Shown here piece after piece: positions 1-64,000 of a stretch of 64,000 nucleotides of DNA. Made by a program: the position numbers and the translations under genes. How positions within the stretch are numbered: position 1 is the stretch's first letter; each line of letters starts with the position of its first letter. Origin of the DNA: Pedobacter sp. (GTDB taxonomy: Bacteria; Desulfobacterota; Desulfuromonadia; Desulfuromonadales; Syntrophotaleaceae); contig JBFWJC010000005.1 of the NCBI GenBank assembly GCA_050253415.1, positions 96,001-160,000 on the forward strand, read 5' to 3'. The notes beneath the pieces are model-generated. The model saw nothing but the letters and a program-made list of their open reading frames with translations. It was not told where the DNA came from and did no database searches.

Positions 1-498
1 GTTTTTGCGGGACAACTTCCCGTAGCCGATCTGCGCAGAGTTGCTGCTATTGTTCGTGAGCTGGGGGATGGGTTTCTTGCCATCAGTCGCGATCAGAACC
101 TGCTTGTATCCCTTGGTGCTGGAATTGATCCGGTACTATTGAAGGAGGCTCTCCAGGCTGCAGGATTGCTTAAACAGGAAAAAACTTTGCAGTGCCGTGC
201 TTGTCCCGGTAGTCATCTCTGCCCTAAGGGACTGGTGCCGACACGCGATGTTGCCCGTCGGCTTGATGCCATCCTGGGCGATAACAGTCGATCGCTGGAG
301 TGGGCCATTTCAGGGTGTCCCAATAGTTGCTCTCAACCGCAACTGGCCGATTTTGGGATTATTGGGGTTCGTAAGGGCAACGACGATAAAGAAGCGTTGT
401 ACGACCTGTACAAACGATCTGGTGAAGGTTTTGGCATGCCCATCCGTGAGAAACTGAGCCTTGATGAGCTTCTTAAGGTTGTGGCCGAATTCGGCTAG
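1..498 (+). CDS. Nitrite/sulfite reductase-family protein, C-terminal part (5' truncated by window)
   Basis: Frame 1 is open from base 1 (VFAGQLPVADL...ISRDQNLL). It carries CRACPGSHLC and SGCPNSCSQPQLADFGIIG siroheme/4Fe-4S motifs. Confidence 0.8.
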   Translation, partial: VFAGQLPVADLRRVAAIVRELGDGFLAISRDQNLLVSLGAGIDPVLLKEALQAAGLLKQEKTLQCRACPGSHLCPKGLVPTRDVARRLDAILGDNSRSLEWAISGCPNSCSQPQLADFGIIGVRKGNDDKEALYDLYKRSGEGFGMPIREKLSLDELLKVVAEFG

Positions 499-540
499 TC
501 TCGGCACGTAAATACTAAGCTAAACAGCTGTAGCCATAAC

Positions 541-591
541 AAACGATAAAACGCCTCCCTTTGTTCATAAAGGGGGGCGTTTTGTCGTTTT
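541..591. terminator. Intrinsic terminator hairpin
   Basis: Inverted repeat aaacgataaaacgcctccctt / aaggggggcgttttgtcgttt downstream of the stop at 498. Confidence 0.7.
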
Positions 592-774
592 AAGGCCTAA
601 GTGGTTATGTCCGCAAATAGCCATCTAGCTTAATATCTTTCCAGTATAATACCGTTATATTATTACGGGGCTATATGTAGTGACAAAAAAATAGCTAATT
701 CTAGTGATTTACAAAAACGTCAAAATAAGGATAATCAGGCAAAATTCAATGAAGTAAAAAGGAGTTCTATTATT

Positions 775-2322
775 ATGTGTGAAGATTTAATGGCGCGGAT
801 TCGTAAGGAGGATTTGTTTAAAAAGATCATGGATCCTGAAGATTGCATAAAGTTTTTCAAAAATGGCCAAAATCTCGGTTGGTCAGGTTTTACAACTGTT
901 GGTTATCCAAAAGCCGTTCCAATTGCGTTGGCAGAATTCGTAGAGAAAAACTCGCTGCAAGGGCAGTTAAAGTTCAATCTGTTCGTCGGTGCATCTGCCG
1001 GTACCGAAACAGAGGACCGCTGGGCTCGCAATAACATGATTGATCGCAGGTGGCCTTATGCCTCCGGACCAGCTTTGCGGAAAGGTGTTAATGACGGGAA
1101 AATACGCATGGGCGACAAGCACCTCTCCATGTTTGCCCAGGATCTGAAATATGGTTTTTATACGAGAGAAAATGGTGGACGTTTGGATATTGCCATCATT
1201 GAAGCATCGGCTATCGATGAGCACGGTAATATCATCCTGTCTGGTGCGGTAGGTGCCGCACCTGAAATTATCGACGTAGCCGATCGAGTCATCGTGGAAA
1301 TTAATACTGTGCTGCCATCCTTTGAAGGTATGCACGATATCGTGCCAACCGACCTGCCTCCTGCGCGACAGGTTATTCCGATTACGAATGTAAGGCAACG
1401 GGTTGGTACCCCTTATGTTTCGGTTGATGAAAGCAAAATCCTTGCGATTGTCGAATCCCGTCATAGGGATAACGGGGCCTCCTTGCCGGAAACTGACTCT
1501 ATTTCATCGACTATTGCCGGCCACATTATCGACTTTTTCTCAAACGAAGTCAGTGCCGGTCGGCTGCCAAGGAACCTTCTTCCGTTGCAGTCTGGGGTCG
1601 GAGGCATAGCGAATGCGGTGGTGGCTGGCTTGGTGTCTTCGCCGTTTGAAAACCTGACTGTTTTTACAGAAGTACTGCAGGACAGTTTCTTGCCGTTTAT
1701 TGATTCGGGAAAATGCGAATACCTCAACTGCACGTCGTTAACCTTGTCAAACAAGGGCTTTTCTCAATGGTGGGAACGATTCGAGTTTTACAAAGATAAA
1801 GTTTTACTGCGTCCCCAGCAAATTTCCAATAATCCTGAAGTCATACGACGGTTGGGCGTGATCGCCATGAACACACCCGTAGAGTTCGACATTTTCGGGC
1901 ATGCGAACTCAACGCATGTCGGCGGCACAAAGATGCTAAACGGTATTGGCGGATCCGGTGATTTCGAACGCAATGCCTATCTCTCGATCATGCACTGTCC
2001 TTCGGTACGCGGTACGGCTACCGATCCCCTCGGTATCTCCGGGGTAGTGCCAAAGGTGCCCCATTGCGACCATACGGAACATGATCTTGATGTGCTGGTA
2101 ACGGAGCAGGGGTTGGCTGATTTGCGGGGGCTATCTCCCTGGGACAGGGCGCGAGCTATCATCGACAATTGCGCGCATCCTGAATATCGGAGCTATCTGC
2201 ATGATTATCTTGATCGCGCCATCACGACTACAGGCGGGCATCATCAACCGCATCTATTGAGAGAGTGTTACAAAATTTATGAAAGCCTTGAAGAACATGG
2301 CACCATGAGGTTTTGGCGTTAG
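775..2322 (+). CDS. Succinyl-CoA:acetate CoA-transferase / acetyl-CoA hydrolase (Ach1 family)
   Basis: SGFT-GYPKAVP, LQSGVGGIANAV, EFDIFGHANSTH, GIGGSGDFERNA and VTEQGLADLRGL motifs. The start may be the ATG at 790. Confidence 0.92.
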   Translation: MCEDLMARIRKEDLFKKIMDPEDCIKFFKNGQNLGWSGFTTVGYPKAVPIALAEFVEKNSLQGQLKFNLFVGASAGTETEDRWARNNMIDRRWPYASGPALRKGVNDGKIRMGDKHLSMFAQDLKYGFYTRENGGRLDIAIIEASAIDEHGNIILSGAVGAAPEIIDVADRVIVEINTVLPSFEGMHDIVPTDLPPARQVIPITNVRQRVGTPYVSVDESKILAIVESRHRDNGASLPETDSISSTIAGHIIDFFSNEVSAGRLPRNLLPLQSGVGGIANAVVAGLVSSPFENLTVFTEVLQDSFLPFIDSGKCEYLNCTSLTLSNKGFSQWWERFEFYKDKVLLRPQQISNNPEVIRRLGVIAMNTPVEFDIFGHANSTHVGGTKMLNGIGGSGDFERNAYLSIMHCPSVRGTATDPLGISGVVPKVPHCDHTEHDLDVLVTEQGLADLRGLSPWDRARAIIDNCAHPEYRSYLHDYLDRAITTTGGHHQPHLLRECYKIYESLEEHGTMRFWR

Positions 2323-2379
2323 GGGCGTAACCTTTGTAGGATGAGTAACGGCGAACTACTTGCGATGGTGGAGAGTATT

Positions 2380-2970
2380 ATGACAGAAGTAAAACAGGGG
2401 AATCCTGCAGTAGTGGGGTTGGCAGGCTTTGGATTAACGACTCTTTTGTTGCAATTTCACAACCTTGGATGGTGTGGAACGGGAGTGGTGTTCTGCGGAG
2501 CCTTGGTGTTGGGTGGGGCAGCGCAGATGATTGCCGGTCTTCAGGAATTCAAGTGTGGCAATAATTTTGGTTACAGTGCATTTACGGTTTATGGAGCTTT
2601 CTGGATATCCCTTGGCCTTATCTGGCTGGTTCTCGACCTTCAGGGCAATCCTGATGCGTTCATTGGACCGCATCTGAAAGTAAGCCACTTGGATATAGGA
2701 TTTTTTCTTCTCGGGTTTACGCTATATACGGCCATTATGTGGTGTGCATCGCTTAAAATTCACGGCGCGATGGCTTTTACCTTCACGACATTGTTGCTCG
2801 GTTTCATCGGGCTCGATCTGGTTTTTTTATGCGGCCTGAAGGGAGTCATGACATGGACGGCTATCGATCTGATCGCCTGCGCACTGTCCGCCTGGTACAT
2901 GATGGCAGGTATCCTATTCACTCAGGTGGTTGGGAAACCGGTGTTGCCTATGGGGAAAGCCTGGCTCTGA
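2380..2970 (+). CDS. satP: Acetate uptake transporter (GPR1/FUN34/YaaH, SatP family)
   Basis: NPAVVGLAGFGLTT signature, GGAAQMIAG, AFTVYGAFW, and ~6 hydrophobic segments. It lies directly after the CoA-transferase. Confidence 0.88.
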   Translation: MTEVKQGNPAVVGLAGFGLTTLLLQFHNLGWCGTGVVFCGALVLGGAAQMIAGLQEFKCGNNFGYSAFTVYGAFWISLGLIWLVLDLQGNPDAFIGPHLKVSHLDIGFFLLGFTLYTAIMWCASLKIHGAMAFTFTTLLLGFIGLDLVFLCGLKGVMTWTAIDLIACALSAWYMMAGILFTQVVGKPVLPMGKAWL

Positions 2971-3095
2971 CCTGCCGTTGGAGTTTTGCTCGACGGTATT
3001 GCAAAAAATGCCTTAAAGGGCGAGCACGTAACATCCCTTTGAAGGTAGCCCCTCTGACCTAACCGTTAAGAGGCACTTAACGTGGTGGCCAATAT

Positions 3096-3137
3096 GAAAA
3101 AAAGAGCCTCCCTTGTTCTCAGGGGTGGCTCTTTTCT
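3096..3137. terminator. Bidirectional terminator between convergent genes
   Basis: aaaagagcctccct...ggggtggctctttt hairpin with A/T tails. Confidence 0.65.
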
Positions 3138-3207
3138 GTGCGCTGGTGACTGATAAATCCTTGATAATCTGATAGTCTTTTGCGCTATCTTATGTCGGGC
3201 AATCAGT

Positions 3208-4053
3208 CTATGCCCAATTCGCTGCCGCCAGCAGATCATTAATATCCGCCTCAATGATTTCAATTCCCATCCGGCCGCAGAAACGCACTGCTTTACGTGT
3301 CGGCTCTGGGATCAGCGCCCACTCCATTGTCGGCTGAGCAGCATCAGCGGCAATACCGGACATTATCATGCGCTCGGTATCCCGGCTAAAGGGAACACCT
3401 AGAAAGAGGTACTGTTTCTCTTTCCTGTACTGTTTAATGTAAGCGGGCAGGCCAAACCCGCTTCGAAGTTCGGTCAGGTAATCGACAAAGTCACAATCCG
3501 TTGCAACAAAGTGCGGTTCTGGGCTCGGTGAGCCTAATGGTTTGAACAGGATTGGCAACGTCTGGTCCATCGCTTCCTGGTCAATCTCGTTGTATTCGGT
3601 TCCGTCGTAGTGAAAGATCTTAAAGCGATAACCGGTGCTCTTAATATGAGCTACGCCCAATATCAAGTTGTGAGGCGCATCGGCATAACCGGCCTGCAAC
3701 AAAGTATCTCGGTTGATATCAATCATATAGGCAGGTTTTATAGATGACAGCCAGTCGTGGACCGGAGTACGAGTCCAGACATCCGGGCCATAACAGTCGG
3801 TCAAAAAACCAGGCACATAGGCAGGTCCGTTTTGTGTCTGCTGATGCATCGCCGCGCGGGAAAATTCATACATCAGCTCCGGAGCCATGGGCTCGCCATT
3901 GTTCATCGCCAGAATCAGGCTGTCGCTGTCAGCAGGAATGGGGCCGCCGGTTTCTTTATGAACCGAACCCTTCAAGGCATAGGGTCCGATATAGGGGATA
4001 ATCTGGTCAGCTTTTATGCCGCTGATAATGTCGCTAAGTATTGCCTGTGACAT
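3208..4053 (-). CDS. SIR2-like (SIR2_2) domain protein of the type often found near nif genes
   Basis: IIPYIGP N-terminus, IDINRD, LFKPLGS..P...FVATDCDFVDY and YLFLGVPF motifs resemble SIR2_2-like proteins. The nif association is recalled, not verified. Confidence 0.65.
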   Translation of the reverse strand: MSQAILSDIISGIKADQIIPYIGPYALKGSVHKETGGPIPADSDSLILAMNNGEPMAPELMYEFSRAAMHQQTQNGPAYVPGFLTDCYGPDVWTRTPVHDWLSSIKPAYMIDINRDTLLQAGYADAPHNLILGVAHIKSTGYRFKIFHYDGTEYNEIDQEAMDQTLPILFKPLGSPSPEPHFVATDCDFVDYLTELRSGFGLPAYIKQYRKEKQYLFLGVPFSRDTERMIMSGIAADAAQPTMEWALIPEPTRKAVRFCGRMGIEIIEADINDLLAAANWA

Positions 4054-4125
4054 GTTTACTCCTTGCGAAGTGAAAAATTGACAGGTGAGTCTCTAAAGGC
4101 AAAACATCCGGGAGCTGATTAAACG

Positions 4126-4180
4126 AAAAAACCGCGCCAATACGTTGTATACCAACAGTATAAACGCGGGCTTCTTTGCC
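4126..4180 (-). promoter_or_regulatory. ANTAR-type target hairpin overlapping an intrinsic terminator in the leader of the SIR2-like gene
   Basis: The minus strand reads GGC-AAAGAA-GCC (hexaloop with A1/G4) and runs into a CCGCG...CGCGG-TTTTTT terminator. Confidence 0.55.
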
Positions 4181-4534
4181 TTGCAGAAATTTGTGAATAG
4201 AGTCCAGTAAGTTAAGCCTGGAGACACCAAGCAGGAATCAGATATTACACTCTGTATAAGACGTCATTTTATATATGCCAAAATATGAATTGTTGCCGAC
4301 TTCTGAGAGATAAGCAGGACATCCTTAAAGACCCATGGTGGCACTAAGCCAACCGAGTGGTGTGATCCATGATCTCGACTAGCTCTCCCATAAAACCCCA
4401 AAATTTTGTATCTTCTAGTATTTTCTAGACGTCCTGGCATGTCAAAAGGTTTTTTGACCCAAAAGTTGTTTCGCACATTATTCGACTAGAAAAACGATGC
4501 TTTTCTGGGATTCTCTCAATTCCTGCATTACGAG

Positions 4535-4566
4535 AAACCCCGTCCGGATCGCCAGACGGGGTTTCA
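4535..4566 (-). terminator. Terminator downstream of cueR
   Basis: gaaaccccgtc/gacggggtttc inverted repeat. Confidence 0.6.
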
Positions 4567-4631
4567 GTGTTTTGGAACTGGTGATATTTGGGAGATACGG
4601 GGAGTCCGCCTTTTTGACCGAAGTTGTCGCC

Positions 4632-5045
4632 TCAGCTTTTGTTCTCTGCCAGATCATCGAGAATCGGACATTCCGGTCGGCTGTTGCCATGGCAGCGATC
4701 CGCCAGTTGTTGTAAGGTCTGTTTGAGGGCCTCCATCTCGGTGATCTTCTTTTCTAGCTCTGTGATCTGCTGGAGTGCGATTTTTTTCACATCACTGCTC
4801 GAACGTTCATGGTTGCGCCATAAGGCAAGGAGGTCGCGAATCCGCGAAACGGGGAAGCCGAGAGCGCGGGCGCTCTGGATGAACTTGAGGTCATGGACCT
4901 CTTTTGCCGAGTAAACCCGGTACCCGTTTTGCGCCCGGGTAACCGGGGCCAAGAGTCCGATTTGCTCATAGTACCGGACCATCTTGACCGAGACCCCGGA
5001 GATACGGGAGGTCTCGCCGATGGTGAATGTGCCTCTCTTATCCAT
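4632..5045 (-). CDS. cueR: Cu(I)-responsive MerR-family regulator
   Basis: MerR HTH ([24 protein letters not shown]) and C-terminal [12 protein letters not shown] metal loop. It overlaps the end of copA. Confidence 0.93.
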
Positions 5046-7542
5046 GAACCGCCTCCCGTCGGATTTCCGCCTTCATCGGCGGACGGAATCGCCTCAGCCG
5101 AAGGGCGTTGCCTAGAACGCAGACACTTGATGCCGACATGGCGATGGCGGCGAACACAGGGGAGAGCAGAACGCCAAAAGTGGGGTAGAATGCCCCGGCA
5201 GCAATCGGGATCAGGGCACTGTTATAGGCGAAGGCCCAGAAAAGATTCTGCTTTATATTGCGGATAGTCGCTCTGGAAAGAGCAATGGCGTTCGGCACGT
5301 TGCGAAGGTCCCCCGACATGAGGACGACATCGGCCGATTCCATGGCGATGTCGGTCCCCGTCCCGATAGCGATCCCGACATCGGCCTGGGCCAGTGCCGG
5401 AGCATCGTTGATCCCATCCCCGACAAAAACGACCTTACGGCCGTCCTTCTGCAATCCCTTGATTGCCTCGACCTTGCCTTCGGGAAGAACTTCGGCGACG
5501 ACCTCGTCGATCGCCAGGCGCCGGGCGATCGCTTCCGCCGTCCGGCGGTTGTCGCCAGTGATCATCGCCACCCGAAGGCCCGCTCTGTGCAGGGCTTCGA
5601 TAGCCGCCGCCGTCGAGTCCTTGATTGGATCGGCGACCGCCAGCACGGCGGCGAGGCGGCCGTCTATGGCGGCGTACAGCGGGGTTTTCCCCTCATCCCC
5701 CAGCCGTGCCGCCGTTTCGCCATAAGACCGCAGGTCGATGCCGAGACGCTTCATGTATCGGTCGGCGCCAACTTCGATCCGCCTGCCTTCGACTCGGGCG
5801 GAGATGCCGAGGCCGGGATGAGCATTGAAACCCTGCGCCTCGGCAAGGATCATACCGCGGTCTTGTGCGTCTTCCACTATGGCCTCGGCGATGGGATGCT
5901 CGGAAAGCTGCTCCGCCGAGGCGATCAATCGAAGTACTTCGTCCGACTCGCAGTCCTCGGCCGTTACAAAGTCCGTAAGCTCCGGCTGGCCCCGGGTCAG
6001 GGTGCCTGTTTTGTCCACGGCGATTACCTCGGCATCACGCATCGTCTGCAATGCCTCCCCCCTGCGGAAGAGTATTCCCATTTCAGCACCTTTGCCTGTG
6101 CCCACCATGATCGAGGTCGGGGTGGCGAGACCCATCGCGCAAGGACAGGCGATGATCAGGACGGCGACCGCGTTGACCAAGGCGTAGGTCAGTGCCGGAG
6201 CGGGGCCGAACAGCAGCCAGATGCCGAAGGTGACGAGCGCTGCGGTGATGATGACCGGCACGAACCAGGTGGTCACTCTGTCCACGAGGGCCTGAATCGG
6301 CAGCTTCGCCCCTTGCGCCTGTTCGACCATTCGGACGATCTGCGAAAGAAGCATGTCCGCTCCAACCTTTGTCGTACGGAAGGTGAAGCTGCCTGTCTTG
6401 TTGATGGTGGCGCCGACTACTAAGGCACCTTTTCCTTTGAGGCTCGGGATGGGCTCTCCGGTAACCATCGATTCATCAACATACGATTCCCCGTCCAGGA
6501 CTTCCCCATCCACCGGAATTTTTTCGCCAGGGCGAACGAGAACCGTATCCCCCACGCTCACATCTTCGATGGCGATCTCCATTTCCCCGTTGCCACGGAT
6601 TACCCGGGCCGTTTTGGCCTGCAACCGCATGAGGTGCTTGATCGCCTCGCTGGTGCGCCCCCTGGCAACTGCTTCCAAATAGCGGCCGAACAGAATCAGA
6701 GTAATGATGACAGCCGCCGCTTCGAAATAGACATGTACCGTCCCTGCCGGAAGGACGGCGGGGAAGAAGGTGGCCACCACCGAATAACCCCAGGCCGCCG
6801 AGGCGCCCAGCATGACGAGGGAGTTCATGTCGGGAGCGCCCCGCCGCAGGGCCGGCCACCCCTTGCTATAGAAACGCCATCCGGGCCCGAACTGCACGAT
6901 GGTGGCCAGGACGAAGAAGAGATAGTAGAGGTTGGCGCGGCCGACGGTGTCCAGCAGCCAGTGATGCAGGCCCGGGACGAAATGGGAGCCCATTTCGAGA
7001 GTGAACAGCGGAACGGTGAAGGTTGCCGCAACAATGGCCGCCCGCTTCAGGACGGCGACCTCGCGTTCCCGGGCCTCTCGCTCGCGGTCGGCGCGGTCCG
7101 GGGCCTGGCCGATCTCTTCGGCGCGGTAACCGAGTGTCCCGACGGCCTCGATGAATGTCGCGGGGGGGAGCGTGCCGAAAAGGGTGCGAACCGTCGCTTT
7201 CTCGGTGGCCATATTGACGGCGGCTTCAAATACGCCCGGGACGGCCTGGAGAGCCCGTTCAACGCGGCCGGCGCAGGAGGCACAGCTCATGCCGTCAATT
7301 TTCAGCTCGACCATATGCAGGGCAGGCTCGTAGCCGGACGCACGGATCGCATGCACGATGGCGGAGACATCCGTATGGCTTTCGGATAACTCAACCTGGG
7401 CGCGCTGCATGGCAAGGTTCACGGAAACCTTCAGCACCCCGGGCACGCTCCGGATGGCCTTTTCGACCCGTCCAACACAGGACGCGCAGTTCATTCCCTC
7501 AATCCCGAATTCTCCTGACCCGATTATTGTTGTAGGCGACAT
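5038..7542 (-). CDS. copA: Cu(I)-exporting P1B-type ATPase
   Basis: Two GMxCASC HMA domains, plus [24 protein letters not shown] and YN/MxxSS motifs. Confidence 0.96.
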
Positions 7543-7573
7543 GACCTCTCCTCTCGCATGTTAGTTTGGAGGG

Positions 7574-7604
7574 AAGATAAACCCTCCCACCATTGGAAGG
7601 TCAA
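7574..7604 (-). promoter_or_regulatory. CueR-type promoter/operator of copA
   Basis: The minus strand reads TTGACC-19 bp-TATCTT with the dyad ACCTTCC...GGGAGGGT, the classic MerR-family extended spacer. Confidence 0.85.
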
Positions 7605-7674
7605 GGGAAAAGTTCACCGGTTCTCTTGGTGAGCTTTTCCTGTGTGAGACCCTATCAAGACAGATTGCACCGAT

Positions 7675-7773
7675 TTGCAAGCAGGTTTGCTCGACAGAAA
7701 CAGGGTGCCTGCGTGGCGTTCGTTCGCCACTGTGTCGAACCGTTGGTGCCAGGCCAAGATGGCTGGCGACTTC
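7675..7773 (-). mobile_element. Short IS110-family transposase relic
   Basis: The translation EVASHLGLAPTVRHSGERTPR resembles the IS110 Transposase_20 motif (A/T)SYLGLxPxxxxSG. There is no full ORF. Confidence 0.4.
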
Positions 7774-8198
7774 ATCCTCCAACTTCCGCCATAAATCCAG
7801 CTCCCAGCCGATGGTCAGGGAACCGGTGTAATTCCTGTCACTATCCTCCTCAGCACCAACAGATGCGCCTGCTTCGACAGTCGGTTTTCTTGTACCTTGG
7901 GCTGACGATATTCGGCCCGGCAGATACGCAGGGTCAACTGGGTCTGTTGCAATCCAGGATTGGCTGCATGAGCCTCGGAAACCAGAGCCTCGATCTCAGG
8001 CGAACCGATCAGTTCACCAAAAATGGATGTCTTTTTGCCACCGTCGAGCCTGGTCCAGCTTTCAATTTGACTGCTTTCCTATCTGGCCTTGGCCAGGTGG
8101 TCCACATGCATTCCCGGATTGCAGGTAATTACCATCAAGGCCCCGAGGGGAAGCAGCGCCTTAATAAAAACAAAGGGTTGCAACATCGTTTTCTCCAT
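7774..8198 (-). pseudogene. N-terminal fragment of a TolC/OprM-family outer-membrane efflux protein
   Basis: Contains ELIGSPEIEALVSEAHAANPGLQQ and, after a frameshift near 7895, YTGSLTIGWELDLWRKL. There is an in-frame TAG at 8079-8081 and the gene is truncated. Confidence 0.65.
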
Positions 8199-9097
8199 TG
8201 ATCAAGCTGATTTCGGTTCTATGCCACCGTACCGAAATCAGCTTGACCTATTGTTAGCAGATGGAGGGTTAATAATTGGTTAAGGGGAAAATTGTGTACT
8301 GTGATTACTCTTCAGCGGAATGAGAACGTTTCTGAAAAATGATCGGGTGTCAGGATGACAAGAGTGTGGCCAAGGGCAGGTGGCAACAGTCCAATCAGTG
8401 GCGTAAAAGGACAGCGCCCCTGAAAAAGAAAACCATCGTGTCATTCTCCAAAGCTAAAACCGCCAAGCCTCGTGAAAGGAGAAGACGCAATGGTCGAATG
8501 CAGTGTAAAACTGCAGCACCATCTGGCTGGCCACAGTTGTATACTTGTCTTTGTATACTTGTCTAACAGGCGGTGTTCTGATGACAGTTTAAGTCAGGTT
8601 CGGCGCACTGGGCCGAAACATCCTTTCGCTAGATTCCAATATTTTCAGTTATCCAAATAGTTATCTCGTTTTTGCGTCTTGAACAAAAGAAGGTAAATAG
8701 CAGGGATATTGCAATTCCTCAATTCTAAGACACCAGCCGCCATCAAAAACGGCCCTCCAAGGAAGATACTGGTAGGGCCGTCTTTTTTTATGTCTCAGAA
8801 TGATTTTAGGCTGACTAAGGACTGCTTTTCTGTTTTTCTCAAAATCCCTGAGTAATAGGTACGGCCTGCCTGGTCTGCCAGGGGCCTTTGCATTTTAAAA
8901 TCTATCGTTGCTGTTAATTGACGCGCTTTGCCGATGAAGAAAGGTACTCACACGGGTAAAAGGTCGCTCCGGTCGAAGCCCTAACAAATTTCTTTTAAAA
9001 AGTCTTGCACGAAAGGCGCGACAGTAATATTACTAGCGTGAAAATTTTTCGGTGTCGATTTGCGTTTCCGTCAACCCCTACTTTCGAGATCCATAAA

Positions 9098-10774
9098 ATG
9101 ATTGAACCTTTTAAGATGGGCTACACCGTTCTGGGCGGACTCGGGATTTTTATCCTTGGAATGAAATTTCTGTCGGAAAGCCTGCAGATGCTTTCCGGAG
9201 GGCTGATCCGGAAGGCTATCTCTTCCGTCACCACCAATCGTATTCTGGCGGTGCTGGTCGGCCTGAGCGTCACCGCCTTCGTCCAATCTTCGTCCATTAC
9301 CACGGTTATGGTCGTCGGCCTGACCAACGCTGGCCTGATGCAGCTAAGTCAGGCGATCGGTGTCATCCTTGGTGCCAACATCGGAACCACCATTACGGGC
9401 TGGATTCTTGCCGTCAATATCGGCAAGTACGGCCTGCTGCTAGTCGGCATCGGTATCTTCCCGATGCTCTTCGTGAAAAATGAACGTATTTCGGGAATCG
9501 CCAAAGTTCTGGTTGCCCTGGGCATGATTTTTTTTGGTCTGGAGATCATGAGCGGGGCTTTCAAGCCGCTACGTGATGCCGAGGGCTTCAGGAACCTGAT
9601 GCTTATCCTCGATGCCCGATCGTTGCCGAGTCTTCTCGGCTGTGTCGCTATCGGCTGCCTGATGACCATGGTCATCCAGAGCAGTTCGGCGATGCTCGGC
9701 ATCACCATGGCCCTCGCTACGACCGGAGCCATACCTATGCAGACGGCCGTCGCCCTGGTACTGGGGGAGAATATCGGCACCACCATTACCGCCCAGCTCG
9801 CTGCCCTCGGCGGTACTTTTACTGCGCGGCGGGCCGCCATGGCCCACAGCATGTTCAATATTCTGGGGGTACTCGTTATTATCTCGTTCTTTTCTCCCTT
9901 TATGGGCATGGTCGAGACATTGGTCCCCGGCGCGGCCGATTACGTGAACAGTGCAGGGAGTCGGCCCTATATCGCTGCCCATATTGCCTTCGGTCACTCT
10001 TTTTTCAATATTGCGGCGACACTTATCATGCTGCCTTTTCTCCAATATCTGGAGAGGGTGGTTGTTAAAGTCGTGCCGGAGACCGGAAGGGCAGGAACGG
10101 GGCCATTCAAGTATATCGGTCCGCCCGGCAGCATGCCGGTGGCCATGGGAGTTTCGATGGTCCACGAGGAACTCAAACGGATGCAGGGAGATGTGCAAGA
10201 TGCCTTGCACCTTGTCGGTGACCTGTTGCAGCCGGACCTTAAGGGGCGGGATCGCTTTTACCAGAAGGTAAAAGCGATAGAAGAAGAGACCGATCTCATG
10301 CAGAAAGAAATCACTACCTTCACCGTCTCATTGATGCAAGCCGGCCAAGCTGGGCTGGACCAATCGGATCGGGCCTATGCGTACGTTCGCGCCGCAGACG
10401 AACTCGAATCGATTGCTGACTATGCGGTTTCGATCACCACCTATATGAAGCGGCTCGAAAAGAACGAACTCGATTTCAGCGAAGACGCCTGGCAAGACCT
10501 GAAAAACTTTCATGCCAAGGTTGTTGCTTTTTTCACTCTGGTAGAAAAGACCCTTCACAGCGAAACCAGCGACAGCATGATCGTCGTACGCGAGGAAGCT
10601 GGCCGACTCAACGAATTGGCCGACGAAATTCGCGACTCTCACCTTGGCCGAATGAAGGCCGGTTCTTGTGGGGCCTTGTCGGCTCTAATCTTTAGCGATA
10701 TGGCGATTGCCCTGCGCAGGATCAAGAACCATACCGTCAATCTCCACGAAGCGCTATCTTTGGAAGTCCAATGA
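9098..10774 (+). CDS. Na+/Pi cotransporter family protein with PhoU-like C-terminal domains
   Basis: Two QSSS repeats (VQSSSITT, IQSSSAML), GANIGTT and GENIGTT motifs, and a helical C-terminus with LESIADYA. Confidence 0.9.
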   Translation: MIEPFKMGYTVLGGLGIFILGMKFLSESLQMLSGGLIRKAISSVTTNRILAVLVGLSVTAFVQSSSITTVMVVGLTNAGLMQLSQAIGVILGANIGTTITGWILAVNIGKYGLLLVGIGIFPMLFVKNERISGIAKVLVALGMIFFGLEIMSGAFKPLRDAEGFRNLMLILDARSLPSLLGCVAIGCLMTMVIQSSSAMLGITMALATTGAIPMQTAVALVLGENIGTTITAQLAALGGTFTARRAAMAHSMFNILGVLVIISFFSPFMGMVETLVPGAADYVNSAGSRPYIAAHIAFGHSFFNIAATLIMLPFLQYLERVVVKVVPETGRAGTGPFKYIGPPGSMPVAMGVSMVHEELKRMQGDVQDALHLVGDLLQPDLKGRDRFYQKVKAIEEETDLMQKEITTFTVSLMQAGQAGLDQSDRAYAYVRAADELESIADYAVSITTYMKRLEKNELDFSEDAWQDLKNFHAKVVAFFTLVEKTLHSETSDSMIVVREEAGRLNELADEIRDSHLGRMKAGSCGALSALIFSDMAIALRRIKNHTVNLHEALSLEVQ

Positions 10775-11176
10775 CATTGAATTGGTGAAGAAGCGGTCCA
10801 GATGGGACCTTTCATGACTTTTCCACAATCCTTGCCAGATTGTTTGAGCGAGCCGCGGAAAGTCTTGTAATCCCTGCAATGCGAGAAAAGCCTGCCAAGT
10901 TTGCCTGGTGGGCTTTTTGTGTCTGATGGGTAGTGAATGGTCTAATTCGTATTCGCATGGTAGTTCCTTACTTTCTTTCGAAAATGAAAACGACATTCAA
11001 TTTCCTGTTGACCCATTCCTCAGCTTCTCCTAAAATGATCACGGTTTTCAATAAGGCGCAAGAACCGCCTGCGTGGTGGAATGGTCTACCACGGCACATA
11101 TTGGCGGATCAACGCTGCCAAAGACTTCGCGTAAGGAACCATTGGTGCCAGCTACGCTTAAAAAAGGAGGGTTAGC

Positions 11177-11488
11177 ATGTTCAAAAAGATGGTTTTGACA
11201 TTAACGATGGCGGGCATAATAGGCGCTGGAGGGCTTTTGGCATCCGACACTTGGGCTGCGATGAACCATCAGGACCTCGACCACGAAGCGCATGGCCAGC
11301 ACGCAACTCAAACGGTTGTAGCGGGGAAGCAAATGGAGTCTGCCGGCAACATCATTTGCCCGGTAACCGGGGAAAAGATCGATGAAAAAGGAAAACTTAC
11401 CATCATGCATGACGGTGAAGTCGTCAATCTTTGTTGCCAATATTGTGTCGGAGAATTCAAAAAGAACCCGGAGAAATACTACAAGTAA
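11177..11488 (+). CDS. Exported YHS/TRASH-domain metal-binding protein
   Basis: Signal peptide, His-rich linker, CPVTGEKI...LCCQYCVGEFKKNPEKY, and an aggagg RBS. Confidence 0.8.
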   Translation: MFKKMVLTLTMAGIIGAGGLLASDTWAAMNHQDLDHEAHGQHATQTVVAGKQMESAGNIICPVTGEKIDEKGKLTIMHDGEVVNLCCQYCVGEFKKNPEKYYK

Positions 11489-11744
11489 AAAAGATTTGGC
11501 ATTGACGGCAAGAACCGGATGCCCGATCAGGTAAAAATAGGGTCGCAACGCATTTTCATGAATGGTTGCGGCCTTTTTTCACAGAAAATCCGTAGCTTGT
11601 TATTATGGCACGGGTTATTAAGCGGCATGGGGCAGGAGTCATTCAAAATCAATATCAAACAATAACCACGCTGATACCGTTGTCACTCTCGACCTGGTTA
11701 TGGCGGTTGAATCGATCGGCCGTTTTTTCGCCAGTTGAGATCCA

Positions 11745-11987
11745 TTGCACGATAAGATACGAGCTACTATTGAAGCTGAGGATGACAATCGAATCGCAGA
11801 TTTGCATATCTGGAAAATCGGTCCGCACCATCTAGCATCCATCATTACCCTGGTAACCCACTATCCCAAGCCCACGGAAAGCTATTGGAGGCTATTGGCC
11901 AAGTTTGACCAGCTCAATCATATTACCATTGAGGTTGTAAAATGCGAAGATTACCCCTGTTTTATACTAGATACCCTAGCGGTATAG
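11745..11987 (+). pseudogene. C-terminal fragment of a CDF (DmeF-like) metal transporter
   Basis: IADLHIWKIGPHHLASIITLVT...HITIEV is the CDF cytoplasmic domain. The transmembrane part is missing. Confidence 0.65.
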
Positions 11988-12286
11988 GCCTGTCCCTTCG
12001 CGTTACCGAAGGCGGCTTCCAATAAGACCTCTTTGCCCTTCCGCAATGGGTAATTCTTTTTGTTCCGGTTTTTCCGGAAACAATAGCTATGCAAGGAAGA
12101 CAATTGTTTATTTAACCATAAGGAAAACGGCCGTAAACCATATAGTTGAAAGTTCTTAGTTGATATTCGACTAGAAGTCTGTGGGGCCATTACTCAATTG
12201 AATTAGTGGCTAGCTAAATGATGGAAAACCTTTAAAATTTGAAGAAAGGATGACTTATTCAGTAAAATTTCCTGTATGGAGAGGGC

Positions 12287-14194
12287 ATGATGAAAGAATC
12301 TTATCTGGATATCGTTTCTCCGTTGATGAATAAAGGAAGCCTGGACAAGTTGCAGGCTCTGGAAAATCCCGTTTTGCACGCTTTCGTTGCCAAAGCTGCG
12401 GGTCTTTGCCGTCCGGATCATATTCTTGTATGCAATGACAGTGTCGAGGACAGGGAAACGATCCGCCAGCTCGCTTTGCAGCAGGGTGAAGAGATCGCTC
12501 TTGCGCGCCCCGGTCACACTGTTCATTTCGATGCCTTTAAAGACTGTCGTTTGCATGATCAATCCCGGGATAAGGCACATACACGCTACCTCATGGCTTC
12601 GGGACAAAACCTCGGTCCCGGCATAGCAACCCTGGACAGGGAAGAGGGGCTGACCGAAATGAGCGGTCTGCTTGATGGGATTATGGCAGGTAAAACCATG
12701 TTGGTCAGGTTTTTCTGTCTGGGTCCTACACAATCCGTTTTCAGCATCCCCTGCGTCCAAATCACCGATTCGGCCTATGTGGCGCATAGTGAAGATTTGT
12801 TGTTCAGGCCGGGTTATGAAGAATTTAAGCAGTTGGGTACTTCGGACAGGTTTTTTCGCATGTTACATGCCGCCGGGCGGTTGGAACATCATGTCTGTGC
12901 CGACCTGGTGCGCCGGCGTATTTATATCGACCTCGAAGAAGACCTGGTTTACAGCGTCAATACGCAGTACGCGGGCAACAGCGTCGGACTTAAAAAGCTT
13001 GCGTTGCGTCTGGCTATCCGCAAGGCTGACCAGGAAGGGTGGCTGGCTGAGCATATGTTCGTAATGGGGGTTCATGGTCCGCATGGACGAAAAGCCTGGT
13101 TTACCGGCGCTTACCCGAGTGCATGTGGCAAGACCTCAACGTCCATGTTGCCCGGCGAAAGCGTTGTGGGGGATGACCTTGCCTATTTGCGTGTGTGCGA
13201 AAACGATGTTCGGGCTGTCAATGTCGAGCATGGCATCTTCGGCATTATTGAAAACGTCAATCCCATAGACGATCCGGAACTGTTTCGCGTCTTGTATGAA
13301 GCTAAAGAAGCGATTTTCTCTAACGTGCTTGTTCATGATAATCAACCATACTGGCTGGGAATGGGGCAAGATTTGCCGAAAACCGGGGTGAATTATGCCG
13401 GTAACTGGTGCGAGGGTAAGGCCGACAGTTGTGGGCAGATTATTGCGCCATCCTATCGTGGTAACGCTCGTTTTGCCGTGCGACTTGACGAGTTGAGAAA
13501 TCTTGATCCCAGGGCGGACGATCCAGAAGGGGTGCCGGTTTCGGGTATTATCTATGGAGGGCGTGACAGCCAGACGTCGGTTCCGGTGCTGGAAAGTTTC
13601 GATTGGACCCATGGAGTAGTCACCATGGGTGCATCCCTGGAGAGCGAAACCACGGCCGCCGCCATGGGTGCCGAGGGCGTGCGTGCTTTTAATCCCATGG
13701 CTAATCTTGATTTTTTATCCATTCCTCTCGAGCGTTACGTAAGCAATCATCTGGCTTTTGGCGGCAAAGTGGCCCGCCCGCCACGTATTTTCTCGACCAA
13801 CTACTGGCTGCGAGATGCTCATGGCGTTTTTCTCAATGCCAAGCATGATAAGGCCGTATGGATTAAATGGATGGAGCGTCGCATTCATGGCGATGTCGGG
13901 GTGGTAGCCGGTCCCACGGGTTTTATGCCCCGGTATGACGATTTGCGGGAATTGTTCAGGGAGGTTTTAGGCAGTTCTTATATTGTTGAGGATTATCAGC
14001 AGCAGTTCTGCATGAAAATACCCCTGGAACTGGCGCGTATCGAGCGTGTCAAAGGATATCTGAGCCAGGCACCAGATATGCCCGCGGTAGTATTTTATAT
14101 GCTTGAGGGGCAAAGAAGGCGTTTGGTACGGTGGCAACATCAGGTTGGGGATCTTGTAACGCCTATCGACCTGGAACAAGCAACCACCGTTTGA
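12287..14194 (+). CDS. pckG: Phosphoenolpyruvate carboxykinase (GTP)
   Basis: QITDSAYV, YAGNSVGLKKLALR, GWLAEHM, AYPSACGKTS, VGDDLA and IIYGGR motifs. Confidence 0.93.
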   Translation: MMKESYLDIVSPLMNKGSLDKLQALENPVLHAFVAKAAGLCRPDHILVCNDSVEDRETIRQLALQQGEEIALARPGHTVHFDAFKDCRLHDQSRDKAHTRYLMASGQNLGPGIATLDREEGLTEMSGLLDGIMAGKTMLVRFFCLGPTQSVFSIPCVQITDSAYVAHSEDLLFRPGYEEFKQLGTSDRFFRMLHAAGRLEHHVCADLVRRRIYIDLEEDLVYSVNTQYAGNSVGLKKLALRLAIRKADQEGWLAEHMFVMGVHGPHGRKAWFTGAYPSACGKTSTSMLPGESVVGDDLAYLRVCENDVRAVNVEHGIFGIIENVNPIDDPELFRVLYEAKEAIFSNVLVHDNQPYWLGMGQDLPKTGVNYAGNWCEGKADSCGQIIAPSYRGNARFAVRLDELRNLDPRADDPEGVPVSGIIYGGRDSQTSVPVLESFDWTHGVVTMGASLESETTAAAMGAEGVRAFNPMANLDFLSIPLERYVSNHLAFGGKVARPPRIFSTNYWLRDAHGVFLNAKHDKAVWIKWMERRIHGDVGVVAGPTGFMPRYDDLRELFREVLGSSYIVEDYQQQFCMKIPLELARIERVKGYLSQAPDMPAVVFYMLEGQRRRLVRWQHQVGDLVTPIDLEQATTV

Positions 14195-14214
14195 GGTTTT
14201 AAGACATCGATTCG

Positions 14215-14249
14215 AAAGCCGGGCTGGAATACCAGCCCGGCTTTTTTTT
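14215..14249. terminator. Bidirectional terminator
   Basis: aaagccgggctgg-aata-ccagcccggcttttttt. Confidence 0.8.
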
Positions 14250-16383
14250 AACTGTTCAGTTGCTGTACCAGTTGGTCTATGGTTGTGACGGGTGCCAGGC
14301 AGGTCCGCCCCCGGCACAGGTAGGCTGTGGTCTTGCCATTCTGCATAATCTTGTCAGCTACCAGTGGGGACAGTTCAGCGAGTGTCGTATCGTTCGGCGT
14401 TTGCCACAGAATCATGAGGTTGGGTCGAAACGCGTCACGGGCTGCTGTGATCATGCATAAGGCGTCGGGATCGTCTTCTGGTGCTGCGATGACCAGAATT
14501 TCCTGATCGGAAAGGGCCATGTTCAGCGCCATGAGTAACTGGCTACTGCCGGTTGGCATCTTTGTCCACTGGGTGGAAGATGCCAGTAAAATTTTCTCGA
14601 CGTGGTCTTCGAGCTCCATGTTGCCGGTTAATCTGGCCAGACGCAACAGTGCCATGGCTGCCATGGCATTCCCTGAAACCATGGCACCGTCATGCAGAGT
14701 CCGTTTGCGTACCAGAACCTCTTCGGCATCGGTTCCGGTATCGTAATAGGTGCCATCAGGGCTGCCGAAAAGCTCTTGCATATCTTTTCCCAGCTGCAGA
14801 GCTTCTGCCAAATAGCGACTATCGAAGCTGGCCTGATAGAGTTCGATAAGGCCCAGAATCAGGGCGGCATAGTCTTCCAGAAAGGCCAAAATGCCGGCCT
14901 GGCCTCTGCGCCAGCGCCGCAGCAAGCGTCCCTTGTCGTCACGCATGGCAGTGAGAATGAAATCCGCTGCCCGTAGGGCGGCCGTCAAATATTCGGTATG
15001 TCCCAGCAAGCTGAATGTACGCGCCATGGCGGCGATGGTCAGGCCGTTCCAGGCCACCAGTACTTTGTCGTCCCTGTGGGGGCGGATGCGCGATTTGCGA
15101 GCCTCAAACAACTTGCGCCGGCCGTCTTCCAGTACGGGGCCCAATTCTTCCGTTGTCGTGCTGAACCATTGGGCCCACTCTTTCAGGTCCATTTCAAGCC
15201 TGGGGATATTGCTCCCTTCAAAATTGCCTTCTTCAGAGATCTCGTAGCAATTACAGAAGATGGTCGCGTGCTGGTGGCCAAGGACGTCTTCTACTTGTTG
15301 CGGTGTCCAAAGGTAGTAAAGCCCTTCGATACCTTCCGTATCTGCATCCTCACCTGAGCAAAATCCCCCAGCAGGCAGGGTCAGATCACGCAACACGTAG
15401 TTCAGGGTCTGGTCGGCAAGCTCGGCGAAAAATATGTCCTTGGTTGACTGGTAAGCATCGAGGGCCGCCAGGGCCACCAAGGCTTGGTCATAGAGCATCT
15501 TTTCAAAATGAGGTACCCGCCAGAAGGCATCGACCGAATAGCGGTGAATACCGAAACCGATATGGTCATACATGCCGCCGAGTCGAATATGCTGAAGGGT
15601 TTTGATGGCCATGGCGCTGGCGTTTTCCAGATTGAAACGGTGGGCGATATGGAAAAGCAGTGATAAATTGTGAGGCATAGGAAACTTCGGTGCGCTGCCG
15701 AACCCTCCGCGCTTAGGATCAAAGGTTTCCATGAACCGCACATAGGCCTCTTTGAGCGGTTCTTCTGAGAGAGATTCAGAGGCAGTGGACGGGCTGCTTT
15801 CGAAGCGTATCAGTGCGTCGCTCAGTTCCTTGCCGGTGGCAAGCAACTTATCGCGATCGGATTGCCACATGGCACCAATTTTTGACAGGGTGGTGATGAT
15901 GCCGGGGCTTTCTCCACGTGCCTGGCGGGGCATGTATGTGGCGGCGTAAAAGGGCGCCTTGTCCGGGGTTAAAAAGATGTTTAGCGGCCATCCTCCGCCA
16001 CCTGTGATCATTTGGCAGGCCATCATGTAAAGGTTGTCGATGTCGGGGCGTTCCTCTCTATCGACTTTGATGGGAATGAAAAGTTTGTTGAGTACCTGCG
16101 CGACCTCAGGATCCTCGAATGATTCGTGTTCCATGACATGGCACCAGTGACAGGTCGAGTAGCCGATGGAAACCAGTACCGGCTTATTCTGCTGCCGGGC
16201 TTTATCAAAGGCTTCCTGTCCCCAGGGATGCCAGTTGACAGGGTTGGTGGCGTGTTGCAGAAGGTAAGGGCTGCTTTCAAATATAAGTCGGTTGTATTGA
16301 TCCCCTCCGTCCGGAGGCAACAGGCTTGTATCGATCTCAGACAGGCGACTTACAACAGTTTCTCTATCCTGCGAATTCGTCAT
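14248..16383 (-). CDS. Thioredoxin-domain protein YyaL/SSP411 family (DUF255)
   Basis: [56 protein letters not shown] and [12 protein letters not shown] motifs. Confidence 0.92.
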
Positions 16384-16523
16384 GAAGACTCCTTGTATGA
16401 ATAAAGAGAAAACAATTTTATTCAGCTTATCAGTAATGAAATGAATACGCAAATAGTCAGGATTTCGATTGTTTCGAATATATCGGGTTTTATCGCCTCA
16501 GGTAGTCCGTAAGAGGCGAAAAA

Positions 16524-16559
16524 GGAAAAAATACCCCGTGGAAGAGGGACTCCACGGGG
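16524..16559 (-). terminator. Terminator of the ATP-grasp/GNAT/KamA operon
   Basis: ccccgtgga/tccacgggg stem followed by a U-rich tail on the minus strand. Confidence 0.65.
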
Positions 16560-16600
16560 CCAGGAAAAATCATTCGTTGAATTTGTAAAGGCAGAAGTGG

Positions 16601-17695
16601 TTATCCGGCATGTGCAACCTGTGCATCGGGCTCTTCTACAGCGGGTAGGGCATTGCGATAGAAATAGCTGTCACCCTGATAATTTTTAAGGGCGACATTT
16701 TCACCCAGGGATTGCAGGTAGTTCGGGAGCAACGGGATCTTGCCACCACCACCGGGTGCGTCTATGACGTAAGCTGGGACCGCCATGCCGGAGGTGTGGC
16801 CGCGCAGGGCCCTTATGACTTCCAGACCTTCTTCGACTGTGGTACGGAAGTGTTCCGTTCCCTGCACAAGGTCGGCTTGATAAATGTAATAAGGACGCAC
16901 CCGTATGCTCAGCAGTTTCTGCATCAGACGTTTCATGACCTCGGGGTTGTCATTGATGCCACGCATCAAAACGGTCTGGTTGCCAAGAGGGATGCCTGCA
17001 TCGGCAAGGCGGGCGCAGGCCTTGGTCGAAGTTGGGGTGATCTCATCCGGATGATTGAAGTGGGTATTGATATACAGCGGGTGGAAACGCCGTAGCAAAC
17101 GTACAAGGTTACTGGTGATGCGTTGCGGCAACACCACGGGCACGCGTGATCCTATCCGGATGATTTCCAGGCTCGGTATGGTTCGTAGTTGCTGCAGGAT
17201 CCAACCGAGTTGCTCATCTGATAGCAACAACGGGTCACCGCCTGATAAAATGACGTCCCGGATTTCTGGATGCGCGCGGATATAGTCGATCCCCGCTTGT
17301 ATGGTGGAACGGTTTATGACCATGTTTTCGCCACCCACCTTGCGCTTGCGGGTACAGAAACGGCAGTACATGGCGCACTCGGAACATACCAGAAACAAGA
17401 CCCGATCCGGATAGCGATGCACAAGGTTGGGAACCGGACTCTGGAGTTCTTCGTCAAGCGGGTCGGGACAACACACGCTGTCTTCAATCTCTTCGATTGA
17501 CGGGATGGCCTGCCGCCAGATAGGATCGCCGGCAGAGCGGATCAAACCAAGATAGTACGGATTAACGCGCATAGGATAGCGCTCTACGACTTCATCGAGA
17601 GGTGCCGGATCGATACCGTAACGACGCAACAGGTCGCCGGGGAGTGTGGTGCTCGCCTGCAAAAGTTTTTGCCAGGTTTCCATGGGTAGCCTCAT
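16601..17695 (-). CDS. KamA-family radical SAM protein (lysine 2,3-aminomutase type)
   Basis: HRYPDRVL, CAMYCRFCTRKR, SGGDPL, HFNHPDE, NQTVL, PYYIYQAD and VIDAPGGGGK (PLP lysine) motifs. Confidence 0.9.
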   Translation of the reverse strand: MRLPMETWQKLLQASTTLPGDLLRRYGIDPAPLDEVVERYPMRVNPYYLGLIRSAGDPIWRQAIPSIEEIEDSVCCPDPLDEELQSPVPNLVHRYPDRVLFLVCSECAMYCRFCTRKRKVGGENMVINRSTIQAGIDYIRAHPEIRDVILSGGDPLLLSDEQLGWILQQLRTIPSLEIIRIGSRVPVVLPQRITSNLVRLLRRFHPLYINTHFNHPDEITPTSTKACARLADAGIPLGNQTVLMRGINDNPEVMKRLMQKLLSIRVRPYYIYQADLVQGTEHFRTTVEEGLEVIRALRGHTSGMAVPAYVIDAPGGGGKIPLLPNYLQSLGENVALKNYQGDSYFYRNALPAVEEPDAQVAHAG

Positions 17696-17740
17696 TGAGG
17701 GCAGAGTAGTGAGCTTATTGTTTCACTTTTAGAGTTCGAA

Positions 17741-18232
17741 TCATCGAACTGCCGTTTCGGTTTGGTTTTGTAGCCTTTTGATAAATGTGATGCGATCATC
17801 ACCGGGTCGATAGAAATCCTTGATGCACGATTCTTCCAGATATCCGGCTTTGCTATAAAAGGTCCGTGTTCGCTCGTAGCTTCCCTGGGAGGAAGTCTCC
17901 AGGCATATCAGGCGACCTTGCAGGCTTTGGCCATAACGTTCTACATGTTCCATGAGACGTTGACCGACCCCTTGCCCCTGAGACCGCGGAGATACGGCAA
18001 TCCAATAAAGGGTGACGTTGCCACTGGTCAGGGGGGTAGGGCCGTAAAGTACATATCCTGCGACGGCTCCGGCCACTTCCGCTACCGCCACCAGATAGTC
18101 ACGCTGAGAGGGATTATCCAGAACAATCTCGAGCAGTTCCATGGCGCAAGCGACTTCTTCTTCGGTAAAGGCGCCGGTGTCGCGTAAAATGCGCTCCAGG
18201 TCAGGCAGGTCCGAGAGTTTTAAATCACGCAT
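17741..18232 (-). CDS. GNAT-family N-acetyltransferase
   Basis: LYWIAVSPRSQGQGVG acetyl-CoA motif A and TRTFYSKAGY. Confidence 0.9.
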   Translation of the reverse strand: MRDLKLSDLPDLERILRDTGAFTEEEVACAMELLEIVLDNPSQRDYLVAVAEVAGAVAGYVLYGPTPLTSGNVTLYWIAVSPRSQGQGVGQRLMEHVERYGQSLQGRLICLETSSQGSYERTRTFYSKAGYLEESCIKDFYRPGDDRITFIKRLQNQTETAVR

Positions 18233-19235
18233 GGGGCGTCTCCTTGCGTTGTTTCGCCATATCGAGAATGCGCTCGATAAGCGCCGGGTAGGTCAGTCCT
18301 CCGGCCCGTGCGGCCCGTGCCAGGCCGGCATCCTGTGAAATGTCGGGATTGGCGTTGACTTCCAGGATATAAGGGACTCCATCACGTAAGCGGATATCCA
18401 CCCTGGCGTAATCCCGGCATTCAAGGATCTTGCAGGCCCGTAAAGCAACGTCCCTGATCAACATGTCCTCCTTGCTCCGCAGGGAAGCGGGGCAAACAGG
18501 TCGGGTACGTTCAAACTCCTCTGACGTTTCCAGCCATTTACCGTCATAACTGACGATAGGGCGCACCAGGCCTTGCTCAAAAACGATTTCGGAGATCGGC
18601 AGAACTTCGAAACGTTTGTCACCTAATACGGAAACGTTAAGTTCGCGCCCCTCGATAAATTCTTCGACCAACGCTTCCTGCCGGTACATGTCATGGATGA
18701 AATGAACTCGTTCCCGAAGAGCCTTGTCCGAGGTGACGACACTGTCGGCGGTAATCCCGAGAGACGCATCTTCCGAGCGTGGTTTAACGATCAGGGGAAA
18801 CGCCATGTCATGTGTTCGCAACATGTGTTGCCCCGGTTTTGCCACGGTATATTTAGGCGTTGGAAGGTGATAGCGAACCAGCAGGTCTTTGGTTCGCGCC
18901 TTATCCTGGGTTAACCCCAGACACAAGGGCGTTGCCCCGGTATAAGGTATACGCATCAGTTCAAATAAAGAGGCGACGTTCATTTCCTGGCCGCTCTCGC
19001 CCCAGAACCCTTCGCACAGGTTAAACGCCACGGCAGGTGCGAGGTGTTGCATCTCGCTTATGAAGGTGGCCAGGTCCGGGCCGAGAGGTACCAGGCGCGC
19101 AGCATACCCACGCTTTTCAAGGGCCTGACGCACTTCTATGGCTTCTTTTTCGGCGCCCTGCTCGGAGATGAGGTCGGCTTGAGATCCCTTAACCGACTGC
19201 GACGGTGCGCGATTGAAACAAACAGCTACTTTCAT
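18225..19235 (-). CDS. Ddl-like ATP-grasp ligase (non-canonical)
   Basis: IPYTG, DK, IVKP..EDASLGI, LVEEFIEGRE, RVDIRL and LEVNANP motifs. AFNLCEG stands in place of the Ddl LHG..GEDG motif. Confidence 0.85.
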   Translation of the reverse strand: MKVAVCFNRAPSQSVKGSQADLISEQGAEKEAIEVRQALEKRGYAARLVPLGPDLATFISEMQHLAPAVAFNLCEGFWGESGQEMNVASLFELMRIPYTGATPLCLGLTQDKARTKDLLVRYHLPTPKYTVAKPGQHMLRTHDMAFPLIVKPRSEDASLGITADSVVTSDKALRERVHFIHDMYRQEALVEEFIEGRELNVSVLGDKRFEVLPISEIVFEQGLVRPIVSYDGKWLETSEEFERTRPVCPASLRSKEDMLIRDVALRACKILECRDYARVDIRLRDGVPYILEVNANPDISQDAGLARAARAGGLTYPALIERILDMAKQRKETPHA

Positions 19236-20271
19236 GATGAGTCCCCGTGAGGTTTAAACGTTCTGCGGCAGCGTCGACGACAGCAAGGATCAGTTCATCG
19301 TAAGACAGGCCTGCGGCGCGGGCAGCTTTGGGAAAGCAACTGTTCTGTTCCGGGCGTGGCAATATGCCCGGCAGGGGATTTAATTCAATGATATGAGGTG
19401 CTCCACGGCTATCAAGACGTACGTCGATGCGGCACCAGTCGCGACACCCTAAAACCGTGAAGGCCCGCCGACAAAGGTCTTCAATATCGGCCTGCAACTT
19501 GAAGTCAAGCAGTGCGGGGCAGGTGAAAATTTGCAACGGGTCTTCTTCGCGGTCCCATACCCATTTGGCTTCATAGGAATAGATAGGGTTGACACCGTCC
19601 GGCAGCGCATCGAAATTGATCTCTACGACAGGCAGGATACGTATACCGCTGCCGTTACCGAGTACTGCCACGGTAAACTCACGCCCGGGCAGAAAATCCT
19701 CGATAAGAGCCGGTTGTCGGTATTGTTCCAGCACCTTCTTGACCTGGCGTACCAGGGCCTTACGGTTATGCACCAGGGAAGCATCAGGCACACCTTTGCT
19801 GGAGCCCTCCAGTATCGGTTTGACCATCTGCGGATAACGCAATCGTGAGGGGATCTGGTCTACGGATGTAACCGTGACAAAACGTGGCGTGGCGACACCA
19901 TGATAGGCGAGAATTTCTTTGGTGCGGCGTTTGTCGAGGCAGATACCGAGGGTCACGGGATCGCTGCCGGTGTAGGCAAGACCCAACATGTCGAGCATGG
20001 CCGGCACCTGTGCTTCGCGACTTGCACCGAGTAGCCCCTCCGACATATTAAAAACCAGATCTGGTTTCAACTGTCGCAGGGTTTCAAAAGCATCGAGGTC
20101 TGCTTCCACCAGAGAAACCTGATGTTTGCGTGCCAGGGCTGACTTCACCGCTTCAATGGTGTGTATATCGTCCCATTCGGCGTAAAGGTCGTCATCGGCG
20201 GAGTAAGGTTCGTCGGAAATAGGTAATACGGGGGGAGCCCCCTTCAGATTGAAGGCGAGAGCGATGTGCAT
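19189..20271 (-). CDS. Ddl-like ATP-grasp ligase (non-canonical)
   Basis: YTGSD, VKPILEGSSKG, IEDFLPGREFTV, YSYEAK, RIDVR and IELNPLPG motifs. VFNMSEG stands in place of LHG..GEDG. Confidence 0.85.
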   Translation of the reverse strand: MHIALAFNLKGAPPVLPISDEPYSADDDLYAEWDDIHTIEAVKSALARKHQVSLVEADLDAFETLRQLKPDLVFNMSEGLLGASREAQVPAMLDMLGLAYTGSDPVTLGICLDKRRTKEILAYHGVATPRFVTVTSVDQIPSRLRYPQMVKPILEGSSKGVPDASLVHNRKALVRQVKKVLEQYRQPALIEDFLPGREFTVAVLGNGSGIRILPVVEINFDALPDGVNPIYSYEAKWVWDREEDPLQIFTCPALLDFKLQADIEDLCRRAFTVLGCRDWCRIDVRLDSRGAPHIIELNPLPGILPRPEQNSCFPKAARAAGLSYDELILAVVDAAAERLNLTGTHHESSCLFQSRTVAVG

Positions 20272-20655
20272 GTTTGAACCCCTTTTTAAAAGCCACGTAC
20301 GAAAAGACCCCCGTAGGGGTTGCCGTTTTTCAGGGGCGGGGTGCCTGGCGGCGGGCGGCGATAAAAAGGGGTTGCTTTTTATGTCGGTCGTCCTGCTGTT
20401 CCCGGCCTGAAACGGCTATGTTTCTTTGCTATATACTCCTGTCCATTTTACCTGTCAACAGTAAAAAAAACGTCTCATAAATGTCTGTAATTATATGGAA
20501 AAAACAACAAAGTAGGCGGTTGTATCCAGCGGTTTTAAAACAAAAAAAAGATTTCGATGCAGCCTCTATCAAGTACGCCTTATAGAGCCTTGGTAGCTTG
20601 ACTTTGAAGGTACATGGGACGTCCATAATCTGAGGTGAAAGTATGGGGCCTTGCC

Positions 20656-20684
20656 TTGACAAATCACCAGTCGGTAACTACATT
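20656..20684 (+). promoter_or_regulatory. Candidate htpG promoter
   Basis: TTGACA-17 bp-TACATT upstream of the aggagg RBS. Confidence 0.5.
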
Positions 20685-20728
20685 GACGGGCGAAATAACA
20701 TGAATATAAAAAGGAGGTTTTAAGACCT

Positions 20729-22576
20729 ATGACGGAAAACGCCAAGGTGGAAAAAGGTAATATTTCCATCCATACTGAAAACATCTTCCCGATTATCAAA
20801 AAATGGCTTTACAGCGAAAAGGAGATCTTCCTGCGGGAACTGGTATCCAACGCCGTGGACGCCATCCACAAACTTCAGCATATTAACCTGATCGAAGGCC
20901 TGCAACTGGCTGATGAATACGCTATCGACATAACCGTGGATAAGGACGCCGGCACTGTTACTATCAAAGATAACGGTATCGGCATGACCGGTGATGAAGT
21001 GCGTAAATATATTAACCAGGTCGCTTTCTCTTCCGCAGAAGAATTCGTCGAAAAATTCAAGGATCTGGAAGATAAAAATCAGATCATCGGGCATTTCGGC
21101 CTGGGCTTTTACTCGGCCTTTATGGTTGCGGAAAAGGTTGAGATTTATACCCGTTCCTATCAAAACGATGCTGCTGCCATGCATTGGGTTTGCGAGGGAT
21201 CGACCGATTATTATCTTGAAGAGTGCGATAAAGAAAAGCGTGGGACCGAGGTGGTTTTGCACCTGTCCGCTGATGAAAAGGAGTTTCTTGAGGCTGTCCG
21301 GATCCGCGAGGTATTGAAGAGATTCTGCAACTTCCTGCCATTACCGATCCGTTTGGCCGGAGATGTGGTGAATGACCAAAATCCTTTGTGGGCTCAGTCT
21401 GCGACGGATCTCACCGACGAAGACTACCTGGGTTTTTATAAAAAGCTCTATCCCCTGGCAGAAGATCCCTTGTTCTGGATCCACCTGAACATTGATTATC
21501 CGTTTAATCTGAAAGGGGTGCTGTATTTCCCCAAGCTGACTACCGAATTCGATGTGGCCAAGAGTTATATCAATCTATTCTGCAATCAGGTTTTTGTTTC
21601 CGACAACTGCCCTGAATTGATACCTGAATTTCTCAATCCCCTGCAGGGTTGTCTCGACGCTCCTGATCTGCCCCTCAACGTCTCCCGCAGCTATCTGCAG
21701 AACGAACCTCAGGTTCGTAAAATCCGCGAAGTCATCAGCAGTCGCGTAGCTGCCAAAATTGCCGAACTCGGTAAAGGCGATCGCGATAATTTCATCCCCG
21801 TGTGGGACAATATCCATACGTTTGTCAAGTATGGCATGATGCGCGATGATAAATTTTACGACAAACTTAAGGATCAGGTCATTTATCGCATCGCAGGTAA
21901 GGGTGACTATACCACTCTGCCCGAATATCTAGAGAGAGCTGCCGGCAAACACACCGATAAGGTGTTCTATACCAATAATGAAGCGGCTCAAAGTACCTAT
22001 CTGAAACTTTTCGCCAACCAAGGCATGGAAGTTCTGGTGCTTGATAGCCTCATCGATAGCCATTTCCTCCAGTTTCAGGAGATGAAAAACGATAAGGTAA
22101 GTTTTCAACGGGTCGACAGCGATCTGACCGAGAACCTCATTGAAGAGGACTCCAAAATCCAGTTGCCCGGCAAGGATGAACGTAAGGAGCGGGCAGAGCT
22201 TATTCAAAAAGCATTCGAAGAAACACTGAAGGTAGATGGGCTTTCGGTGCGAGTAGAAAATCTCAAGGATGACAGCGTTCCGGGGATGGTGATTCTTTCA
22301 GAACATACGCGTCGTTTGCAGGAAATGACCAAAATGATGGGCAAGGGGGATGAAAATCTTTTCGGTGGTCATACCCTGTGTCTTAACGCCAAGTCCCCCG
22401 TGGTCGAAACCATCCTGGGCCTTAAAGATCAGGGCCGTGAAGAGGATGCCTCCATGCTCATGGAGCAAATCTATGACCTTTCTATGCTGCCTCACTGCGC
22501 CTTTGATAAAGATCGTATGGCGGCGTTTCTGGAGCGTAGCAATCGGATTCTCTGTAAATTCGGGTCCCTCGGTTAA
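20729..22576 (+). CDS. htpG: Hsp90 chaperone HtpG
   Basis: LYSEKEIFLRELVSNAVDA, DNGIGM, IGHFGLGFYSAF and DLPLNVSRSYLQ motifs. Confidence 0.97.
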   Translation: MTENAKVEKGNISIHTENIFPIIKKWLYSEKEIFLRELVSNAVDAIHKLQHINLIEGLQLADEYAIDITVDKDAGTVTIKDNGIGMTGDEVRKYINQVAFSSAEEFVEKFKDLEDKNQIIGHFGLGFYSAFMVAEKVEIYTRSYQNDAAAMHWVCEGSTDYYLEECDKEKRGTEVVLHLSADEKEFLEAVRIREVLKRFCNFLPLPIRLAGDVVNDQNPLWAQSATDLTDEDYLGFYKKLYPLAEDPLFWIHLNIDYPFNLKGVLYFPKLTTEFDVAKSYINLFCNQVFVSDNCPELIPEFLNPLQGCLDAPDLPLNVSRSYLQNEPQVRKIREVISSRVAAKIAELGKGDRDNFIPVWDNIHTFVKYGMMRDDKFYDKLKDQVIYRIAGKGDYTTLPEYLERAAGKHTDKVFYTNNEAAQSTYLKLFANQGMEVLVLDSLIDSHFLQFQEMKNDKVSFQRVDSDLTENLIEEDSKIQLPGKDERKERAELIQKAFEETLKVDGLSVRVENLKDDSVPGMVILSEHTRRLQEMTKMMGKGDENLFGGHTLCLNAKSPVVETILGLKDQGREEDASMLMEQIYDLSMLPHCAFDKDRMAAFLERSNRILCKFGSLG

Positions 22577-22587
22577 CGGATGTGGTC

Positions 22588-22630
22588 GCTGCCCTGCGAC
22601 AGGATAGTCTCAGGGCAGCGGATCTTTTTC
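22588..22630 (+). terminator. htpG terminator
   Basis: cgctgccctg...cagggcagcg followed by a T run. Confidence 0.65.
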
Positions 22631-22736
22631 CTGCATCTAATCATGCACATAAGGTATACGTTGCATAAGGACTCCATGCTCTGGTATTTTAGAGAAATAG
22701 TGTTTTAAAAATATTCGTGTGGGGAGGTAACTCGGT

Positions 22737-22970
22737 ATGCTGTTTCGCAACAAGTGCTCGGCCTGTGACTTTTGGACTATTTTTGAGTTGAAAACAGAAA
22801 GTGATAACGCCCTTAAAATTTGTACCCATTGCATGGACCAGACCGAGGTGACCAATGACGGTCGACTGGAAATCAGCATTCGCGATGGTGAAAACGATGT
22901 GAAAGCACTGGAAGGTCATTTCCCGGTGTTGTCCCAGTTGAAAAATCGCGGAGACCACGTGAAATTCTAA
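22737..22970 (+). CDS. Small Zn-ribbon-like hypothetical protein
   Basis: CSAC...CTHC motif, ggagg RBS, and paralogy with the next gene. Confidence 0.7.
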   Translation: MLFRNKCSACDFWTIFELKTESDNALKICTHCMDQTEVTNDGRLEISIRDGENDVKALEGHFPVLSQLKNRGDHVKF

Positions 22971-23093
22971 AGGTTGTTACAGTTTGCGGATAGTTTTTAA
23001 CGGACGGTAGACTTCGGTCCATATGATGACCTTGTCGACAATCAATAACGGGAGAGGATAACCGGCCTTTTGGCTTGGTTTCTGGATGACATT

Positions 23094-23357
23094 ATGCAAA
23101 AAACTAAACAAGTTGAACCGATTCTTCATCGGCAAAAATGTCCGGCATGCGAATACTACACGGTATACCGTGCGATTCCGGCTGGTGATAAAGCCCTCGA
23201 TACCTGTACCCATTGCGGCCATCAGGTGGCCATCGCTTGGCATCATGAAATCAAGGCGGTTTTCAAAAATACCGAAAAATTTCTAAAAAATATGGAAGAG
23301 ATGTGTCCCGAGCTTAAACAACTTAAAAATCCTGGCGATCATATCAAGCTCGACTGA
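23094..23357 (+). CDS. Small Zn-ribbon-like hypothetical protein (paralogue)
   Basis: CPAC...CTHC motif and an LKQLKNPGDHIK tail matching the upstream gene. The start codon is uncertain. Confidence 0.7.
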   Translation: MQKTKQVEPILHRQKCPACEYYTVYRAIPAGDKALDTCTHCGHQVAIAWHHEIKAVFKNTEKFLKNMEEMCPELKQLKNPGDHIKLD

Positions 23358-23420
23358 CCATCTTCGCGATTCCATGATATCGCACCATATTTTCAATTTG
23401 ATGAGGCTATGGAGACCTAA

Positions 23421-23693
23421 ATGAAAACAACGCTTATCATACCCGATGCTGCAGTAGCCGAGAAACATGGGCTGGAAACGGTAACCGAACTGTTGTGCAA
23501 CGAGGAGTACTGTGCAACTTCCTACGGATACCCCGTCTTTCAATTGCCTAATGGTGACATTTTTGATGGCCCCACATTTCGCGAATTACGTGAGGCTTGC
23601 GGGGCTACCCTGGAAACCAACTGCCTGGTAAAAGTCTGTCTTGGGCTCGGTATGCCTAAGACCGAACCGGGTGTTGTGGTTATCGAAGATTGA
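23421..23693 (+). CDS. Hypothetical protein
   Basis: ATG with a ggag RBS and a plausible 90-aa product. Confidence 0.6.
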   Translation: MKTTLIIPDAAVAEKHGLETVTELLCNEEYCATSYGYPVFQLPNGDIFDGPTFRELREACGATLETNCLVKVCLGLGMPKTEPGVVVIED

Positions 23694-23787
23694 TGGTTTT
23701 TCTGGTGTAAAATATAAGGAGCGATGATTGCTGAAGGAGGTCAACCAGATATTTTGTTAGCAACTGTTTGAGAAAGGAACCCCAGTC

Positions 23788-23994
23788 ATGATGATTTCTG
23801 TGCAGTATAAAGATGGGACCTACGATCGGGTCAAAGATATCTATCTCGATCAACTTATCGGTGCAAACAAAGTCGACGTTTTTTGGAGGACATCCGGACC
23901 TGTGGTTGTAGGCCGCGACCCTGTTCGCGGGAAACATAACGCCTCGCTATACCGAGGTGTTGAACGCAGGTTTCATCGTTCATCTCAGTATTGA
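23788..23994 (+). CDS. GSU3473-family small protein
   Basis: MISVQYKDGTYDRV..LDQLI....F.R.SG.VVVGRDPVRG....YRGVERR pattern. Confidence 0.75.
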   Translation: MMISVQYKDGTYDRVKDIYLDQLIGANKVDVFWRTSGPVVVGRDPVRGKHNASLYRGVERRFHRSSQY

Positions 23995-24154
23995 TGCGAG
24001 ATTCATTCGATTTCCTTTTTGTCTGTATCATTAATCCCGATCTCTGGAGAAGATTTTCGCTTCAGATATCGGGATAGTTTATAAATGTATCACCTGTTTG
24101 ATAAGTAAAATATCCATCAAAATTCCTTCCCATTGTCCTGATTTCATCCATCAC

Positions 24155-25816
24155 TCAGGTTTTATTAATTCCCTTCCCTTTTTGCAAGAGCACCTTTACT
24201 GGAAAATATATAAAGAGTAAAAAAAGTGCCAGTAAACTAACAAGCTTACCTGACACTTCCCAAACATCTTCGACAAGTTTCAACGTAATAATATGATTAC
24301 CAGGGGGAACGGATACCTGTATCATGCCATTTTCCCCAGGTATTGCTTCAATATAGTTTTTAGCGTTGTTTATTCGGATTTTCCATAGAGGTAAATAGAA
24401 CTGATTGATTGTGACCGTAAATGGATGATTTGAAGATCCCTGCATTTCAATATCTCTCGGCAACCATTTTAGGATTCTTATTTGACCCACACCAGAGATA
24501 TTGAACCTATTATCTAATTTATTTAATTTTCTATGATGAATAGCTAATACTGTTTCATTAGAAGACCATCGAGGAAGATACTCAACGACGCCAACTTTGG
24601 CTTTAGTTTCACGTGAGACCCTAGTTATTTGTTTGTAGGACAATTCCTGAATCTTAAATGGAACAAGTTTTATAAATACAGATGCAACTTGTGAAATAAG
24701 AATAACAATCACAAAAAGTTTCAATACAAAGGCAATTTTATTAATTGTGTAATTCCTGAAATTTAATATTATAGAAATTGACACTATTGTTGCAATCAAG
24801 GTTATTTGATTTAATCTCCAAGGAAATTGTATTTTGCTTATCAATGGAATTGACTGCCAAATAAATGAAGAAATCTCAAACATCATAAAAATAGAAAGGC
24901 AACCGGAGAGAATCCAGAATGAGAGATCTTTATTTTTTGGTGTTTTAATTATGGTGCATATTATCAGTAAAATTAGATTGATTAAGGATAATCCTAGAAA
25001 GTAATTATTGTTTATTCCTTTTTCAAACGATAAAAAGTGATTATATAGTGAATAAGTTCCTTCCCACATTTTATTTAAACTTATGTATTTTTGATAAAAA
25101 ATCATTGGAAATATGTAGAATGAAGACAATAAAATACCGTAAAGCATAGAGAGTGATACGTATAATAAGTTTCTTATATAGTTATTTGTAGTTATTGGGT
25201 ATATTAATAATAGTGGCGTTAGAATTAAAAAAGTTGGTATGTGAGTTACTAGAAGTAATGCATAAGATATTGATAGACCTATTGTTGCCTTCTTTTGGCT
25301 GTGGAAAACTCCTATAGCAAAATAAAATATGAGTGGAGTCCAGGTGAATGCCCATATTTCTGGATAAGAAAATCTTTGATAAAAATTCACAAGTAAATGG
25401 AATGGTGCCAAGATGTAAAAAAGAGATAAAAAGAAAGCATATTTTTGTTGCGTATAATTTTTTAAAAGTGTGTAACAGGTGACACCAGATAAACCAAGAG
25501 CTAAGCCAATAGAATAATAAAGGGCATACCACTTTGGATGATGGTCTGGAATAAAATACTCGAAGAATGAAGAGATATAAAACGGTAATGGTGGGTAAAA
25601 AAAGAAAACTGGGCTACCTCGCCCTCCATTCATATCTATCAACCATCTTGGGTACCATTCTCCGGCGAGAAATTGGTCCGAGAAGCAATTATGCCAATTT
25701 GAGTATATGAGAATGTCATGACTTACAATCATTCCTTGGTAGAAGGCTGGAATTGTCAAAAGAAATCCCAAGGCAATAAATATTAAGTAAACTAATATGT
25801 TAGATTTGGGATTCAT
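24155..25816 (-). CDS. Polytopic membrane protein, GT-C-like (PTPS-related/YfhO-like)
   Basis: HD in the first loop, WYPRWL...G.GSPVFFFYPPL, QFPWR, many TM segments and a C-terminal soluble domain. The gene is AT-rich. Confidence 0.7.
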   Translation of the reverse strand: MNPKSNILVYLIFIALGFLLTIPAFYQGMIVSHDILIYSNWHNCFSDQFLAGEWYPRWLIDMNGGRGSPVFFFYPPLPFYISSFFEYFIPDHHPKWYALYYSIGLALGLSGVTCYTLLKNYTQQKYAFFLSLFYILAPFHLLVNFYQRFSYPEIWAFTWTPLIFYFAIGVFHSQKKATIGLSISYALLLVTHIPTFLILTPLLLIYPITTNNYIRNLLYVSLSMLYGILLSSFYIFPMIFYQKYISLNKMWEGTYSLYNHFLSFEKGINNNYFLGLSLINLILLIICTIIKTPKNKDLSFWILSGCLSIFMMFEISSFIWQSIPLISKIQFPWRLNQITLIATIVSISIILNFRNYTINKIAFVLKLFVIVILISQVASVFIKLVPFKIQELSYKQITRVSRETKAKVGVVEYLPRWSSNETVLAIHHRKLNKLDNRFNISGVGQIRILKWLPRDIEMQGSSNHPFTVTINQFYLPLWKIRINNAKNYIEAIPGENGMIQVSVPPGNHIITLKLVEDVWEVSGKLVSLLALFLLFIYFPVKVLLQKGKGINKT

Positions 25817-25927
25817 ATATCACATTGATACCTATAAACGTATGGTTCGCAGAACATTTTATCTTAAGTGTGTGTCGGCCGAAGCCTTTTGGCGATAGCC
25901 TTTTCGTCGGTTATCAAATAATCTGAA

Positions 25928-27049
25928 TCAAGCTAGTTTTCTTCCTACTATTTTCCAGATAAGAATCGTCACGGTTGCACTAAGATATCCATCCACTGCG
26001 TAGTGCCAGCCAAGGTGGATCGATCCTATTTGGATGACCACTGCAAAAAAAATCAATAACCAACCTGCCCACCGATCTATGTTTCTATACAGTAGAGCCA
26101 ATAATACTGCGATGGATACATGCATGCTTGGCATGGCGGAAATCCCACCAAGGGGCATGAACCGTCCTATTTGGAAAGCTTCCCAGAGTGATGTTTGGAT
26201 GCCTACGGCCCTGATGCCTGGAATACTATTCAGGTATTCAAAGAGTCCAGCGTAGGGATTGGCGGCAACTCCGGTAACTTCTGAAAAATAGCAGGGTCCG
26301 GCTGATGAGAAAAGTATAGCCAGTATGTTGCCTATCAAAATCCAGCAACAAGCTAAAGAAATAAAAAATTTTAGCCTTAGCTGCCGGTCGGAATGGCAGG
26401 CCATATATAAAAGAGTGTATGCGAATAGCGATACCCATGCCAGATAACAAAAATCGATAAAGAGTGTTATCGGGGGATACCCTATAACCGATTGCAGGAT
26501 TTCCCATGGTGAATGATTGAAGTGTAAAACTTTGTCAATTTTATAAAACGTTAAATCAAATGAGAAAAACTTCCATAAAGGAATGGTCTGCTTGATACTG
26601 CTATAAGAGCAGGCAAAAATTGGTAAAATTGAAAAAATAACAATAAATCTGGTTATGGTGGTTGAGGAAATGTATTGTTCTTTTAATTTTGACCAGATTA
26701 TTGGGATGCCATTGAAACCGTCTTTTGGATTCTTTATTAAGTAAACAACAGTAGAAAATGACCACATGAAAAAGAAAAATGCAAATAGGTATTCAAAAAA
26801 ATCAATATAGTAATAAAAAACATTCCCTGTAATATTAAAACCAATAATATGTCCAATTACAAAAGTGGATGCATAATAAAGTATACATATGTATACAAGT
26901 ACTATGTTTTCAATTAACGACGACTTTAAATCAACAATAAATCTTAATAAAATCAGTGGAATTTGTCCATCGACTAAAGAAAACGAGGAAGACTCTTGGA
27001 TTAGATAGGGTAGGTTGCATTTGAGAATTTTAGATATATAATTTCTCAT
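25928..27049 (-). CDS. PAP2-superfamily (Aur1/IPC-synthase-like) membrane phosphatase/phosphotransferase, copy 1
   Basis: SAGPCYF, AMPSMHV and WHYAVDG motifs. Confidence 0.8.
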   Translation of the reverse strand: MRNYISKILKCNLPYLIQESSSFSLVDGQIPLILLRFIVDLKSSLIENIVLVYICILYYASTFVIGHIIGFNITGNVFYYYIDFFEYLFAFFFFMWSFSTVVYLIKNPKDGFNGIPIIWSKLKEQYISSTTITRFIVIFSILPIFACSYSSIKQTIPLWKFFSFDLTFYKIDKVLHFNHSPWEILQSVIGYPPITLFIDFCYLAWVSLFAYTLLYMACHSDRQLRLKFFISLACCWILIGNILAILFSSAGPCYFSEVTGVAANPYAGLFEYLNSIPGIRAVGIQTSLWEAFQIGRFMPLGGISAMPSMHVSIAVLLALLYRNIDRWAGWLLIFFAVVIQIGSIHLGWHYAVDGYLSATVTILIWKIVGRKLA

Positions 27050-27272
27050 GATTTGATAATGGTCCCGATGTTTAACAGCAATTCCGGTTGTTATCCCGAA
27101 TGAAGGTCATATGATTCCTAAAGGGACTTAAATTTAACCTGAAAGAAAAACAGTATATAAACCACAAGTTTATGATGCTAAACTATAACCATTAAAAATG
27201 ATTTTTCAAACGTTGAAGTGTTACATAGTCAATTATCTTAATATAACATAATGCCGATAGGGCTTTTTTGAT

Positions 27273-28277
27273 ATGAAGTTAATCATCCAGATCCCCTGTT
27301 ATAACGAAGCCGAAATCCTTGATATTACACTGGGCCTTCTTCCGAGGGAGGTGCCTGGATTCGACCGGGTCGAATGGCTGGTCATAAACGATGGCAGTAC
27401 CGATGCAACTTTGGCAGTGGCTAAACGTTTTGGCGTGGATCACGTTGTTTCTTTTAAGAAGAATCAGGGGTTGGCAAAAGGTTTTATGGCCGGTCTGGAT
27501 GCTTGCATTAAGAACGGTGCCGATGTCATCGTCAACCTTGATGCGGATAACCAGTACTGTGTTGACGATATCCCCGCGCTTGTTGATCCGATTCTGCAGG
27601 GCAGGGCTGATCTGGTGGTAGGTGCCAGACCCATCGGTAAGATCGAACATTTCTCCCCACTTAAAAAGTTTTTGCAGAAAGTCGGTAGTTGGGTTGTAAG
27701 GCAGGCGAGCAAAACAGACGTACCCGATGCACCGAGCGGATTTAGAGCTTTCAGCCGTGATGCCGCCATGCGCATCAACGTTTTCAATAAATATACTTAT
27801 ACCCTGGAAACTCTTATCCAGGCTGGTCGGCAGAATATGGCGATCATTTGGGTGCCGGTTAGGGTCAACGGAAATCTTCGTCCATCGCGCCTGATCAAGA
27901 GCCTTCGTTCTTACCTGTGGAAATCGTTGGTGACCATCATTCGCATCTTTGTGGTTTATCTCCCCTTTCGATTTTTCATGGGCATCGGTTTGTTTCTTTT
28001 TGTGCCCGGTTTCTTGTTGGGAGCGCGATTTCTTTATTACTATTTTGGTGGAGATGGGGCAGGGCACGTTCAATCGGTCATTTTGTCCAGCGTTCTGCTG
28101 GGCATGGGATTTCAAACGATGCTGGTTGCTTTTTTGGCAGATTTGCTGGCTGCCAATCGCCAGATGGTTGAAGATATCCGGTTTCGTATCAAGAATCTCG
28201 AAAACGGCGGAGCCTATTCACTGAGCGCTATAAGGAGGACGGATGAAGCTTCTGATAGATCTACAGCATCCAGCTGA
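27273..28277 (+). CDS. GT2 glycosyltransferase (DPM/GtrB-like, C-terminal TM helices)
   Basis: IPCYNE, NDGSTD, DADNQY and DAPSGFRAF motifs. Confidence 0.88.
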   Translation: MKLIIQIPCYNEAEILDITLGLLPREVPGFDRVEWLVINDGSTDATLAVAKRFGVDHVVSFKKNQGLAKGFMAGLDACIKNGADVIVNLDADNQYCVDDIPALVDPILQGRADLVVGARPIGKIEHFSPLKKFLQKVGSWVVRQASKTDVPDAPSGFRAFSRDAAMRINVFNKYTYTLETLIQAGRQNMAIIWVPVRVNGNLRPSRLIKSLRSYLWKSLVTIIRIFVVYLPFRFFMGIGLFLFVPGFLLGARFLYYYFGGDGAGHVQSVILSSVLLGMGFQTMLVAFLADLLAANRQMVEDIRFRIKNLENGGAYSLSAIRRTDEASDRSTASS

Positions 28278-29262
28278 CTTTCATTTTTTCCGTCCATTAG
28301 TGACGCGCCTCCAAGCGGAGGGGCATAATGTACGGTTAACCGGACGGGATAAGGATATTCTGGTGCAACTTGCGGCGGAATATGGAATGGACGTTGAGAT
28401 TTTCGGTCGGGCCCGAAAGGGTATTTGGAATCTTGGGCTGGAACTGATCTACAGGCAATGGCGACTTCTGGGTATTGTGAAGAAATTCAGGCCGGATTTG
28501 ATGATGTCCCTTGGCGGAACCTATGTAAGTCTGGTAGGAAGGCTATTGGGAGTGCCAACCTATGTCTTTTATGACACCGAGCATGCCACACTGTCCAATC
28601 TATTGTCCTATCCCTTCGCCAGCTGCATCTATGTGCCGCGCTGCTATCGTAAGCAGATCCGGTGGCGGCATCAGCGTTATAATGGATACCATGAGTTGGC
28701 ATATCTCCATCCCGATTATTTCACTCCCGACAAAACCGTCCTCGATGAAGTTGGCATCAAAGAAGGGGCGATCTTTAGCGTTGTGCGCTTTGTAGCCTGG
28801 GGCGCAGCCCACGATTTTGGTCTTTCGGGGTTCACTCTAGAAAACAAGCTCCGGGCGGTGAATGATTTGAGCAAGTTTGGACCGGTTTTTATTTCGGCGG
28901 AAGGGCCCTTGCCGGAGGAATTGGAAAAATTCCGTTTCCCCCTTAAGCTCAGTCGCATCCATCACCTTATGGCGTTTGCATCCCTCATATTCGGAGAAAG
29001 CGCTACTATGGCGTCCGAAGGGGCTGTTTTGGGAGTACCAGGTGTTTATGTCGATCCGGTAGGGCGTGGCTACACTGACGAGCAAGAACGCGAGTATAGG
29101 CTTGTTTTTAACTTTACCTCTGATCGCCAGGATGAGGCGATTGCTAAAGCAGTTGAAATCCTGGCCGAGTATTCTCCAGAAGAATGGATAGCCAAGAGGA
29201 AACGGTTGGTTGCAGAAAAAATCGATGTGACCGAGATGCTTCACGGGATAGCAAAGGGGTGA
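28243..29262 (+). CDS. DUF354-family putative GT-B glycosyltransferase
   Basis: IDLQHPADFHFF, FYDTEHA, YHELAYLHP and ESATMASEGAVLGVP motifs. Confidence 0.8.
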   Translation: MKLLIDLQHPADFHFFRPLVTRLQAEGHNVRLTGRDKDILVQLAAEYGMDVEIFGRARKGIWNLGLELIYRQWRLLGIVKKFRPDLMMSLGGTYVSLVGRLLGVPTYVFYDTEHATLSNLLSYPFASCIYVPRCYRKQIRWRHQRYNGYHELAYLHPDYFTPDKTVLDEVGIKEGAIFSVVRFVAWGAAHDFGLSGFTLENKLRAVNDLSKFGPVFISAEGPLPEELEKFRFPLKLSRIHHLMAFASLIFGESATMASEGAVLGVPGVYVDPVGRGYTDEQEREYRLVFNFTSDRQDEAIAKAVEILAEYSPEEWIAKRKRLVAEKIDVTEMLHGIAKG

Positions 29263-29427
29263 AAAAGAATCATGTTGTGCCAATATTGGGTATTGATTAA
29301 ACCGATGCATTTTCTAACTTTTTCGGGGAAATAGGGTGACATAGATAAAATTCTAAATTTCCTGGTCAGTACTGTCTGTTCCACGAATACGCTTGATCTT
29401 GAATTGAGTGAATCGAAAAGGTTGCCA

Positions 29428-30336
29428 ATGAACGATGCTTTAGTTTCCGTCATTATACCTGCTTACGGTCAATGTCCCCATATTCAAAAGGTAGTACAAG
29501 CTGTGTTGCATCAGTCTATCAGGCCGTTCGAGATAGTTGTTGTACACAGCGGTTCGCATGACCCTTCGGAAAAGTTGACGAAATTAGACAAAAGTGTCCG
29601 AGTCATCCATCGAGATGTACGAACATTTGCTGGTGATGCTCGCAATATTGGCTTGAAGGAAGTTTGTTCCCCTTGGGTCGCCTTTATCGATTCCGATGTT
29701 TTACCCGCTTCTGATTGGCTTGCCTCCTTGCTTAGTGGTGCACTGAATGAGGAAGGTCGTTTTGTGGTTGGTTCGGTCGACTATGCGACTACAGGAGGGT
29801 ACTGGGGACTTTGCCTTTGGACCATAGAGTTTAGCGGCGTTCACCCATATCTTCCAGACGGTACAACTCAAGGGGGGGCGTCTGCCAACATGTTGCTACC
29901 TCTCGACGCCGTTAAAAACGTAGGGGGGTTTCCTGAAGGTTTTGCCGCGAGTGAAGATTCCTATCTCACCGCAAGTTTACGGGAATATGGTTTAATCAAT
30001 TGGTTTTGTGCAGATGCCAGGGTGAAACATTTTAATAAAAAAGGGATGCGGCATTGTCTTGCCCACCTTCTCTGGCTTGGCCATTGGAGTGCGATCTGCC
30101 GCCGAGAAAAACCTTTAAGAGGGGCCCTGACAGTAAAGATCTGGCCGCTTGCTGCTGGTCTTTGGGTTGCAAAACTTATGCTGATTTATTGTCGAGCATG
30201 GCGCTGGAACAAAGGAGATCTTTTTAAACTTTTAACCCTTGGGCCTGGCATCGTAACGGGATTGCTTGCTTGGAATTTGGGGTTCTTGTCTGGTTTGAGC
30301 GCTAAAAGGCCGATTCCGTCGGATGTTACTTCTTGA
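29428..30336 (+). CDS. GT2 glycosyltransferase
   Basis: VSVIIPAY, ARNIG, AFIDSD and GGF....SED motifs. Confidence 0.85.
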   Translation: MNDALVSVIIPAYGQCPHIQKVVQAVLHQSIRPFEIVVVHSGSHDPSEKLTKLDKSVRVIHRDVRTFAGDARNIGLKEVCSPWVAFIDSDVLPASDWLASLLSGALNEEGRFVVGSVDYATTGGYWGLCLWTIEFSGVHPYLPDGTTQGGASANMLLPLDAVKNVGGFPEGFAASEDSYLTASLREYGLINWFCADARVKHFNKKGMRHCLAHLLWLGHWSAICRREKPLRGALTVKIWPLAAGLWVAKLMLIYCRAWRWNKGDLFKLLTLGPGIVTGLLAWNLGFLSGLSAKRPIPSDVTS

Positions 30337-30371
30337 TTCTGCAATTTGTAAAATAGGGGAATGATACCAAG

Positions 30372-31319
30372 ATGACTACTGCGCCTAGATGCTCGGTTAT
30401 CATGCCAGCCTACAATGTTGAAGATTTTATTGGTGAAGCAATAGAAAGTGTACTCCGCCAAACAGTGTCCGATTGGGAGCTAATTGTAGTCGATGACGGG
30501 TCGACCGATGGCACAGCCATGATTGTCAAAAGGTACCAAGACGCTCGCATTCGCTATATTTATCAAGAAAACGCAGGACAGTCCGCTGCACAAAATCGGG
30601 GAATTAACGAAATACGCGGTGCATACGTGTCTTTTCTAGATTCTGATGACAGGCTTCAACCGACCGCCATCGAACGTCTATCGAAGGCTCTGGATTCTGC
30701 CCCGAAAGCCTGTGTTGCCTATGGGAACGCAGAGAAAATAAGAGTTACAGGAGAAGCTTTTGGTAAGAGTGCGCGGCCTATATTCAACCCTAGACCTTCT
30801 GGGGATGTGCTCCATTATCTGGTTAGATCAAATTTTATTGTGAATGGCGGAACTCTTCTGGTTCGTGTTTCATGCATAAATGATTCTGGAAAATTCAGAA
30901 CGGATCTTCGCATGCAACAAGACTGGGAGATGTGGTGTCGACTAGCTGTAGTCGGTGAGTTTATCTTTGTTGGCCATGAACCTGTATCGGACTATCGAAT
31001 TCGCGATGGCAGCGTTGCGAGAATAGACGGAAGTAGTATATCCAGCCACTGGCCAGCAGTCGAAGCAGTTTTTACCAATCCAAAAATAATACAAAAATTC
31101 ACCTTGCGAGAGCTTAAGCGTCTTCGCCGTGTCCGTGAGAGTGATGTGTATTACTTCACCGGGGTAGAGGCTATTAGGGGGCATCACTGGCGCCAGGCAA
31201 GGCAATGCCTTACAAAAAGCCTTCACCTCAATAGGGTAAATCCAAAAGCGATAATTTTGCTGGTTTGCGCTATCATGAGGCGAACACCCCGCTTTGTGGC
31301 ACGTCGCATAGGTTGTTAA
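30372..31319 (+). CDS. GT2 glycosyltransferase
   Basis: SVIMPAYN, VVDDGSTD, FLDSDD and DWEMWCR motifs. Confidence 0.9.
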   Translation: MTTAPRCSVIMPAYNVEDFIGEAIESVLRQTVSDWELIVVDDGSTDGTAMIVKRYQDARIRYIYQENAGQSAAQNRGINEIRGAYVSFLDSDDRLQPTAIERLSKALDSAPKACVAYGNAEKIRVTGEAFGKSARPIFNPRPSGDVLHYLVRSNFIVNGGTLLVRVSCINDSGKFRTDLRMQQDWEMWCRLAVVGEFIFVGHEPVSDYRIRDGSVARIDGSSISSHWPAVEAVFTNPKIIQKFTLRELKRLRRVRESDVYYFTGVEAIRGHHWRQARQCLTKSLHLNRVNPKAIILLVCAIMRRTPRFVARRIGC

Positions 31320-31397
31320 ACACAAAAAACTACCTTTATCATCTAAGAAAACTATTCATTGCAAATAACTTTTTCTACTAAAGCATTGGTCTTGAAA

Positions 31398-32678
31398 ATG
31401 TATTTATATAAAAAATTGAAAGATCTATTAGAACGTTGTCCTCTAATATATAGATTTATTAAAAAATCTCTATTGTTGGCGCATATATATATTCGCAGAA
31501 CTTTTTCTAAAAACATTAATTCTAGTAAACTATTATGGGGGGGAGAAAACGGTATCCCGGTTGCTAAGTATGCACGTTTAACTAATAATTTTCTTCGACC
31601 ATCTACTTTGCTTGCCGATATACCGCATGTGAAATTTCTAAAATTATACCAGGATATTGGCGATAGTATATTTATTAAAGAAGTATTTGAAAATACTGAT
31701 TACTATAAGAATGCTGCAGAAGCCATTGAACTCCGAGGTACTTATTTCGGAATATATGATAAAGCATGTATTGTAGAACAAGGACGAAGATTTGTTTCAT
31801 TGTATTGCGAAAACTGTAATTCCTTTAATCGGCAAAATTTTGAGGGAATAAGTTCGCCTAACATGCCGGTCCTAGTAAGAAAAATTAACTTTTCAAATGG
31901 TTTCTACGAGATAGTGGATGGACATCATCGGCTTGCTATTTCATTCGTTCGAGGCATTTCAAAACACCGAGCATTCGTGTTACCAGACAAGCCGGTTACA
32001 ACCCCTCTACAAAATTTGGTTTTTGATTGTGTTTGGACCAACGGTGCTAAGGAGTTATATCAACCTCTCAACTATCCAGAATTTGAAAAAAAATGGTTTC
32101 TTGTGCGTAGGTGTGAAGATAGGCTTGCTATGGTTTTAAATTGGCTTAAGAAAAATTCATTTAATCCAAAAATAGAAAATCTAAGCTATATGGATGTTGG
32201 GTCTAATTATGGTTGGTTTGTAGCCGAGATGGAAAAGAGAGGGTTTTCCGCTTTTGGGGTCGAACGTGACCCTGCCGCTATTAAAATTGGAGAAATAGCA
32301 TATCAATTAAATCGAAACAAAGTTAAAAGAAAAGATATTGTTGATTTTTGCAAAAATGAAGTAAGGCGTTACGATATTGTGACTTGTTTTAGCGTTTTAC
32401 ATCATTTTGTTTTAGGTAAGGCATCTGTTTCAGCCGAAGAGTTTATCAAATTAATTGATAAAATAACAGGAACAGTTTTATTTATTGATACAGGGCAATC
32501 TCATGAACAATGGTTTGAGAAGTCGTTGCCAGAATGGGATGAGGGATTCATAAAAACGTGGATCACTAAAAATACATCATTTAATTGTATTGAAAAAATT
32601 GGAGTTGATGGTGATTCACAATTCCCTTTTGATAAAAATTATGGAAGAGCTTTATTTGCATGTACAAGAAAAAACTAA
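31398..32678 (+). CDS. ParB/Srx-like N-terminal region fused to a class I SAM methyltransferase
   Basis: YEIVDGHHRL motif, then MDVGSNYGWF and YDIVTCFSVLHH. The gene is AT-rich. Confidence 0.65.
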   Translation: MYLYKKLKDLLERCPLIYRFIKKSLLLAHIYIRRTFSKNINSSKLLWGGENGIPVAKYARLTNNFLRPSTLLADIPHVKFLKLYQDIGDSIFIKEVFENTDYYKNAAEAIELRGTYFGIYDKACIVEQGRRFVSLYCENCNSFNRQNFEGISSPNMPVLVRKINFSNGFYEIVDGHHRLAISFVRGISKHRAFVLPDKPVTTPLQNLVFDCVWTNGAKELYQPLNYPEFEKKWFLVRRCEDRLAMVLNWLKKNSFNPKIENLSYMDVGSNYGWFVAEMEKRGFSAFGVERDPAAIKIGEIAYQLNRNKVKRKDIVDFCKNEVRRYDIVTCFSVLHHFVLGKASVSAEEFIKLIDKITGTVLFIDTGQSHEQWFEKSLPEWDEGFIKTWITKNTSFNCIEKIGVDGDSQFPFDKNYGRALFACTRKN

Positions 32679-32707
32679 TTTTTTGTATTTCTCATTTTGG
32701 ATAAATA

Positions 32708-34126
32708 GTGAAGACTTCAGGGCTGAGATCCATTGCAGCGAACGCCAGTCACCTAACAATAGCACGCGTTTTTACGCAGATAGTTCGGGCGATTTACGTC
32801 ATTGTATTGGCTCGCTATCTTGGGCCGGAGATCTACGGCCTGTTCGCCTATGGTCAATCATGGTATCTGGCCTTTCTGCCACTTGCTGCCCTCGGTCTCG
32901 GGTCGATTATCTGTAGGGAGGTAGGTCGAAACAGGGAGCTGGGTGGAAAGATTGTCATACGAGCTCTGGAACTTAGAATTTTGTTGGGGGTTGGAGGGGC
33001 GTTCGTCTGTGGAATTATTGGTTGGGTTTCCGAGGGGGAGACGGTTACGCAAATACTCCTAATTATTTTTTCGTTTGCTTTGATCGGTAGAGGGATTGCA
33101 AACTGGGCGGAACAGGTTTTTGCAGGATATGAGGCGTCTCGTTACACTCTGCAGCAGGAATTTTTTTTTCGTATTCTAGAGGTTGTTATTGGCTTGATAG
33201 CCCTGGGGGGTGGCGGAAGGGTTTTAGCAATAGCATTTGTACATGCATTCATATGGTGGATCCAGGCTTTTCGAGGATTGTACCTTGTCCATCACAATTT
33301 GATTGCTATTCGACTTAAATGGCCATGGTCAAACTTAGTTGGTCTTTTTATTCAGGGGTTACCTCTTTGCCTTTCAGCTCTTTTTTCTGGCTGGCTTCTG
33401 CAAGGGCCATTGGTTCTTTATCGCCATGTTACCAGCGATGGGACAGATCTGGGGCAACTTGCTCTTGTCTTGCAAGCTCTGGTTCTGTTGTGTATCGTTC
33501 CATGGTCCATCGGTATGGCATCCCTTCCGGTACTCAGTCGGGCAGTTGAGCGGCAGGACCGTAAGGATCTGTGGTTCGCAGAAGGAATGCTCCGGATTGG
33601 GTTCCTTCTCGGGGCAATAGCTGCCTTGATCGCCATGGCCTTTGGTCCAAGCTTGGTGCAAGGGGTCTTTGGTGATCGTTATGCACTAGCCGGGCAAATG
33701 CTCGGACCGGGCATTTGGCTGTTAATCCCCCTTACGGCTGGTACCTCATTGGCCCAGGTATTCGTAGCTCGTGGAAGATTTATTATCCCTTGCTTTTATG
33801 CCTTGGTGGGCTCTTTGGTTTTAACGTTGAGCTTGTCTATTCTTGCTTCCAATTTTGGGCTTGCTGGGGTACTGCTTGCAACTGGTGCAGGTTTGGGAGT
33901 TTGGGCTTTAGGTCTTATTTTCCATTTGGCACGTGACTACGGGCTGGATTTAAGCTTTGCTGTTGTGAGGCCTGGAATTGCGGTAATCCTCGCAGCTTTT
34001 TTTTATAAGCTTATGGAACAAACGGGGAAGCCTCTCGCTCTTCTTGCCGGCTGCATGGCGTTGTTAGGAGCCGCGTTATTATTTGGCCTGCTTGTGCCGA
34101 TGCAAAGGACAAGAAGAAAAGTATGA
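32708..34126 (+). CDS. Wzx/MOP-family oligosaccharide flippase
   Basis: VLARYLGPEIYG, LPVLSR and ~12-14 TM segments. Confidence 0.85.
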   Translation: MKTSGLRSIAANASHLTIARVFTQIVRAIYVIVLARYLGPEIYGLFAYGQSWYLAFLPLAALGLGSIICREVGRNRELGGKIVIRALELRILLGVGGAFVCGIIGWVSEGETVTQILLIIFSFALIGRGIANWAEQVFAGYEASRYTLQQEFFFRILEVVIGLIALGGGGRVLAIAFVHAFIWWIQAFRGLYLVHHNLIAIRLKWPWSNLVGLFIQGLPLCLSALFSGWLLQGPLVLYRHVTSDGTDLGQLALVLQALVLLCIVPWSIGMASLPVLSRAVERQDRKDLWFAEGMLRIGFLLGAIAALIAMAFGPSLVQGVFGDRYALAGQMLGPGIWLLIPLTAGTSLAQVFVARGRFIIPCFYALVGSLVLTLSLSILASNFGLAGVLLATGAGLGVWALGLIFHLARDYGLDLSFAVVRPGIAVILAAFFYKLMEQTGKPLALLAGCMALLGAALLFGLLVPMQRTRRKV

Positions 34127-34178
34127 CTGTATTATGACGTACCGGTACGGATATTACTTACTTCTATTATTAGAATTG

Positions 34179-35906
34179 TCAGAAACCGAAAAAGATGCTC
34201 ATGGTCGGAGAAGGGGTGGGGGGTGCATAGTTTACTTTGGACCAACGTAGTACTATCGTCTGATTATTTGTCATTGCTTGGACTTTATGGAGACCGTTAG
34301 ATAATATTATTGTTTCTCCAGATGCTTTCTGTGCATTGTCGATAAAAACCTGCTCATTGCTTTCAAGAACGTAGTCCCCGGCAATAAGTATTTCGATAAT
34401 TTGCTGCTCACCGGCCCGATTGAAATGCAAAGTTTTCCCCGGTACCAATATCATGCCCCAGTATGGAACAAAGTTCTCCTCCAGTGTTTTCCTGTCCTCT
34501 TCCAGTAGATCATAATTTGTTTTAAAAAAAGGATTTTCTCTCGGAAAATCGAAATCTAGGTAGGGGATGTTTACCAGCAGAAATTGAGGGCGTTTCTCTT
34601 GAAGAATCCGACGGAAGACCGGCTTGCCTGCAGCCAGGTACTCTTCCATGACCCAAGTACTCATGAAAAGTCCAGCTTTTGGATAGGATGCTACCGCGGA
34701 GCATCCATCGATATAGGGAACGGGGTCAGGGAACATCTTGTGAATTTGGCTAAGAAGCTCCGCCTGGGATCTGTTCCCCCTGTCGAATGCTTTGAAGATA
34801 TGGATTCCTGCGCCAGCGGCGATTGGAAGGGATATTAAGGCAAATAAGAGCAGCAATGCTTTGGAACCGGTTTTTCTGAAGTCCTGCATAAGGTAATGTG
34901 GAAGGATGCCGCAAAAAATAACTGCTGGGGCGATGACGAATACGTAATAGTAAGGGAAGGCGTTGCGGTAAAAGGGCAGAGAAAAAAGCGGCACCAGAAA
35001 AGAGAGCACAAGAAACCCATTTTTCCCCTGTCTTTTTGTTAGGGTGAGGATTGTATAAATAATTCCAACCCCTAAAAGCGCCCAGATGATCGGATTGTTG
35101 CGCAAGGTCCCGGCGAAATATTCCCACCTCGGAAAAAATTCACTTAAAATTATTGCTTTAGAAGAAGCATGATGCGCGAGGCTTTGGTTTGTCGGGACAG
35201 CAGGCAATGGCAGCATGTTTTGGTGTAGCTTGAAACCCAGGCCAAAGGTAAGCGCTAGAGAACTAATGAAAAGTACCGCTTTGCGGAAAATCACACCTTT
35301 TTCAGAGGAAGTTGCCCACAGGGCTGCTATAAGAGCGAAAAGCGAAACAATGTGAATAGCAGCCTTGAGAGAGATTAGGAGAGAAAGCCCCATGGAAATT
35401 CCGGCGATGGCCGGCCACAATCTTGTCTGGCCTTTCTTCAGCAGGGCGAAACATGCCAGTAGAAACAGGAAAGAACAGAATGAGTCATATCGCAAGCTTG
35501 AGCCGTGCTGAATAACGTTGGACAGGGAAAGCCAACAGAAAACAGCAAACAATGCACCCGATCGATTAATAAACTGCCTTGCAATGAGATAAAGCAGGGC
35601 TCCTGAGCCGAGGAATAACATGAAAAGGGCACAACGGGCTGCAACGATCTGGGTAATTTCGTTGCTGGATACCCATGGTACCCATCCCAGTAAGTGAACA
35701 TGAAAGTTTTGGTACGGTCTTGAAATTTCCCCTCTTTGATAGGAAAAAACTTGCGATAAAAAGTGAAATTCGTCCCAACTTATTTTATGTCGAAAAATCA
35801 AAAAAAGTTTTATTGCTAGTTCAAAAAAAATAATAGAGGCTAGCGTTAGGTTGACTCTATCGATTTGTTTGTTGATCAACTTTTTTTGGATGGGCGGAAA
35901 ACTCAT
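34179..35906 (-). CDS. ArnT/PMT-like (GT-C) membrane glycosyltransferase
   Basis: WDEFHFL after TM1, R.D motif, multiple TMs and a periplasmic C-terminal domain. Confidence 0.65.
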   Translation of the reverse strand: MSFPPIQKKLINKQIDRVNLTLASIIFFELAIKLFLIFRHKISWDEFHFLSQVFSYQRGEISRPYQNFHVHLLGWVPWVSSNEITQIVAARCALFMLFLGSGALLYLIARQFINRSGALFAVFCWLSLSNVIQHGSSLRYDSFCSFLFLLACFALLKKGQTRLWPAIAGISMGLSLLISLKAAIHIVSLFALIAALWATSSEKGVIFRKAVLFISSLALTFGLGFKLHQNMLPLPAVPTNQSLAHHASSKAIILSEFFPRWEYFAGTLRNNPIIWALLGVGIIYTILTLTKRQGKNGFLVLSFLVPLFSLPFYRNAFPYYYVFVIAPAVIFCGILPHYLMQDFRKTGSKALLLLFALISLPIAAGAGIHIFKAFDRGNRSQAELLSQIHKMFPDPVPYIDGCSAVASYPKAGLFMSTWVMEEYLAAGKPVFRRILQEKRPQFLLVNIPYLDFDFPRENPFFKTNYDLLEEDRKTLEENFVPYWGMILVPGKTLHFNRAGEQQIIEILIAGDYVLESNEQVFIDNAQKASGETIILSNGLHKVQAMTNNQTIVLRWSKVNYAPPTPSPTMSIFFGF

Positions 35907-36005
35907 GCGTGTTTCCTCAAGAAGAACGAGTTGGTGTTTTTCGAATAGTGTGGGCCTTCTAGGTATACGTAAGTGCGGTGATAAACGCGGGGCGTAATTT
36001 AATTT

Positions 36006-37151
36006 TCATAGTTCCAGATCATTTCCATGCTCCATTTTCCTCGTGAAAAAAATCTCCACGCTTTTCCAGATCACAACTGTCAATAAGGCGCTAAGGTAGC
36101 CATCAACGGCGTAATGCCAGCCAAGATGAATCGAACCGATCTGGATAATGACTGCAAATCCTATCATTAACCATCCCAGCCATCGTGCAACCCGTCTGTA
36201 CAGCAGAGTCATCAATACTGCGATGGATACATGCATGCTTGGCATGGCAGAAATTCCGCCAAAAGGCATGAATGTGCCAGCTTGTGAGGCTTTCCATAGA
36301 GCACTTTGAATGCCGACGGCCCAGAGATTGGGGATACTTCGCAAATATTGGAACAGGGGTTCGTATGGGCTTATGGATGTCCCTGTTACTTCTGAAAAAT
36401 AGCACGGACCAGCGGATGACAGGAGAACAGCCAGAATATTGCCTATTAGAATCCAACAGCAGGCCAGAGATATAAAGAATTGCATCCGTAGTCTCTTGTT
36501 AGCATGGCAAGCCATATATAATAAAGAATATACAAATAAAGAACCCCAGGACAGGTAACAAAAGTCGATAAATTGCGTAATTGCAGGATGTCCAATAATA
36601 GGTTGGATAATCTCCCATGGGGAATTATTGAAGTGTAAAAGTTTGTCAATTCGGTAAAATAATGGATCTAGGGAGTAGTTGTTAAAAAATGGAATTGTTT
36701 GTTTAAGGCTGCTATACGAGGATATAAAAAGAGGGATAATTGAAAAAATTACCAGGAATCTTGCTATTGTAGACGAGCATAGATTGTCACTTCGTAGTCT
36801 TGACCATATCAAAGGAAATGCGGAAAAACCTCTATTGAAATATATGACAAGATATGTGACTATTATCGCAGAGAAATATATAAAAATAAATATATAACAA
36901 TACTTAAAAAACTCGACATAGTAAAAAGCAATACTGTATGTAATCTTTTTGTGTAAATAGTATCCAATGGCCACTGTGAACAGATAATAGATTATAGAAA
37001 TGAAGATAAGTACTGAGTTATCCTGAAGAGCTAACTTAAGGTTTATAAAAAATGTTTTCAATAATTCCGTTATCGAGGCTGGTAAACGGGAAAAATTGTT
37101 TTTTAGACATTCCTGGTTGCCTTTGATTGTTTCTGCTATATAATTTTTCAT
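36006..37151 (-). CDS. PAP2-superfamily (Aur1-like) protein, copy 2
   Basis: Same SAGPCYF/AMPSMHV/WHYAVDG motifs; a clear paralogue of 25928-27049. Confidence 0.8.
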   Translation of the reverse strand: MKNYIAETIKGNQECLKNNFSRLPASITELLKTFFINLKLALQDNSVLIFISIIYYLFTVAIGYYLHKKITYSIAFYYVEFFKYCYIFIFIYFSAIIVTYLVIYFNRGFSAFPLIWSRLRSDNLCSSTIARFLVIFSIIPLFISSYSSLKQTIPFFNNYSLDPLFYRIDKLLHFNNSPWEIIQPIIGHPAITQFIDFCYLSWGSLFVYSLLYMACHANKRLRMQFFISLACCWILIGNILAVLLSSAGPCYFSEVTGTSISPYEPLFQYLRSIPNLWAVGIQSALWKASQAGTFMPFGGISAMPSMHVSIAVLMTLLYRRVARWLGWLMIGFAVIIQIGSIHLGWHYAVDGYLSALLTVVIWKSVEIFFTRKMEHGNDLEL

Positions 37152-37313
37152 AATGACAGTCGGTCCTTCAAATGATTTCAAAAATGTGAAGGACTTATAG
37201 TCCTTTAAAACAATAACTTAATATTAAATATGATAAAAATTACTAGTGGAAGTTCATTTTATGTTCAACTATAGCGACGAAACATGATTTTTCAATTATC
37301 AGGGAGAGAAACA

Positions 37314-38093
37314 ATGGCAAGTGCCTCAAAAATGCTGTCTGTTGTGATTCCTGCGTACAACGAAGAAAAACGTCTACCCTCATCTTTACAGGTACTTTGT
37401 GGCACGGTTGGACAGTACTTCCCAAATTTTGAAATAATTATCGTAGATGACGGTAGTACGGATAGTACTGCGGATATCGTTATGTCTTACAGCACACAGC
37501 AATCTAATGTTCGTCTGGTCCGTTATGAGAAAAATCGTGGTAAGGGTTATGCTGTTCGCACCGGTGTTCTGGCTTCGACGGGTGATCTTGTTTTGTTCAG
37601 CGATGCAGATCTCTCTACCCCCCTTGGCGAGATTAGCAAACTGATGGCGGCCATTGATGGCGGAGCCGATGTTGCGATTGGATCGAGAGCAGTCAAGGAT
37701 GCTGTTATTGTAAAGCGGCAACCGCTCTACAGGGTATTAATGGGGAAAACCTTCAATAAAGCTGTTCAACTTCTCGCGACTCCTGGCATCTCCGATACTC
37801 AATGCGGCTTTAAGCTGTTTACACGGACGGCGGCGGTGTGCCTTTTCAGTGATTGCTGTATCGATGGGTTCGGCTTTGATGTTGAGGTACTTTTTCTTGC
37901 ACGGAAAAGAGGGTTGATGATTAGTGAAATTGGTGTTGATTGGCTCAATTCGCCTGATAGCAAGGTCCATCCCATAATCGATTCATCTCGCATGTTAAGG
38001 GATTTGTTTATTATCAGGCGTCATGCATGGATGGGTCATTACGGTGATTTTTTATCTGTTCGGACCAAAATTGAAGCATCCTCGTCTGAATAG
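37314..38093 (+). CDS. Polyprenol-phosphate glycosyltransferase (Alg5/GtrB-like GT2)
   Basis: IPAYNEEKRL, NRGKGYAVRTG, FSDADLSTP, DTQCGFKLF and FDVEVL motifs. Confidence 0.88.
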   Translation: MASASKMLSVVIPAYNEEKRLPSSLQVLCGTVGQYFPNFEIIIVDDGSTDSTADIVMSYSTQQSNVRLVRYEKNRGKGYAVRTGVLASTGDLVLFSDADLSTPLGEISKLMAAIDGGADVAIGSRAVKDAVIVKRQPLYRVLMGKTFNKAVQLLATPGISDTQCGFKLFTRTAAVCLFSDCCIDGFGFDVEVLFLARKRGLMISEIGVDWLNSPDSKVHPIIDSSRMLRDLFIIRRHAWMGHYGDFLSVRTKIEASSSE

Positions 38094-39550
38094 GTTTCGT
38101 GCCAATTGCCTGTCGCTTTCAGATATCGGACCAAGGTTGAATCACCAGGATGAAGTATCCAGTCAATAGCGTACTTTTCCAATAGTTCTTCAGTCTCTTT
38201 TTTCACAGAGACGATCTTTTGATAATCTCCAAAAATTTCCTCTCCATACATATCTGCGCGCCCATCAATAAAAACCTTTTGTGGAGGGTCAAGTGCATAA
38301 ATCAGATATCCTCCCCATGCATACTTATTGAACATGTTTCCGGTCGGCCGGGTATGGTTCAGGTACTTTACAGCTTCAACTGGATGACTTGCCACAGGTA
38401 GGGGGATAAATGTTTCCAATAATCCTCTGGTCGAAGGATGTGATGGTCCAGAGAATAAAGCTAATGCTATGGCTAGAATAATCGTTGCAATAGGCCCGCT
38501 TGCCTTTGAAGTTTGAACTTGTTGAGCGCTTGTTGGCTTGAAAAACGATTTTGCTTTAGGGCAGGGTAGGGATTTAATTGCACTGGCAAGGTAGGGACAA
38601 AGAAATACCGAAGCCATGCTAATGTATCGCTGATGGGTCAAAGAAGCGTTTATAAAAAACAATACAAAGAGCCGATCGGTCCAGCTTGTTTGTGTGGATT
38701 TAAGAGACATGAGCAGCAGGATTAGTAACAAGAACAGCCTGAAAAGCCATTCATCCTGAAGGTTGGGCGGTAACCATTCAACTATTCCCTTGGAAAAAAC
38801 ACCACTGGTGACCTGAAAGGGAAAAAGATAGAGTTTATAGCCAAACGGGTTGATGCCTGCCGCCAGAATCGACAGGCCAAAAAATATAGTCGGACGTTTA
38901 AGTTTCTGGATGAGGCCACGGATTCTGATTGTGTGATTATCAGAAATTCCATCCAGTACAGTCCCACCGATCACGAGACCCTGCAATGCCAATCCAAGAA
39001 TAAATCCGCCATGCAGGTTGGCCCATAAGACGGTCATTGGGGGCAATAACCAGTACCATCGTCCCTGCTTATGCAAAGCGTAAAGGGTAATTACGCCAAA
39101 CAACCATGAAAAAACATGGGGGCGGGCCAGCATATGTGTCATGGAAAAGGTAAAGGCGATGGATACTGCAATAATTGCAACCCAGTCACCCACCTTGCTG
39201 GAAACGATGCGGAACAGAAGCCAAAAGCTCAGGGAAGCAATAACAAAGAAAAAAAGCACTAATCCTGTGAGGCCGGCATATTGATGAAGGTAGGCCATGA
39301 TGATTTCAGATAACCACTCGTGGGCCATCCAGGGTTTTCCAAATGCGGTGTGGGAAAAGACGTCTTGTGTAAGAATGATGTGGTTTGACAGCATGTGTTT
39401 GCCAGCTGCTATATGCCAGAGGGTGTCTCCATCCCCGAGGGCTTTACCACTATCAAAAATCACCAACAGAGCAAAGGTAATAAAACCATACAAACCTGCG
39501 ATGTCAGGCAAAATAGAGATTTTGCCTGCTGCACGTGGGTTGCTGACCAT
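38039..39550 (-). CDS. Polytopic membrane protein, putative GT-C glycosyltransferase
   Basis: DGDTLWHIAAG, PWMAHEWL, ARPHVF, LWANLHGGF and VFIDGRADMYG motifs. It is co-oriented 17 bp after tadD. Confidence 0.6.
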   Translation of the reverse strand: MVSNPRAAGKISILPDIAGLYGFITFALLVIFDSGKALGDGDTLWHIAAGKHMLSNHIILTQDVFSHTAFGKPWMAHEWLSEIIMAYLHQYAGLTGLVLFFFVIASLSFWLLFRIVSSKVGDWVAIIAVSIAFTFSMTHMLARPHVFSWLFGVITLYALHKQGRWYWLLPPMTVLWANLHGGFILGLALQGLVIGGTVLDGISDNHTIRIRGLIQKLKRPTIFFGLSILAAGINPFGYKLYLFPFQVTSGVFSKGIVEWLPPNLQDEWLFRLFLLLILLLMSLKSTQTSWTDRLFVLFFINASLTHQRYISMASVFLCPYLASAIKSLPCPKAKSFFKPTSAQQVQTSKASGPIATIILAIALALFSGPSHPSTRGLLETFIPLPVASHPVEAVKYLNHTRPTGNMFNKYAWGGYLIYALDPPQKVFIDGRADMYGEEIFGDYQKIVSVKKETEELLEKYAIDWILHPGDSTLVRYLKATGNWHETYSDEDASILVRTDKKSP

Positions 39551-39567
39551 GCTGAATGACCCTTTCG

Positions 39568-40533
39568 TCAGTCGCCGGACTTGGAGCGCAGGCTATTGAG
39601 ACGCTCAAGATTCTGTTGCGCACGCATGTAAAAGACCGGATTAAGTTCCATGGCCTTCCGAAAGGCTTTTTCAGCTTTATCCCAGTTTCCCTGGGTCATG
39701 TAGAGGTATCCAATGTTGTTGTAAGCTGCCGGTTTTCCGAGCGTATTTTCAAACAGTTGTAATGCTCGTACTTCCTCGTTATTGAGTAGAAATGCTGTAG
39801 CAAGGTTGTTTTTACTACGCACGTTGGACGAATCGATTGCCAAAGCTTTGGAAAAAAGAGGAATGGCTTCGCTGTAACGCCCCTGAAGTAAGTAGTTGAA
39901 ACCGAGGTTGTTATATCCTGACGGTTTGCTAGGTTGCAGAGTCAGGACTTTCTGATGTAAAGGTTCGGCCTTGGTAAGTTTTTCCTGGCCGATACTGTCA
40001 TAGGTTATGGCCAGTTCACTTATGGTAGTCGGATCATCGGAGTATGATTCGTAAAGCCTCTCCAAGAGAGTTTCAGCGGTCGGGTAATCACCTTGATTGC
40101 GTGCAATCCGTGCCAACCCGAGCATTGCCACCTTATTTATCGGATCCTTTTCAAGAACCGTATTGAAAATTTCCCTGGCCCTGGTTGCGTTTCCGCGGGC
40201 AAAAAAGACCTGTCCCATACCTGCCAACGGCACTATCGCATCAGGTTTTTTTTGCAGCGCAGCAGAGAAATGTAATCTGGCCAACTCAAGATTTCCCTGG
40301 GCTAAATAAGCGTTACCTTTCTCGGTTAATTCCTCCGCGGGTAAATCGGCGATTCGTTCACCGAGAGTATTATCATCCCCTTTGTCAAGAACGGTTAATT
40401 TGGCAATTTTCTGGTGGTAGGGGTCAGCCACAGGGGTACAGGCAGCGCTAAGCAGAAGCAAAAGTGTGGCAAGTACGCCCACGGTACTTTTGGATATAAG
40501 GGTAGGGCAAGATGCAATGATCGATTTTTTCAA
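39568..40533 (-). CDS. tadD: TPR lipoprotein, TadD-like
   Basis: Lipobox-like LSAAC and TPR repeats (YNNLG, AYNNIG). It follows tadC. Confidence 0.75.
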   Translation of the reverse strand: MKKSIIASCPTLISKSTVGVLATLLLLLSAACTPVADPYHQKIAKLTVLDKGDDNTLGERIADLPAEELTEKGNAYLAQGNLELARLHFSAALQKKPDAIVPLAGMGQVFFARGNATRAREIFNTVLEKDPINKVAMLGLARIARNQGDYPTAETLLERLYESYSDDPTTISELAITYDSIGQEKLTKAEPLHQKVLTLQPSKPSGYNNLGFNYLLQGRYSEAIPLFSKALAIDSSNVRSKNNLATAFLLNNEEVRALQLFENTLGKPAAYNNIGYLYMTQGNWDKAEKAFRKAMELNPVFYMRAQQNLERLNSLRSKSGD

Positions 40534-40656
40534 TAGAGTCTCTCCTTAACAATCCAATGACATGAAATTCGTGCTGACAGTTAATCAATATTTCATATAA
40601 AGCAAAAATGGATGCTACTAACAGGGCAAATAATCTCGCATGAAAATTTGGCTGCC

Positions 40657-41637
40657 TCAGTCCCCCATGGCTGGGAACAAAACTCTTATGATTCTTATCA
40701 CACCCGGCCCAACCAGAACAACGAAGATTGCAGGGAAGATAAAGAACACGAGAGGGAATATTAGTTTAACCGTTGACTTTGCAGCTTTTTCTTCAGCAAG
40801 TTGGCGCCGTTTGATGCGCATTGCATCTGAATGTACCCGTAATGCTTTGGCCAGGCTTGTTCCGAAACGGCTTGTTTGAATGAGGATAGTCATTAAATTG
40901 TTGATTTCAGAAACTCCGGTACGCAAGGACATGTTCTTGAAACATTCATTACGAGGCTTACCCGCCCGAATTTCAAGATTAGTCAGGTGAAACTCATCGC
41001 TTAGGTCCCGCCCAAGTGGACGAATTTCCTCGCCAACTCTTCGAAAGGTCATATCCAGACCAAGGCCGGCTTCGACACATACAACCATCAGGTCAAGGGC
41101 ATCAGGCAGCGCACGAAGAATGCGCCCTTGCCGAGATCTCGTGGCAAACCCTAGTATGGTGTCGGGTAGACCGAAGCCAATGATGACCAACAGCAGACAT
41201 AGCAAGACAAATTGCAGGTCAATGGTAAAGAAAAAGCGAGAAATCAGATAGGAAAGAGGCAGCAATACGCCCAGCAGAATCTTGGCGCCAATGAAATTGT
41301 AGTAAGCTGCATTAGAGCGCCATCCGGCTTGAATAAGGCGCAACCGAACTGCCTTGTTCATGGCACCGGGTTTATGTGCAACAATATCGTCAATCGGCTT
41401 GGCAAAACGGGTTACAAAATTATTGGCATTGCCTTCGAGCAATTTAGGTTTATGTTTTATGGTTGTTTTGGCATTAGGCAGTAGTTTTTCCAGTCGCTGT
41501 TCCTCTCGCGATTTGCGGGTAAGCAACAGGTAAATGGCCAAAACAATAAAAGCAACGGTTAAAAATGTAAGGATAAGCACTGCCCAATAACCAGCATTAT
41601 CAAGCAATCGGTAATAAATATTTAAAACGGTATTCAT
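40657..41637 (-). CDS. tadC: Tad inner-membrane platform protein TadC
   Basis: LPDALDLMVVCVEAGLG and AEEKAAKSTVKLIFPLV motifs. Confidence 0.92.
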   Translation of the reverse strand: MNTVLNIYYRLLDNAGYWAVLILTFLTVAFIVLAIYLLLTRKSREEQRLEKLLPNAKTTIKHKPKLLEGNANNFVTRFAKPIDDIVAHKPGAMNKAVRLRLIQAGWRSNAAYYNFIGAKILLGVLLPLSYLISRFFFTIDLQFVLLCLLLVIIGFGLPDTILGFATRSRQGRILRALPDALDLMVVCVEAGLGLDMTFRRVGEEIRPLGRDLSDEFHLTNLEIRAGKPRNECFKNMSLRTGVSEINNLMTILIQTSRFGTSLAKALRVHSDAMRIKRRQLAEEKAAKSTVKLIFPLVFFIFPAIFVVLVGPGVIRIIRVLFPAMGD

Positions 41638-41648
41638 ACAGCGCCTCC

Positions 41649-42626
41649 TTATAGCTCGATGGTGACAATCTTTTTGATAACGAAGGCACCCAAAATCTGG
41701 AGAACAATGGCCCCTGCCAGCATATATTGACCGATTTCATCGGTCCAGAGAAGAGTCAGATATTTATGGTTGATAAAAAATATGTAGGCGAATAAAGCTA
41801 TGGGTAGCCCTATAAGGACCATAGCTGACAAGCGACCCTCTGCGGTCAAGGCTTTAACCTGCCGCTTGAATTGGATACGCTCCCGGATAAGGCGGCTGAT
41901 GTTATCGAGGATCTCTGCTACATTGCCGCCTGTTTCACGTTGAATGATAACCGAAATGGCGAAAAATCTGAGGTCTGTACTGGGAACGCGCTCGCAAAGG
42001 TTTTCAAATGCCTCTTCAAAAGTAAGTCCCAGGTTGATTTCATCGACCGCCGCACCAAATTCCACGCTGATGGGAGCCTCCATTTCATCGGAGACCATCT
42101 CTAGCCCCGAGGTCATGGCGTGACCTGAACGAAGTGCCCGCGCCAAAAGATCCAGTGCCTCAGGGAGTTGGTCCTGAAACTTATTGATATATGCCTTTTC
42201 GGCCAGTTTGAGATAGCCAAAGGGTAGGCAAGTTACGAGTATGGAGAGAATAATTGTCATTAATAGGAAAGGCGAATACTTTAGGCCTAGTAATAGGGCG
42301 ATCAGGCCTAACGATAAACTGACCAGTACAAAAACGCTGGCATTGAAGGGCAGGTTTGATTTGACCAGCATTCGGTCCAGCAGGCTTACGCGAGGCATTT
42401 TCAAGGCCAGTTTCTGTATGCCTCCCGCGTCGCGCAAGATTTTGTCACGATAATTGAGTAATTTGTCGCGACCGTGCTTCCCGCCAGCAGAAATGTACAA
42501 CAACCGCTTTTTGATGGCTTTTTTTTCGACAAAACGGCTTTCCGTCCACGCCATAAACAGGAGTATGACTATTGACGCGGCGAACAGGAAGACTGTGGCC
42601 ATTATGAGTGTGTCAAGAAGATCCAT
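41649..42626 (-). CDS. tadB: Tad inner-membrane platform protein TadB
   Basis: QLPEALDLLARALRSGH, QRETGGN and ALTAEGRLS motifs. Confidence 0.92.
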   Translation of the reverse strand: MDLLDTLIMATVFLFAASIVILLFMAWTESRFVEKKAIKKRLLYISAGGKHGRDKLLNYRDKILRDAGGIQKLALKMPRVSLLDRMLVKSNLPFNASVFVLVSLSLGLIALLLGLKYSPFLLMTIILSILVTCLPFGYLKLAEKAYINKFQDQLPEALDLLARALRSGHAMTSGLEMVSDEMEAPISVEFGAAVDEINLGLTFEEAFENLCERVPSTDLRFFAISVIIQRETGGNVAEILDNISRLIRERIQFKRQVKALTAEGRLSAMVLIGLPIALFAYIFFINHKYLTLLWTDEIGQYMLAGAIVLQILGAFVIKKIVTIEL

Positions 42627-42635
42627 GTTGCCTCC

Positions 42636-43991
42636 TTATTCGAAATACTTGTGGGCAAAGAACAGATCTTCAGAGATTTCGATGCCGGCCATTTCTAACT
42701 TATCTGCGAATTTAGGACGAATGCCCGTAGCATGGAATCGTCCTATTACCTTGCCGTTGGCATCGACTCCCTGGCGTTCGAAAACAAAGATATCCTGCAG
42801 GGTGATAACTTCACCCTCCATCCCGACAACTTCGGCAATGGACGTTACCTTTCGAGTTCCGTCCGCCAGACGCGATACCTGTACGATCATATCGATAGCC
42901 GATGAGATCATGAAGCGCATGGCATGCTCCGGCAGGTTGACACCGGTCATAAGAATCATCGACTCCAGTCGTGTGAGAGAGTCCCGGGGCGAGTTGGAGT
43001 GAATGGTGGTCAACGAACCTTCATGACCTGTATTCATGGCTTGAAGCATGTCAAAGGCTTCCGACCCTCGGACCTCGCCGACGATGATTCGATCAGGGCG
43101 CATACGAAGACTGTTGCGAACCAGGTCACGCTGCGTCACCATTCCCGAGCCTTCAATGCTGGCCGGACGGGTTTCAAGTCGCACGACATGCTCCTGTTGC
43201 ATCTGTAGTTCGGCAGAGTCTTCGATCGTGATAATGCGTTCATTGCCAGGGATATAACCCGACATGATATTAAGAAGAGTTGTTTTACCTGCACCCGTAC
43301 CACCGGAAATCATGATGTTCAGCTTAGCCTTGACGCTGCCTGCCAGCAGGGTGGCAATGTCGGGCGTTAACGTTTTGAAGTTAACCAGATCGTCCATTTT
43401 TAGGGGATTGACGGAGAAACGCCGGATAGAAAGGATCGGCCCGTCAAGTGCCAGGGGTGGGATAATGGCATTAACACGCGAACCGTCTGCGAGTCTCGCG
43501 TCGACCATGGGGGATGATTCATCGATCCGGCGCCCAACCCGCGAAATAATACGGTCGATGATATTCATCAAGTGAGCGTTGTCGATGAACCGGGCAGGGG
43601 TCTTTTCCAGCAATCCCCGACGTTCTACATAAATGTCTTTATAGGTATTGCACAAGATGTCTGAAACGGTTGGATCTTTAAAGAATGGTTCGATCGGCCC
43701 CAGACCGGTGAGTTCATCAAGTATCTCGAGGATCAGAGCATTATGTTCCTCTTCGTTTAAAAGGAGCTGTTCTTCCCGCAGGAAATAGTCGACGATCTTT
43801 CCGATCTCTTCCTTGACTTCGGTTTGATCCAGATCGTCCAGTGCTGCAAGGTTAGCTTCTTCAACGAATCGGTTGTGGATCTTGTGTTTTATCTCGTAAA
43901 AGAAGGAATCACGTTCGCCATTGGGTCGGTGGGTATCCGGGTTGCTTGGCGAAACAGGCTTGCCTGAAGAAAACATATCTTTTATGGCCAC
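42636..43991 (-). CDS. cpaF: Tad assembly ATPase TadA/CpaF
   Basis: [31 protein letters not shown] and AMNTGHEGS motifs. GTG start with ggagg RBS. Confidence 0.95.
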
Positions 43992-44143
43992 ATCGTCCTC
44001 CTATGTCATGTTATTCAGGTTGATCGTGCCCGAACTGAAGGAGTTTTCGATTCCTGGATTTCATCTCACCCTAATGCATACCTTTGTGCACCTACTTTGA
44101 AGGAAATATGAGGTGCTGTGCTTCAGTCCGTTAATCTGACCAG

Positions 44144-45322
44144 TTAAATTGCTTTTCCGAAAGTGCCTCGTATACCTCGGAACGCATGGGAACTCTCGGG
44201 TGATTTTACCTTTTCGACAAATTGGGCGATATTTTTCGCCAGAGGCAGACCGGAGTTACCTATAAGAAGTGGCTCCCCCTTGTTGATGGAGGAAACAACT
44301 CCTTTAAAATCATTGGGGAACAACCAGTAGGCCTTTTTGTCCAGGTTTTTTTCGACATCAGCGAGGCTGAGAGCTCCTCCTTTGATAACCCGGTTCACAA
44401 CAATTTCTATGTGTTTGGCATCAATACCAATTTTTCCCATCAACTTGATAAGCCGTGAACAGTTACGGATAGCCGGAACCGACATGTCCGTAACAAGAAA
44501 TATGGTTTCGGAGGCATTGAAGATTTCTATATTACACTCATTGATCGACATGGATGTACAATCCACAATAACCTGATCGTATATTTTTTTAGCAAGATCC
44601 AGAACATGGGAAACATGGGTCCCGTTTATGGTGTCGTAATCCTCAGGGTTATTAGGGGCTGCCATGAACTCCAGTCCCGTAGCATGCTTGGTCATCGCTG
44701 CCAGTAGAAAAGAGCTGTCGAGACGATGGTAATTCCTTACGACATCGCTCATTGTGGTCTGGGGATATAGATCAAGTAATACCGTTGCATCGCCGGATTG
44801 GAAACTCATATCGAACAGGGCTACACGCGATTGTTTGTCCTTTGCCATGGCGCAAGCGCTGTTGACTGATAACACCGTTGAACCAAGGCCGCCTTTGCTG
44901 CTGATAAAACTGTAAACCGAACCCCGGGATATCTGTCCCGAAGTAGCAAGTCGTGCGCGAACCTCTTCGATGGCATTTTTAAATATCTTATCGTTGATAG
45001 GGGTTACCAGATATTCGGATACACCCGCCTTCATGACTTCAACTATATGCTGAGGAAACTGATTTCCCGATACAACAAACACTGCAGCATGAGGGAAATT
45101 CTGTCGAATCGGCTTGAGTCGATTGAAAAGAGACGGCCCTTCAGTCGGATCATCGAGCAAAATGATATCCGGTGAGCCCTTGACGGCTAGCGAGCCTTTT
45201 TCTCCAGCCGAATCAAACCACTGGGTCATTTCCAGATTGGGAATTTCCCGTAATTTTTCCTGGAGCATGTGGACAAGGCGACTGTCCGCTATTTCAATCG
45301 CTATAAGAAGTTTTCGTGGCAT
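44144..45322 (-). CDS. cpaE: CpaE/TadZ (receiver-like + MinD/ParA-like)
   Basis: N-terminal pseudo-receiver (MKAGVSEYL..P) and deviant Walker A SKGGLGST. Confidence 0.85.
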   Translation of the reverse strand: MPRKLLIAIEIADSRLVHMLQEKLREIPNLEMTQWFDSAGEKGSLAVKGSPDIILLDDPTEGPSLFNRLKPIRQNFPHAAVFVVSGNQFPQHIVEVMKAGVSEYLVTPINDKIFKNAIEEVRARLATSGQISRGSVYSFISSKGGLGSTVLSVNSACAMAKDKQSRVALFDMSFQSGDATVLLDLYPQTTMSDVVRNYHRLDSSFLLAAMTKHATGLEFMAAPNNPEDYDTINGTHVSHVLDLAKKIYDQVIVDCTSMSINECNIEIFNASETIFLVTDMSVPAIRNCSRLIKLMGKIGIDAKHIEIVVNRVIKGGALSLADVEKNLDKKAYWLFPNDFKGVVSSINKGEPLLIGNSGLPLAKNIAQFVEKVKSPESSHAFRGIRGTFGKAI

Positions 45323-45364
45323 GAAACACCTTTAAGTTGTTGAAACAAGTGTGTAGAGAACTTT

Positions 45365-46642
45365 TCAATCTACCAATACGGGAATTTTAGCCAAGACGCC
45401 AAAATTGGGTCCACCGGTCACTCCGGTAGGAGTGATTTTTTCGCATGACGGTAGGAAAAAAATGTTCTTCTTCTGGTACATTTGCTCATAGTCTTCATCG
45501 GACTGAGGCGGGCCGGTAACGTTTGCCAGGTTGAAATGGTCTACGAAACTTTTCCAACAATCAAATCCGGGAGTACTTGCGGGACATGACCAGTCTTCCA
45601 TTTCCCTGGGTACATCAGCATAAGATGTATCATTGTCACGCAAAATCCAGACAATGTTGACATTAACCGCGCCAACCAGGTTTGAACAATTACTGACATT
45701 ATTGCTGGGGCATTGGATAACCGGCAGGGTCATGTTCCAGATGCTGGTCTTATTGGTCGCTGCTTCCCAGCAGTCGGCCAGATCCCTGAATACAACATCC
45801 TGAACACCTCCGACGGCACCAATACCCGCACCGAATTTCATTTCATCAGGATTGCCGTCTCCACAGATAAGAGATTTCATCTCGTTGGAATTGGCAGTTG
45901 CGCATGGTTGCGAAAAGTTGGTCCAGCCGCCTGTATTGGCAGTATTGAGATTGGCGCCACTGTTGAGCATTCGGCCCATATTGCAGTTGTAATCGCCATC
46001 CTCATCAACGATAGATTCTTCGCATATGGCAATGGGTTGATCAATTTCGCCAGGATTGATGGAGCCTGCGAACCCGAGGTAGGCAATGGCTTCTGCGGTG
46101 ATGCCAAAATTTTCAAAACCGAAAATCTGTGCGAAGTAGGACGCTGCAGGCTTATCTTGCCGCCGGACTTTTACTTTTACTGCATTGATGAAACCACCAT
46201 TGATATTTGGGTCAGGATTATCGAGTTCTTCCTTCGTATAGCTTCCGATATCGATGGCCGTCAAGGAATCGTTCGGCGTGAACTGCCTCGTGGAGAAACT
46301 CCAGTGTCCCCTTTGGACATCTCCTGAGTTGCTAACGGCGTTGTAGATCAACTCGACAGGAATATTTTCGCTAAGATTGGCAATTGCCGTATTATAGGCT
46401 TCAGTGTTAGCTCCCGGATTAACCGACTCACCATCGGCAATATAGAGCACCCGTGCACCGTATAAGGCCCCTGCATCCGCAGCGTTTTGAAGTTCATTGC
46501 GAACGACATAGACGTGATAAACATCAATGGCAAGTGCCGCTATGCCTAGAAACAAGACAGTAAGGATTGCCACCAATACGATGACTACTCCATTTTGATT
46601 ATCTCTTAAAGTCCAGATAGGTCGTTTCATGGATTGCCTCAC
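45365..46642 (-). CDS. tadG: TadG-like pseudopilin/adhesin
   Basis: G|VVIVLVA prepilin-like N-terminus, AIDV....RNELQNAADAGAL motif, and a Cys-rich C-terminus. Confidence 0.82.
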   Translation of the reverse strand: MRQSMKRPIWTLRDNQNGVVIVLVAILTVLFLGIAALAIDVYHVYVVRNELQNAADAGALYGARVLYIADGESVNPGANTEAYNTAIANLSENIPVELIYNAVSNSGDVQRGHWSFSTRQFTPNDSLTAIDIGSYTKEELDNPDPNINGGFINAVKVKVRRQDKPAASYFAQIFGFENFGITAEAIAYLGFAGSINPGEIDQPIAICEESIVDEDGDYNCNMGRMLNSGANLNTANTGGWTNFSQPCATANSNEMKSLICGDGNPDEMKFGAGIGAVGGVQDVVFRDLADCWEAATNKTSIWNMTLPVIQCPSNNVSNCSNLVGAVNVNIVWILRDNDTSYADVPREMEDWSCPASTPGFDCWKSFVDHFNLANVTGPPQSDEDYEQMYQKKNIFFLPSCEKITPTGVTGGPNFGVLAKIPVLVD

Positions 46643-46651
46643 TCTTGAGTT

Positions 46652-47107
46652 CTACTCGGCTCGCATGCTGGTTTTGCCAGTAAGCTTAATTGTTTCAGGC
46701 AAACCGGCAATGGAGGGCAAAAAGAGAAAATTGTAATCATATTGTATTTTCACAAGAATGTAATCACCCTGTGCAATCGATACTTCTCCATCGGAGCTGT
46801 TCGGATCAATGGTAAGGTTTTCGGTGCCAAAAGATACAAGCCTCAGGTCGGTATTAGTAGGGTAGTTGGTATAAAGGTATTGATTGACTGCATCCTCTAC
46901 TGCAGGGCCTGAATAAATACGATTGTCGTCGCTATCGGTTTGGAAAACAATCGCTCTTCGTGCGCCTTCCCGGCTTGCATTGGTAAGTATAGCCTGGTTG
47001 TAAAAGATAAAACCAAACTCGATAATGCCGAATACAATCAGGAGCAGCAGGGGGAGGATGACCGCGAATTCAACAACAGCCGCTCCTTTTTGAGATTGCA
47101 ATTTCAT
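46652..47107 (-). CDS. tadE: TadE-like pseudopilin
   Basis: KG|AAVVEFA and ASREGAR motifs. Confidence 0.9.
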   Translation of the reverse strand: MKLQSQKGAAVVEFAVILPLLLLIVFGIIEFGFIFYNQAILTNASREGARRAIVFQTDSDDNRIYSGPAVEDAVNQYLYTNYPTNTDLRLVSFGTENLTIDPNSSDGEVSIAQGDYILVKIQYDYNFLFLPSIAGLPETIKLTGKTSMRAE

Positions 47108-47195
47108 AAGGCCACTCCTTTGCTAAGTTTCTTTGGTCGTAGATCTGTGTGTAGAGGGCTGCGATACCAATGGCATCGCAGCCTCGTTAGTTGCA

Positions 47196-47465
47196 TCACT
47201 GATTTAACCCGAAATTAATGATATTGACGTTTTCAGGTTTTTCAGCAAATGTTTCATTGTAGACCTTCATGATTTCCTCAGCGGTAATCCCGTCAAGATT
47301 TTCCGGTATTGTTGATGCGTACCTGTAGTCAGGATAGGCGACCTGTTGATCCCAGGCTGCCTGACTCTGCTGGCCGAAATCCCGGTCGACATAGTAGGCT
47401 TCCTGCATTGAGGCACATCCGGTCAGCAGGAGGATTGTCGCGATGGCAAAGCTTAGTTTTTTCAT
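47196..47465 (-). CDS. Small lipoprotein in the Tad operon
   Basis: LLTGC lipobox; follows the secretin gene. Confidence 0.75.
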   Translation of the reverse strand: MKKLSFAIATILLLTGCASMQEAYYVDRDFGQQSQAAWDQQVAYPDYRYASTIPENLDGITAEEIMKVYNETFAEKPENVNIINFGLNQ

Positions 47466-47486
47466 TATGTTGACCCCCTTTGCTAT

Positions 47487-49016
47487 TTATTGTGCCGTCA
47501 TCGGTTCGTGACCAAATTCGCCTTCGAGACCGCCTGTAGTTTCGGTTGCCTGGGGTGAGGAAGTGAAGCTGTGACGACTCATGTTGGATATATCATCCGG
47601 GAATCGCCGGCCCTCAAGGCGTCCTTCCAGGTAAAACTCCAAACTGTTTGGCGGTTGTAAATATTCGCCGGGGAAAGTTATGGACCCTTCCTTGACGGGT
47701 TTTACAAGGTGAGGGGTGACCGCAATAAGCAGATCTGTTTTGTCCTGAGAGTAGCTGGTGCTGCGGAACAGAGCACCGATAACCGGCAGGTCGCCGAGAC
47801 CTGGTATTTTACTTACCGATTCGCGTAGGTTATCTTGCAGCAACCCAGCGAGGGCCAAGGTCTGCCCGTCATGAAGTTGAACGGTAGTTTCCAACTTACG
47901 GGTCGTCAAGTTAGGTACAACAAACTCGGCACCGACAATGCCAGAAGGAATGGTGCTGGTCGAGGCGATATCGCTGACGCTGGGAGCAACACGCAAGCTG
48001 ATCTTGCCATCACTCATGACTACCGGGGTGAAGCGCAAGGCAACACCGAACTCACGGAATTCTATAGTCACCGTATCGTTGTCCTGGGGGACGGGTATGG
48101 GGAATTCCCCACCAGCCAGGAAACTGGCCTCCTGCCCACTGAGGGTTACAAGTCTCGGTTCGGCCAGAATACGGGCTAAGCCCTCATCCTCCAAAAAGCG
48201 TAGTGCAGAGGTAAAATCACCCAGTTGCAGGAAAATGTTGGCAGGGTTGGCAGAGGAAAAACTGGCGAAGTTCAACAGTACGCTGCCAAGAGTGCCGGCA
48301 GCAAACGAGCCACTGGAAGCATCGTCGATGCCGCCAACTCCGGCAATAACACCGGAGTTGTCACCCAAACCGGTAAAACCAAGAGCTGCCTGCCAGCCGC
48401 GCCCCGAGGAACGGGTGACTTCGGCGAATTTTACCTCCAACATGACCTGCTGGATACCGCCAATGGTTAACAGGTTGGTGATTCCGGCGCCTGATTGGCC
48501 GGTACCTTTGCTAGTTGTAGAAGCATCCGCTTTTTCTGGAAGAAATGTTTGCGTCAAACGGACAACCTGTTCGGCGACCTCAGGGCCGGATACGGTGCCC
48601 GAAAGAACAACGCCTGTTTCCGAAGCATGTACCTTGATGTCCTCCAGGGGATACAGCTGGCTAATTTTTTGTTTAAGGGGTGTCAGGTCGAGGTTGACAC
48701 TGACATCAATGATGGCGCGCACTTGCCGGGAAGCATCGTCCCAAACTGTGACACGGGAAAAACCTATCTTTTTGCCCAGGTTATAAATATTGACCAAGTT
48801 AGGCCGCAACGGCCTGGCGCCAATAATGTCGCCATTAGAGATAAGAATTTTCATTCTCTGGCTTGGCTCACGGATTTCTACCAGTTCCGATCCCCCGATA
48901 TTGACATCAAGAGTCAGATGCTCTATTTCGTCAGCAGCGGCTGGGCCGGTGAACAGAGCCAGGCAAAACAGGCTCAAGAAGCATATTGCCGGAAGAATAG
49001 CTCGGCGCATTGTCAT
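47487..49016 (-). CDS. cpaC: Tad secretin RcpA/CpaC
   Basis: QVMLEVKFAEV, LAEPRLVTLSGQEASFLAGGEFPIP and KIPGLGDLPVIGALF motifs. Confidence 0.93.
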   Translation of the reverse strand: MTMRRAILPAICFLSLFCLALFTGPAAADEIEHLTLDVNIGGSELVEIREPSQRMKILISNGDIIGARPLRPNLVNIYNLGKKIGFSRVTVWDDASRQVRAIIDVSVNLDLTPLKQKISQLYPLEDIKVHASETGVVLSGTVSGPEVAEQVVRLTQTFLPEKADASTTSKGTGQSGAGITNLLTIGGIQQVMLEVKFAEVTRSSGRGWQAALGFTGLGDNSGVIAGVGGIDDASSGSFAAGTLGSVLLNFASFSSANPANIFLQLGDFTSALRFLEDEGLARILAEPRLVTLSGQEASFLAGGEFPIPVPQDNDTVTIEFREFGVALRFTPVVMSDGKISLRVAPSVSDIASTSTIPSGIVGAEFVVPNLTTRKLETTVQLHDGQTLALAGLLQDNLRESVSKIPGLGDLPVIGALFRSTSYSQDKTDLLIAVTPHLVKPVKEGSITFPGEYLQPPNSLEFYLEGRLEGRRFPDDISNMSRHSFTSSPQATETTGGLEGEFGHEPMTAQ

Positions 49017-49043
49017 GATGACCTCCCTTTTAATAAACCCCAT

Positions 49044-49862
49044 TTATTTCGCTTTGAATTGATAATTTTCGGCGGGTTTTTCCCCTCGAATAACCTCGAC
49101 TTCAAAAGTCGCCGGTGGCGGGGTGTAAACCCTTGGTTTTACACTGCGAACTGGTGCTCTTTTTACCACCTTTTTAACCGGTGGGGGAGTTTCTTTTTCA
49201 TCTAGCGGGTTGCGAAGAACGAGTCGGATGGGGCCTTCATGAGTTTTTTCTGCGAGCAATTCCGCGTCATCGGGCGATAATTCCATGGTTACGGTACGAA
49301 CCACTTTCGGTTTGCCTTCTTCGATGAATGTCTCCTGGGCAATCGCAAGAACTTCAACCTTGCGCAGGAAGGTTTCCGCAACTGTGTTGCGTTTTGACTT
49401 TTCGTCTATGGAGATGATATCGACAAAGGTGTTTGGCAGGATAAAACCACCAACCCCGACGACTTCATCAACCCTTATGGCCATGGCACGCATACCAGGT
49501 TTTATAAGAGCTACAAGCCCGGCTCCGGAGTTGGGAGACGCCAGTTCGGCAGCCAGGATAGGAGTTCCGGTGACCATCTTGGAGACGGACACGCGGCCCG
49601 CCACTTGCTCCATGTCTTCAAAGGCACCTTTGGGGACACTGGCTTTGGGCCATTGCGCCAGGGCCAACTGTGTCTTGTCAAGACGGGTCCCGATGTTGAC
49701 ATCCGTTGCCGCAACGACTATCTGCGTCATGGACATAGATGTTTCCGGGGTTACAGCAGTTTGAGACGCTTTGCTTGATAGCCATTTGTTGACCAGAATG
49801 ACCGCTATGACGCCGAAAATTACGGCCAGTGCCAGAGCGATGATCGTGCCATATTTTTTCAT
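49044..49862 (-). CDS. cpaB: Flp pilus assembly protein CpaB/RcpC
   Basis: SAF domain, GMRAMAIRVDEVVGVGGFILP and LVLRNPLD motifs. Confidence 0.92.
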   Translation of the reverse strand: MKKYGTIIALALAVIFGVIAVILVNKWLSSKASQTAVTPETSMSMTQIVVAATDVNIGTRLDKTQLALAQWPKASVPKGAFEDMEQVAGRVSVSKMVTGTPILAAELASPNSGAGLVALIKPGMRAMAIRVDEVVGVGGFILPNTFVDIISIDEKSKRNTVAETFLRKVEVLAIAQETFIEEGKPKVVRTVTMELSPDDAELLAEKTHEGPIRLVLRNPLDEKETPPPVKKVVKRAPVRSVKPRVYTPPPATFEVEVIRGEKPAENYQFKAK

Positions 49863-49958
49863 ACTGGGCCTCCTGTGTAACTGAAAGGTAAAATCGGGTT
49901 GTCAACCCCTTGCAAATCCTCCGATAAAATTATCCGATGTTTGTGACGATAATGCTGT

Positions 49959-50567
49959 TTATAAAATGTCTCCCCAAAAGGTAAAGGCGAAAAATCCGAA
50001 TGCTATGGCTGAAGCATAAGGAAATTTATATGTTTTTCGAATTTTCGGGTTTTTAAAGGATTTGTAGTCCTTGGTGAGGTAGACGCTTTTAAGGGCCGCG
50101 GCATAGTGTCGCAGTTCTTTTCGAGTATCAGAAGACATGAGATGAAACATCAGCCCCAATAATCCCCCGATGATTCCCATGTACAGAAATATTTGAAAGA
50201 TTTTACCCGGGCCAAGTAGTGTACCTAGAGCTGCAAGGGCCTTGACATCGCCAGCTCCCATCCCTCCCATCATGAAAGGTACTATAAGAAGAGCGAGGCC
50301 GACGGTAAGACCCGCAGCCGAAAAGACGATACCGGGCAAACCTGAGATGACGATGTTGTAAGTAATTCCTATAAGCATTAGGGGCAGTGTAACTAAATTC
50401 GGTATTTTGGAATAAAGGGTATCGGTACCACAAATAATAAATAAATAACCCGAGGCAGCCAGAATGAACACATTTGTTGGGTAGCGGTAAATGAATAACA
50501 TGGCCATGATCATGGCCGTGAGACCAAGAGCATAACGTGTCATTTTAAATAGGTTTGGATTCTCCAT
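49959..50567 (-). CDS. cpaA: Prepilin peptidase A24 (CpaA/TadV)
   Basis: TD....KIPN, MGAGDVK and PYASAI motifs. Confidence 0.9.
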   Translation of the reverse strand: MENPNLFKMTRYALGLTAMIMAMLFIYRYPTNVFILAASGYLFIICGTDTLYSKIPNLVTLPLMLIGITYNIVISGLPGIVFSAAGLTVGLALLIVPFMMGGMGAGDVKALAALGTLLGPGKIFQIFLYMGIIGGLLGLMFHLMSSDTRKELRHYAAALKSVYLTKDYKSFKNPKIRKTYKFPYASAIAFGFFAFTFWGDIL

Positions 50568-50631
50568 TCAAGCTGCCTCGGATTTAGGTCAAATTACAAT
50601 TGCACTGTAAGTTTTAGGGAGAGTATTGATG

Positions 50632-50811
50632 TTAGTTTTCAGGTAAATTTTCCGCGATGTTGTTAAATGTGTTGTTGACTTTGTTGCCGAGCAAAGTGAT
50701 TGCGCCAATGGCCACGATAATGATGAGCGCAAGCATTACGGCGTATTCAGTAGCGGTGGCTCCTTCTTCACTGCAAATCAGTTCCCTGCATTTCATGAGC
50801 ATTCTTTTCAT
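50632..50811 (-). CDS. flp: Flp type IVc pilin, copy 2
   Basis: EEG|ATATEYAV cleavage/Flp motif, 59 aa, with a gaaggagg RBS. Confidence 0.93.
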   Translation of the reverse strand: MKRMLMKCRELICSEEGATATEYAVMLALIIIVAIGAITLLGNKVNNTFNNIAENLPEN

Positions 50812-50988
50812 GGTTGATCCTCCTTCGGGCTTGTGTGGGTGGATGATTTTCAATAAATTCAACTTAAAATCATCCTCGACAAACAGACGAACATTTTCTA
50901 CCTAAGTTGCCTTTTAACCTGTGCCGTTCCTAGGAAAGGCCCAAGACCACTTGTTGGCTCAGTTTTTCGACTTAACCTCTTTAGTTTG

Positions 50989-51018
50989 AGATTAGCTTGG
51001 AATTTTGGCATGTCAAGG
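50989..51018 (-). promoter_or_regulatory. Candidate promoter of flp copy 2
   Basis: TTGACA-16-TAATCT, homologous to the flp copy 1 promoter. Confidence 0.5.
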
Positions 51019-51379
51019 TAATCGGAAGGTTGAAAATCAATAGTTTTAGGTTGTTAAGGTGACTTTGCCGATAAAAAAAGTGTGCAATATCAGGTGGGAT
51101 TTTGATCTCAACAACCTAAGTAATTATTTTATAAAGGAAAAATATAGATATTATGCTTTTTAGATGTGACGGGAGTTAAATCCAAAAACTAAAAAGGCGG
51201 TCTTTTAGCGGACCGAAAGTTTCGGCATTTCGATGTTTTTACTTTTTAAAGGAAAGGTCTGTATATTGCGTATACATGACCATCAATGTATTACAAAAGA
51301 AGATTGTACCGAAAAATCAGTACAATCTTCTTTGGTCAAATCCTTTTTAGAGACACATATTATTTTTCAGGGGCAACCA

Positions 51380-51559
51380 TCAATTCTCAGGTATTTGTTC
51401 CGCTATATTATTGAAAGTGTTATTGACCTTGTTGCCGAGAAGGGTAATCGCACCAATGGCGACAATAATTATCAACGCCAACATGACAGCATACTCGGTG
51501 GCAGTTGCGCCTTCTTCACTAAAAGCCAGTTCCCGGCACTTATCAAAAATGTTTTTCAT
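51380..51559 (-). CDS. flp: Flp type IVc pilin, copy 1
   Basis: EEG|ATATEYAV motif. The mature part is nearly identical to copy 2. Confidence 0.93.
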   Translation of the reverse strand: MKNIFDKCRELAFSEEGATATEYAVMLALIIIVAIGAITLLGNKVNNTFNNIAEQIPEN

Positions 51560-51654
51560 TGTAGGACCTCCTTCATTTTGATTCATTTTGAATGTTCAAG
51601 GTCAAATAGAGCCCACTGCTAGAAATCTGTCTTATTAATTAACCGTTTTGCGCA

Positions 51655-51684
51655 ATGTTAGCGTGGATTTTTATGTTGTCAAGG
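51655..51684 (-). promoter_or_regulatory. Candidate promoter of flp copy 1
   Basis: TTGACA-16-TAACAT. Confidence 0.5.
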
Positions 51685-51890
51685 AAGGTAATAGAACTTC
51701 ATAAGATTAGTTTGCGTAAATTTTACAAGTGAAGAGTTCCCTTTGCCTGGTAGGCACTGATTTGGCTATTGCTATGAAGTGTTCTGTCAAAAAATAGGGG
51801 TGATGTCTGTCCATATTCTCATTTGCGGCTATAGTATTATAAAGTTACCTGTCACCGTATTGAGATTTCTACACCTTTAATGGACTGGAT

Positions 51891-52379
51891 ATGTTGATGC
51901 GTAGAGACCGTGAAAAAATTGTGAGATTCGGCTTGGTCGGGGTTGCCAACACTTTTGTTGACTACGCTATACTCAACCTCATCGTTTTTTTTCTAAGCAT
52001 TTTAAATCCCGTTACCCTTGTTATATGTAACGTGGTGTCTTTCTTGGGAGCGAATGTTAACAGTTACTTTATGAACAAAAGATGGACCTTTGAAGATCGG
52101 GGCCATTGGTCCAAAAAGGAATATCTGGTTTTTCTTCTTTGTTCGCTTGGTGGACTCGCCATCAATTGCAGTGTGATTTTTTTTCTTTCCCATACATCCA
52201 TCAACCCTCAGTGGTCGTTTTTCGTTAATCTCAATGTGGCCAAGCTTTTAGCCACGGTCGCTAGTATGGTTTGGAATTTTTGTAGTTACCGTGCTTTTGT
52301 ATTTAAACTTTACCCATCAGAGGCTCAATCAATCGTAAATGCCTGCAATGACAGGTCTGCTTCGTCGGTTCGAACCTAA
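51891..52379 (+). CDS. GtrA-family lipid-linked sugar flippase
   Basis: RFGLVGVANTFVD, NSYFMNKRWTF and WNF..YR.FVF motifs; 4 TMs. Confidence 0.9.
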   Translation: MLMRRDREKIVRFGLVGVANTFVDYAILNLIVFFLSILNPVTLVICNVVSFLGANVNSYFMNKRWTFEDRGHWSKKEYLVFLLCSLGGLAINCSVIFFLSHTSINPQWSFFVNLNVAKLLATVASMVWNFCSYRAFVFKLYPSEAQSIVNACNDRSASSVRT

Positions 52380-52386
52380 GACTTTA

Positions 52387-52442
52387 TCTCCGTAAACAAA
52401 GAGGGGGTGGCTTGTGGGCCACCCCCTCTTTGTTTACGGAGA
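52387..52442. terminator. Bidirectional terminator with a perfect 25-bp stem
   Basis: tctccgtaaacaaagagggggtggc-ttgtgg-gccaccccctctttgtttacggaga between convergent genes. Confidence 0.8.
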
Positions 52443-52468
52443 CTTATTGTTGAGGCATAGAATTATTA

Positions 52469-52726
52469 TCAGCTTTTTTGCACGGCTTTATCGGTGAAAG
52501 CGGCGTATTCTGCCTGGTCAAGTTTGCCGTCCTGATTAGCATCGACTGTTGCGAAATCGGTTATCAGGGTCTCGCAGGAAGCCGCTTCTTCACTGGTAAT
52601 AAAACCGTTTTGGTCTGCATCAAGATACTCAAAGGTCGGGATGTTGGTTTGGCCAGCGGCAAATGCTGCATTGCTCAGCATGAAAACGGCGGCTACCATC
52701 AACAGGTTTACGGTCAGTTTTTTCAT
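52469..52726 (-). CDS. Secreted EF-hand protein
   Basis: Signal peptide AFA and two EF loops (DADQNGFITSEE, DANQDGKLDQAE). Confidence 0.85.
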   Translation of the reverse strand: MKKLTVNLLMVAAVFMLSNAAFAAGQTNIPTFEYLDADQNGFITSEEAASCETLITDFATVDANQDGKLDQAEYAAFTDKAVQKS

Positions 52727-52789
52727 GGTTTTCTCCTTTTACCATTTGAAGGGTTGTGATCGCCTCATGACGATCTCCTTCTTATAATC

Positions 52790-52804
52790 GCAACCATCGT
52801 GCCA
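52790..52804 (-). promoter_or_regulatory. Sigma54 -24/-12 promoter of the EF-hand gene
   Basis: The minus strand reads TGGCACG-ATGG-TTGC. Confidence 0.7.
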
Positions 52805-53041
52805 TCTAAAAAATAGTATTAAAATCAGTATGTTGAAGAATCTATTTAAATATTCTTAGCAGTTCAACCCGGGTTCTGTCTCCCGGTGGAAACATGGGCT
52901 TTTCTACATTCCATGTAATACATTAAGATTATTGAAAAAATTAAGGTCGTCTAAAGCCGACATCTTTCCGCCTGATAAATACCATTCACTAAATTCCGGT
53001 ACAGTCTGATGTACGCAAATGACTTCGAAAACACTCAAACC

Positions 53042-53060
53042 CTGAATGGTACGCGGATAA
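53042..53060. repeat. 19-bp direct repeat copy A (start of a degenerate palindromic element)
   Basis: ctgaatggtacgcggataa, identical to 57538-57556. Confidence 0.7.
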
Positions 53061-53151
53061 AATCGGATGATGCTGATCTTCGTCGATTTATATCAAACAA
53101 ATATTCGGTGTGATCAGTTTTGATCGTGCTGCTAACAACAGCTCTCTGCGT

Positions 53152-56100
53152 TCAATAAATACTTTTGAATTCATCATCCAGAAAACCAAGCCACATGACA
53201 TTGACCGTTGCAACTCCAAATTCCTCTTCCACCAAGCCTTTGATCAGATAGGGCCGGGGTGTGCCCAGTTTTCGGCAAAAACGGGCATAGGCGGCCGGAA
53301 AGAATGTCGCATCAAAAAGGGCTGTCGTATCTTCGAAGGTGACAAACTCCATCGGCTTGCCGTTTACTGTGCGAATCGGTTTTCCCGTAACCCACCATCC
53401 GACCAGCGTTACATGGCGTCCTGTCCACTGACTGAGTTCGGCGGCCGGAACAGCGCCGCAGGTCTGGATTGTATCTTTATATGGTTCGAGCGGATGATAC
53501 CCGGCGGGAAGGCCCAGGGTTTCCAACTCGTGGGTTCTCAGTGTCGCATCGTCGCAGGGGGGGAGGGGGGGAGTCGCCGTGGTTTCGGCAACAAAAAGTG
53601 TCCCGAGACCCATGCTGACTGGTTGCCGATGATGGTTAAGCAACTTCCAGATCAAACCGGGCCGGTTTCGGCGGCCTTCAAGGGTGTCGAAACAACCGGC
53701 CTTGATGAGCTGTTTGACATCGGAGACGGAAAGATGCGGCAGTCTCAAAATAAAATTATCCAGTCCGGTAAAAAGACCGTTGCCGGTGCGTTCTGCCAAA
53801 ATCGAGTTGATGGTTTGATGGGGTACGGAGGCAATCTGCATCAGACCGATGCGCAGTTCATCTCCCTTGCCGTGGTAGGCATAACCGCTGACATTGATAT
53901 CAGGCGACAGGATTCTCATGCCCAGGCGTCGCGCTTCGGACAGATAACCGAGGGTAGTGTAATAGCCGCCGCCGTTACTGATCACCGCCGCCAGGAATTC
54001 GGCCGGGTAGTTGGCTTTGAGCCAGGCAGCTTTGCAACTGACCAACGCATAGGAGGCCGAATGGGGTTTGCAGAAGGAATAACCTGCGAAGGACAACACC
54101 TGTTGCCAGGTTGCATTCAGCACCTGCGTCGTCACGCCGTTGTCAATACCTCCGCTGATAAAACGGTTCCGGAAGTCTTCGAGTGTTTGCCCTTTGTCTT
54201 TTTTGCTGATGATCTTGCGCAGTTTGTCCCCTTCGCTGGCACTGAACCCTGCCAGGGCCATGGCGATCTGAGTGATCTGTTCCTGATAGACGGCCAGGCC
54301 GTAGGTTTCGCCGAGGATTGGTTCCAGAAGTGGATGAAGATGACGCCAGGGTTTGCCGTGCATGCGGGCAACGAATTCGCGAATGAAGTTGTTGGCGGCC
54401 GGTCGGATGATGGACGATGCCATGACCAGATGCTCGAACAGGGTGTCTTCATCGGCTAACGTATGGTCCCGCCACATTTTTTTCAGCAACTGGCGGGTGG
54501 CCGGCGATTCGATATAAAAGCAGCCGATGGTGTCGCCGGCGCTGAGCAGGGCGCGAGTCTTGCGATCGGTTAACGGTTGCCAGTCGCGGTAATCGATGAC
54601 ATCGCCCGTATGGCGGGCCACAGCCGTCAAAGCATCGCGGATCACCGCCAGGGAGCGGTTGCCCAGAATGTCGATCTTGACCAGACCGGCGGCTTCGGTC
54701 TGGTCTTTTTCCCACTGGATCAGCGGACGGCCTTTGGCGGACACCTCCACCGGAACGTAACGGCGGATGTCGTCGGGGACGATTACCAACCCACCGCAGT
54801 GCTGGGCCAGATGCCGCAGTTGACCGTTGAGACGTGAAGCGATGGCGAGGATGTTTTGCCAGTCGGTACTGAGGGTTTCGCCACGAAACAACGGATGGTC
54901 TTCCATGGCCTTGATGCCGCGCTGCGTCGACCACTGATTGGCTAACCTGCGCGTGATCGTGTTGATCTCGTCGGCCGGCAGTCCGAACACTTTAGCGACC
55001 TCCCGCAGGGCGCCCCGGCTTTTGAAACCTACCTGGTTGGCCACCATGGCTGCGCATCTTCTCCCGTAGCGCTGGAAGGCAAAATCGAGCACTGCGTCCC
55101 GCTCGTCCCAGGGAAAATCGATGTCGATATCGGGGGGATCGACACGCCCTTCGTTGAGAAAACGCTCGAAAAACAGGTTGTAACGCAGCGGATCGACGTG
55201 GGTGATGCCGAGACAGTAAGCGACCAGCGAGGCTGCGGCACTGCCACGGCCGCAGGTGCGCGGCGATTGTTCCGCCAGTTCCTGCACCACCAGGAAGTAA
55301 TGGGCAAATCCCTTGTCCTGAATGATGCCCAGCTCCCTGGCCAACCGGGCTTCGATTTTGGCATTCATCTCGCCGTATCGCCACATCGCCCCCTGACGGG
55401 CCCGTTTTTCCAGTTCGTCTGCCGCCTGCCGGTCGGCCAGTCCCCTAAAACGGGGAAAAATAGTGGTGGAAAACGCCCAATCCGTCTGACAGGCGTCGGC
55501 GATGTTCGCCGCGTTTTGCAAAGCTTCCGGACAATGGGGGAAATGCGCCGCCAGAGCGTCCTTTGATAACAGAAAGTCAGTCGGTTTGGCGCAGTTGTCG
55601 GAATGCAGACGGGGCAGAGTGGTGTTGCCGGCAATCGCTCGCAGAATCCTGTGGATCTTCACATCCTCATCCTGCAGGAATACGGCACGGCTGGTCGCGA
55701 CAGGCGGCAGACCCATACGGCGCGCCAGAGCCATGGTTTTTTCCATGTCATGCCCGGGGGATAGCTCAACGAACAGCCCGTTGCGGGTTTGCCGTGCGAG
55801 ACTCTCCAGCAGTACGGCGTCGTCGCTGAGAATGATCAGACCGTTCCGCCAGGTTTTAAGCGCCTCGACAAGCTCAAAATGCTGATTCCTGTGCAATGCC
55901 GATAGAAGGTGGCACAAATTGGCGTAGCCATCCTGATCTTTGACCAGTAAAACGGCTCGATGCGCCCCGCTGACCGTTTCAGAGCCTATCAGTGGGGCGA
56001 TCCCGGCTTTTTGCGCCTCTTCGATAAATCGCGGGATGCCATACAGGCCGTTACGGTCGGTAAGCGCCAGGCGTGTCATGCCAGCCGCCCTTGCCGCCGT

Positions 56101-56175
56101 GCACAGTGCCGAAGGAGAGTGGATGCCCCAGTTGGGTGAGAAGGATGAATGGACGTGGAGGTGGGTAAAGTTCAT
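53152..56175 (-). CDS. dnaE2: Error-prone DNA polymerase III alpha (DnaE2/ImuC)
   Basis: PHP HLHVHS, GRGSAAASLV, PPDIDIDF, KIDILG, YSFCKPHS and an OB fold. The true start is the ATG at 56175; the ORF track extension is only the repeat. Confidence 0.9.
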   Translation of the reverse strand: MNFTHLHVHSSFSPNWGIHSPSALCTAARAAGMTRLALTDRNGLYGIPRFIEEAQKAGIAPLIGSETVSGAHRAVLLVKDQDGYANLCHLLSALHRNQHFELVEALKTWRNGLIILSDDAVLLESLARQTRNGLFVELSPGHDMEKTMALARRMGLPPVATSRAVFLQDEDVKIHRILRAIAGNTTLPRLHSDNCAKPTDFLLSKDALAAHFPHCPEALQNAANIADACQTDWAFSTTIFPRFRGLADRQAADELEKRARQGAMWRYGEMNAKIEARLARELGIIQDKGFAHYFLVVQELAEQSPRTCGRGSAAASLVAYCLGITHVDPLRYNLFFERFLNEGRVDPPDIDIDFPWDERDAVLDFAFQRYGRRCAAMVANQVGFKSRGALREVAKVFGLPADEINTITRRLANQWSTQRGIKAMEDHPLFRGETLSTDWQNILAIASRLNGQLRHLAQHCGGLVIVPDDIRRYVPVEVSAKGRPLIQWEKDQTEAAGLVKIDILGNRSLAVIRDALTAVARHTGDVIDYRDWQPLTDRKTRALLSAGDTIGCFYIESPATRQLLKKMWRDHTLADEDTLFEHLVMASSIIRPAANNFIREFVARMHGKPWRHLHPLLEPILGETYGLAVYQEQITQIAMALAGFSASEGDKLRKIISKKDKGQTLEDFRNRFISGGIDNGVTTQVLNATWQQVLSFAGYSFCKPHSASYALVSCKAAWLKANYPAEFLAAVISNGGGYYTTLGYLSEARRLGMRILSPDINVSGYAYHGKGDELRIGLMQIASVPHQTINSILAERTGNGLFTGLDNFILRLPHLSVSDVKQLIKAGCFDTLEGRRNRPGLIWKLLNHHRQPVSMGLGTLFVAETTATPPLPPCDDATLRTHELETLGLPAGYHPLEPYKDTIQTCGAVPAAELSQWTGRHVTLVGWWVTGKPIRTVNGKPMEFVTFEDTTALFDATFFPAAYARFCRKLGTPRPYLIKGLVEEEFGVATVNVMWLGFLDDEFKSIY

Positions 56176-56181
56176 AATTCC

Positions 56182-56311
56182 GTGACAAGTGACAAGTGAC
56201 AAGTGACAAGTGACAAGTGACAAGTGACAAGTGACAAGTGACAAGTGACAAGTGACAAGTGACAAGTGACAAGTGACAAGTGACAAGTGACAAGTGACAA
56301 GTGACAAGTGA
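56182..56311. repeat. Perfect heptamer tandem repeat (GTGACAA)x18 plus a partial unit
   Basis: 126 bp (56182-56307) of exact units followed by GTGA. Confidence 0.97.
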
Positions 56312-56327
56312 GCTAACTAATTACATG

Positions 56328-57512
56328 TCACCAATTACCAGTCACAGTGTTACTCCGATTCCGTCCCCATTGCACCGACTCATGACCGAACTGTCCGCGC
56401 AGCTGATCCAGAGCATTTTGCAGAGCCATATCTTCGATGTTTTGTTTTGGTGCGGAGAACAGATCCATCTGCTGTGCCAGGGGTGCAAGTCGGTCGCAAC
56501 CGAGTCGCAGGGCACGCAAACGCACACGGCGTTGCCAGGTGCGTTGCAATAAGCGATCGGCCGCTTCCATCAATTCCAGATCAAAAGTCTTCGGTACGGC
56601 AAAGTTGTCCGTCCGCTCCTCACTGAGACCATCGACATAACGCACCGTCAGGCGCAGACGGGTGGTACCTCGAGCGAGGGATCGCAGACGCAAACCGCAG
56701 TTTTCGGCAAGGCGCCCCAGTGCGGCACGTACCGCCGTATCGTCATTGTCGGCTTGCGGCAAAACAGTCTCTTCGACGATAGCCGAAGAGCGTCGCGGCG
56801 GACATACCGGGCTGGGGTCGATACCGCAGGACCGTTGGTGCAGCAGAGCGGCAAAGGGCCCGCAGACCGGCTCAAGCTGGGCGACCGACAAAACGGCGAT
56901 CTGTTCGATACGCCGCAGGTTGAGATCTTCCAGTAAACGGCCGGTACGCACGCTGCCAACCCCCGGTAGGGTCGATACGGTCAACGGCCCGATAAAAAAG
57001 CTCTCGCTGCCGCGTAACACGTCGCAGATGCCGGGCCGATCCAGATAATCGGCAGCGATACGCGCCACCAGTTTGTTGCCGGCCACGCCGCAGGTCGCTG
57101 GCAGGCGTAGCCGCTTAACGATGTCCCGCTCCATGCGGGCCGCTACATCCGGCGCGCTTCCAAGCAGGCGGGAGCTGCCAGTCAGATCGAGGAAAAGCCG
57201 GCCGTCGCTGCCGGGTTCCCACAGAGGGCTGCAACACAAGGCCAGTTCCGCGAACACCCGCATGGCACGATCGGCCAATTCCGGTTGCGGCGGCAGCAAC
57301 TGCAGGGCGGGACAGCATTTGCGGGCGATATGCACGCTCATGCCGGATTGCACACCATCGCCGCGCGCTTCTGCAGAAACGCAACGCAGCAGGGCGCGGT
57401 CACTCACCCCGGCGGCAATGGCCACAGGACGGGTTTTGAGGGTCGGATCGACGGCGCGTGCCAACGCGACATCAAAGTCGGGGACAGCTACATGCAGAAT
57501 GTCGCGGGTCAT
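56328..57512 (-). CDS. imuB: ImuB-like catalytically inactive Y-family polymerase
   Basis: Y-family features ([17 protein letters not shown]), but the catalytic motifs are degenerate ([16 protein letters not shown]). Beta-clamp motif QMDLF is present. Confidence 0.78.
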
Positions 57513-57537
57513 GCTCAATGGTTACTCTGGTTAAAGA

Positions 57538-57654
57538 CTGAATGGTACGCGGATAACATTTGATGCGCGCGAATATTCGCGGATTAACCCAAGATCAGGT
57601 TTTTGGTTAAATCATATTTTTATCCAGCCGTTTCCGCGTCATCCGCGTGCTATT
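57538..57654. repeat. Imperfect palindromic intergenic element (~115 bp)
   Basis: tggtacgcggat...atccgcgtgcta arms with repeated cgcgga units. It shares 19 bp with 53042-53060. Confidence 0.6.
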
Positions 57655-57664
57655 GATTTTGCTT

Positions 57665-58264
57665 TTAGTAATGGCGGATGACTCCGACCACCACTCCCTC
57701 GATGCGAAAAGATTCCAGGTCGCTAACGATAATGGGTTGCATGGACGGGTTGGCCGGATGCAGCTCGACACGATCCCCGCGGCGATAGAGACGCTTGACC
57801 GTTGCCTCGTTGTCGAGCAGGGCGACAACCGTCTGACCATGCTCGGCCGTGGCCTGTTTGCGTACCACTACATAATCGCCATCGATAATGCCGTCGCCGA
57901 TCATGGAGTCGCCGGCCACGCGCAGCACGAAATGCTCGCCGCTGCCGACCATGGAGGGCGGCACCTCAAGTGTGTCGGGGGTTTCGATGGCCTCGATAGG
58001 CTTGCCGGCCGCTACGGTACCGGCAAGCGGTAACTTCATGTCCCGCTCCGGGGTAGCGGTCAACCGCAGGCTGCGGCGGGCGTTCCAGTCGCGATCAAGC
58101 AGCCCCTCGCGCTCCAGACGCACCAGGTAGTTCTGTACCGTACCCAGAGAACTGAAACCGAAAGCCCGCGCGATCTCTTGCTGAGAGGGCGCAAAACCCT
58201 GCTCGTCAATATGGCGGGCGATGTAGTCGTAAACCTGTTTTTGCTTGGGAGTAAGGGGACTCAT
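57665..58264 (-). CDS. lexA: SOS repressor LexA
   Basis: LTPKQ..GFAPSQQEIA wHTH, VAAG cleavage site, GDSM catalytic Ser and ATVK catalytic Lys. Confidence 0.95.
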   Translation of the reverse strand: MSPLTPKQKQVYDYIARHIDEQGFAPSQQEIARAFGFSSLGTVQNYLVRLEREGLLDRDWNARRSLRLTATPERDMKLPLAGTVAAGKPIEAIETPDTLEVPPSMVGSGEHFVLRVAGDSMIGDGIIDGDYVVVRKQATAEHGQTVVALLDNEATVKRLYRRGDRVELHPANPSMQPIIVSDLESFRIEGVVVGVIRHY

Positions 58265-58295
58265 ACGGCCTCGTCTGTGAAGTTAATCAGTTTGC

Positions 58296-58328
58296 CGTAA
58301 GTGTATGCGTAAGTTTTGCGTAAGTCAA
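58296..58328 (-). promoter_or_regulatory. lexA sigma70 promoter overlapped by three ACTTACG direct repeats
   Basis: The minus strand reads TTGACT-17-TACACT. CGTAAGT occurs at 58296, 58308 and 58319. Confidence 0.7.
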
Positions 58329-58493
58329 GGGGAGAGGTTGCTGAATGCTGCGGCGAAAGCACAGGGTGTCGGGCTTGCGCACTATGGACAAATAAGGCAT
58401 TTATCCGTTGCCTTGACACCGACATGGAAGGCTCTTATCCTGTTGCTGTGCTCTTCCCGTTTTTTGAAAATTGCCACCAAAGGGGCTTTTCCA

Positions 58494-59642
58494 ATGAAAT
58501 ATCGAAAGCTTGGACGTTCCGGATGTGAAGTCTCGATTCTTGGTCTCGGCTGCATGCGCCTGCCGGTTATTGGCGGCGATGAAGCACGGATCGATGAATC
58601 CAAAGCAGACTGGATGCTTAAAGCTGCCATCGAGAAGGGTGTCAACTACCTGGATACCGCTTATCCCTACCACAAGGGCGAGAGCGAAAAATTTCTCGGC
58701 CGGGCTTTGTGTGGAGGTCTGCGCAACAAGGTGCATCTGGCGACCAAACTGCCGTCCTGGGCGGTGGAGACAACAGCTGATTTCGACCGTTTCCTCAACG
58801 AGCAATTAGAGCGATTGCAGACCGAGCACATCGACTTTTATCTGTTGCATGCCCTTAAGGCCGATTGGTGGGAGAAGCTGTATCATCTGGGCGTTCTCGA
58901 ATTTCTCGATCGGGCGGTCCGCGATGGCCGCATCGGTGCTGCCGGGTTTTCTTTCCATGACGAACTGCCCCTTTTTAAACAGATCGTCGATGCTTATGAT
59001 TGGAGTTTTTGCCAGATTCAGTACAACTATATGGACGAGCAGATCCAGGCCGGCAGGGAAGGGCTGGATTACGCCGCCGAGCGTGGCCTGGGCGTGGTGG
59101 TCATGGAACCGTTGCGCGGCGGTCATCTGGCCCGCGAGAGCGCGCCTGACATCCAGAGTTTGTGGGATCACGCGCCGATCCGTCGCACTCCGGCGGAATG
59201 GGCGTTGCGCTGGGTCTGGGATCACCCCGGTGTCACCTCGGTGCTGAGCGGCATGAACGAACTCGCACAGATCGAGGAAAACTGCCGGATCGCCGACCAG
59301 GCAGCTCCCCACTCGCTATCCCCGCAGGAGCAGGCCCTGATCGGTCAGGTTCGCGATACCCTGCGCCAGCGCATCAAAGTACCCTGTACCGCTTGCGGCT
59401 ATTGTATGCCGTGTCCGGCCGGGGTCAACATCCCGCGCATCTTCAACCTTTATAACGATCGCTTTATTTACGGCGATGCGGGATTCCCCCATCGCATGTA
59501 TACCATCACCATGAACGCCGCCGAACTCGGCAGCAATTGCACCCGTTGCGGCTTGTGCGAAAAGCATTGCCCCCAGCACATCGCCATCATCGATATGCTG
59601 GAGGAAACCCACCGGACTCTCTCGGAAAATCCGGATGAGTGA
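58494..59642 (+). CDS. Aldo/keto reductase with C-terminal 4Fe-4S domain
   Basis: LGLGCMRLP, DTAYPYH, ATKLP, VMEPLRGG, CTACGYCMPCP and CTRCGLCEKHCPQ motifs. Confidence 0.92.
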   Translation: MKYRKLGRSGCEVSILGLGCMRLPVIGGDEARIDESKADWMLKAAIEKGVNYLDTAYPYHKGESEKFLGRALCGGLRNKVHLATKLPSWAVETTADFDRFLNEQLERLQTEHIDFYLLHALKADWWEKLYHLGVLEFLDRAVRDGRIGAAGFSFHDELPLFKQIVDAYDWSFCQIQYNYMDEQIQAGREGLDYAAERGLGVVVMEPLRGGHLARESAPDIQSLWDHAPIRRTPAEWALRWVWDHPGVTSVLSGMNELAQIEENCRIADQAAPHSLSPQEQALIGQVRDTLRQRIKVPCTACGYCMPCPAGVNIPRIFNLYNDRFIYGDAGFPHRMYTITMNAAELGSNCTRCGLCEKHCPQHIAIIDMLEETHRTLSENPDE

Positions 59643-59662
59643 TGAAAACGGGTTCTCAGTAT

Positions 59663-59696
59663 AAAAAAAGCCCCACGGCATAGCGTGGGGCTTTTT
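59663..59696. terminator. Bidirectional terminator
   Basis: aaaaaagccccacg-gcatag-cgtggggcttttt. Confidence 0.8.
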
Positions 59697-59719
59697 GGAT
59701 AACTCAGGGTAAATCCCTG

Positions 59720-59920
59720 CTAGAGTTTTTGCACGTTTTCCGCCTGGGGACCTTTCGGGCCTTTGACGACGTCAAAGCTGACGCGATCCCCTTCATTGAG
59801 GGTTTTGAACCCCTCGCCCTGGATCGCGGAAAAGTGAACAAACACGTCCGGCCCGTTGTCCTGCTCGATGAAACCGAACCCTTTTGCCTCATTAAACCAT
59901 TTGACTGTTCCCTCTGCCAA
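59720..59920 (-). CDS. cspA: Cold-shock protein
   Basis: [15 protein letters not shown] and VFVHFSAI motifs; TTG start with an aggag RBS. Confidence 0.93.
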
Positions 59921-60186
59921 TTTGACTCTCCTTGTTCCGATGCGGGTTTTGGGTGATTCAGACACCGGAAAAATATATCAAAAATCTGACGGGTTCCAAG
60001 CGCACATCGCTAAAAATCGTGAAATAGAAAATGCGCTGGTTGAAGAGGATTATTGATGCCATAAAGAGAAGCTGTAATGCGGAAGGACAATCTTTTCCAA
60101 AAGAATGGCTGTACGGTAGATTGCGATGTTGGAAGTCTGTGCGATAGGGGGAATTTACGGCTCTATCCCTACCGCACTATTAGACT

Positions 60187-61095
60187 TCATTTCTGATGAT
60201 TATTCAGGCCCAGGCACAGGAAAATCTGCCGGGTAGCGTCGGAGTTGTTGAGGGTATAAAAATGGATGCCGCGTACACCGTTATCGAGCAGATCGCGACA
60301 TTGTTCGGTAGCCCAGTGGATACCGATGCGGCGTACCGATTCCGAATCATCCTGGCAGCGTTCAACCGCACGCAACAACGGGGCAGGAAAGCGTGCGCCG
60401 GCGGCCAGGTCGGCCATGCGTTTCATACCCTCGACAGAGGCGATAGGCATGATGCCGGCGATAATCGGCACTTTGATGCCGGCCAGTTCGCAGCGCTCGC
60501 GAAAATCGTAAAAGTCGCGGTTGTCAAAGAACAACTGGGTGCAGATATAGTCGGCACCTTCATCGACTTTGGCCTTGAGGTGATCCATTTCCAGCAAACG
60601 ATTGGGTGTGGCGGGATGCCCTTCGGGGAAACCGGCTACGCCGATACCGAAACCGCGTCGATCGGGATGAATCCCCTCGTCGTTGAACTTGCGGATGAAA
60701 CGCACCAGATCGGCTGCGTGGGGGAAGGCATCCTGGGCACGGTTGTAATGAGGCATGTCCGGCGGTGGGTCTCCGGCCAGCGCCAGAATATTGCTGATCC
60801 CGGCTTCCGCGTAGCGTTCAAGAATCTGGCGAATTTCCTGTTCGGGACTACAGACGCAGGTAAGATGCGGCGTGGGATCGAGCGAGCTATTCTCTTTGAT
60901 ACGCATGACCAGATCATGCGTCCGCTCGCGGGTTGTACCGCCGGCACCGTAGGTAACTGAGGTGAAGTGCGGATTGAGAGTTTCCAGTTGACGAATGGTT
61001 TCGTACAGACGCTCGGCGGCTTTATCCGTTTTCGGAGGGAAAAACTCAAAAGAAAACGTGGTGGCGTATCGGGCGAAGATATCTTTAATATGCAT
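60187..61095 (-). CDS. metF: 5,10-methylenetetrahydrofolate reductase
   Basis: SFEFFPPK, SVTYGAGG, HLTC, TQLFFD and HFYTLN motifs. Confidence 0.95.
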   Translation of the reverse strand: MHIKDIFARYATTFSFEFFPPKTDKAAERLYETIRQLETLNPHFTSVTYGAGGTTRERTHDLVMRIKENSSLDPTPHLTCVCSPEQEIRQILERYAEAGISNILALAGDPPPDMPHYNRAQDAFPHAADLVRFIRKFNDEGIHPDRRGFGIGVAGFPEGHPATPNRLLEMDHLKAKVDEGADYICTQLFFDNRDFYDFRERCELAGIKVPIIAGIMPIASVEGMKRMADLAAGARFPAPLLRAVERCQDDSESVRRIGIHWATEQCRDLLDNGVRGIHFYTLNNSDATRQIFLCLGLNNHQK

Positions 61096-61337
61096 AATCA
61101 AAAGGTTCCGGGACGATATTGGTTTATATAATCATGAATGAATAGACCATATTATCGTCTGGGTACCACCAAGGTCAACCATTCATTCCTGGTTTTTGCT
61201 TGCGTGGAGGCAGGGGATAGCGACTGTTTTTGTCTTTTAAAAAGATAAATGGAAATAGCATGTCTCTGCCCGTTGCTGCGCCTGAACGGGGTGCCGCAAC
61301 GGGCTAAATCATATAAACCTTTTAGGCTATGGGGACG

Positions 61338-61556
61338 TTATTCTGCTTCTACCGGGGTAGGGGCAGGAACATCGGGAACCTGAGGCGGATCGTTATCCAG
61401 ACAATCATTCAAGCAGTTAAGCATGCAGTCCTCATAGGCTTTGCCTGTGCTTGACGAACAACTGCTCGCGCAATCAGCGCCGCAGTCGGCAAGCACCGGG
61501 GCAGCTGCACCGAGGGTAATCATCATCAAAGCTGCGCCGATCAGTAATTTTTTCAT
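61338..61556 (-). CDS. Secreted Cys-rich miniprotein (CX3CX3C-X10-CX3CX3C)
   Basis: ggagg RBS, MKKLL...VLA signal peptide, 6 Cys and a Pro-rich tail. Confidence 0.7.
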   Translation of the reverse strand: MKKLLIGAALMMITLGAAAPVLADCGADCASSCSSSTGKAYEDCMLNCLNDCLDNDPPQVPDVPAPTPVEAE

Positions 61557-61586
61557 CCTGGTTTCCTCCATGATCAAAGGGGACCC

Positions 61587-61601
61587 GCAATTGATATGCC
61601 A
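61587..61601 (-). promoter_or_regulatory. Sigma54 -24/-12 promoter candidate
   Basis: The minus strand reads TGGCAT-ATCAA-TTGC, 30 bp upstream of the ATG at 61556. Confidence 0.55.
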
Positions 61602-61718
61602 ATAGGGGAAACTGCCCATGGCAGCCCCCACCAGAGCCCGTTGCCAAAGCAATACGTTAGTTACCAGACCCCGTGCTTAAATTCCCATTGCAGAATGGTT
61701 CGTAATGAAAGGGTTTCT

Positions 61719-62030
61719 TTAGTTTTGTTGCATTTGGGGACAACTGTCGATGCAACTGTCGTTATACTCTTGGCAAAGTCCCTCACAGAGTTGGATTTCA
61801 TCCTCACACGCACTGATGCAGGAAGCATAGTTGGCAGGGTCTGACATACATTCCCGGGGACAACTTCTGCCAGAACGGCAAGGGCCAAGACAACTTGCCA
61901 GTTCGGTACCACAGTCTCTCACGCAAGCAGGATCTTTCCCGGCAATACCGGCGTGAGAGAATCCTGCAGGCAAAAAAGACAAAGCAAAGGTTGATAATAA
62001 AATAAAAAAACACATGCCATATTTATCCAT
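61719..62030 (-). CDS. Secreted Cys-rich protein with six CX3C pairs
   Basis: ggag RBS, signal peptide ending SHA, and 12 regularly spaced Cys. Confidence 0.65.
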   Translation of the reverse strand: MDKYGMCFFILLSTFALSFLPAGFSHAGIAGKDPACVRDCGTELASCLGPCRSGRSCPRECMSDPANYASCISACEDEIQLCEGLCQEYNDSCIDSCPQMQQN

Positions 62031-62152
62031 GGTTTTCTCCCTTTGGGGGTAAATGATTTTGCCGAAATAATAGCCGGTTTTAAAAAAATCGCCACAGAAA
62101 TATATAGCGCAACGCTGCCATTTTTTGAGAATATTATTTTGGGATAACTCAG

Positions 62153-62503
62153 ATGGAGGAGGCTGTTATGAAACCGATATTTTTTATCATTTTGGCATTG
62201 CTGATAGCCGTGCCGGGTGTGGCTGGAGAGGGTATGCCTGAGAGTATATTGGGGTTGCATACCGATTTTGCCGCTGGACAGGTATTCGTTGAGGTGGTCA
62301 GTGGTGGTTGCACGATCAAAGACGATTTTCGCAGTTCATTCATCGACGATACTCTGACCCTGCTTAGAATCCGACAAGATGACTGCAAGGCCCTGCCTCA
62401 CAAAATTACCATCGCGTTCACACTTGAGGAATTGGGTATAAACCCGTATCAGCCTTTCAGGCTTGCTAATCGCATTGTTGTGAATGAAGGTATGATGAGG
62501 TAA
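62153..62503 (+). CDS. Exported hypothetical protein
   Basis: The signal peptide MKPIFF...VAG suggests a start at 62168. It has one Cys pair. Confidence 0.65.
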   Translation: MEEAVMKPIFFIILALLIAVPGVAGEGMPESILGLHTDFAAGQVFVEVVSGGCTIKDDFRSSFIDDTLTLLRIRQDDCKALPHKITIAFTLEELGINPYQPFRLANRIVVNEGMMR

Positions 62504-62564
62504 TAAATATTTCCCGGAGACTTTAAAAATACTGCAACCGGGAATTTTAACAAAAGGTATTGTC

Positions 62565-62984
62565 ATGACGCATAAGGGGCACATAACTCCGGGTAGGCTG
62601 AGTATAGCCCAGGCAAAAATCGGTATCGTTGTCGCTGCATTGTTTCTGCTGTTCGGCCTGGCCTTTGGCTTCGTCGTTCTGAATGAGACACCCGATTCCG
62701 AAGCCGGGCTGAAAATTCTGATGGGAGGGTTCTTTCTCCTTTGGGTGGTGGTCTGTATCGCAATGATCATCTTTTACGTGCGGATGCTGTCCAAATCGAT
62801 CAATCCCGAAGATCAGTCGCTGGTGGATTTCCAGTTTGAGGCCTCTGGCGTAGCAGATACCTCCGGCCGTGATAATGACTTTGCCGGGCGCTTGCGCCAT
62901 CTGGAAGAGTTGAAGCGGGACGGGCTGATTACCGAGGCGGAATACCGAGACAAACGGGCGCAGATCATGGCAGAGAAATGGTAA
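62565..62984 (+). CDS. Two-TM protein with C-terminal SHOCT domain
   Basis: RLRHLEELKRDGLITEAEYRDKRAQI. Confidence 0.8.
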   Translation: MTHKGHITPGRLSIAQAKIGIVVAALFLLFGLAFGFVVLNETPDSEAGLKILMGGFFLLWVVVCIAMIIFYVRMLSKSINPEDQSLVDFQFEASGVADTSGRDNDFAGRLRHLEELKRDGLITEAEYRDKRAQIMAEKW

Positions 62985-63664
62985 GGGCGTTTCCAATGCG
63001 AACGATCAAGAAGTCTACGAAGTGGCTGCCTATCCTGGTGTTGGCGCTGGTCTCCTCAATGACAGCATGTGCCAGCGGGAACCTGGCTGGTGAGGAGGCA
63101 CATGTTTACCAGCTTTTAACCCTCGAACCGTATTTTTCCTGCAATATTCCGGCAAGCTGGGGAAGGGAAGAAGGCGATAGCTCGTTCGGACTTTCCCGGG
63201 AAGAGAAAAAAGTTTACAGCATCACACTGCATGAGTCCGGGACGGGTGTTATTCCGGTCCGTATCTCTATCACCTTTTACGCCAAAGGAAACCAGCTGGA
63301 GGACTCCCCGGATACTTACATCCGTCGCCACGCCCGGCCGCTTTTCGTGTTGAAGGAGGGAGACGTCTACGGCCCGGTTACGGATACCTACGTCACGGGA
63401 AGAAATGCCCAGGTTTTTGAACGGCAAAAGAATGAATTCGTACCGTATTTTCCTCTCGATGGCATTGAACCTCCTACCGATGATATCAGGGTTTACGAAC
63501 GCCGTGAAAGGATGGCGCGGCCGATTCCGGTCCGGGAGAAGTTCGTGGTAATCCCTGTCAATTCCGGCTTCTATGCCCTGCGTTATTCCGCCTCTGCGGA
63601 GCAATTCGAGCAGTTTTTGCCTGATTTTGAGCAGGTTACAACAACCTTTCATGTGCTTCAGTAA
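62978..63664 (+). CDS. Hypothetical lipoprotein
   Basis: MTAC lipobox-like sequence after a hydrophobic stretch. It overlaps the preceding gene. Confidence 0.65.
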   Translation: MVRAFPMRTIKKSTKWLPILVLALVSSMTACASGNLAGEEAHVYQLLTLEPYFSCNIPASWGREEGDSSFGLSREEKKVYSITLHESGTGVIPVRISITFYAKGNQLEDSPDTYIRRHARPLFVLKEGDVYGPVTDTYVTGRNAQVFERQKNEFVPYFPLDGIEPPTDDIRVYERRERMARPIPVREKFVVIPVNSGFYALRYSASAEQFEQFLPDFEQVTTTFHVLQ

Positions 63665-63701
63665 GTCCGGAGCATTTCTTATTGTATCCGGGGAGTCAAC
63701 C

Positions 63702-64000
63702 ATGGGAACGTTGAAACAGCAAATCGCGGAGGATTTCAAAAAGCTGCCGCTGATCCTCGGAAAATTGCTGGGAGGGATAGCAGCGGTGTTGGGATTTGTG
63801 ACCACAATCTGGGTCCTGTACCGAAATCCGGAAAGATCGGGAGACGTCATTCTGTTCCCGCTCCTTTTGGGAGGCGCAGGGGTTGTTATCTTTGTTCTGA
63901 CCGGCAGAAGTCTGTCCGGACGATCGACTGGACCGGCTGCAAAAGCCGAGGGCCGCGACAAAACCCGGATGAATCTGCTGACATGGGCGCTGTTCCTGCT
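63702..64000 (+). CDS. Hypothetical membrane protein (3' truncated by window)
   Basis: gggag RBS, then ATG 63702 opens a frame to the window end with hydrophobic segments. Confidence 0.6.
   Translation, partial: MGTLKQQIAEDFKKLPLILGKLLGGIAAVLGFVTTIWVLYRNPERSGDVILFPLLLGGAGVVIFVLTGRSLSGRSTGPAAKAEGRDKTRMNLLTWALFL

Follow-up and report, generated by a model that had tools for sequence, protein, structure and literature searches.

What is made by an operon that sets two ligases resembling the D-Ala-D-Ala ligases of the cell wall (Ddl) beside a GNAT-type acetyltransferase and a KamA-family aminomutase? The window, meaning the whole 64,000-nucleotide stretch analysed here, carries on its minus strand four co-oriented open reading frames in the order lig1-lig2-GNAT-kamA, together spanning 16601-20271 (Table 1). 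Pfam domains are Dala_Dala_lig_C (PF07478) in lig1 and lig2, GNAT in the third gene and LAM_C plus Radical_SAM in the fourth. Overlaps of 47 nt (lig1/lig2) and 8 nt (lig2/GNAT) join the first three genes, a gap of 45 nt separates GNAT from kamA, and one hairpin lies downstream of kamA; the four co-oriented genes, the overlap of the first three and the single terminator after the last had been described in the first-pass annotation and are all borne out. The TTGACA and TATAnn boxes of the putative promoter are kept across 45 aligned related leaders, and the site is absent from the consensus-scan list because the last base of TATATA is not T.

Table 1. Features of the operon and its leader, in window coordinates
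Feature	Position	Strand	Description
lig1	19189..20271	-	360 aa; Ddl-like ATP-grasp ligase, partner coupled to KamA
lig2	18225..19235	-	336 aa; second Ddl-like ATP-grasp ligase
GNAT	17741..18232	-	163 aa; small acetyltransferase, not AblB
kamA	16601..17695	-	364 aa; KamA-family lysine 2,3-aminomutase (predicted), short form
Intrinsic-terminator-like hairpin closing the operon	16533..16560	-	11 pairs, 7 G-C, then ATTTTTTCCT (T-run)
Promoter-like site	20429..20457	-	TTGACA 20457-20452, spacer 17 nt, TATATA 20434-20429
Structured 5' leader RNA	20272..20426	-	about 155 nt; candidate riboswitch or translational switch
Helix P1, 5' strand (anti-Shine-Dalgarno)	20362..20373	-	AACCCCUUUUUA; pairs with 20277-20288 in the minimum-free-energy fold
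Helix P1, 3' strand	20277..20288	-	UAAAAAGGGGUU; contains the ribosome-binding site 8 nt before the ATG
Long-range helix P0, 5' strand	20401..20416	-	GCCGUUUCAGG-C-CGGG; pairs with 20322-20340, crosses P1
Long-range helix P0, 3' strand	20322..20340	-	CCCG-CC-CCUGAAA-AA-CGGC
Variable hairpin P3	20307..20320	-	compensatory changes in 4/4 stem pairs across relatives

The four-gene arrangement is far beyond chance. The same order recurs in 62 of the 66 informative related loci (those with enough sequence; the wider set holds 80), and the survey of gene neighbourhoods that had been suggested for this unit finds it syntenic across phyla, in Desulfuromonadales, Bacteroidota, Ignavibacteriota, Acidobacteriota and Chlorobiaceae. 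Within the order the cassette is carried by 71 of 147 good genomes; being present in only about half, it is therefore dispensable there. Record titles of carriers name groundwater, fen and peat as well as saline samples, and the neighbours of the cassette are htpG here and recG and dnaG in Bacteroidota and Ignavibacteriota. Neither a description of the cassette nor a characterised product was found in the literature searched, in keeping with the first-pass annotation, which knew of no such product.

Both ligases belong to the ATP-grasp superfamily, with scores against PF07478 (gathering cutoff 24) of 121.6 bits for lig1 (E 3.9e-35) and 107.6 bits for lig2 (E 7.8e-31), and they are 36% identical to each other. 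Among solved structures, Ddl and VanA come closest to them (E 2e-30 and below). Against the Ddl model NF002378 (cutoff 243 bits) they reach 184.6 and 169.6 bits, compared with 397.3 bits for the true Ddl that the genome encodes elsewhere, and they stay under every Ddl and Van cutoff tested. A quick IQ-TREE phylogeny, with a midpoint root only, places lig1 (support 95) and lig2 (support 93) each in a clan of its own, separate from the single clan (support 100) formed by 22 Ddl rows. The earlier expectation that neither ligase is a cell-wall enzyme is upheld by these scores and by the tree: judged from their sequences, both are derived from the cell-wall D-Ala-D-Ala ligase type but are not cell-wall Ddl.

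Alignment with the genome's own Ddl (residues in E. coli DdlB numbering) separates the conserved from the altered parts of the enzymes. The cassette ligases share with Ddl and VanA-type ligases the fold and the ATP/Mg residues (equivalents of K144, E180, R255, D257, E270 and N272), and the K215 equivalent is also retained. They differ at several of the positions that we take to be the substrate-site residues of Ddl (Glu15, His63, Tyr216 and Ser281/Leu282): His63 is replaced by Glu and Tyr216 by Trp in both alike, lig1 keeps Ser281 and carries a 4-residue insert, and lig2 has Ala-Gly in place of the Ser-Leu pair, which in Ddl holds the carboxylate of D-Ala2. The ALHG..EDG stretch of Ddl becomes FNxxEG..RE in lig1 and FNLCE..E in lig2, so the replacement of LHG..GEDG by FNxxEG, first read from the translations, holds in the alignment. 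The SxEHEVS motif, also reported as missing, is indeed absent as such; at the position of Glu15, however, every lig1 has Glu (E32, in AEWD), as do the majority of lig2 sequences.

The fourth gene encodes a KamA-family radical SAM aminomutase, with 309 bits against TIGR00238 (cutoff 199), the CxxxCxxC cluster motif CAMYCRFC and the PLP lysine. It stays below the cutoffs of the AblA model TIGR03820 (477.2 against 525.4 bits) and of the glutamate aminomutase model (434 against 650 bits), and it stops short of the C-terminal region found in the genome's AblA. In the alignment with PDB 2A5H (E 1.4e-116), D275, D312 and K319 match D293, D330 and K337, the Asp pair gap-free, and YQAD and VIDAPGGGGK match YQCD and VVDAPGGGGK. 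We take D293 and D330 of the Clostridium enzyme to bind the epsilon-ammonium group of lysine and to be the criterion of lysine specificity. From these conserved residues KamA is predicted to be a lysine-type 2,3-aminomutase, as the first reading had proposed. Among the best 120 long KamA homologues, 86 carry PF07478 fused to KamA, and in all 86 the fused domain is nearer lig1 (about 300 bits) than lig2 (about 170 bits). The fusions include proteins named archaeal by their sources, Thermoplasmatota among them. Because KamA is fused to a lig1-type domain in so many homologues, lig1 probably takes beta-lysine directly. A KamA-lig1 core, often fused, occurs in many anaerobic bacteria and archaea.

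A lysine-type 2,3-aminomutase and a GNAT in one operon recall the AblA/AblB pathway to N-epsilon-acetyl-beta-lysine, and the operon had been framed as that pathway with two ligases added. The cassette differs from it by these two ATP-grasp enzymes, by its short KamA below the AblA cutoff and by a GNAT far shorter than the roughly 270 aa of AblB, which gave no match to the AblB model TIGR03827 at E<=0.001. A canonical ablA-ablB pair lies elsewhere in the genome (C8), both members over cutoff (AblA 762 bits; AblB 343.6 bits, cutoff 205). Since the GNAT is not AblB and the genome already has the canonical pair, this earlier frame is the wrong one. Against the RimI model the cassette GNAT scores a weak 46 bits (cutoff 86); the solved structure most similar to it is 2R7H (E 5.6e-28), a 'putative D-alanine N-acetyltransferase of GNAT family'. 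The AblA/AblB pathway is found in methanogens and green sulfur bacteria.

An EpmB/EpmA system, in which a KamA-family enzyme likewise feeds beta-lysine to an ATP-dependent ligase for EF-P, was considered for the cassette and rejected. KamA reaches 253.6 bits against the EpmB model (cutoff 369), the cassette ligases are ATP-grasp enzymes and not a LysRS paralogue, and epmA (335.7 bits, over cutoff) adjoins efp elsewhere in the genome, on contig C2. Besides this EpmA, the genome has another KamA paralogue 9 kb away.

A partner gene encodes a fusion of GNAT and Hist_deacetyl domains. Among solved structures the fusion is closest to acetylpolyamine amidohydrolases (6phr, E 1.5e-73), whereas the E-value for HDAH is about 1e-33. 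Across 155 genomes of the order, which are related and not independent, lig1 and the partner occur together in 59, lig1 alone in 14, the partner alone in 4 and neither in 78. The two genes are no more than 5 kb apart in 29 genomes and no more than 500 bp apart in 22. It is non-adjacent in the genome of the window (G000 C1:609771-611516) and was not found in five cassette-carrying genomes of other phyla, so it does not belong to the system everywhere. An operon GNAT with a co-occurring, often adjacent deacetylase resembles the polyamine acetylation cycle (SpeG/SSAT-type enzymes plus APAH). The differences are that the substrate here would be a beta-lysine conjugate and not a classical polyamine, and that this deacetylase has its own N-terminal GNAT-like domain and was seen only in Desulfuromonadales. 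The deacetylase might also serve the canonical acetyl-beta-lysine pathway of this genome.

The operon is preceded by a leader that is nearly invariant across the window and two related loci (L001 and L002), with variable flanks. With a covariance model, the window scores 134 bits (20265-20426) and 51 of the 80 related loci are matched; in all 51 the leader runs up to the lig1 start codon. Of 151 genomes of the order, 75 match too, mostly immediately upstream of lig1, and the genome of the window contains one copy. The leader sequence of the window contains no ATG. Rfam (4227 models), searched with region 16300-20800 at E<=1, gave no match to the leader, the sole match being a chance snoRNA inside lig2 (E 0.8). 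Conservation, covariation and a fixed place before the gene mark it as a structured cis-regulatory leader, and we regard it as an undescribed RNA that probably controls the operon, a candidate riboswitch or translational switch. The leader, the deacetylase partner and the KamA-lig1 fusions are all absent from the first-pass annotation.

Two alternative folds are predicted for the leader, at -36.6 and -31.4 kcal/mol, and blocking the Shine-Dalgarno strand lets P0 form. The main helix of P0 has both-side changes in 10 of 11 pairs, counted in an alignment fitted to the model, and its covariation score of 0.278 compares with 0.164 for shuffles (0 of 500 reach 0.278) and at most 0.161 for slid partners. 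The T-run after P3 in the window is not kept in relatives. Depending on the pair, P1 is preserved in 27-43 of 43 sequences, and because its pairs hardly vary P1 is without covariation support. The leader may instead be an RNA thermometer, its ribosome-binding site covered by a U-rich strand, or may be bound by a regulatory protein, and not act as a metabolite or ion riboswitch; we consider this unlikely, though a serious contender. In P1, CCCCUUUUU pairs with AAAAAGGGG across the ribosome-binding site, much as fourU-type thermometers cover that site with a U-rich strand, and the near absence of covariation in P1 and a folding z-score of -0.95 for the leader alone agree with such a reading. However, about 100 further leader nucleotides are conserved, together with a long-range helix that covaries and a small hairpin that is invariant, none of which a thermometer needs, and the same leader core is preserved before a second, unrelated operon.

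That second setting comes from six related genomes, all of one family, in which a leader copy stands away from lig1, before other genes. The copy precedes an operon of MgtC, RimK-like, GCS2 and FGase genes in five of the six, and mgtE adjoins it in three. Because leader copies precede the MgtC operon and adjoin mgtE, we favour a cation signal and a polyamine-like product. Systems of RLAN/RimK-like ATP-grasp, GCS2 and FGase amidoligase genes (PF14401), reportedly described by Iyer et al. in 2009, resemble the cassette as uncharacterised amide-forming operons behind the same leader in five related genomes; their enzymes are unrelated, they have no KamA, and they are absent beside the cassette of the window.

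The layout of the genes, their families, synteny, fusions and co-occurrence, and the conservation of a covarying RNA are shown here; all substrates, the step order, the ligand and the physiological role are inferred, as follows. The best explanation, which we hold tentatively and put just short of probable, is that the operon makes an acetylated, polyamine-like conjugate of beta-lysine, its expression gated by the leader in response to cation status. KamA would convert L-lysine to beta-lysine, which lig1 would most likely take directly, forming a first amide bond by the Ddl mechanism (an acyl-phosphate from ATP). A second amide bond would be formed by lig2, whose nucleophile, because the Ser-Leu of Ddl is lost, probably has no nearby carboxylate; plausible candidates are amines such as a polyamine, or the amino group of a side chain. 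A free amino group would then be acetylated by the small GNAT, and in Desulfuromonadales the fusion of GNAT and acetylpolyamine amidohydrolase may remove or re-set the acetyl group, resembling the acetylation cycle that buffers polyamines. In the leader, the P1 fold would bury the ribosome-binding site and the alternative P0 fold would free it, the signal in our view being Mg2+ or polycation status and the product a polyamine-like organic cation.

Alternatively, the operon may make a compatible solute against salt or drying, in the form of an N-acetylated di- or tripeptide of beta-lysine that is neutral or zwitterionic. This would extend AblA/AblB and resemble NAGGN; we judge it unlikely. NAGGN is a dipeptide osmolyte made by a GNAT/ATP-grasp enzyme (Ngg), and Ngg and glutathionylspermidine synthetase are precedents in which ATP-grasp amide formation, with N-acetylation or with a polyamine as amine partner, yields a small protective metabolite; they belong to other ATP-grasp subfamilies than the cassette ligases, and neither involves a beta-amino acid or a radical-SAM step. 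KamA with an acetyltransferase is the core of a known osmolyte route, and the patchy spread of the cassette suits an adaptive trait. Acetyl-beta-lysine is proposed for salt tolerance in a relative, Pelobacter carbinolicus, in its genome paper (PMC3543383). The genome of the window, however, already holds the canonical ablA-ablB pair, the cassette GNAT is not AblB-like and carriers are not confined to saline samples; nor would a solute fit an acetylpolyamine-type deacetylase or a leader in common with an MgtC operon beside mgtE.

Protein modification appears improbable. On this reading the ligases would attach beta-lysine or a short tail to a protein, comparable to the action of EpmA on EF-P and of RimK on ribosomal protein S6, and the GNAT, whose weak family matches are to RimI, would cap it. 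RimK-type ATP-grasp enzymes do modify proteins, but the cassette ligases belong with Ddl, a type known from enzymes that use small substrates, the deacetylase partner falls in a small-molecule (acetylpolyamine) subfamily, EpmA and a further KamA paralogue are provided elsewhere in the genome, and no candidate protein target gene accompanies the cassette across the 80 related loci. We find it highly improbable that the product is a bioactive beta-lysine compound of the streptothricin kind, with acetylation as self-protection and deacetylation as activation. Beta-lysine is present in several antibiotics, resistance through acetylation of its amino group is known, and an acetylase/deacetylase pair fits pro-drug logic; yet no exporter, NRPS or resistance gene accompanies the cassette across the same 80 loci, and it sits between housekeeping genes. 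A spare or alternative D-Ala-D-X ligase for the cell wall is already close to refuted: Ddl and VanA are the best solved relatives and the catalytic Mg/ATP residues are kept, but the family cutoffs, the separate clans, the replaced His63 and Tyr216, the true Ddl in the genome and the fusion of lig1-type domains to KamA in archaeal-named proteins all disagree.

An osmolyte, a storage compound or an envelope modification, the options named in the first-pass annotation, may still apply, but the acetylpolyamine-amidohydrolase partner and the leader common to the MgtC operon point more towards a polyamine-like cation, as in the beta-lysine conjugate proposed above. A bolder version of that proposal, which we regard as a long shot, would make the leader a new riboswitch class for Mg2+ or polycation status and the product a beta-lysine-based polycation, its charge tuned by acetylation and deacetylation, that serves ribosomes and nucleic acids in place of Mg2+ or classical polyamines. 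If true, the polycation would represent a widespread, unrecognised branch of polyamine biology.

The first-pass annotation had described four co-oriented genes closed by a terminator, and this operon is borne out by ORF coordinates, Pfam domains and a terminator-like hairpin. Two Ddl-like ATP-grasp ligase genes, lig1 and lig2, whose products share 36% identity, are followed by a GNAT gene and by kamA, encoding a member of the lysine 2,3-aminomutase (KamA) family. The first two genes share 47 nt and lig2 runs 8 nt into the GNAT gene; 45 nt separate the latter from kamA. The cassette is flanked upstream by a divergent htpG gene and downstream, past the terminator, by a gene encoding a DUF255 thioredoxin-domain protein. 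This DUF255 gene is likewise found after the cassette in the related loci L001, L002, L012, L015, L026 and L028 and in genome G132, and its position probably reflects lineage synteny rather than operon membership. Elsewhere in the window, G+C content falls sharply from about 0.50 to 0.33-0.40 over a stretch, possibly a foreign island, in which a multi-pass membrane protein of 553 aa is encoded.

Features of the cassette and its surroundings, in window coordinates
Feature	Position	Strand	Description
Promoter-like site	20457-20452 (TTGACA)	minus	TTGACA, 17-nt spacer, TATATA; read in the lig1-htpG gap
lig1	19189-20271	minus	360 aa; Pfam Dala_Dala_lig_C
lig2	18225-19235	minus	336 aa; Pfam Dala_Dala_lig_C
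GNAT gene	17741-18232	minus	163 aa; Pfam GNAT families
kamA	16601-17695	minus	364 aa; Pfam LAM_C and Radical_SAM
Terminator-like hairpin	16560..16533	minus	3′ of kamA
DUF255/thioredoxin-domain gene	14248-16452		after the cassette
Low-G+C stretch	24001-28000
Membrane protein gene	24155-25816	minus	553 aa, multi-pass

A scan using one genome per species identified 80 loci encoding lig1 relatives, the nearest of which come from MAGs named Pelobacter sp. (89-90% identity). The survey of gene neighborhoods suggested earlier showed the four-gene unit to be syntenic: of 66 loci in which the sequence continues for 3.7 kb or more past the lig1 start, 62 encode lig1-lig2-GNAT-kamA in this order on a single strand. 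Two Planctomycetota loci have the order lig1-GNAT-kamA-second ligase, one locus from Acidobacteriota (L058) has no KamA match and one from Wallbacteria (L046) encodes lig1 only. Named carriers include Desulfuromonadales, Bacteroidota, Ignavibacteriota, Acidobacteriota, Planctomycetota and Chlorobiaceae. In the order to which the window belongs, a lig1 orthologue (E ≤ 1e-70) is found in 73 of 155 genomes (71 of the 147 of good quality), in 38 of 55 genera and in two of the four other genomes of the window's own genus, these being counts over related genomes that are not independent. In this order, the cassette is thus a frequent yet dispensable trait. In Bacteroidota and Ignavibacteriota loci (L052-L057, L061-L064, L072-L075 and L080), it is located between recG and dnaG and has its own conserved TTGACA..TATATT promoter about 160 nt before lig1. 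ABC-transporter ATPases encoded near some loci were rejected as cassette members, being of mixed subfamilies and without a fixed position.

Further information about the two ligases came from fusion proteins. The best 120 of 359 matches to longer KamA relatives were examined and 86 of these, each about 700 aa long, contain a Dala_Dala_lig_C domain; they are named Woesearchaeota, Thermoplasmatota, Methanocellales, Nanoarchaeota and Deltaproteobacteria. A GNAT domain is present in 26 (AblA-AblB-like fusions), while two contain inteins and six are of other types. Individual KamA homologues include P0003 and P0044, split by an intein/homing endonuclease, and P0001 and P0002, fused to a PF06559/PF22769 domain. 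The ligase domain resembles lig1 more than lig2 in all 86 ligase fusions, scoring ~300 bits (typically 43-54% identity) against the former and ~170 bits against the latter; three of these fusions have the domain order lig1-KamA. A quick-search tree of 126 sequences (54 lig1, 38 lig2, 22 Ddl from the phylum and 12 fusion domains), midpoint-rooted for drawing only, placed lig1 and lig2 in clans apart from Ddl; a phylogeny of this kind had been proposed in the first-pass annotation. Support was 100 for Ddl, 93 for lig2 and 95 for lig1 together with nine fusion domains. Long branches are seen for three deltaproteobacterial fusions, which stand apart, and for the L049 second ligase, located beside lig2. 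These separate, supported clans indicate that lig1 and lig2 are old, separately conserved paralogues and that lig1 is the KamA-coupled one. Long relatives of lig2 are tandem double ATP-grasp proteins and, each half being only ~37% identical to either ligase, are not lig1-lig2 fusions. Listed homologues P0121-P0240 represent a large family of this kind, 660-850 aa in length, mostly named Myxococcota, with two tandem Ddl-like ATP-grasp modules and not Ddl either.

Both ligases were aligned with the genome's own Ddl and with E. coli DdlB, whose numbering is used here. Equivalents of K144, E180, K215, R255, D257, E270 and N272 are retained in both. At the position of Glu15, Glu never varies in lig1 (E32, within AEWD) and is present in no more than a majority of lig2 sequences. 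In both ligases His63 is replaced by Glu, corroborating the FNxxEG motif noticed earlier, and Tyr216 by Trp. Ser281 is kept in lig1 as S311, past a four-residue insert, and the Ser-Leu pair is replaced by Ala-Gly in lig2. Reading kept and changed residues through the roles of their Ddl counterparts, we infer that both ligases would still form an acyl-phosphate and an amide, and that both have gained acidic residues suited to cationic substrates. For lig2, an amine substrate with no adjacent carboxylate is probable.

With 309 bits, the cassette KamA passes only the general KamA model (cutoff 199); its 477 bits on the AblA model stay below the cutoff of 525. It aligns with the Clostridium lysine 2,3-aminomutase 2A5H (E 1.4e-116), with D275, D312 and K319 opposite D293, D330 and K337. 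In the Clostridium enzyme, these two aspartates bind the ε-ammonium group of lysine; glutamate 2,3-aminomutase has other residues in their place. The earlier assignment of two lysine-type acidic residues holds. Cassette KamA stops near 2A5H residue 375 and has Asn at the position of Cys268, and thus lacks the C-terminal Cys-rich region that the AblA of the same genome keeps. The cassette GNAT gave no match to the AblB model. Its best solved relative is 2R7H (E 5.6e-28), deposited as 'putative D-alanine N-acetyltransferase of GNAT family', an activity that is only putative by the depositors' name.

Clustering of the ORFs flanking the 80 loci revealed a protein of 585-608 aa that adjoins the cassette in 12 Desulfuromonadales loci. 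Its N-terminus matches GNAT weakly (E 7e-6) and its C-terminal region is a Hist_deacetyl domain (E 9e-79) whose best solved relatives are acetylpolyamine amidohydrolases (APAH; 6phr, E 1.5e-73, 9gkz, 3men and 3q9b), with HDAH-type enzymes reaching only ~1e-33. Across the 155 genomes of the order, lig1 and this GNAT-APAH partner occur together in 59 and are both absent from 78, with lig1 alone in 14 and the partner alone in four, a table that overstates independence because the genomes are related. Of the 59 genomes having both genes, 36 encode them on one contig; they lie within 5 kb of each other in 29 genomes and within 500 bp in 22, the partner being located upstream on either strand or right after kamA. 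Masked sequence as an explanation for partner-only genomes was ruled out in G132, the one of the four that was checked, which carries a decayed cassette (L130, C1:914000-923400, ~7540-9290) with leader, lig2 and kamA intact, lig1 reduced to a 101-aa remnant and a GNAT of 65 aa. In the window's own genome, the partner is encoded at C1:609771-611516 (60% identity), not adjacent to the cassette. Two genes away, C1:607962-608639 (L099:4962-5639) encodes a 225-aa product in which a spermine/spermidine-synthase domain is weakly matched (24.7 bits against a cutoff of 22.9). In five cassette-carrying genomes of other phyla, no partner orthologue was found, only generic HDAC-like genes (~1e-31).

The 457 nt between lig1 and htpG contain a leader RNA. 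About 155 nt following the promoter-like site hardly differ between the window and the two relatives nearest to it; the remainder of the gap is variable. With nhmmer, the element was found directly 5′ of lig1 in 45 loci using a single sequence and in 51 using a profile, and only once in the window's own genome; Rfam gave no match at E ≤ 1. RNAalifold on a MAFFT alignment returned only a long helix at the 3′ end of the leader (P1, AACCCCUUUUUA..GCC with GGC..UAAAAAGGGGUU), which buries the ribosome-binding site and encloses two hairpins, one small and invariant (GCC-GCCA-GGC), the other variable and showing compensatory changes. The other helices were set by hand and then re-aligned with a covariance model. 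Among them, the long-range helix P0 pairs GCCGUUUCAGG-C-CGGG near the 5′ end with CCCG-CC-CCUGAAA-AA-CGGC inside P1, and thus crosses P1. The covariance model (P0, P2 and P3) matched the sense strand in the window and 51 loci, with two weak antisense matches. In the alignment, which was fitted to the model and so favours it, 72% of cells pair and the covariation score is 0.278. Shuffles give 65% and 0.164, with none of 500 attaining the real value in either case, and slid partners score no higher than 0.161; 10 of 11 pairs of the main P0 helix changed on both sides. Fold energies are -36.6 kcal/mol with P1 and -31.4 kcal/mol with P0, and barring the ribosome-binding strand from pairing yields a best fold containing P0. 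The modeled leader thus has the anatomy of a two-state translational switch, which a ligand, an ion, temperature or a protein might flip. The variable hairpin P3 was rejected as an attenuator terminator since the window's T-run is not shared by related leaders. An order-wide model search detected the leader in 75 of 151 genomes, nearly always ending at the lig1 start. It is a predicted regulatory RNA so far undescribed. Leaders of the Bacteroidota and Ignavibacteriota loci located between recG and dnaG are about 100 nt long, fall into at least two sequence types and are not matched by the Desulfuromonadales RNA model.

Copies of the leader away from lig1 exist in six genomes of one family (G061, G060, G093, G088, G106 and G103; loci L124-L129). 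In five (G060, G061, G093, G106 and, as a partial copy, G103) the element stands before an operon whose products are an MgtC-family protein, a C39-like peptidase, a RLAN/RimK-like ATP-grasp ligase, a GCS2 carboxylate-amine ligase and an FGase-type amidohydrolase, and in G088 it precedes a DUF5698/DUF2179 gene. The copy lies directly 3′ of mgtE in G060, G093 and G088. As these copies and the lig1 leaders have the same conserved RNA core, the signal of the β-lysine operon would also control a second amide-forming operon tied to Mg2+-transport genes. Given this placement, cation status is the favoured signal, on the basis of few, related genomes.

We propose that KamA would generate β-lysine, which lig1 would take for a first amide bond, with lig2 forming a second amide onto an amine-type partner. 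The GNAT would cap an amino group, the APAH-fusion enzyme, where present, would undo this capping, and the leader would switch on synthesis of the conjugate. This mechanism as a whole, with an acetylatable, polyamine-like β-lysine conjugate as its product, is built from sequence comparisons and is put forward tentatively, with somewhat less than even confidence.

β-Lysine serves bacteria and archaea as an osmolyte precursor, EF-P modifier, fermentation intermediate and antibiotic building block, and the alternatives to our proposal can be weighed against the whole genome, in which the window is contig C5, 96001-160000, and which encodes three lysine-type KamA paralogues and a distant one. An osmolyte as the product is possible but rather unlikely. 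A canonical ablA-ablB pair is present outside the window at C8:71258-73388 (AblA, 434 aa, 762 bits, cutoff 525; AblB, 278 aa, 344 bits, cutoff 205), the same in kind as the ablA/ablB genes that the Pelobacter carbinolicus genome paper proposes for salt tolerance (PMC3543383). Action of the ligases in protein modification appears improbable: EpmA (336 bits, cutoff 287) adjoins efp on contig C2, with a further KamA paralogue 9 kb from this pair. An antibiotic-like product, for all that β-lysine is a known building block, we regard as very improbable. A cell-wall role is scarcely credible given that lig1 and lig2 score 185 and 170 bits on NF002378, both below the cutoff of 243, and that a true Ddl (397 bits) is encoded on contig C4, upholding the first-pass view of both as unlikely D-Ala-D-Ala ligases. 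With Ddl, ablA-ablB and epmA/efp all present elsewhere in the genome, the cassette is extra to the cell-wall, osmolyte and EF-P systems.

The acetylatable β-lysine conjugate we favour would represent a fifth, uncharacterised use of β-lysine, encoded by a cassette whose order and content are conserved across at least five phyla and whose core is fused into a single protein in many archaea. This gene combination is not described in the full-text literature searched, which covered a minority of subscription journals. Familiar enzyme families are here combined in a widely conserved, uncharacterised pathway with its own regulatory RNA. Singling out lig1 as the putative β-lysine user makes the proposal directly testable, and the partner deacetylase hints at the kind of molecule to seek. 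The dedicated leader RNA could serve as a reporter and as a handle for ligand fishing, and the MgtC operon beside mgtE, as a second leader target, gives a hypothesis on the signal. Thousands of genes at present annotated as 'D-alanine--D-alanine ligase' or 'KamA family protein' would gain a function if the product were identified.
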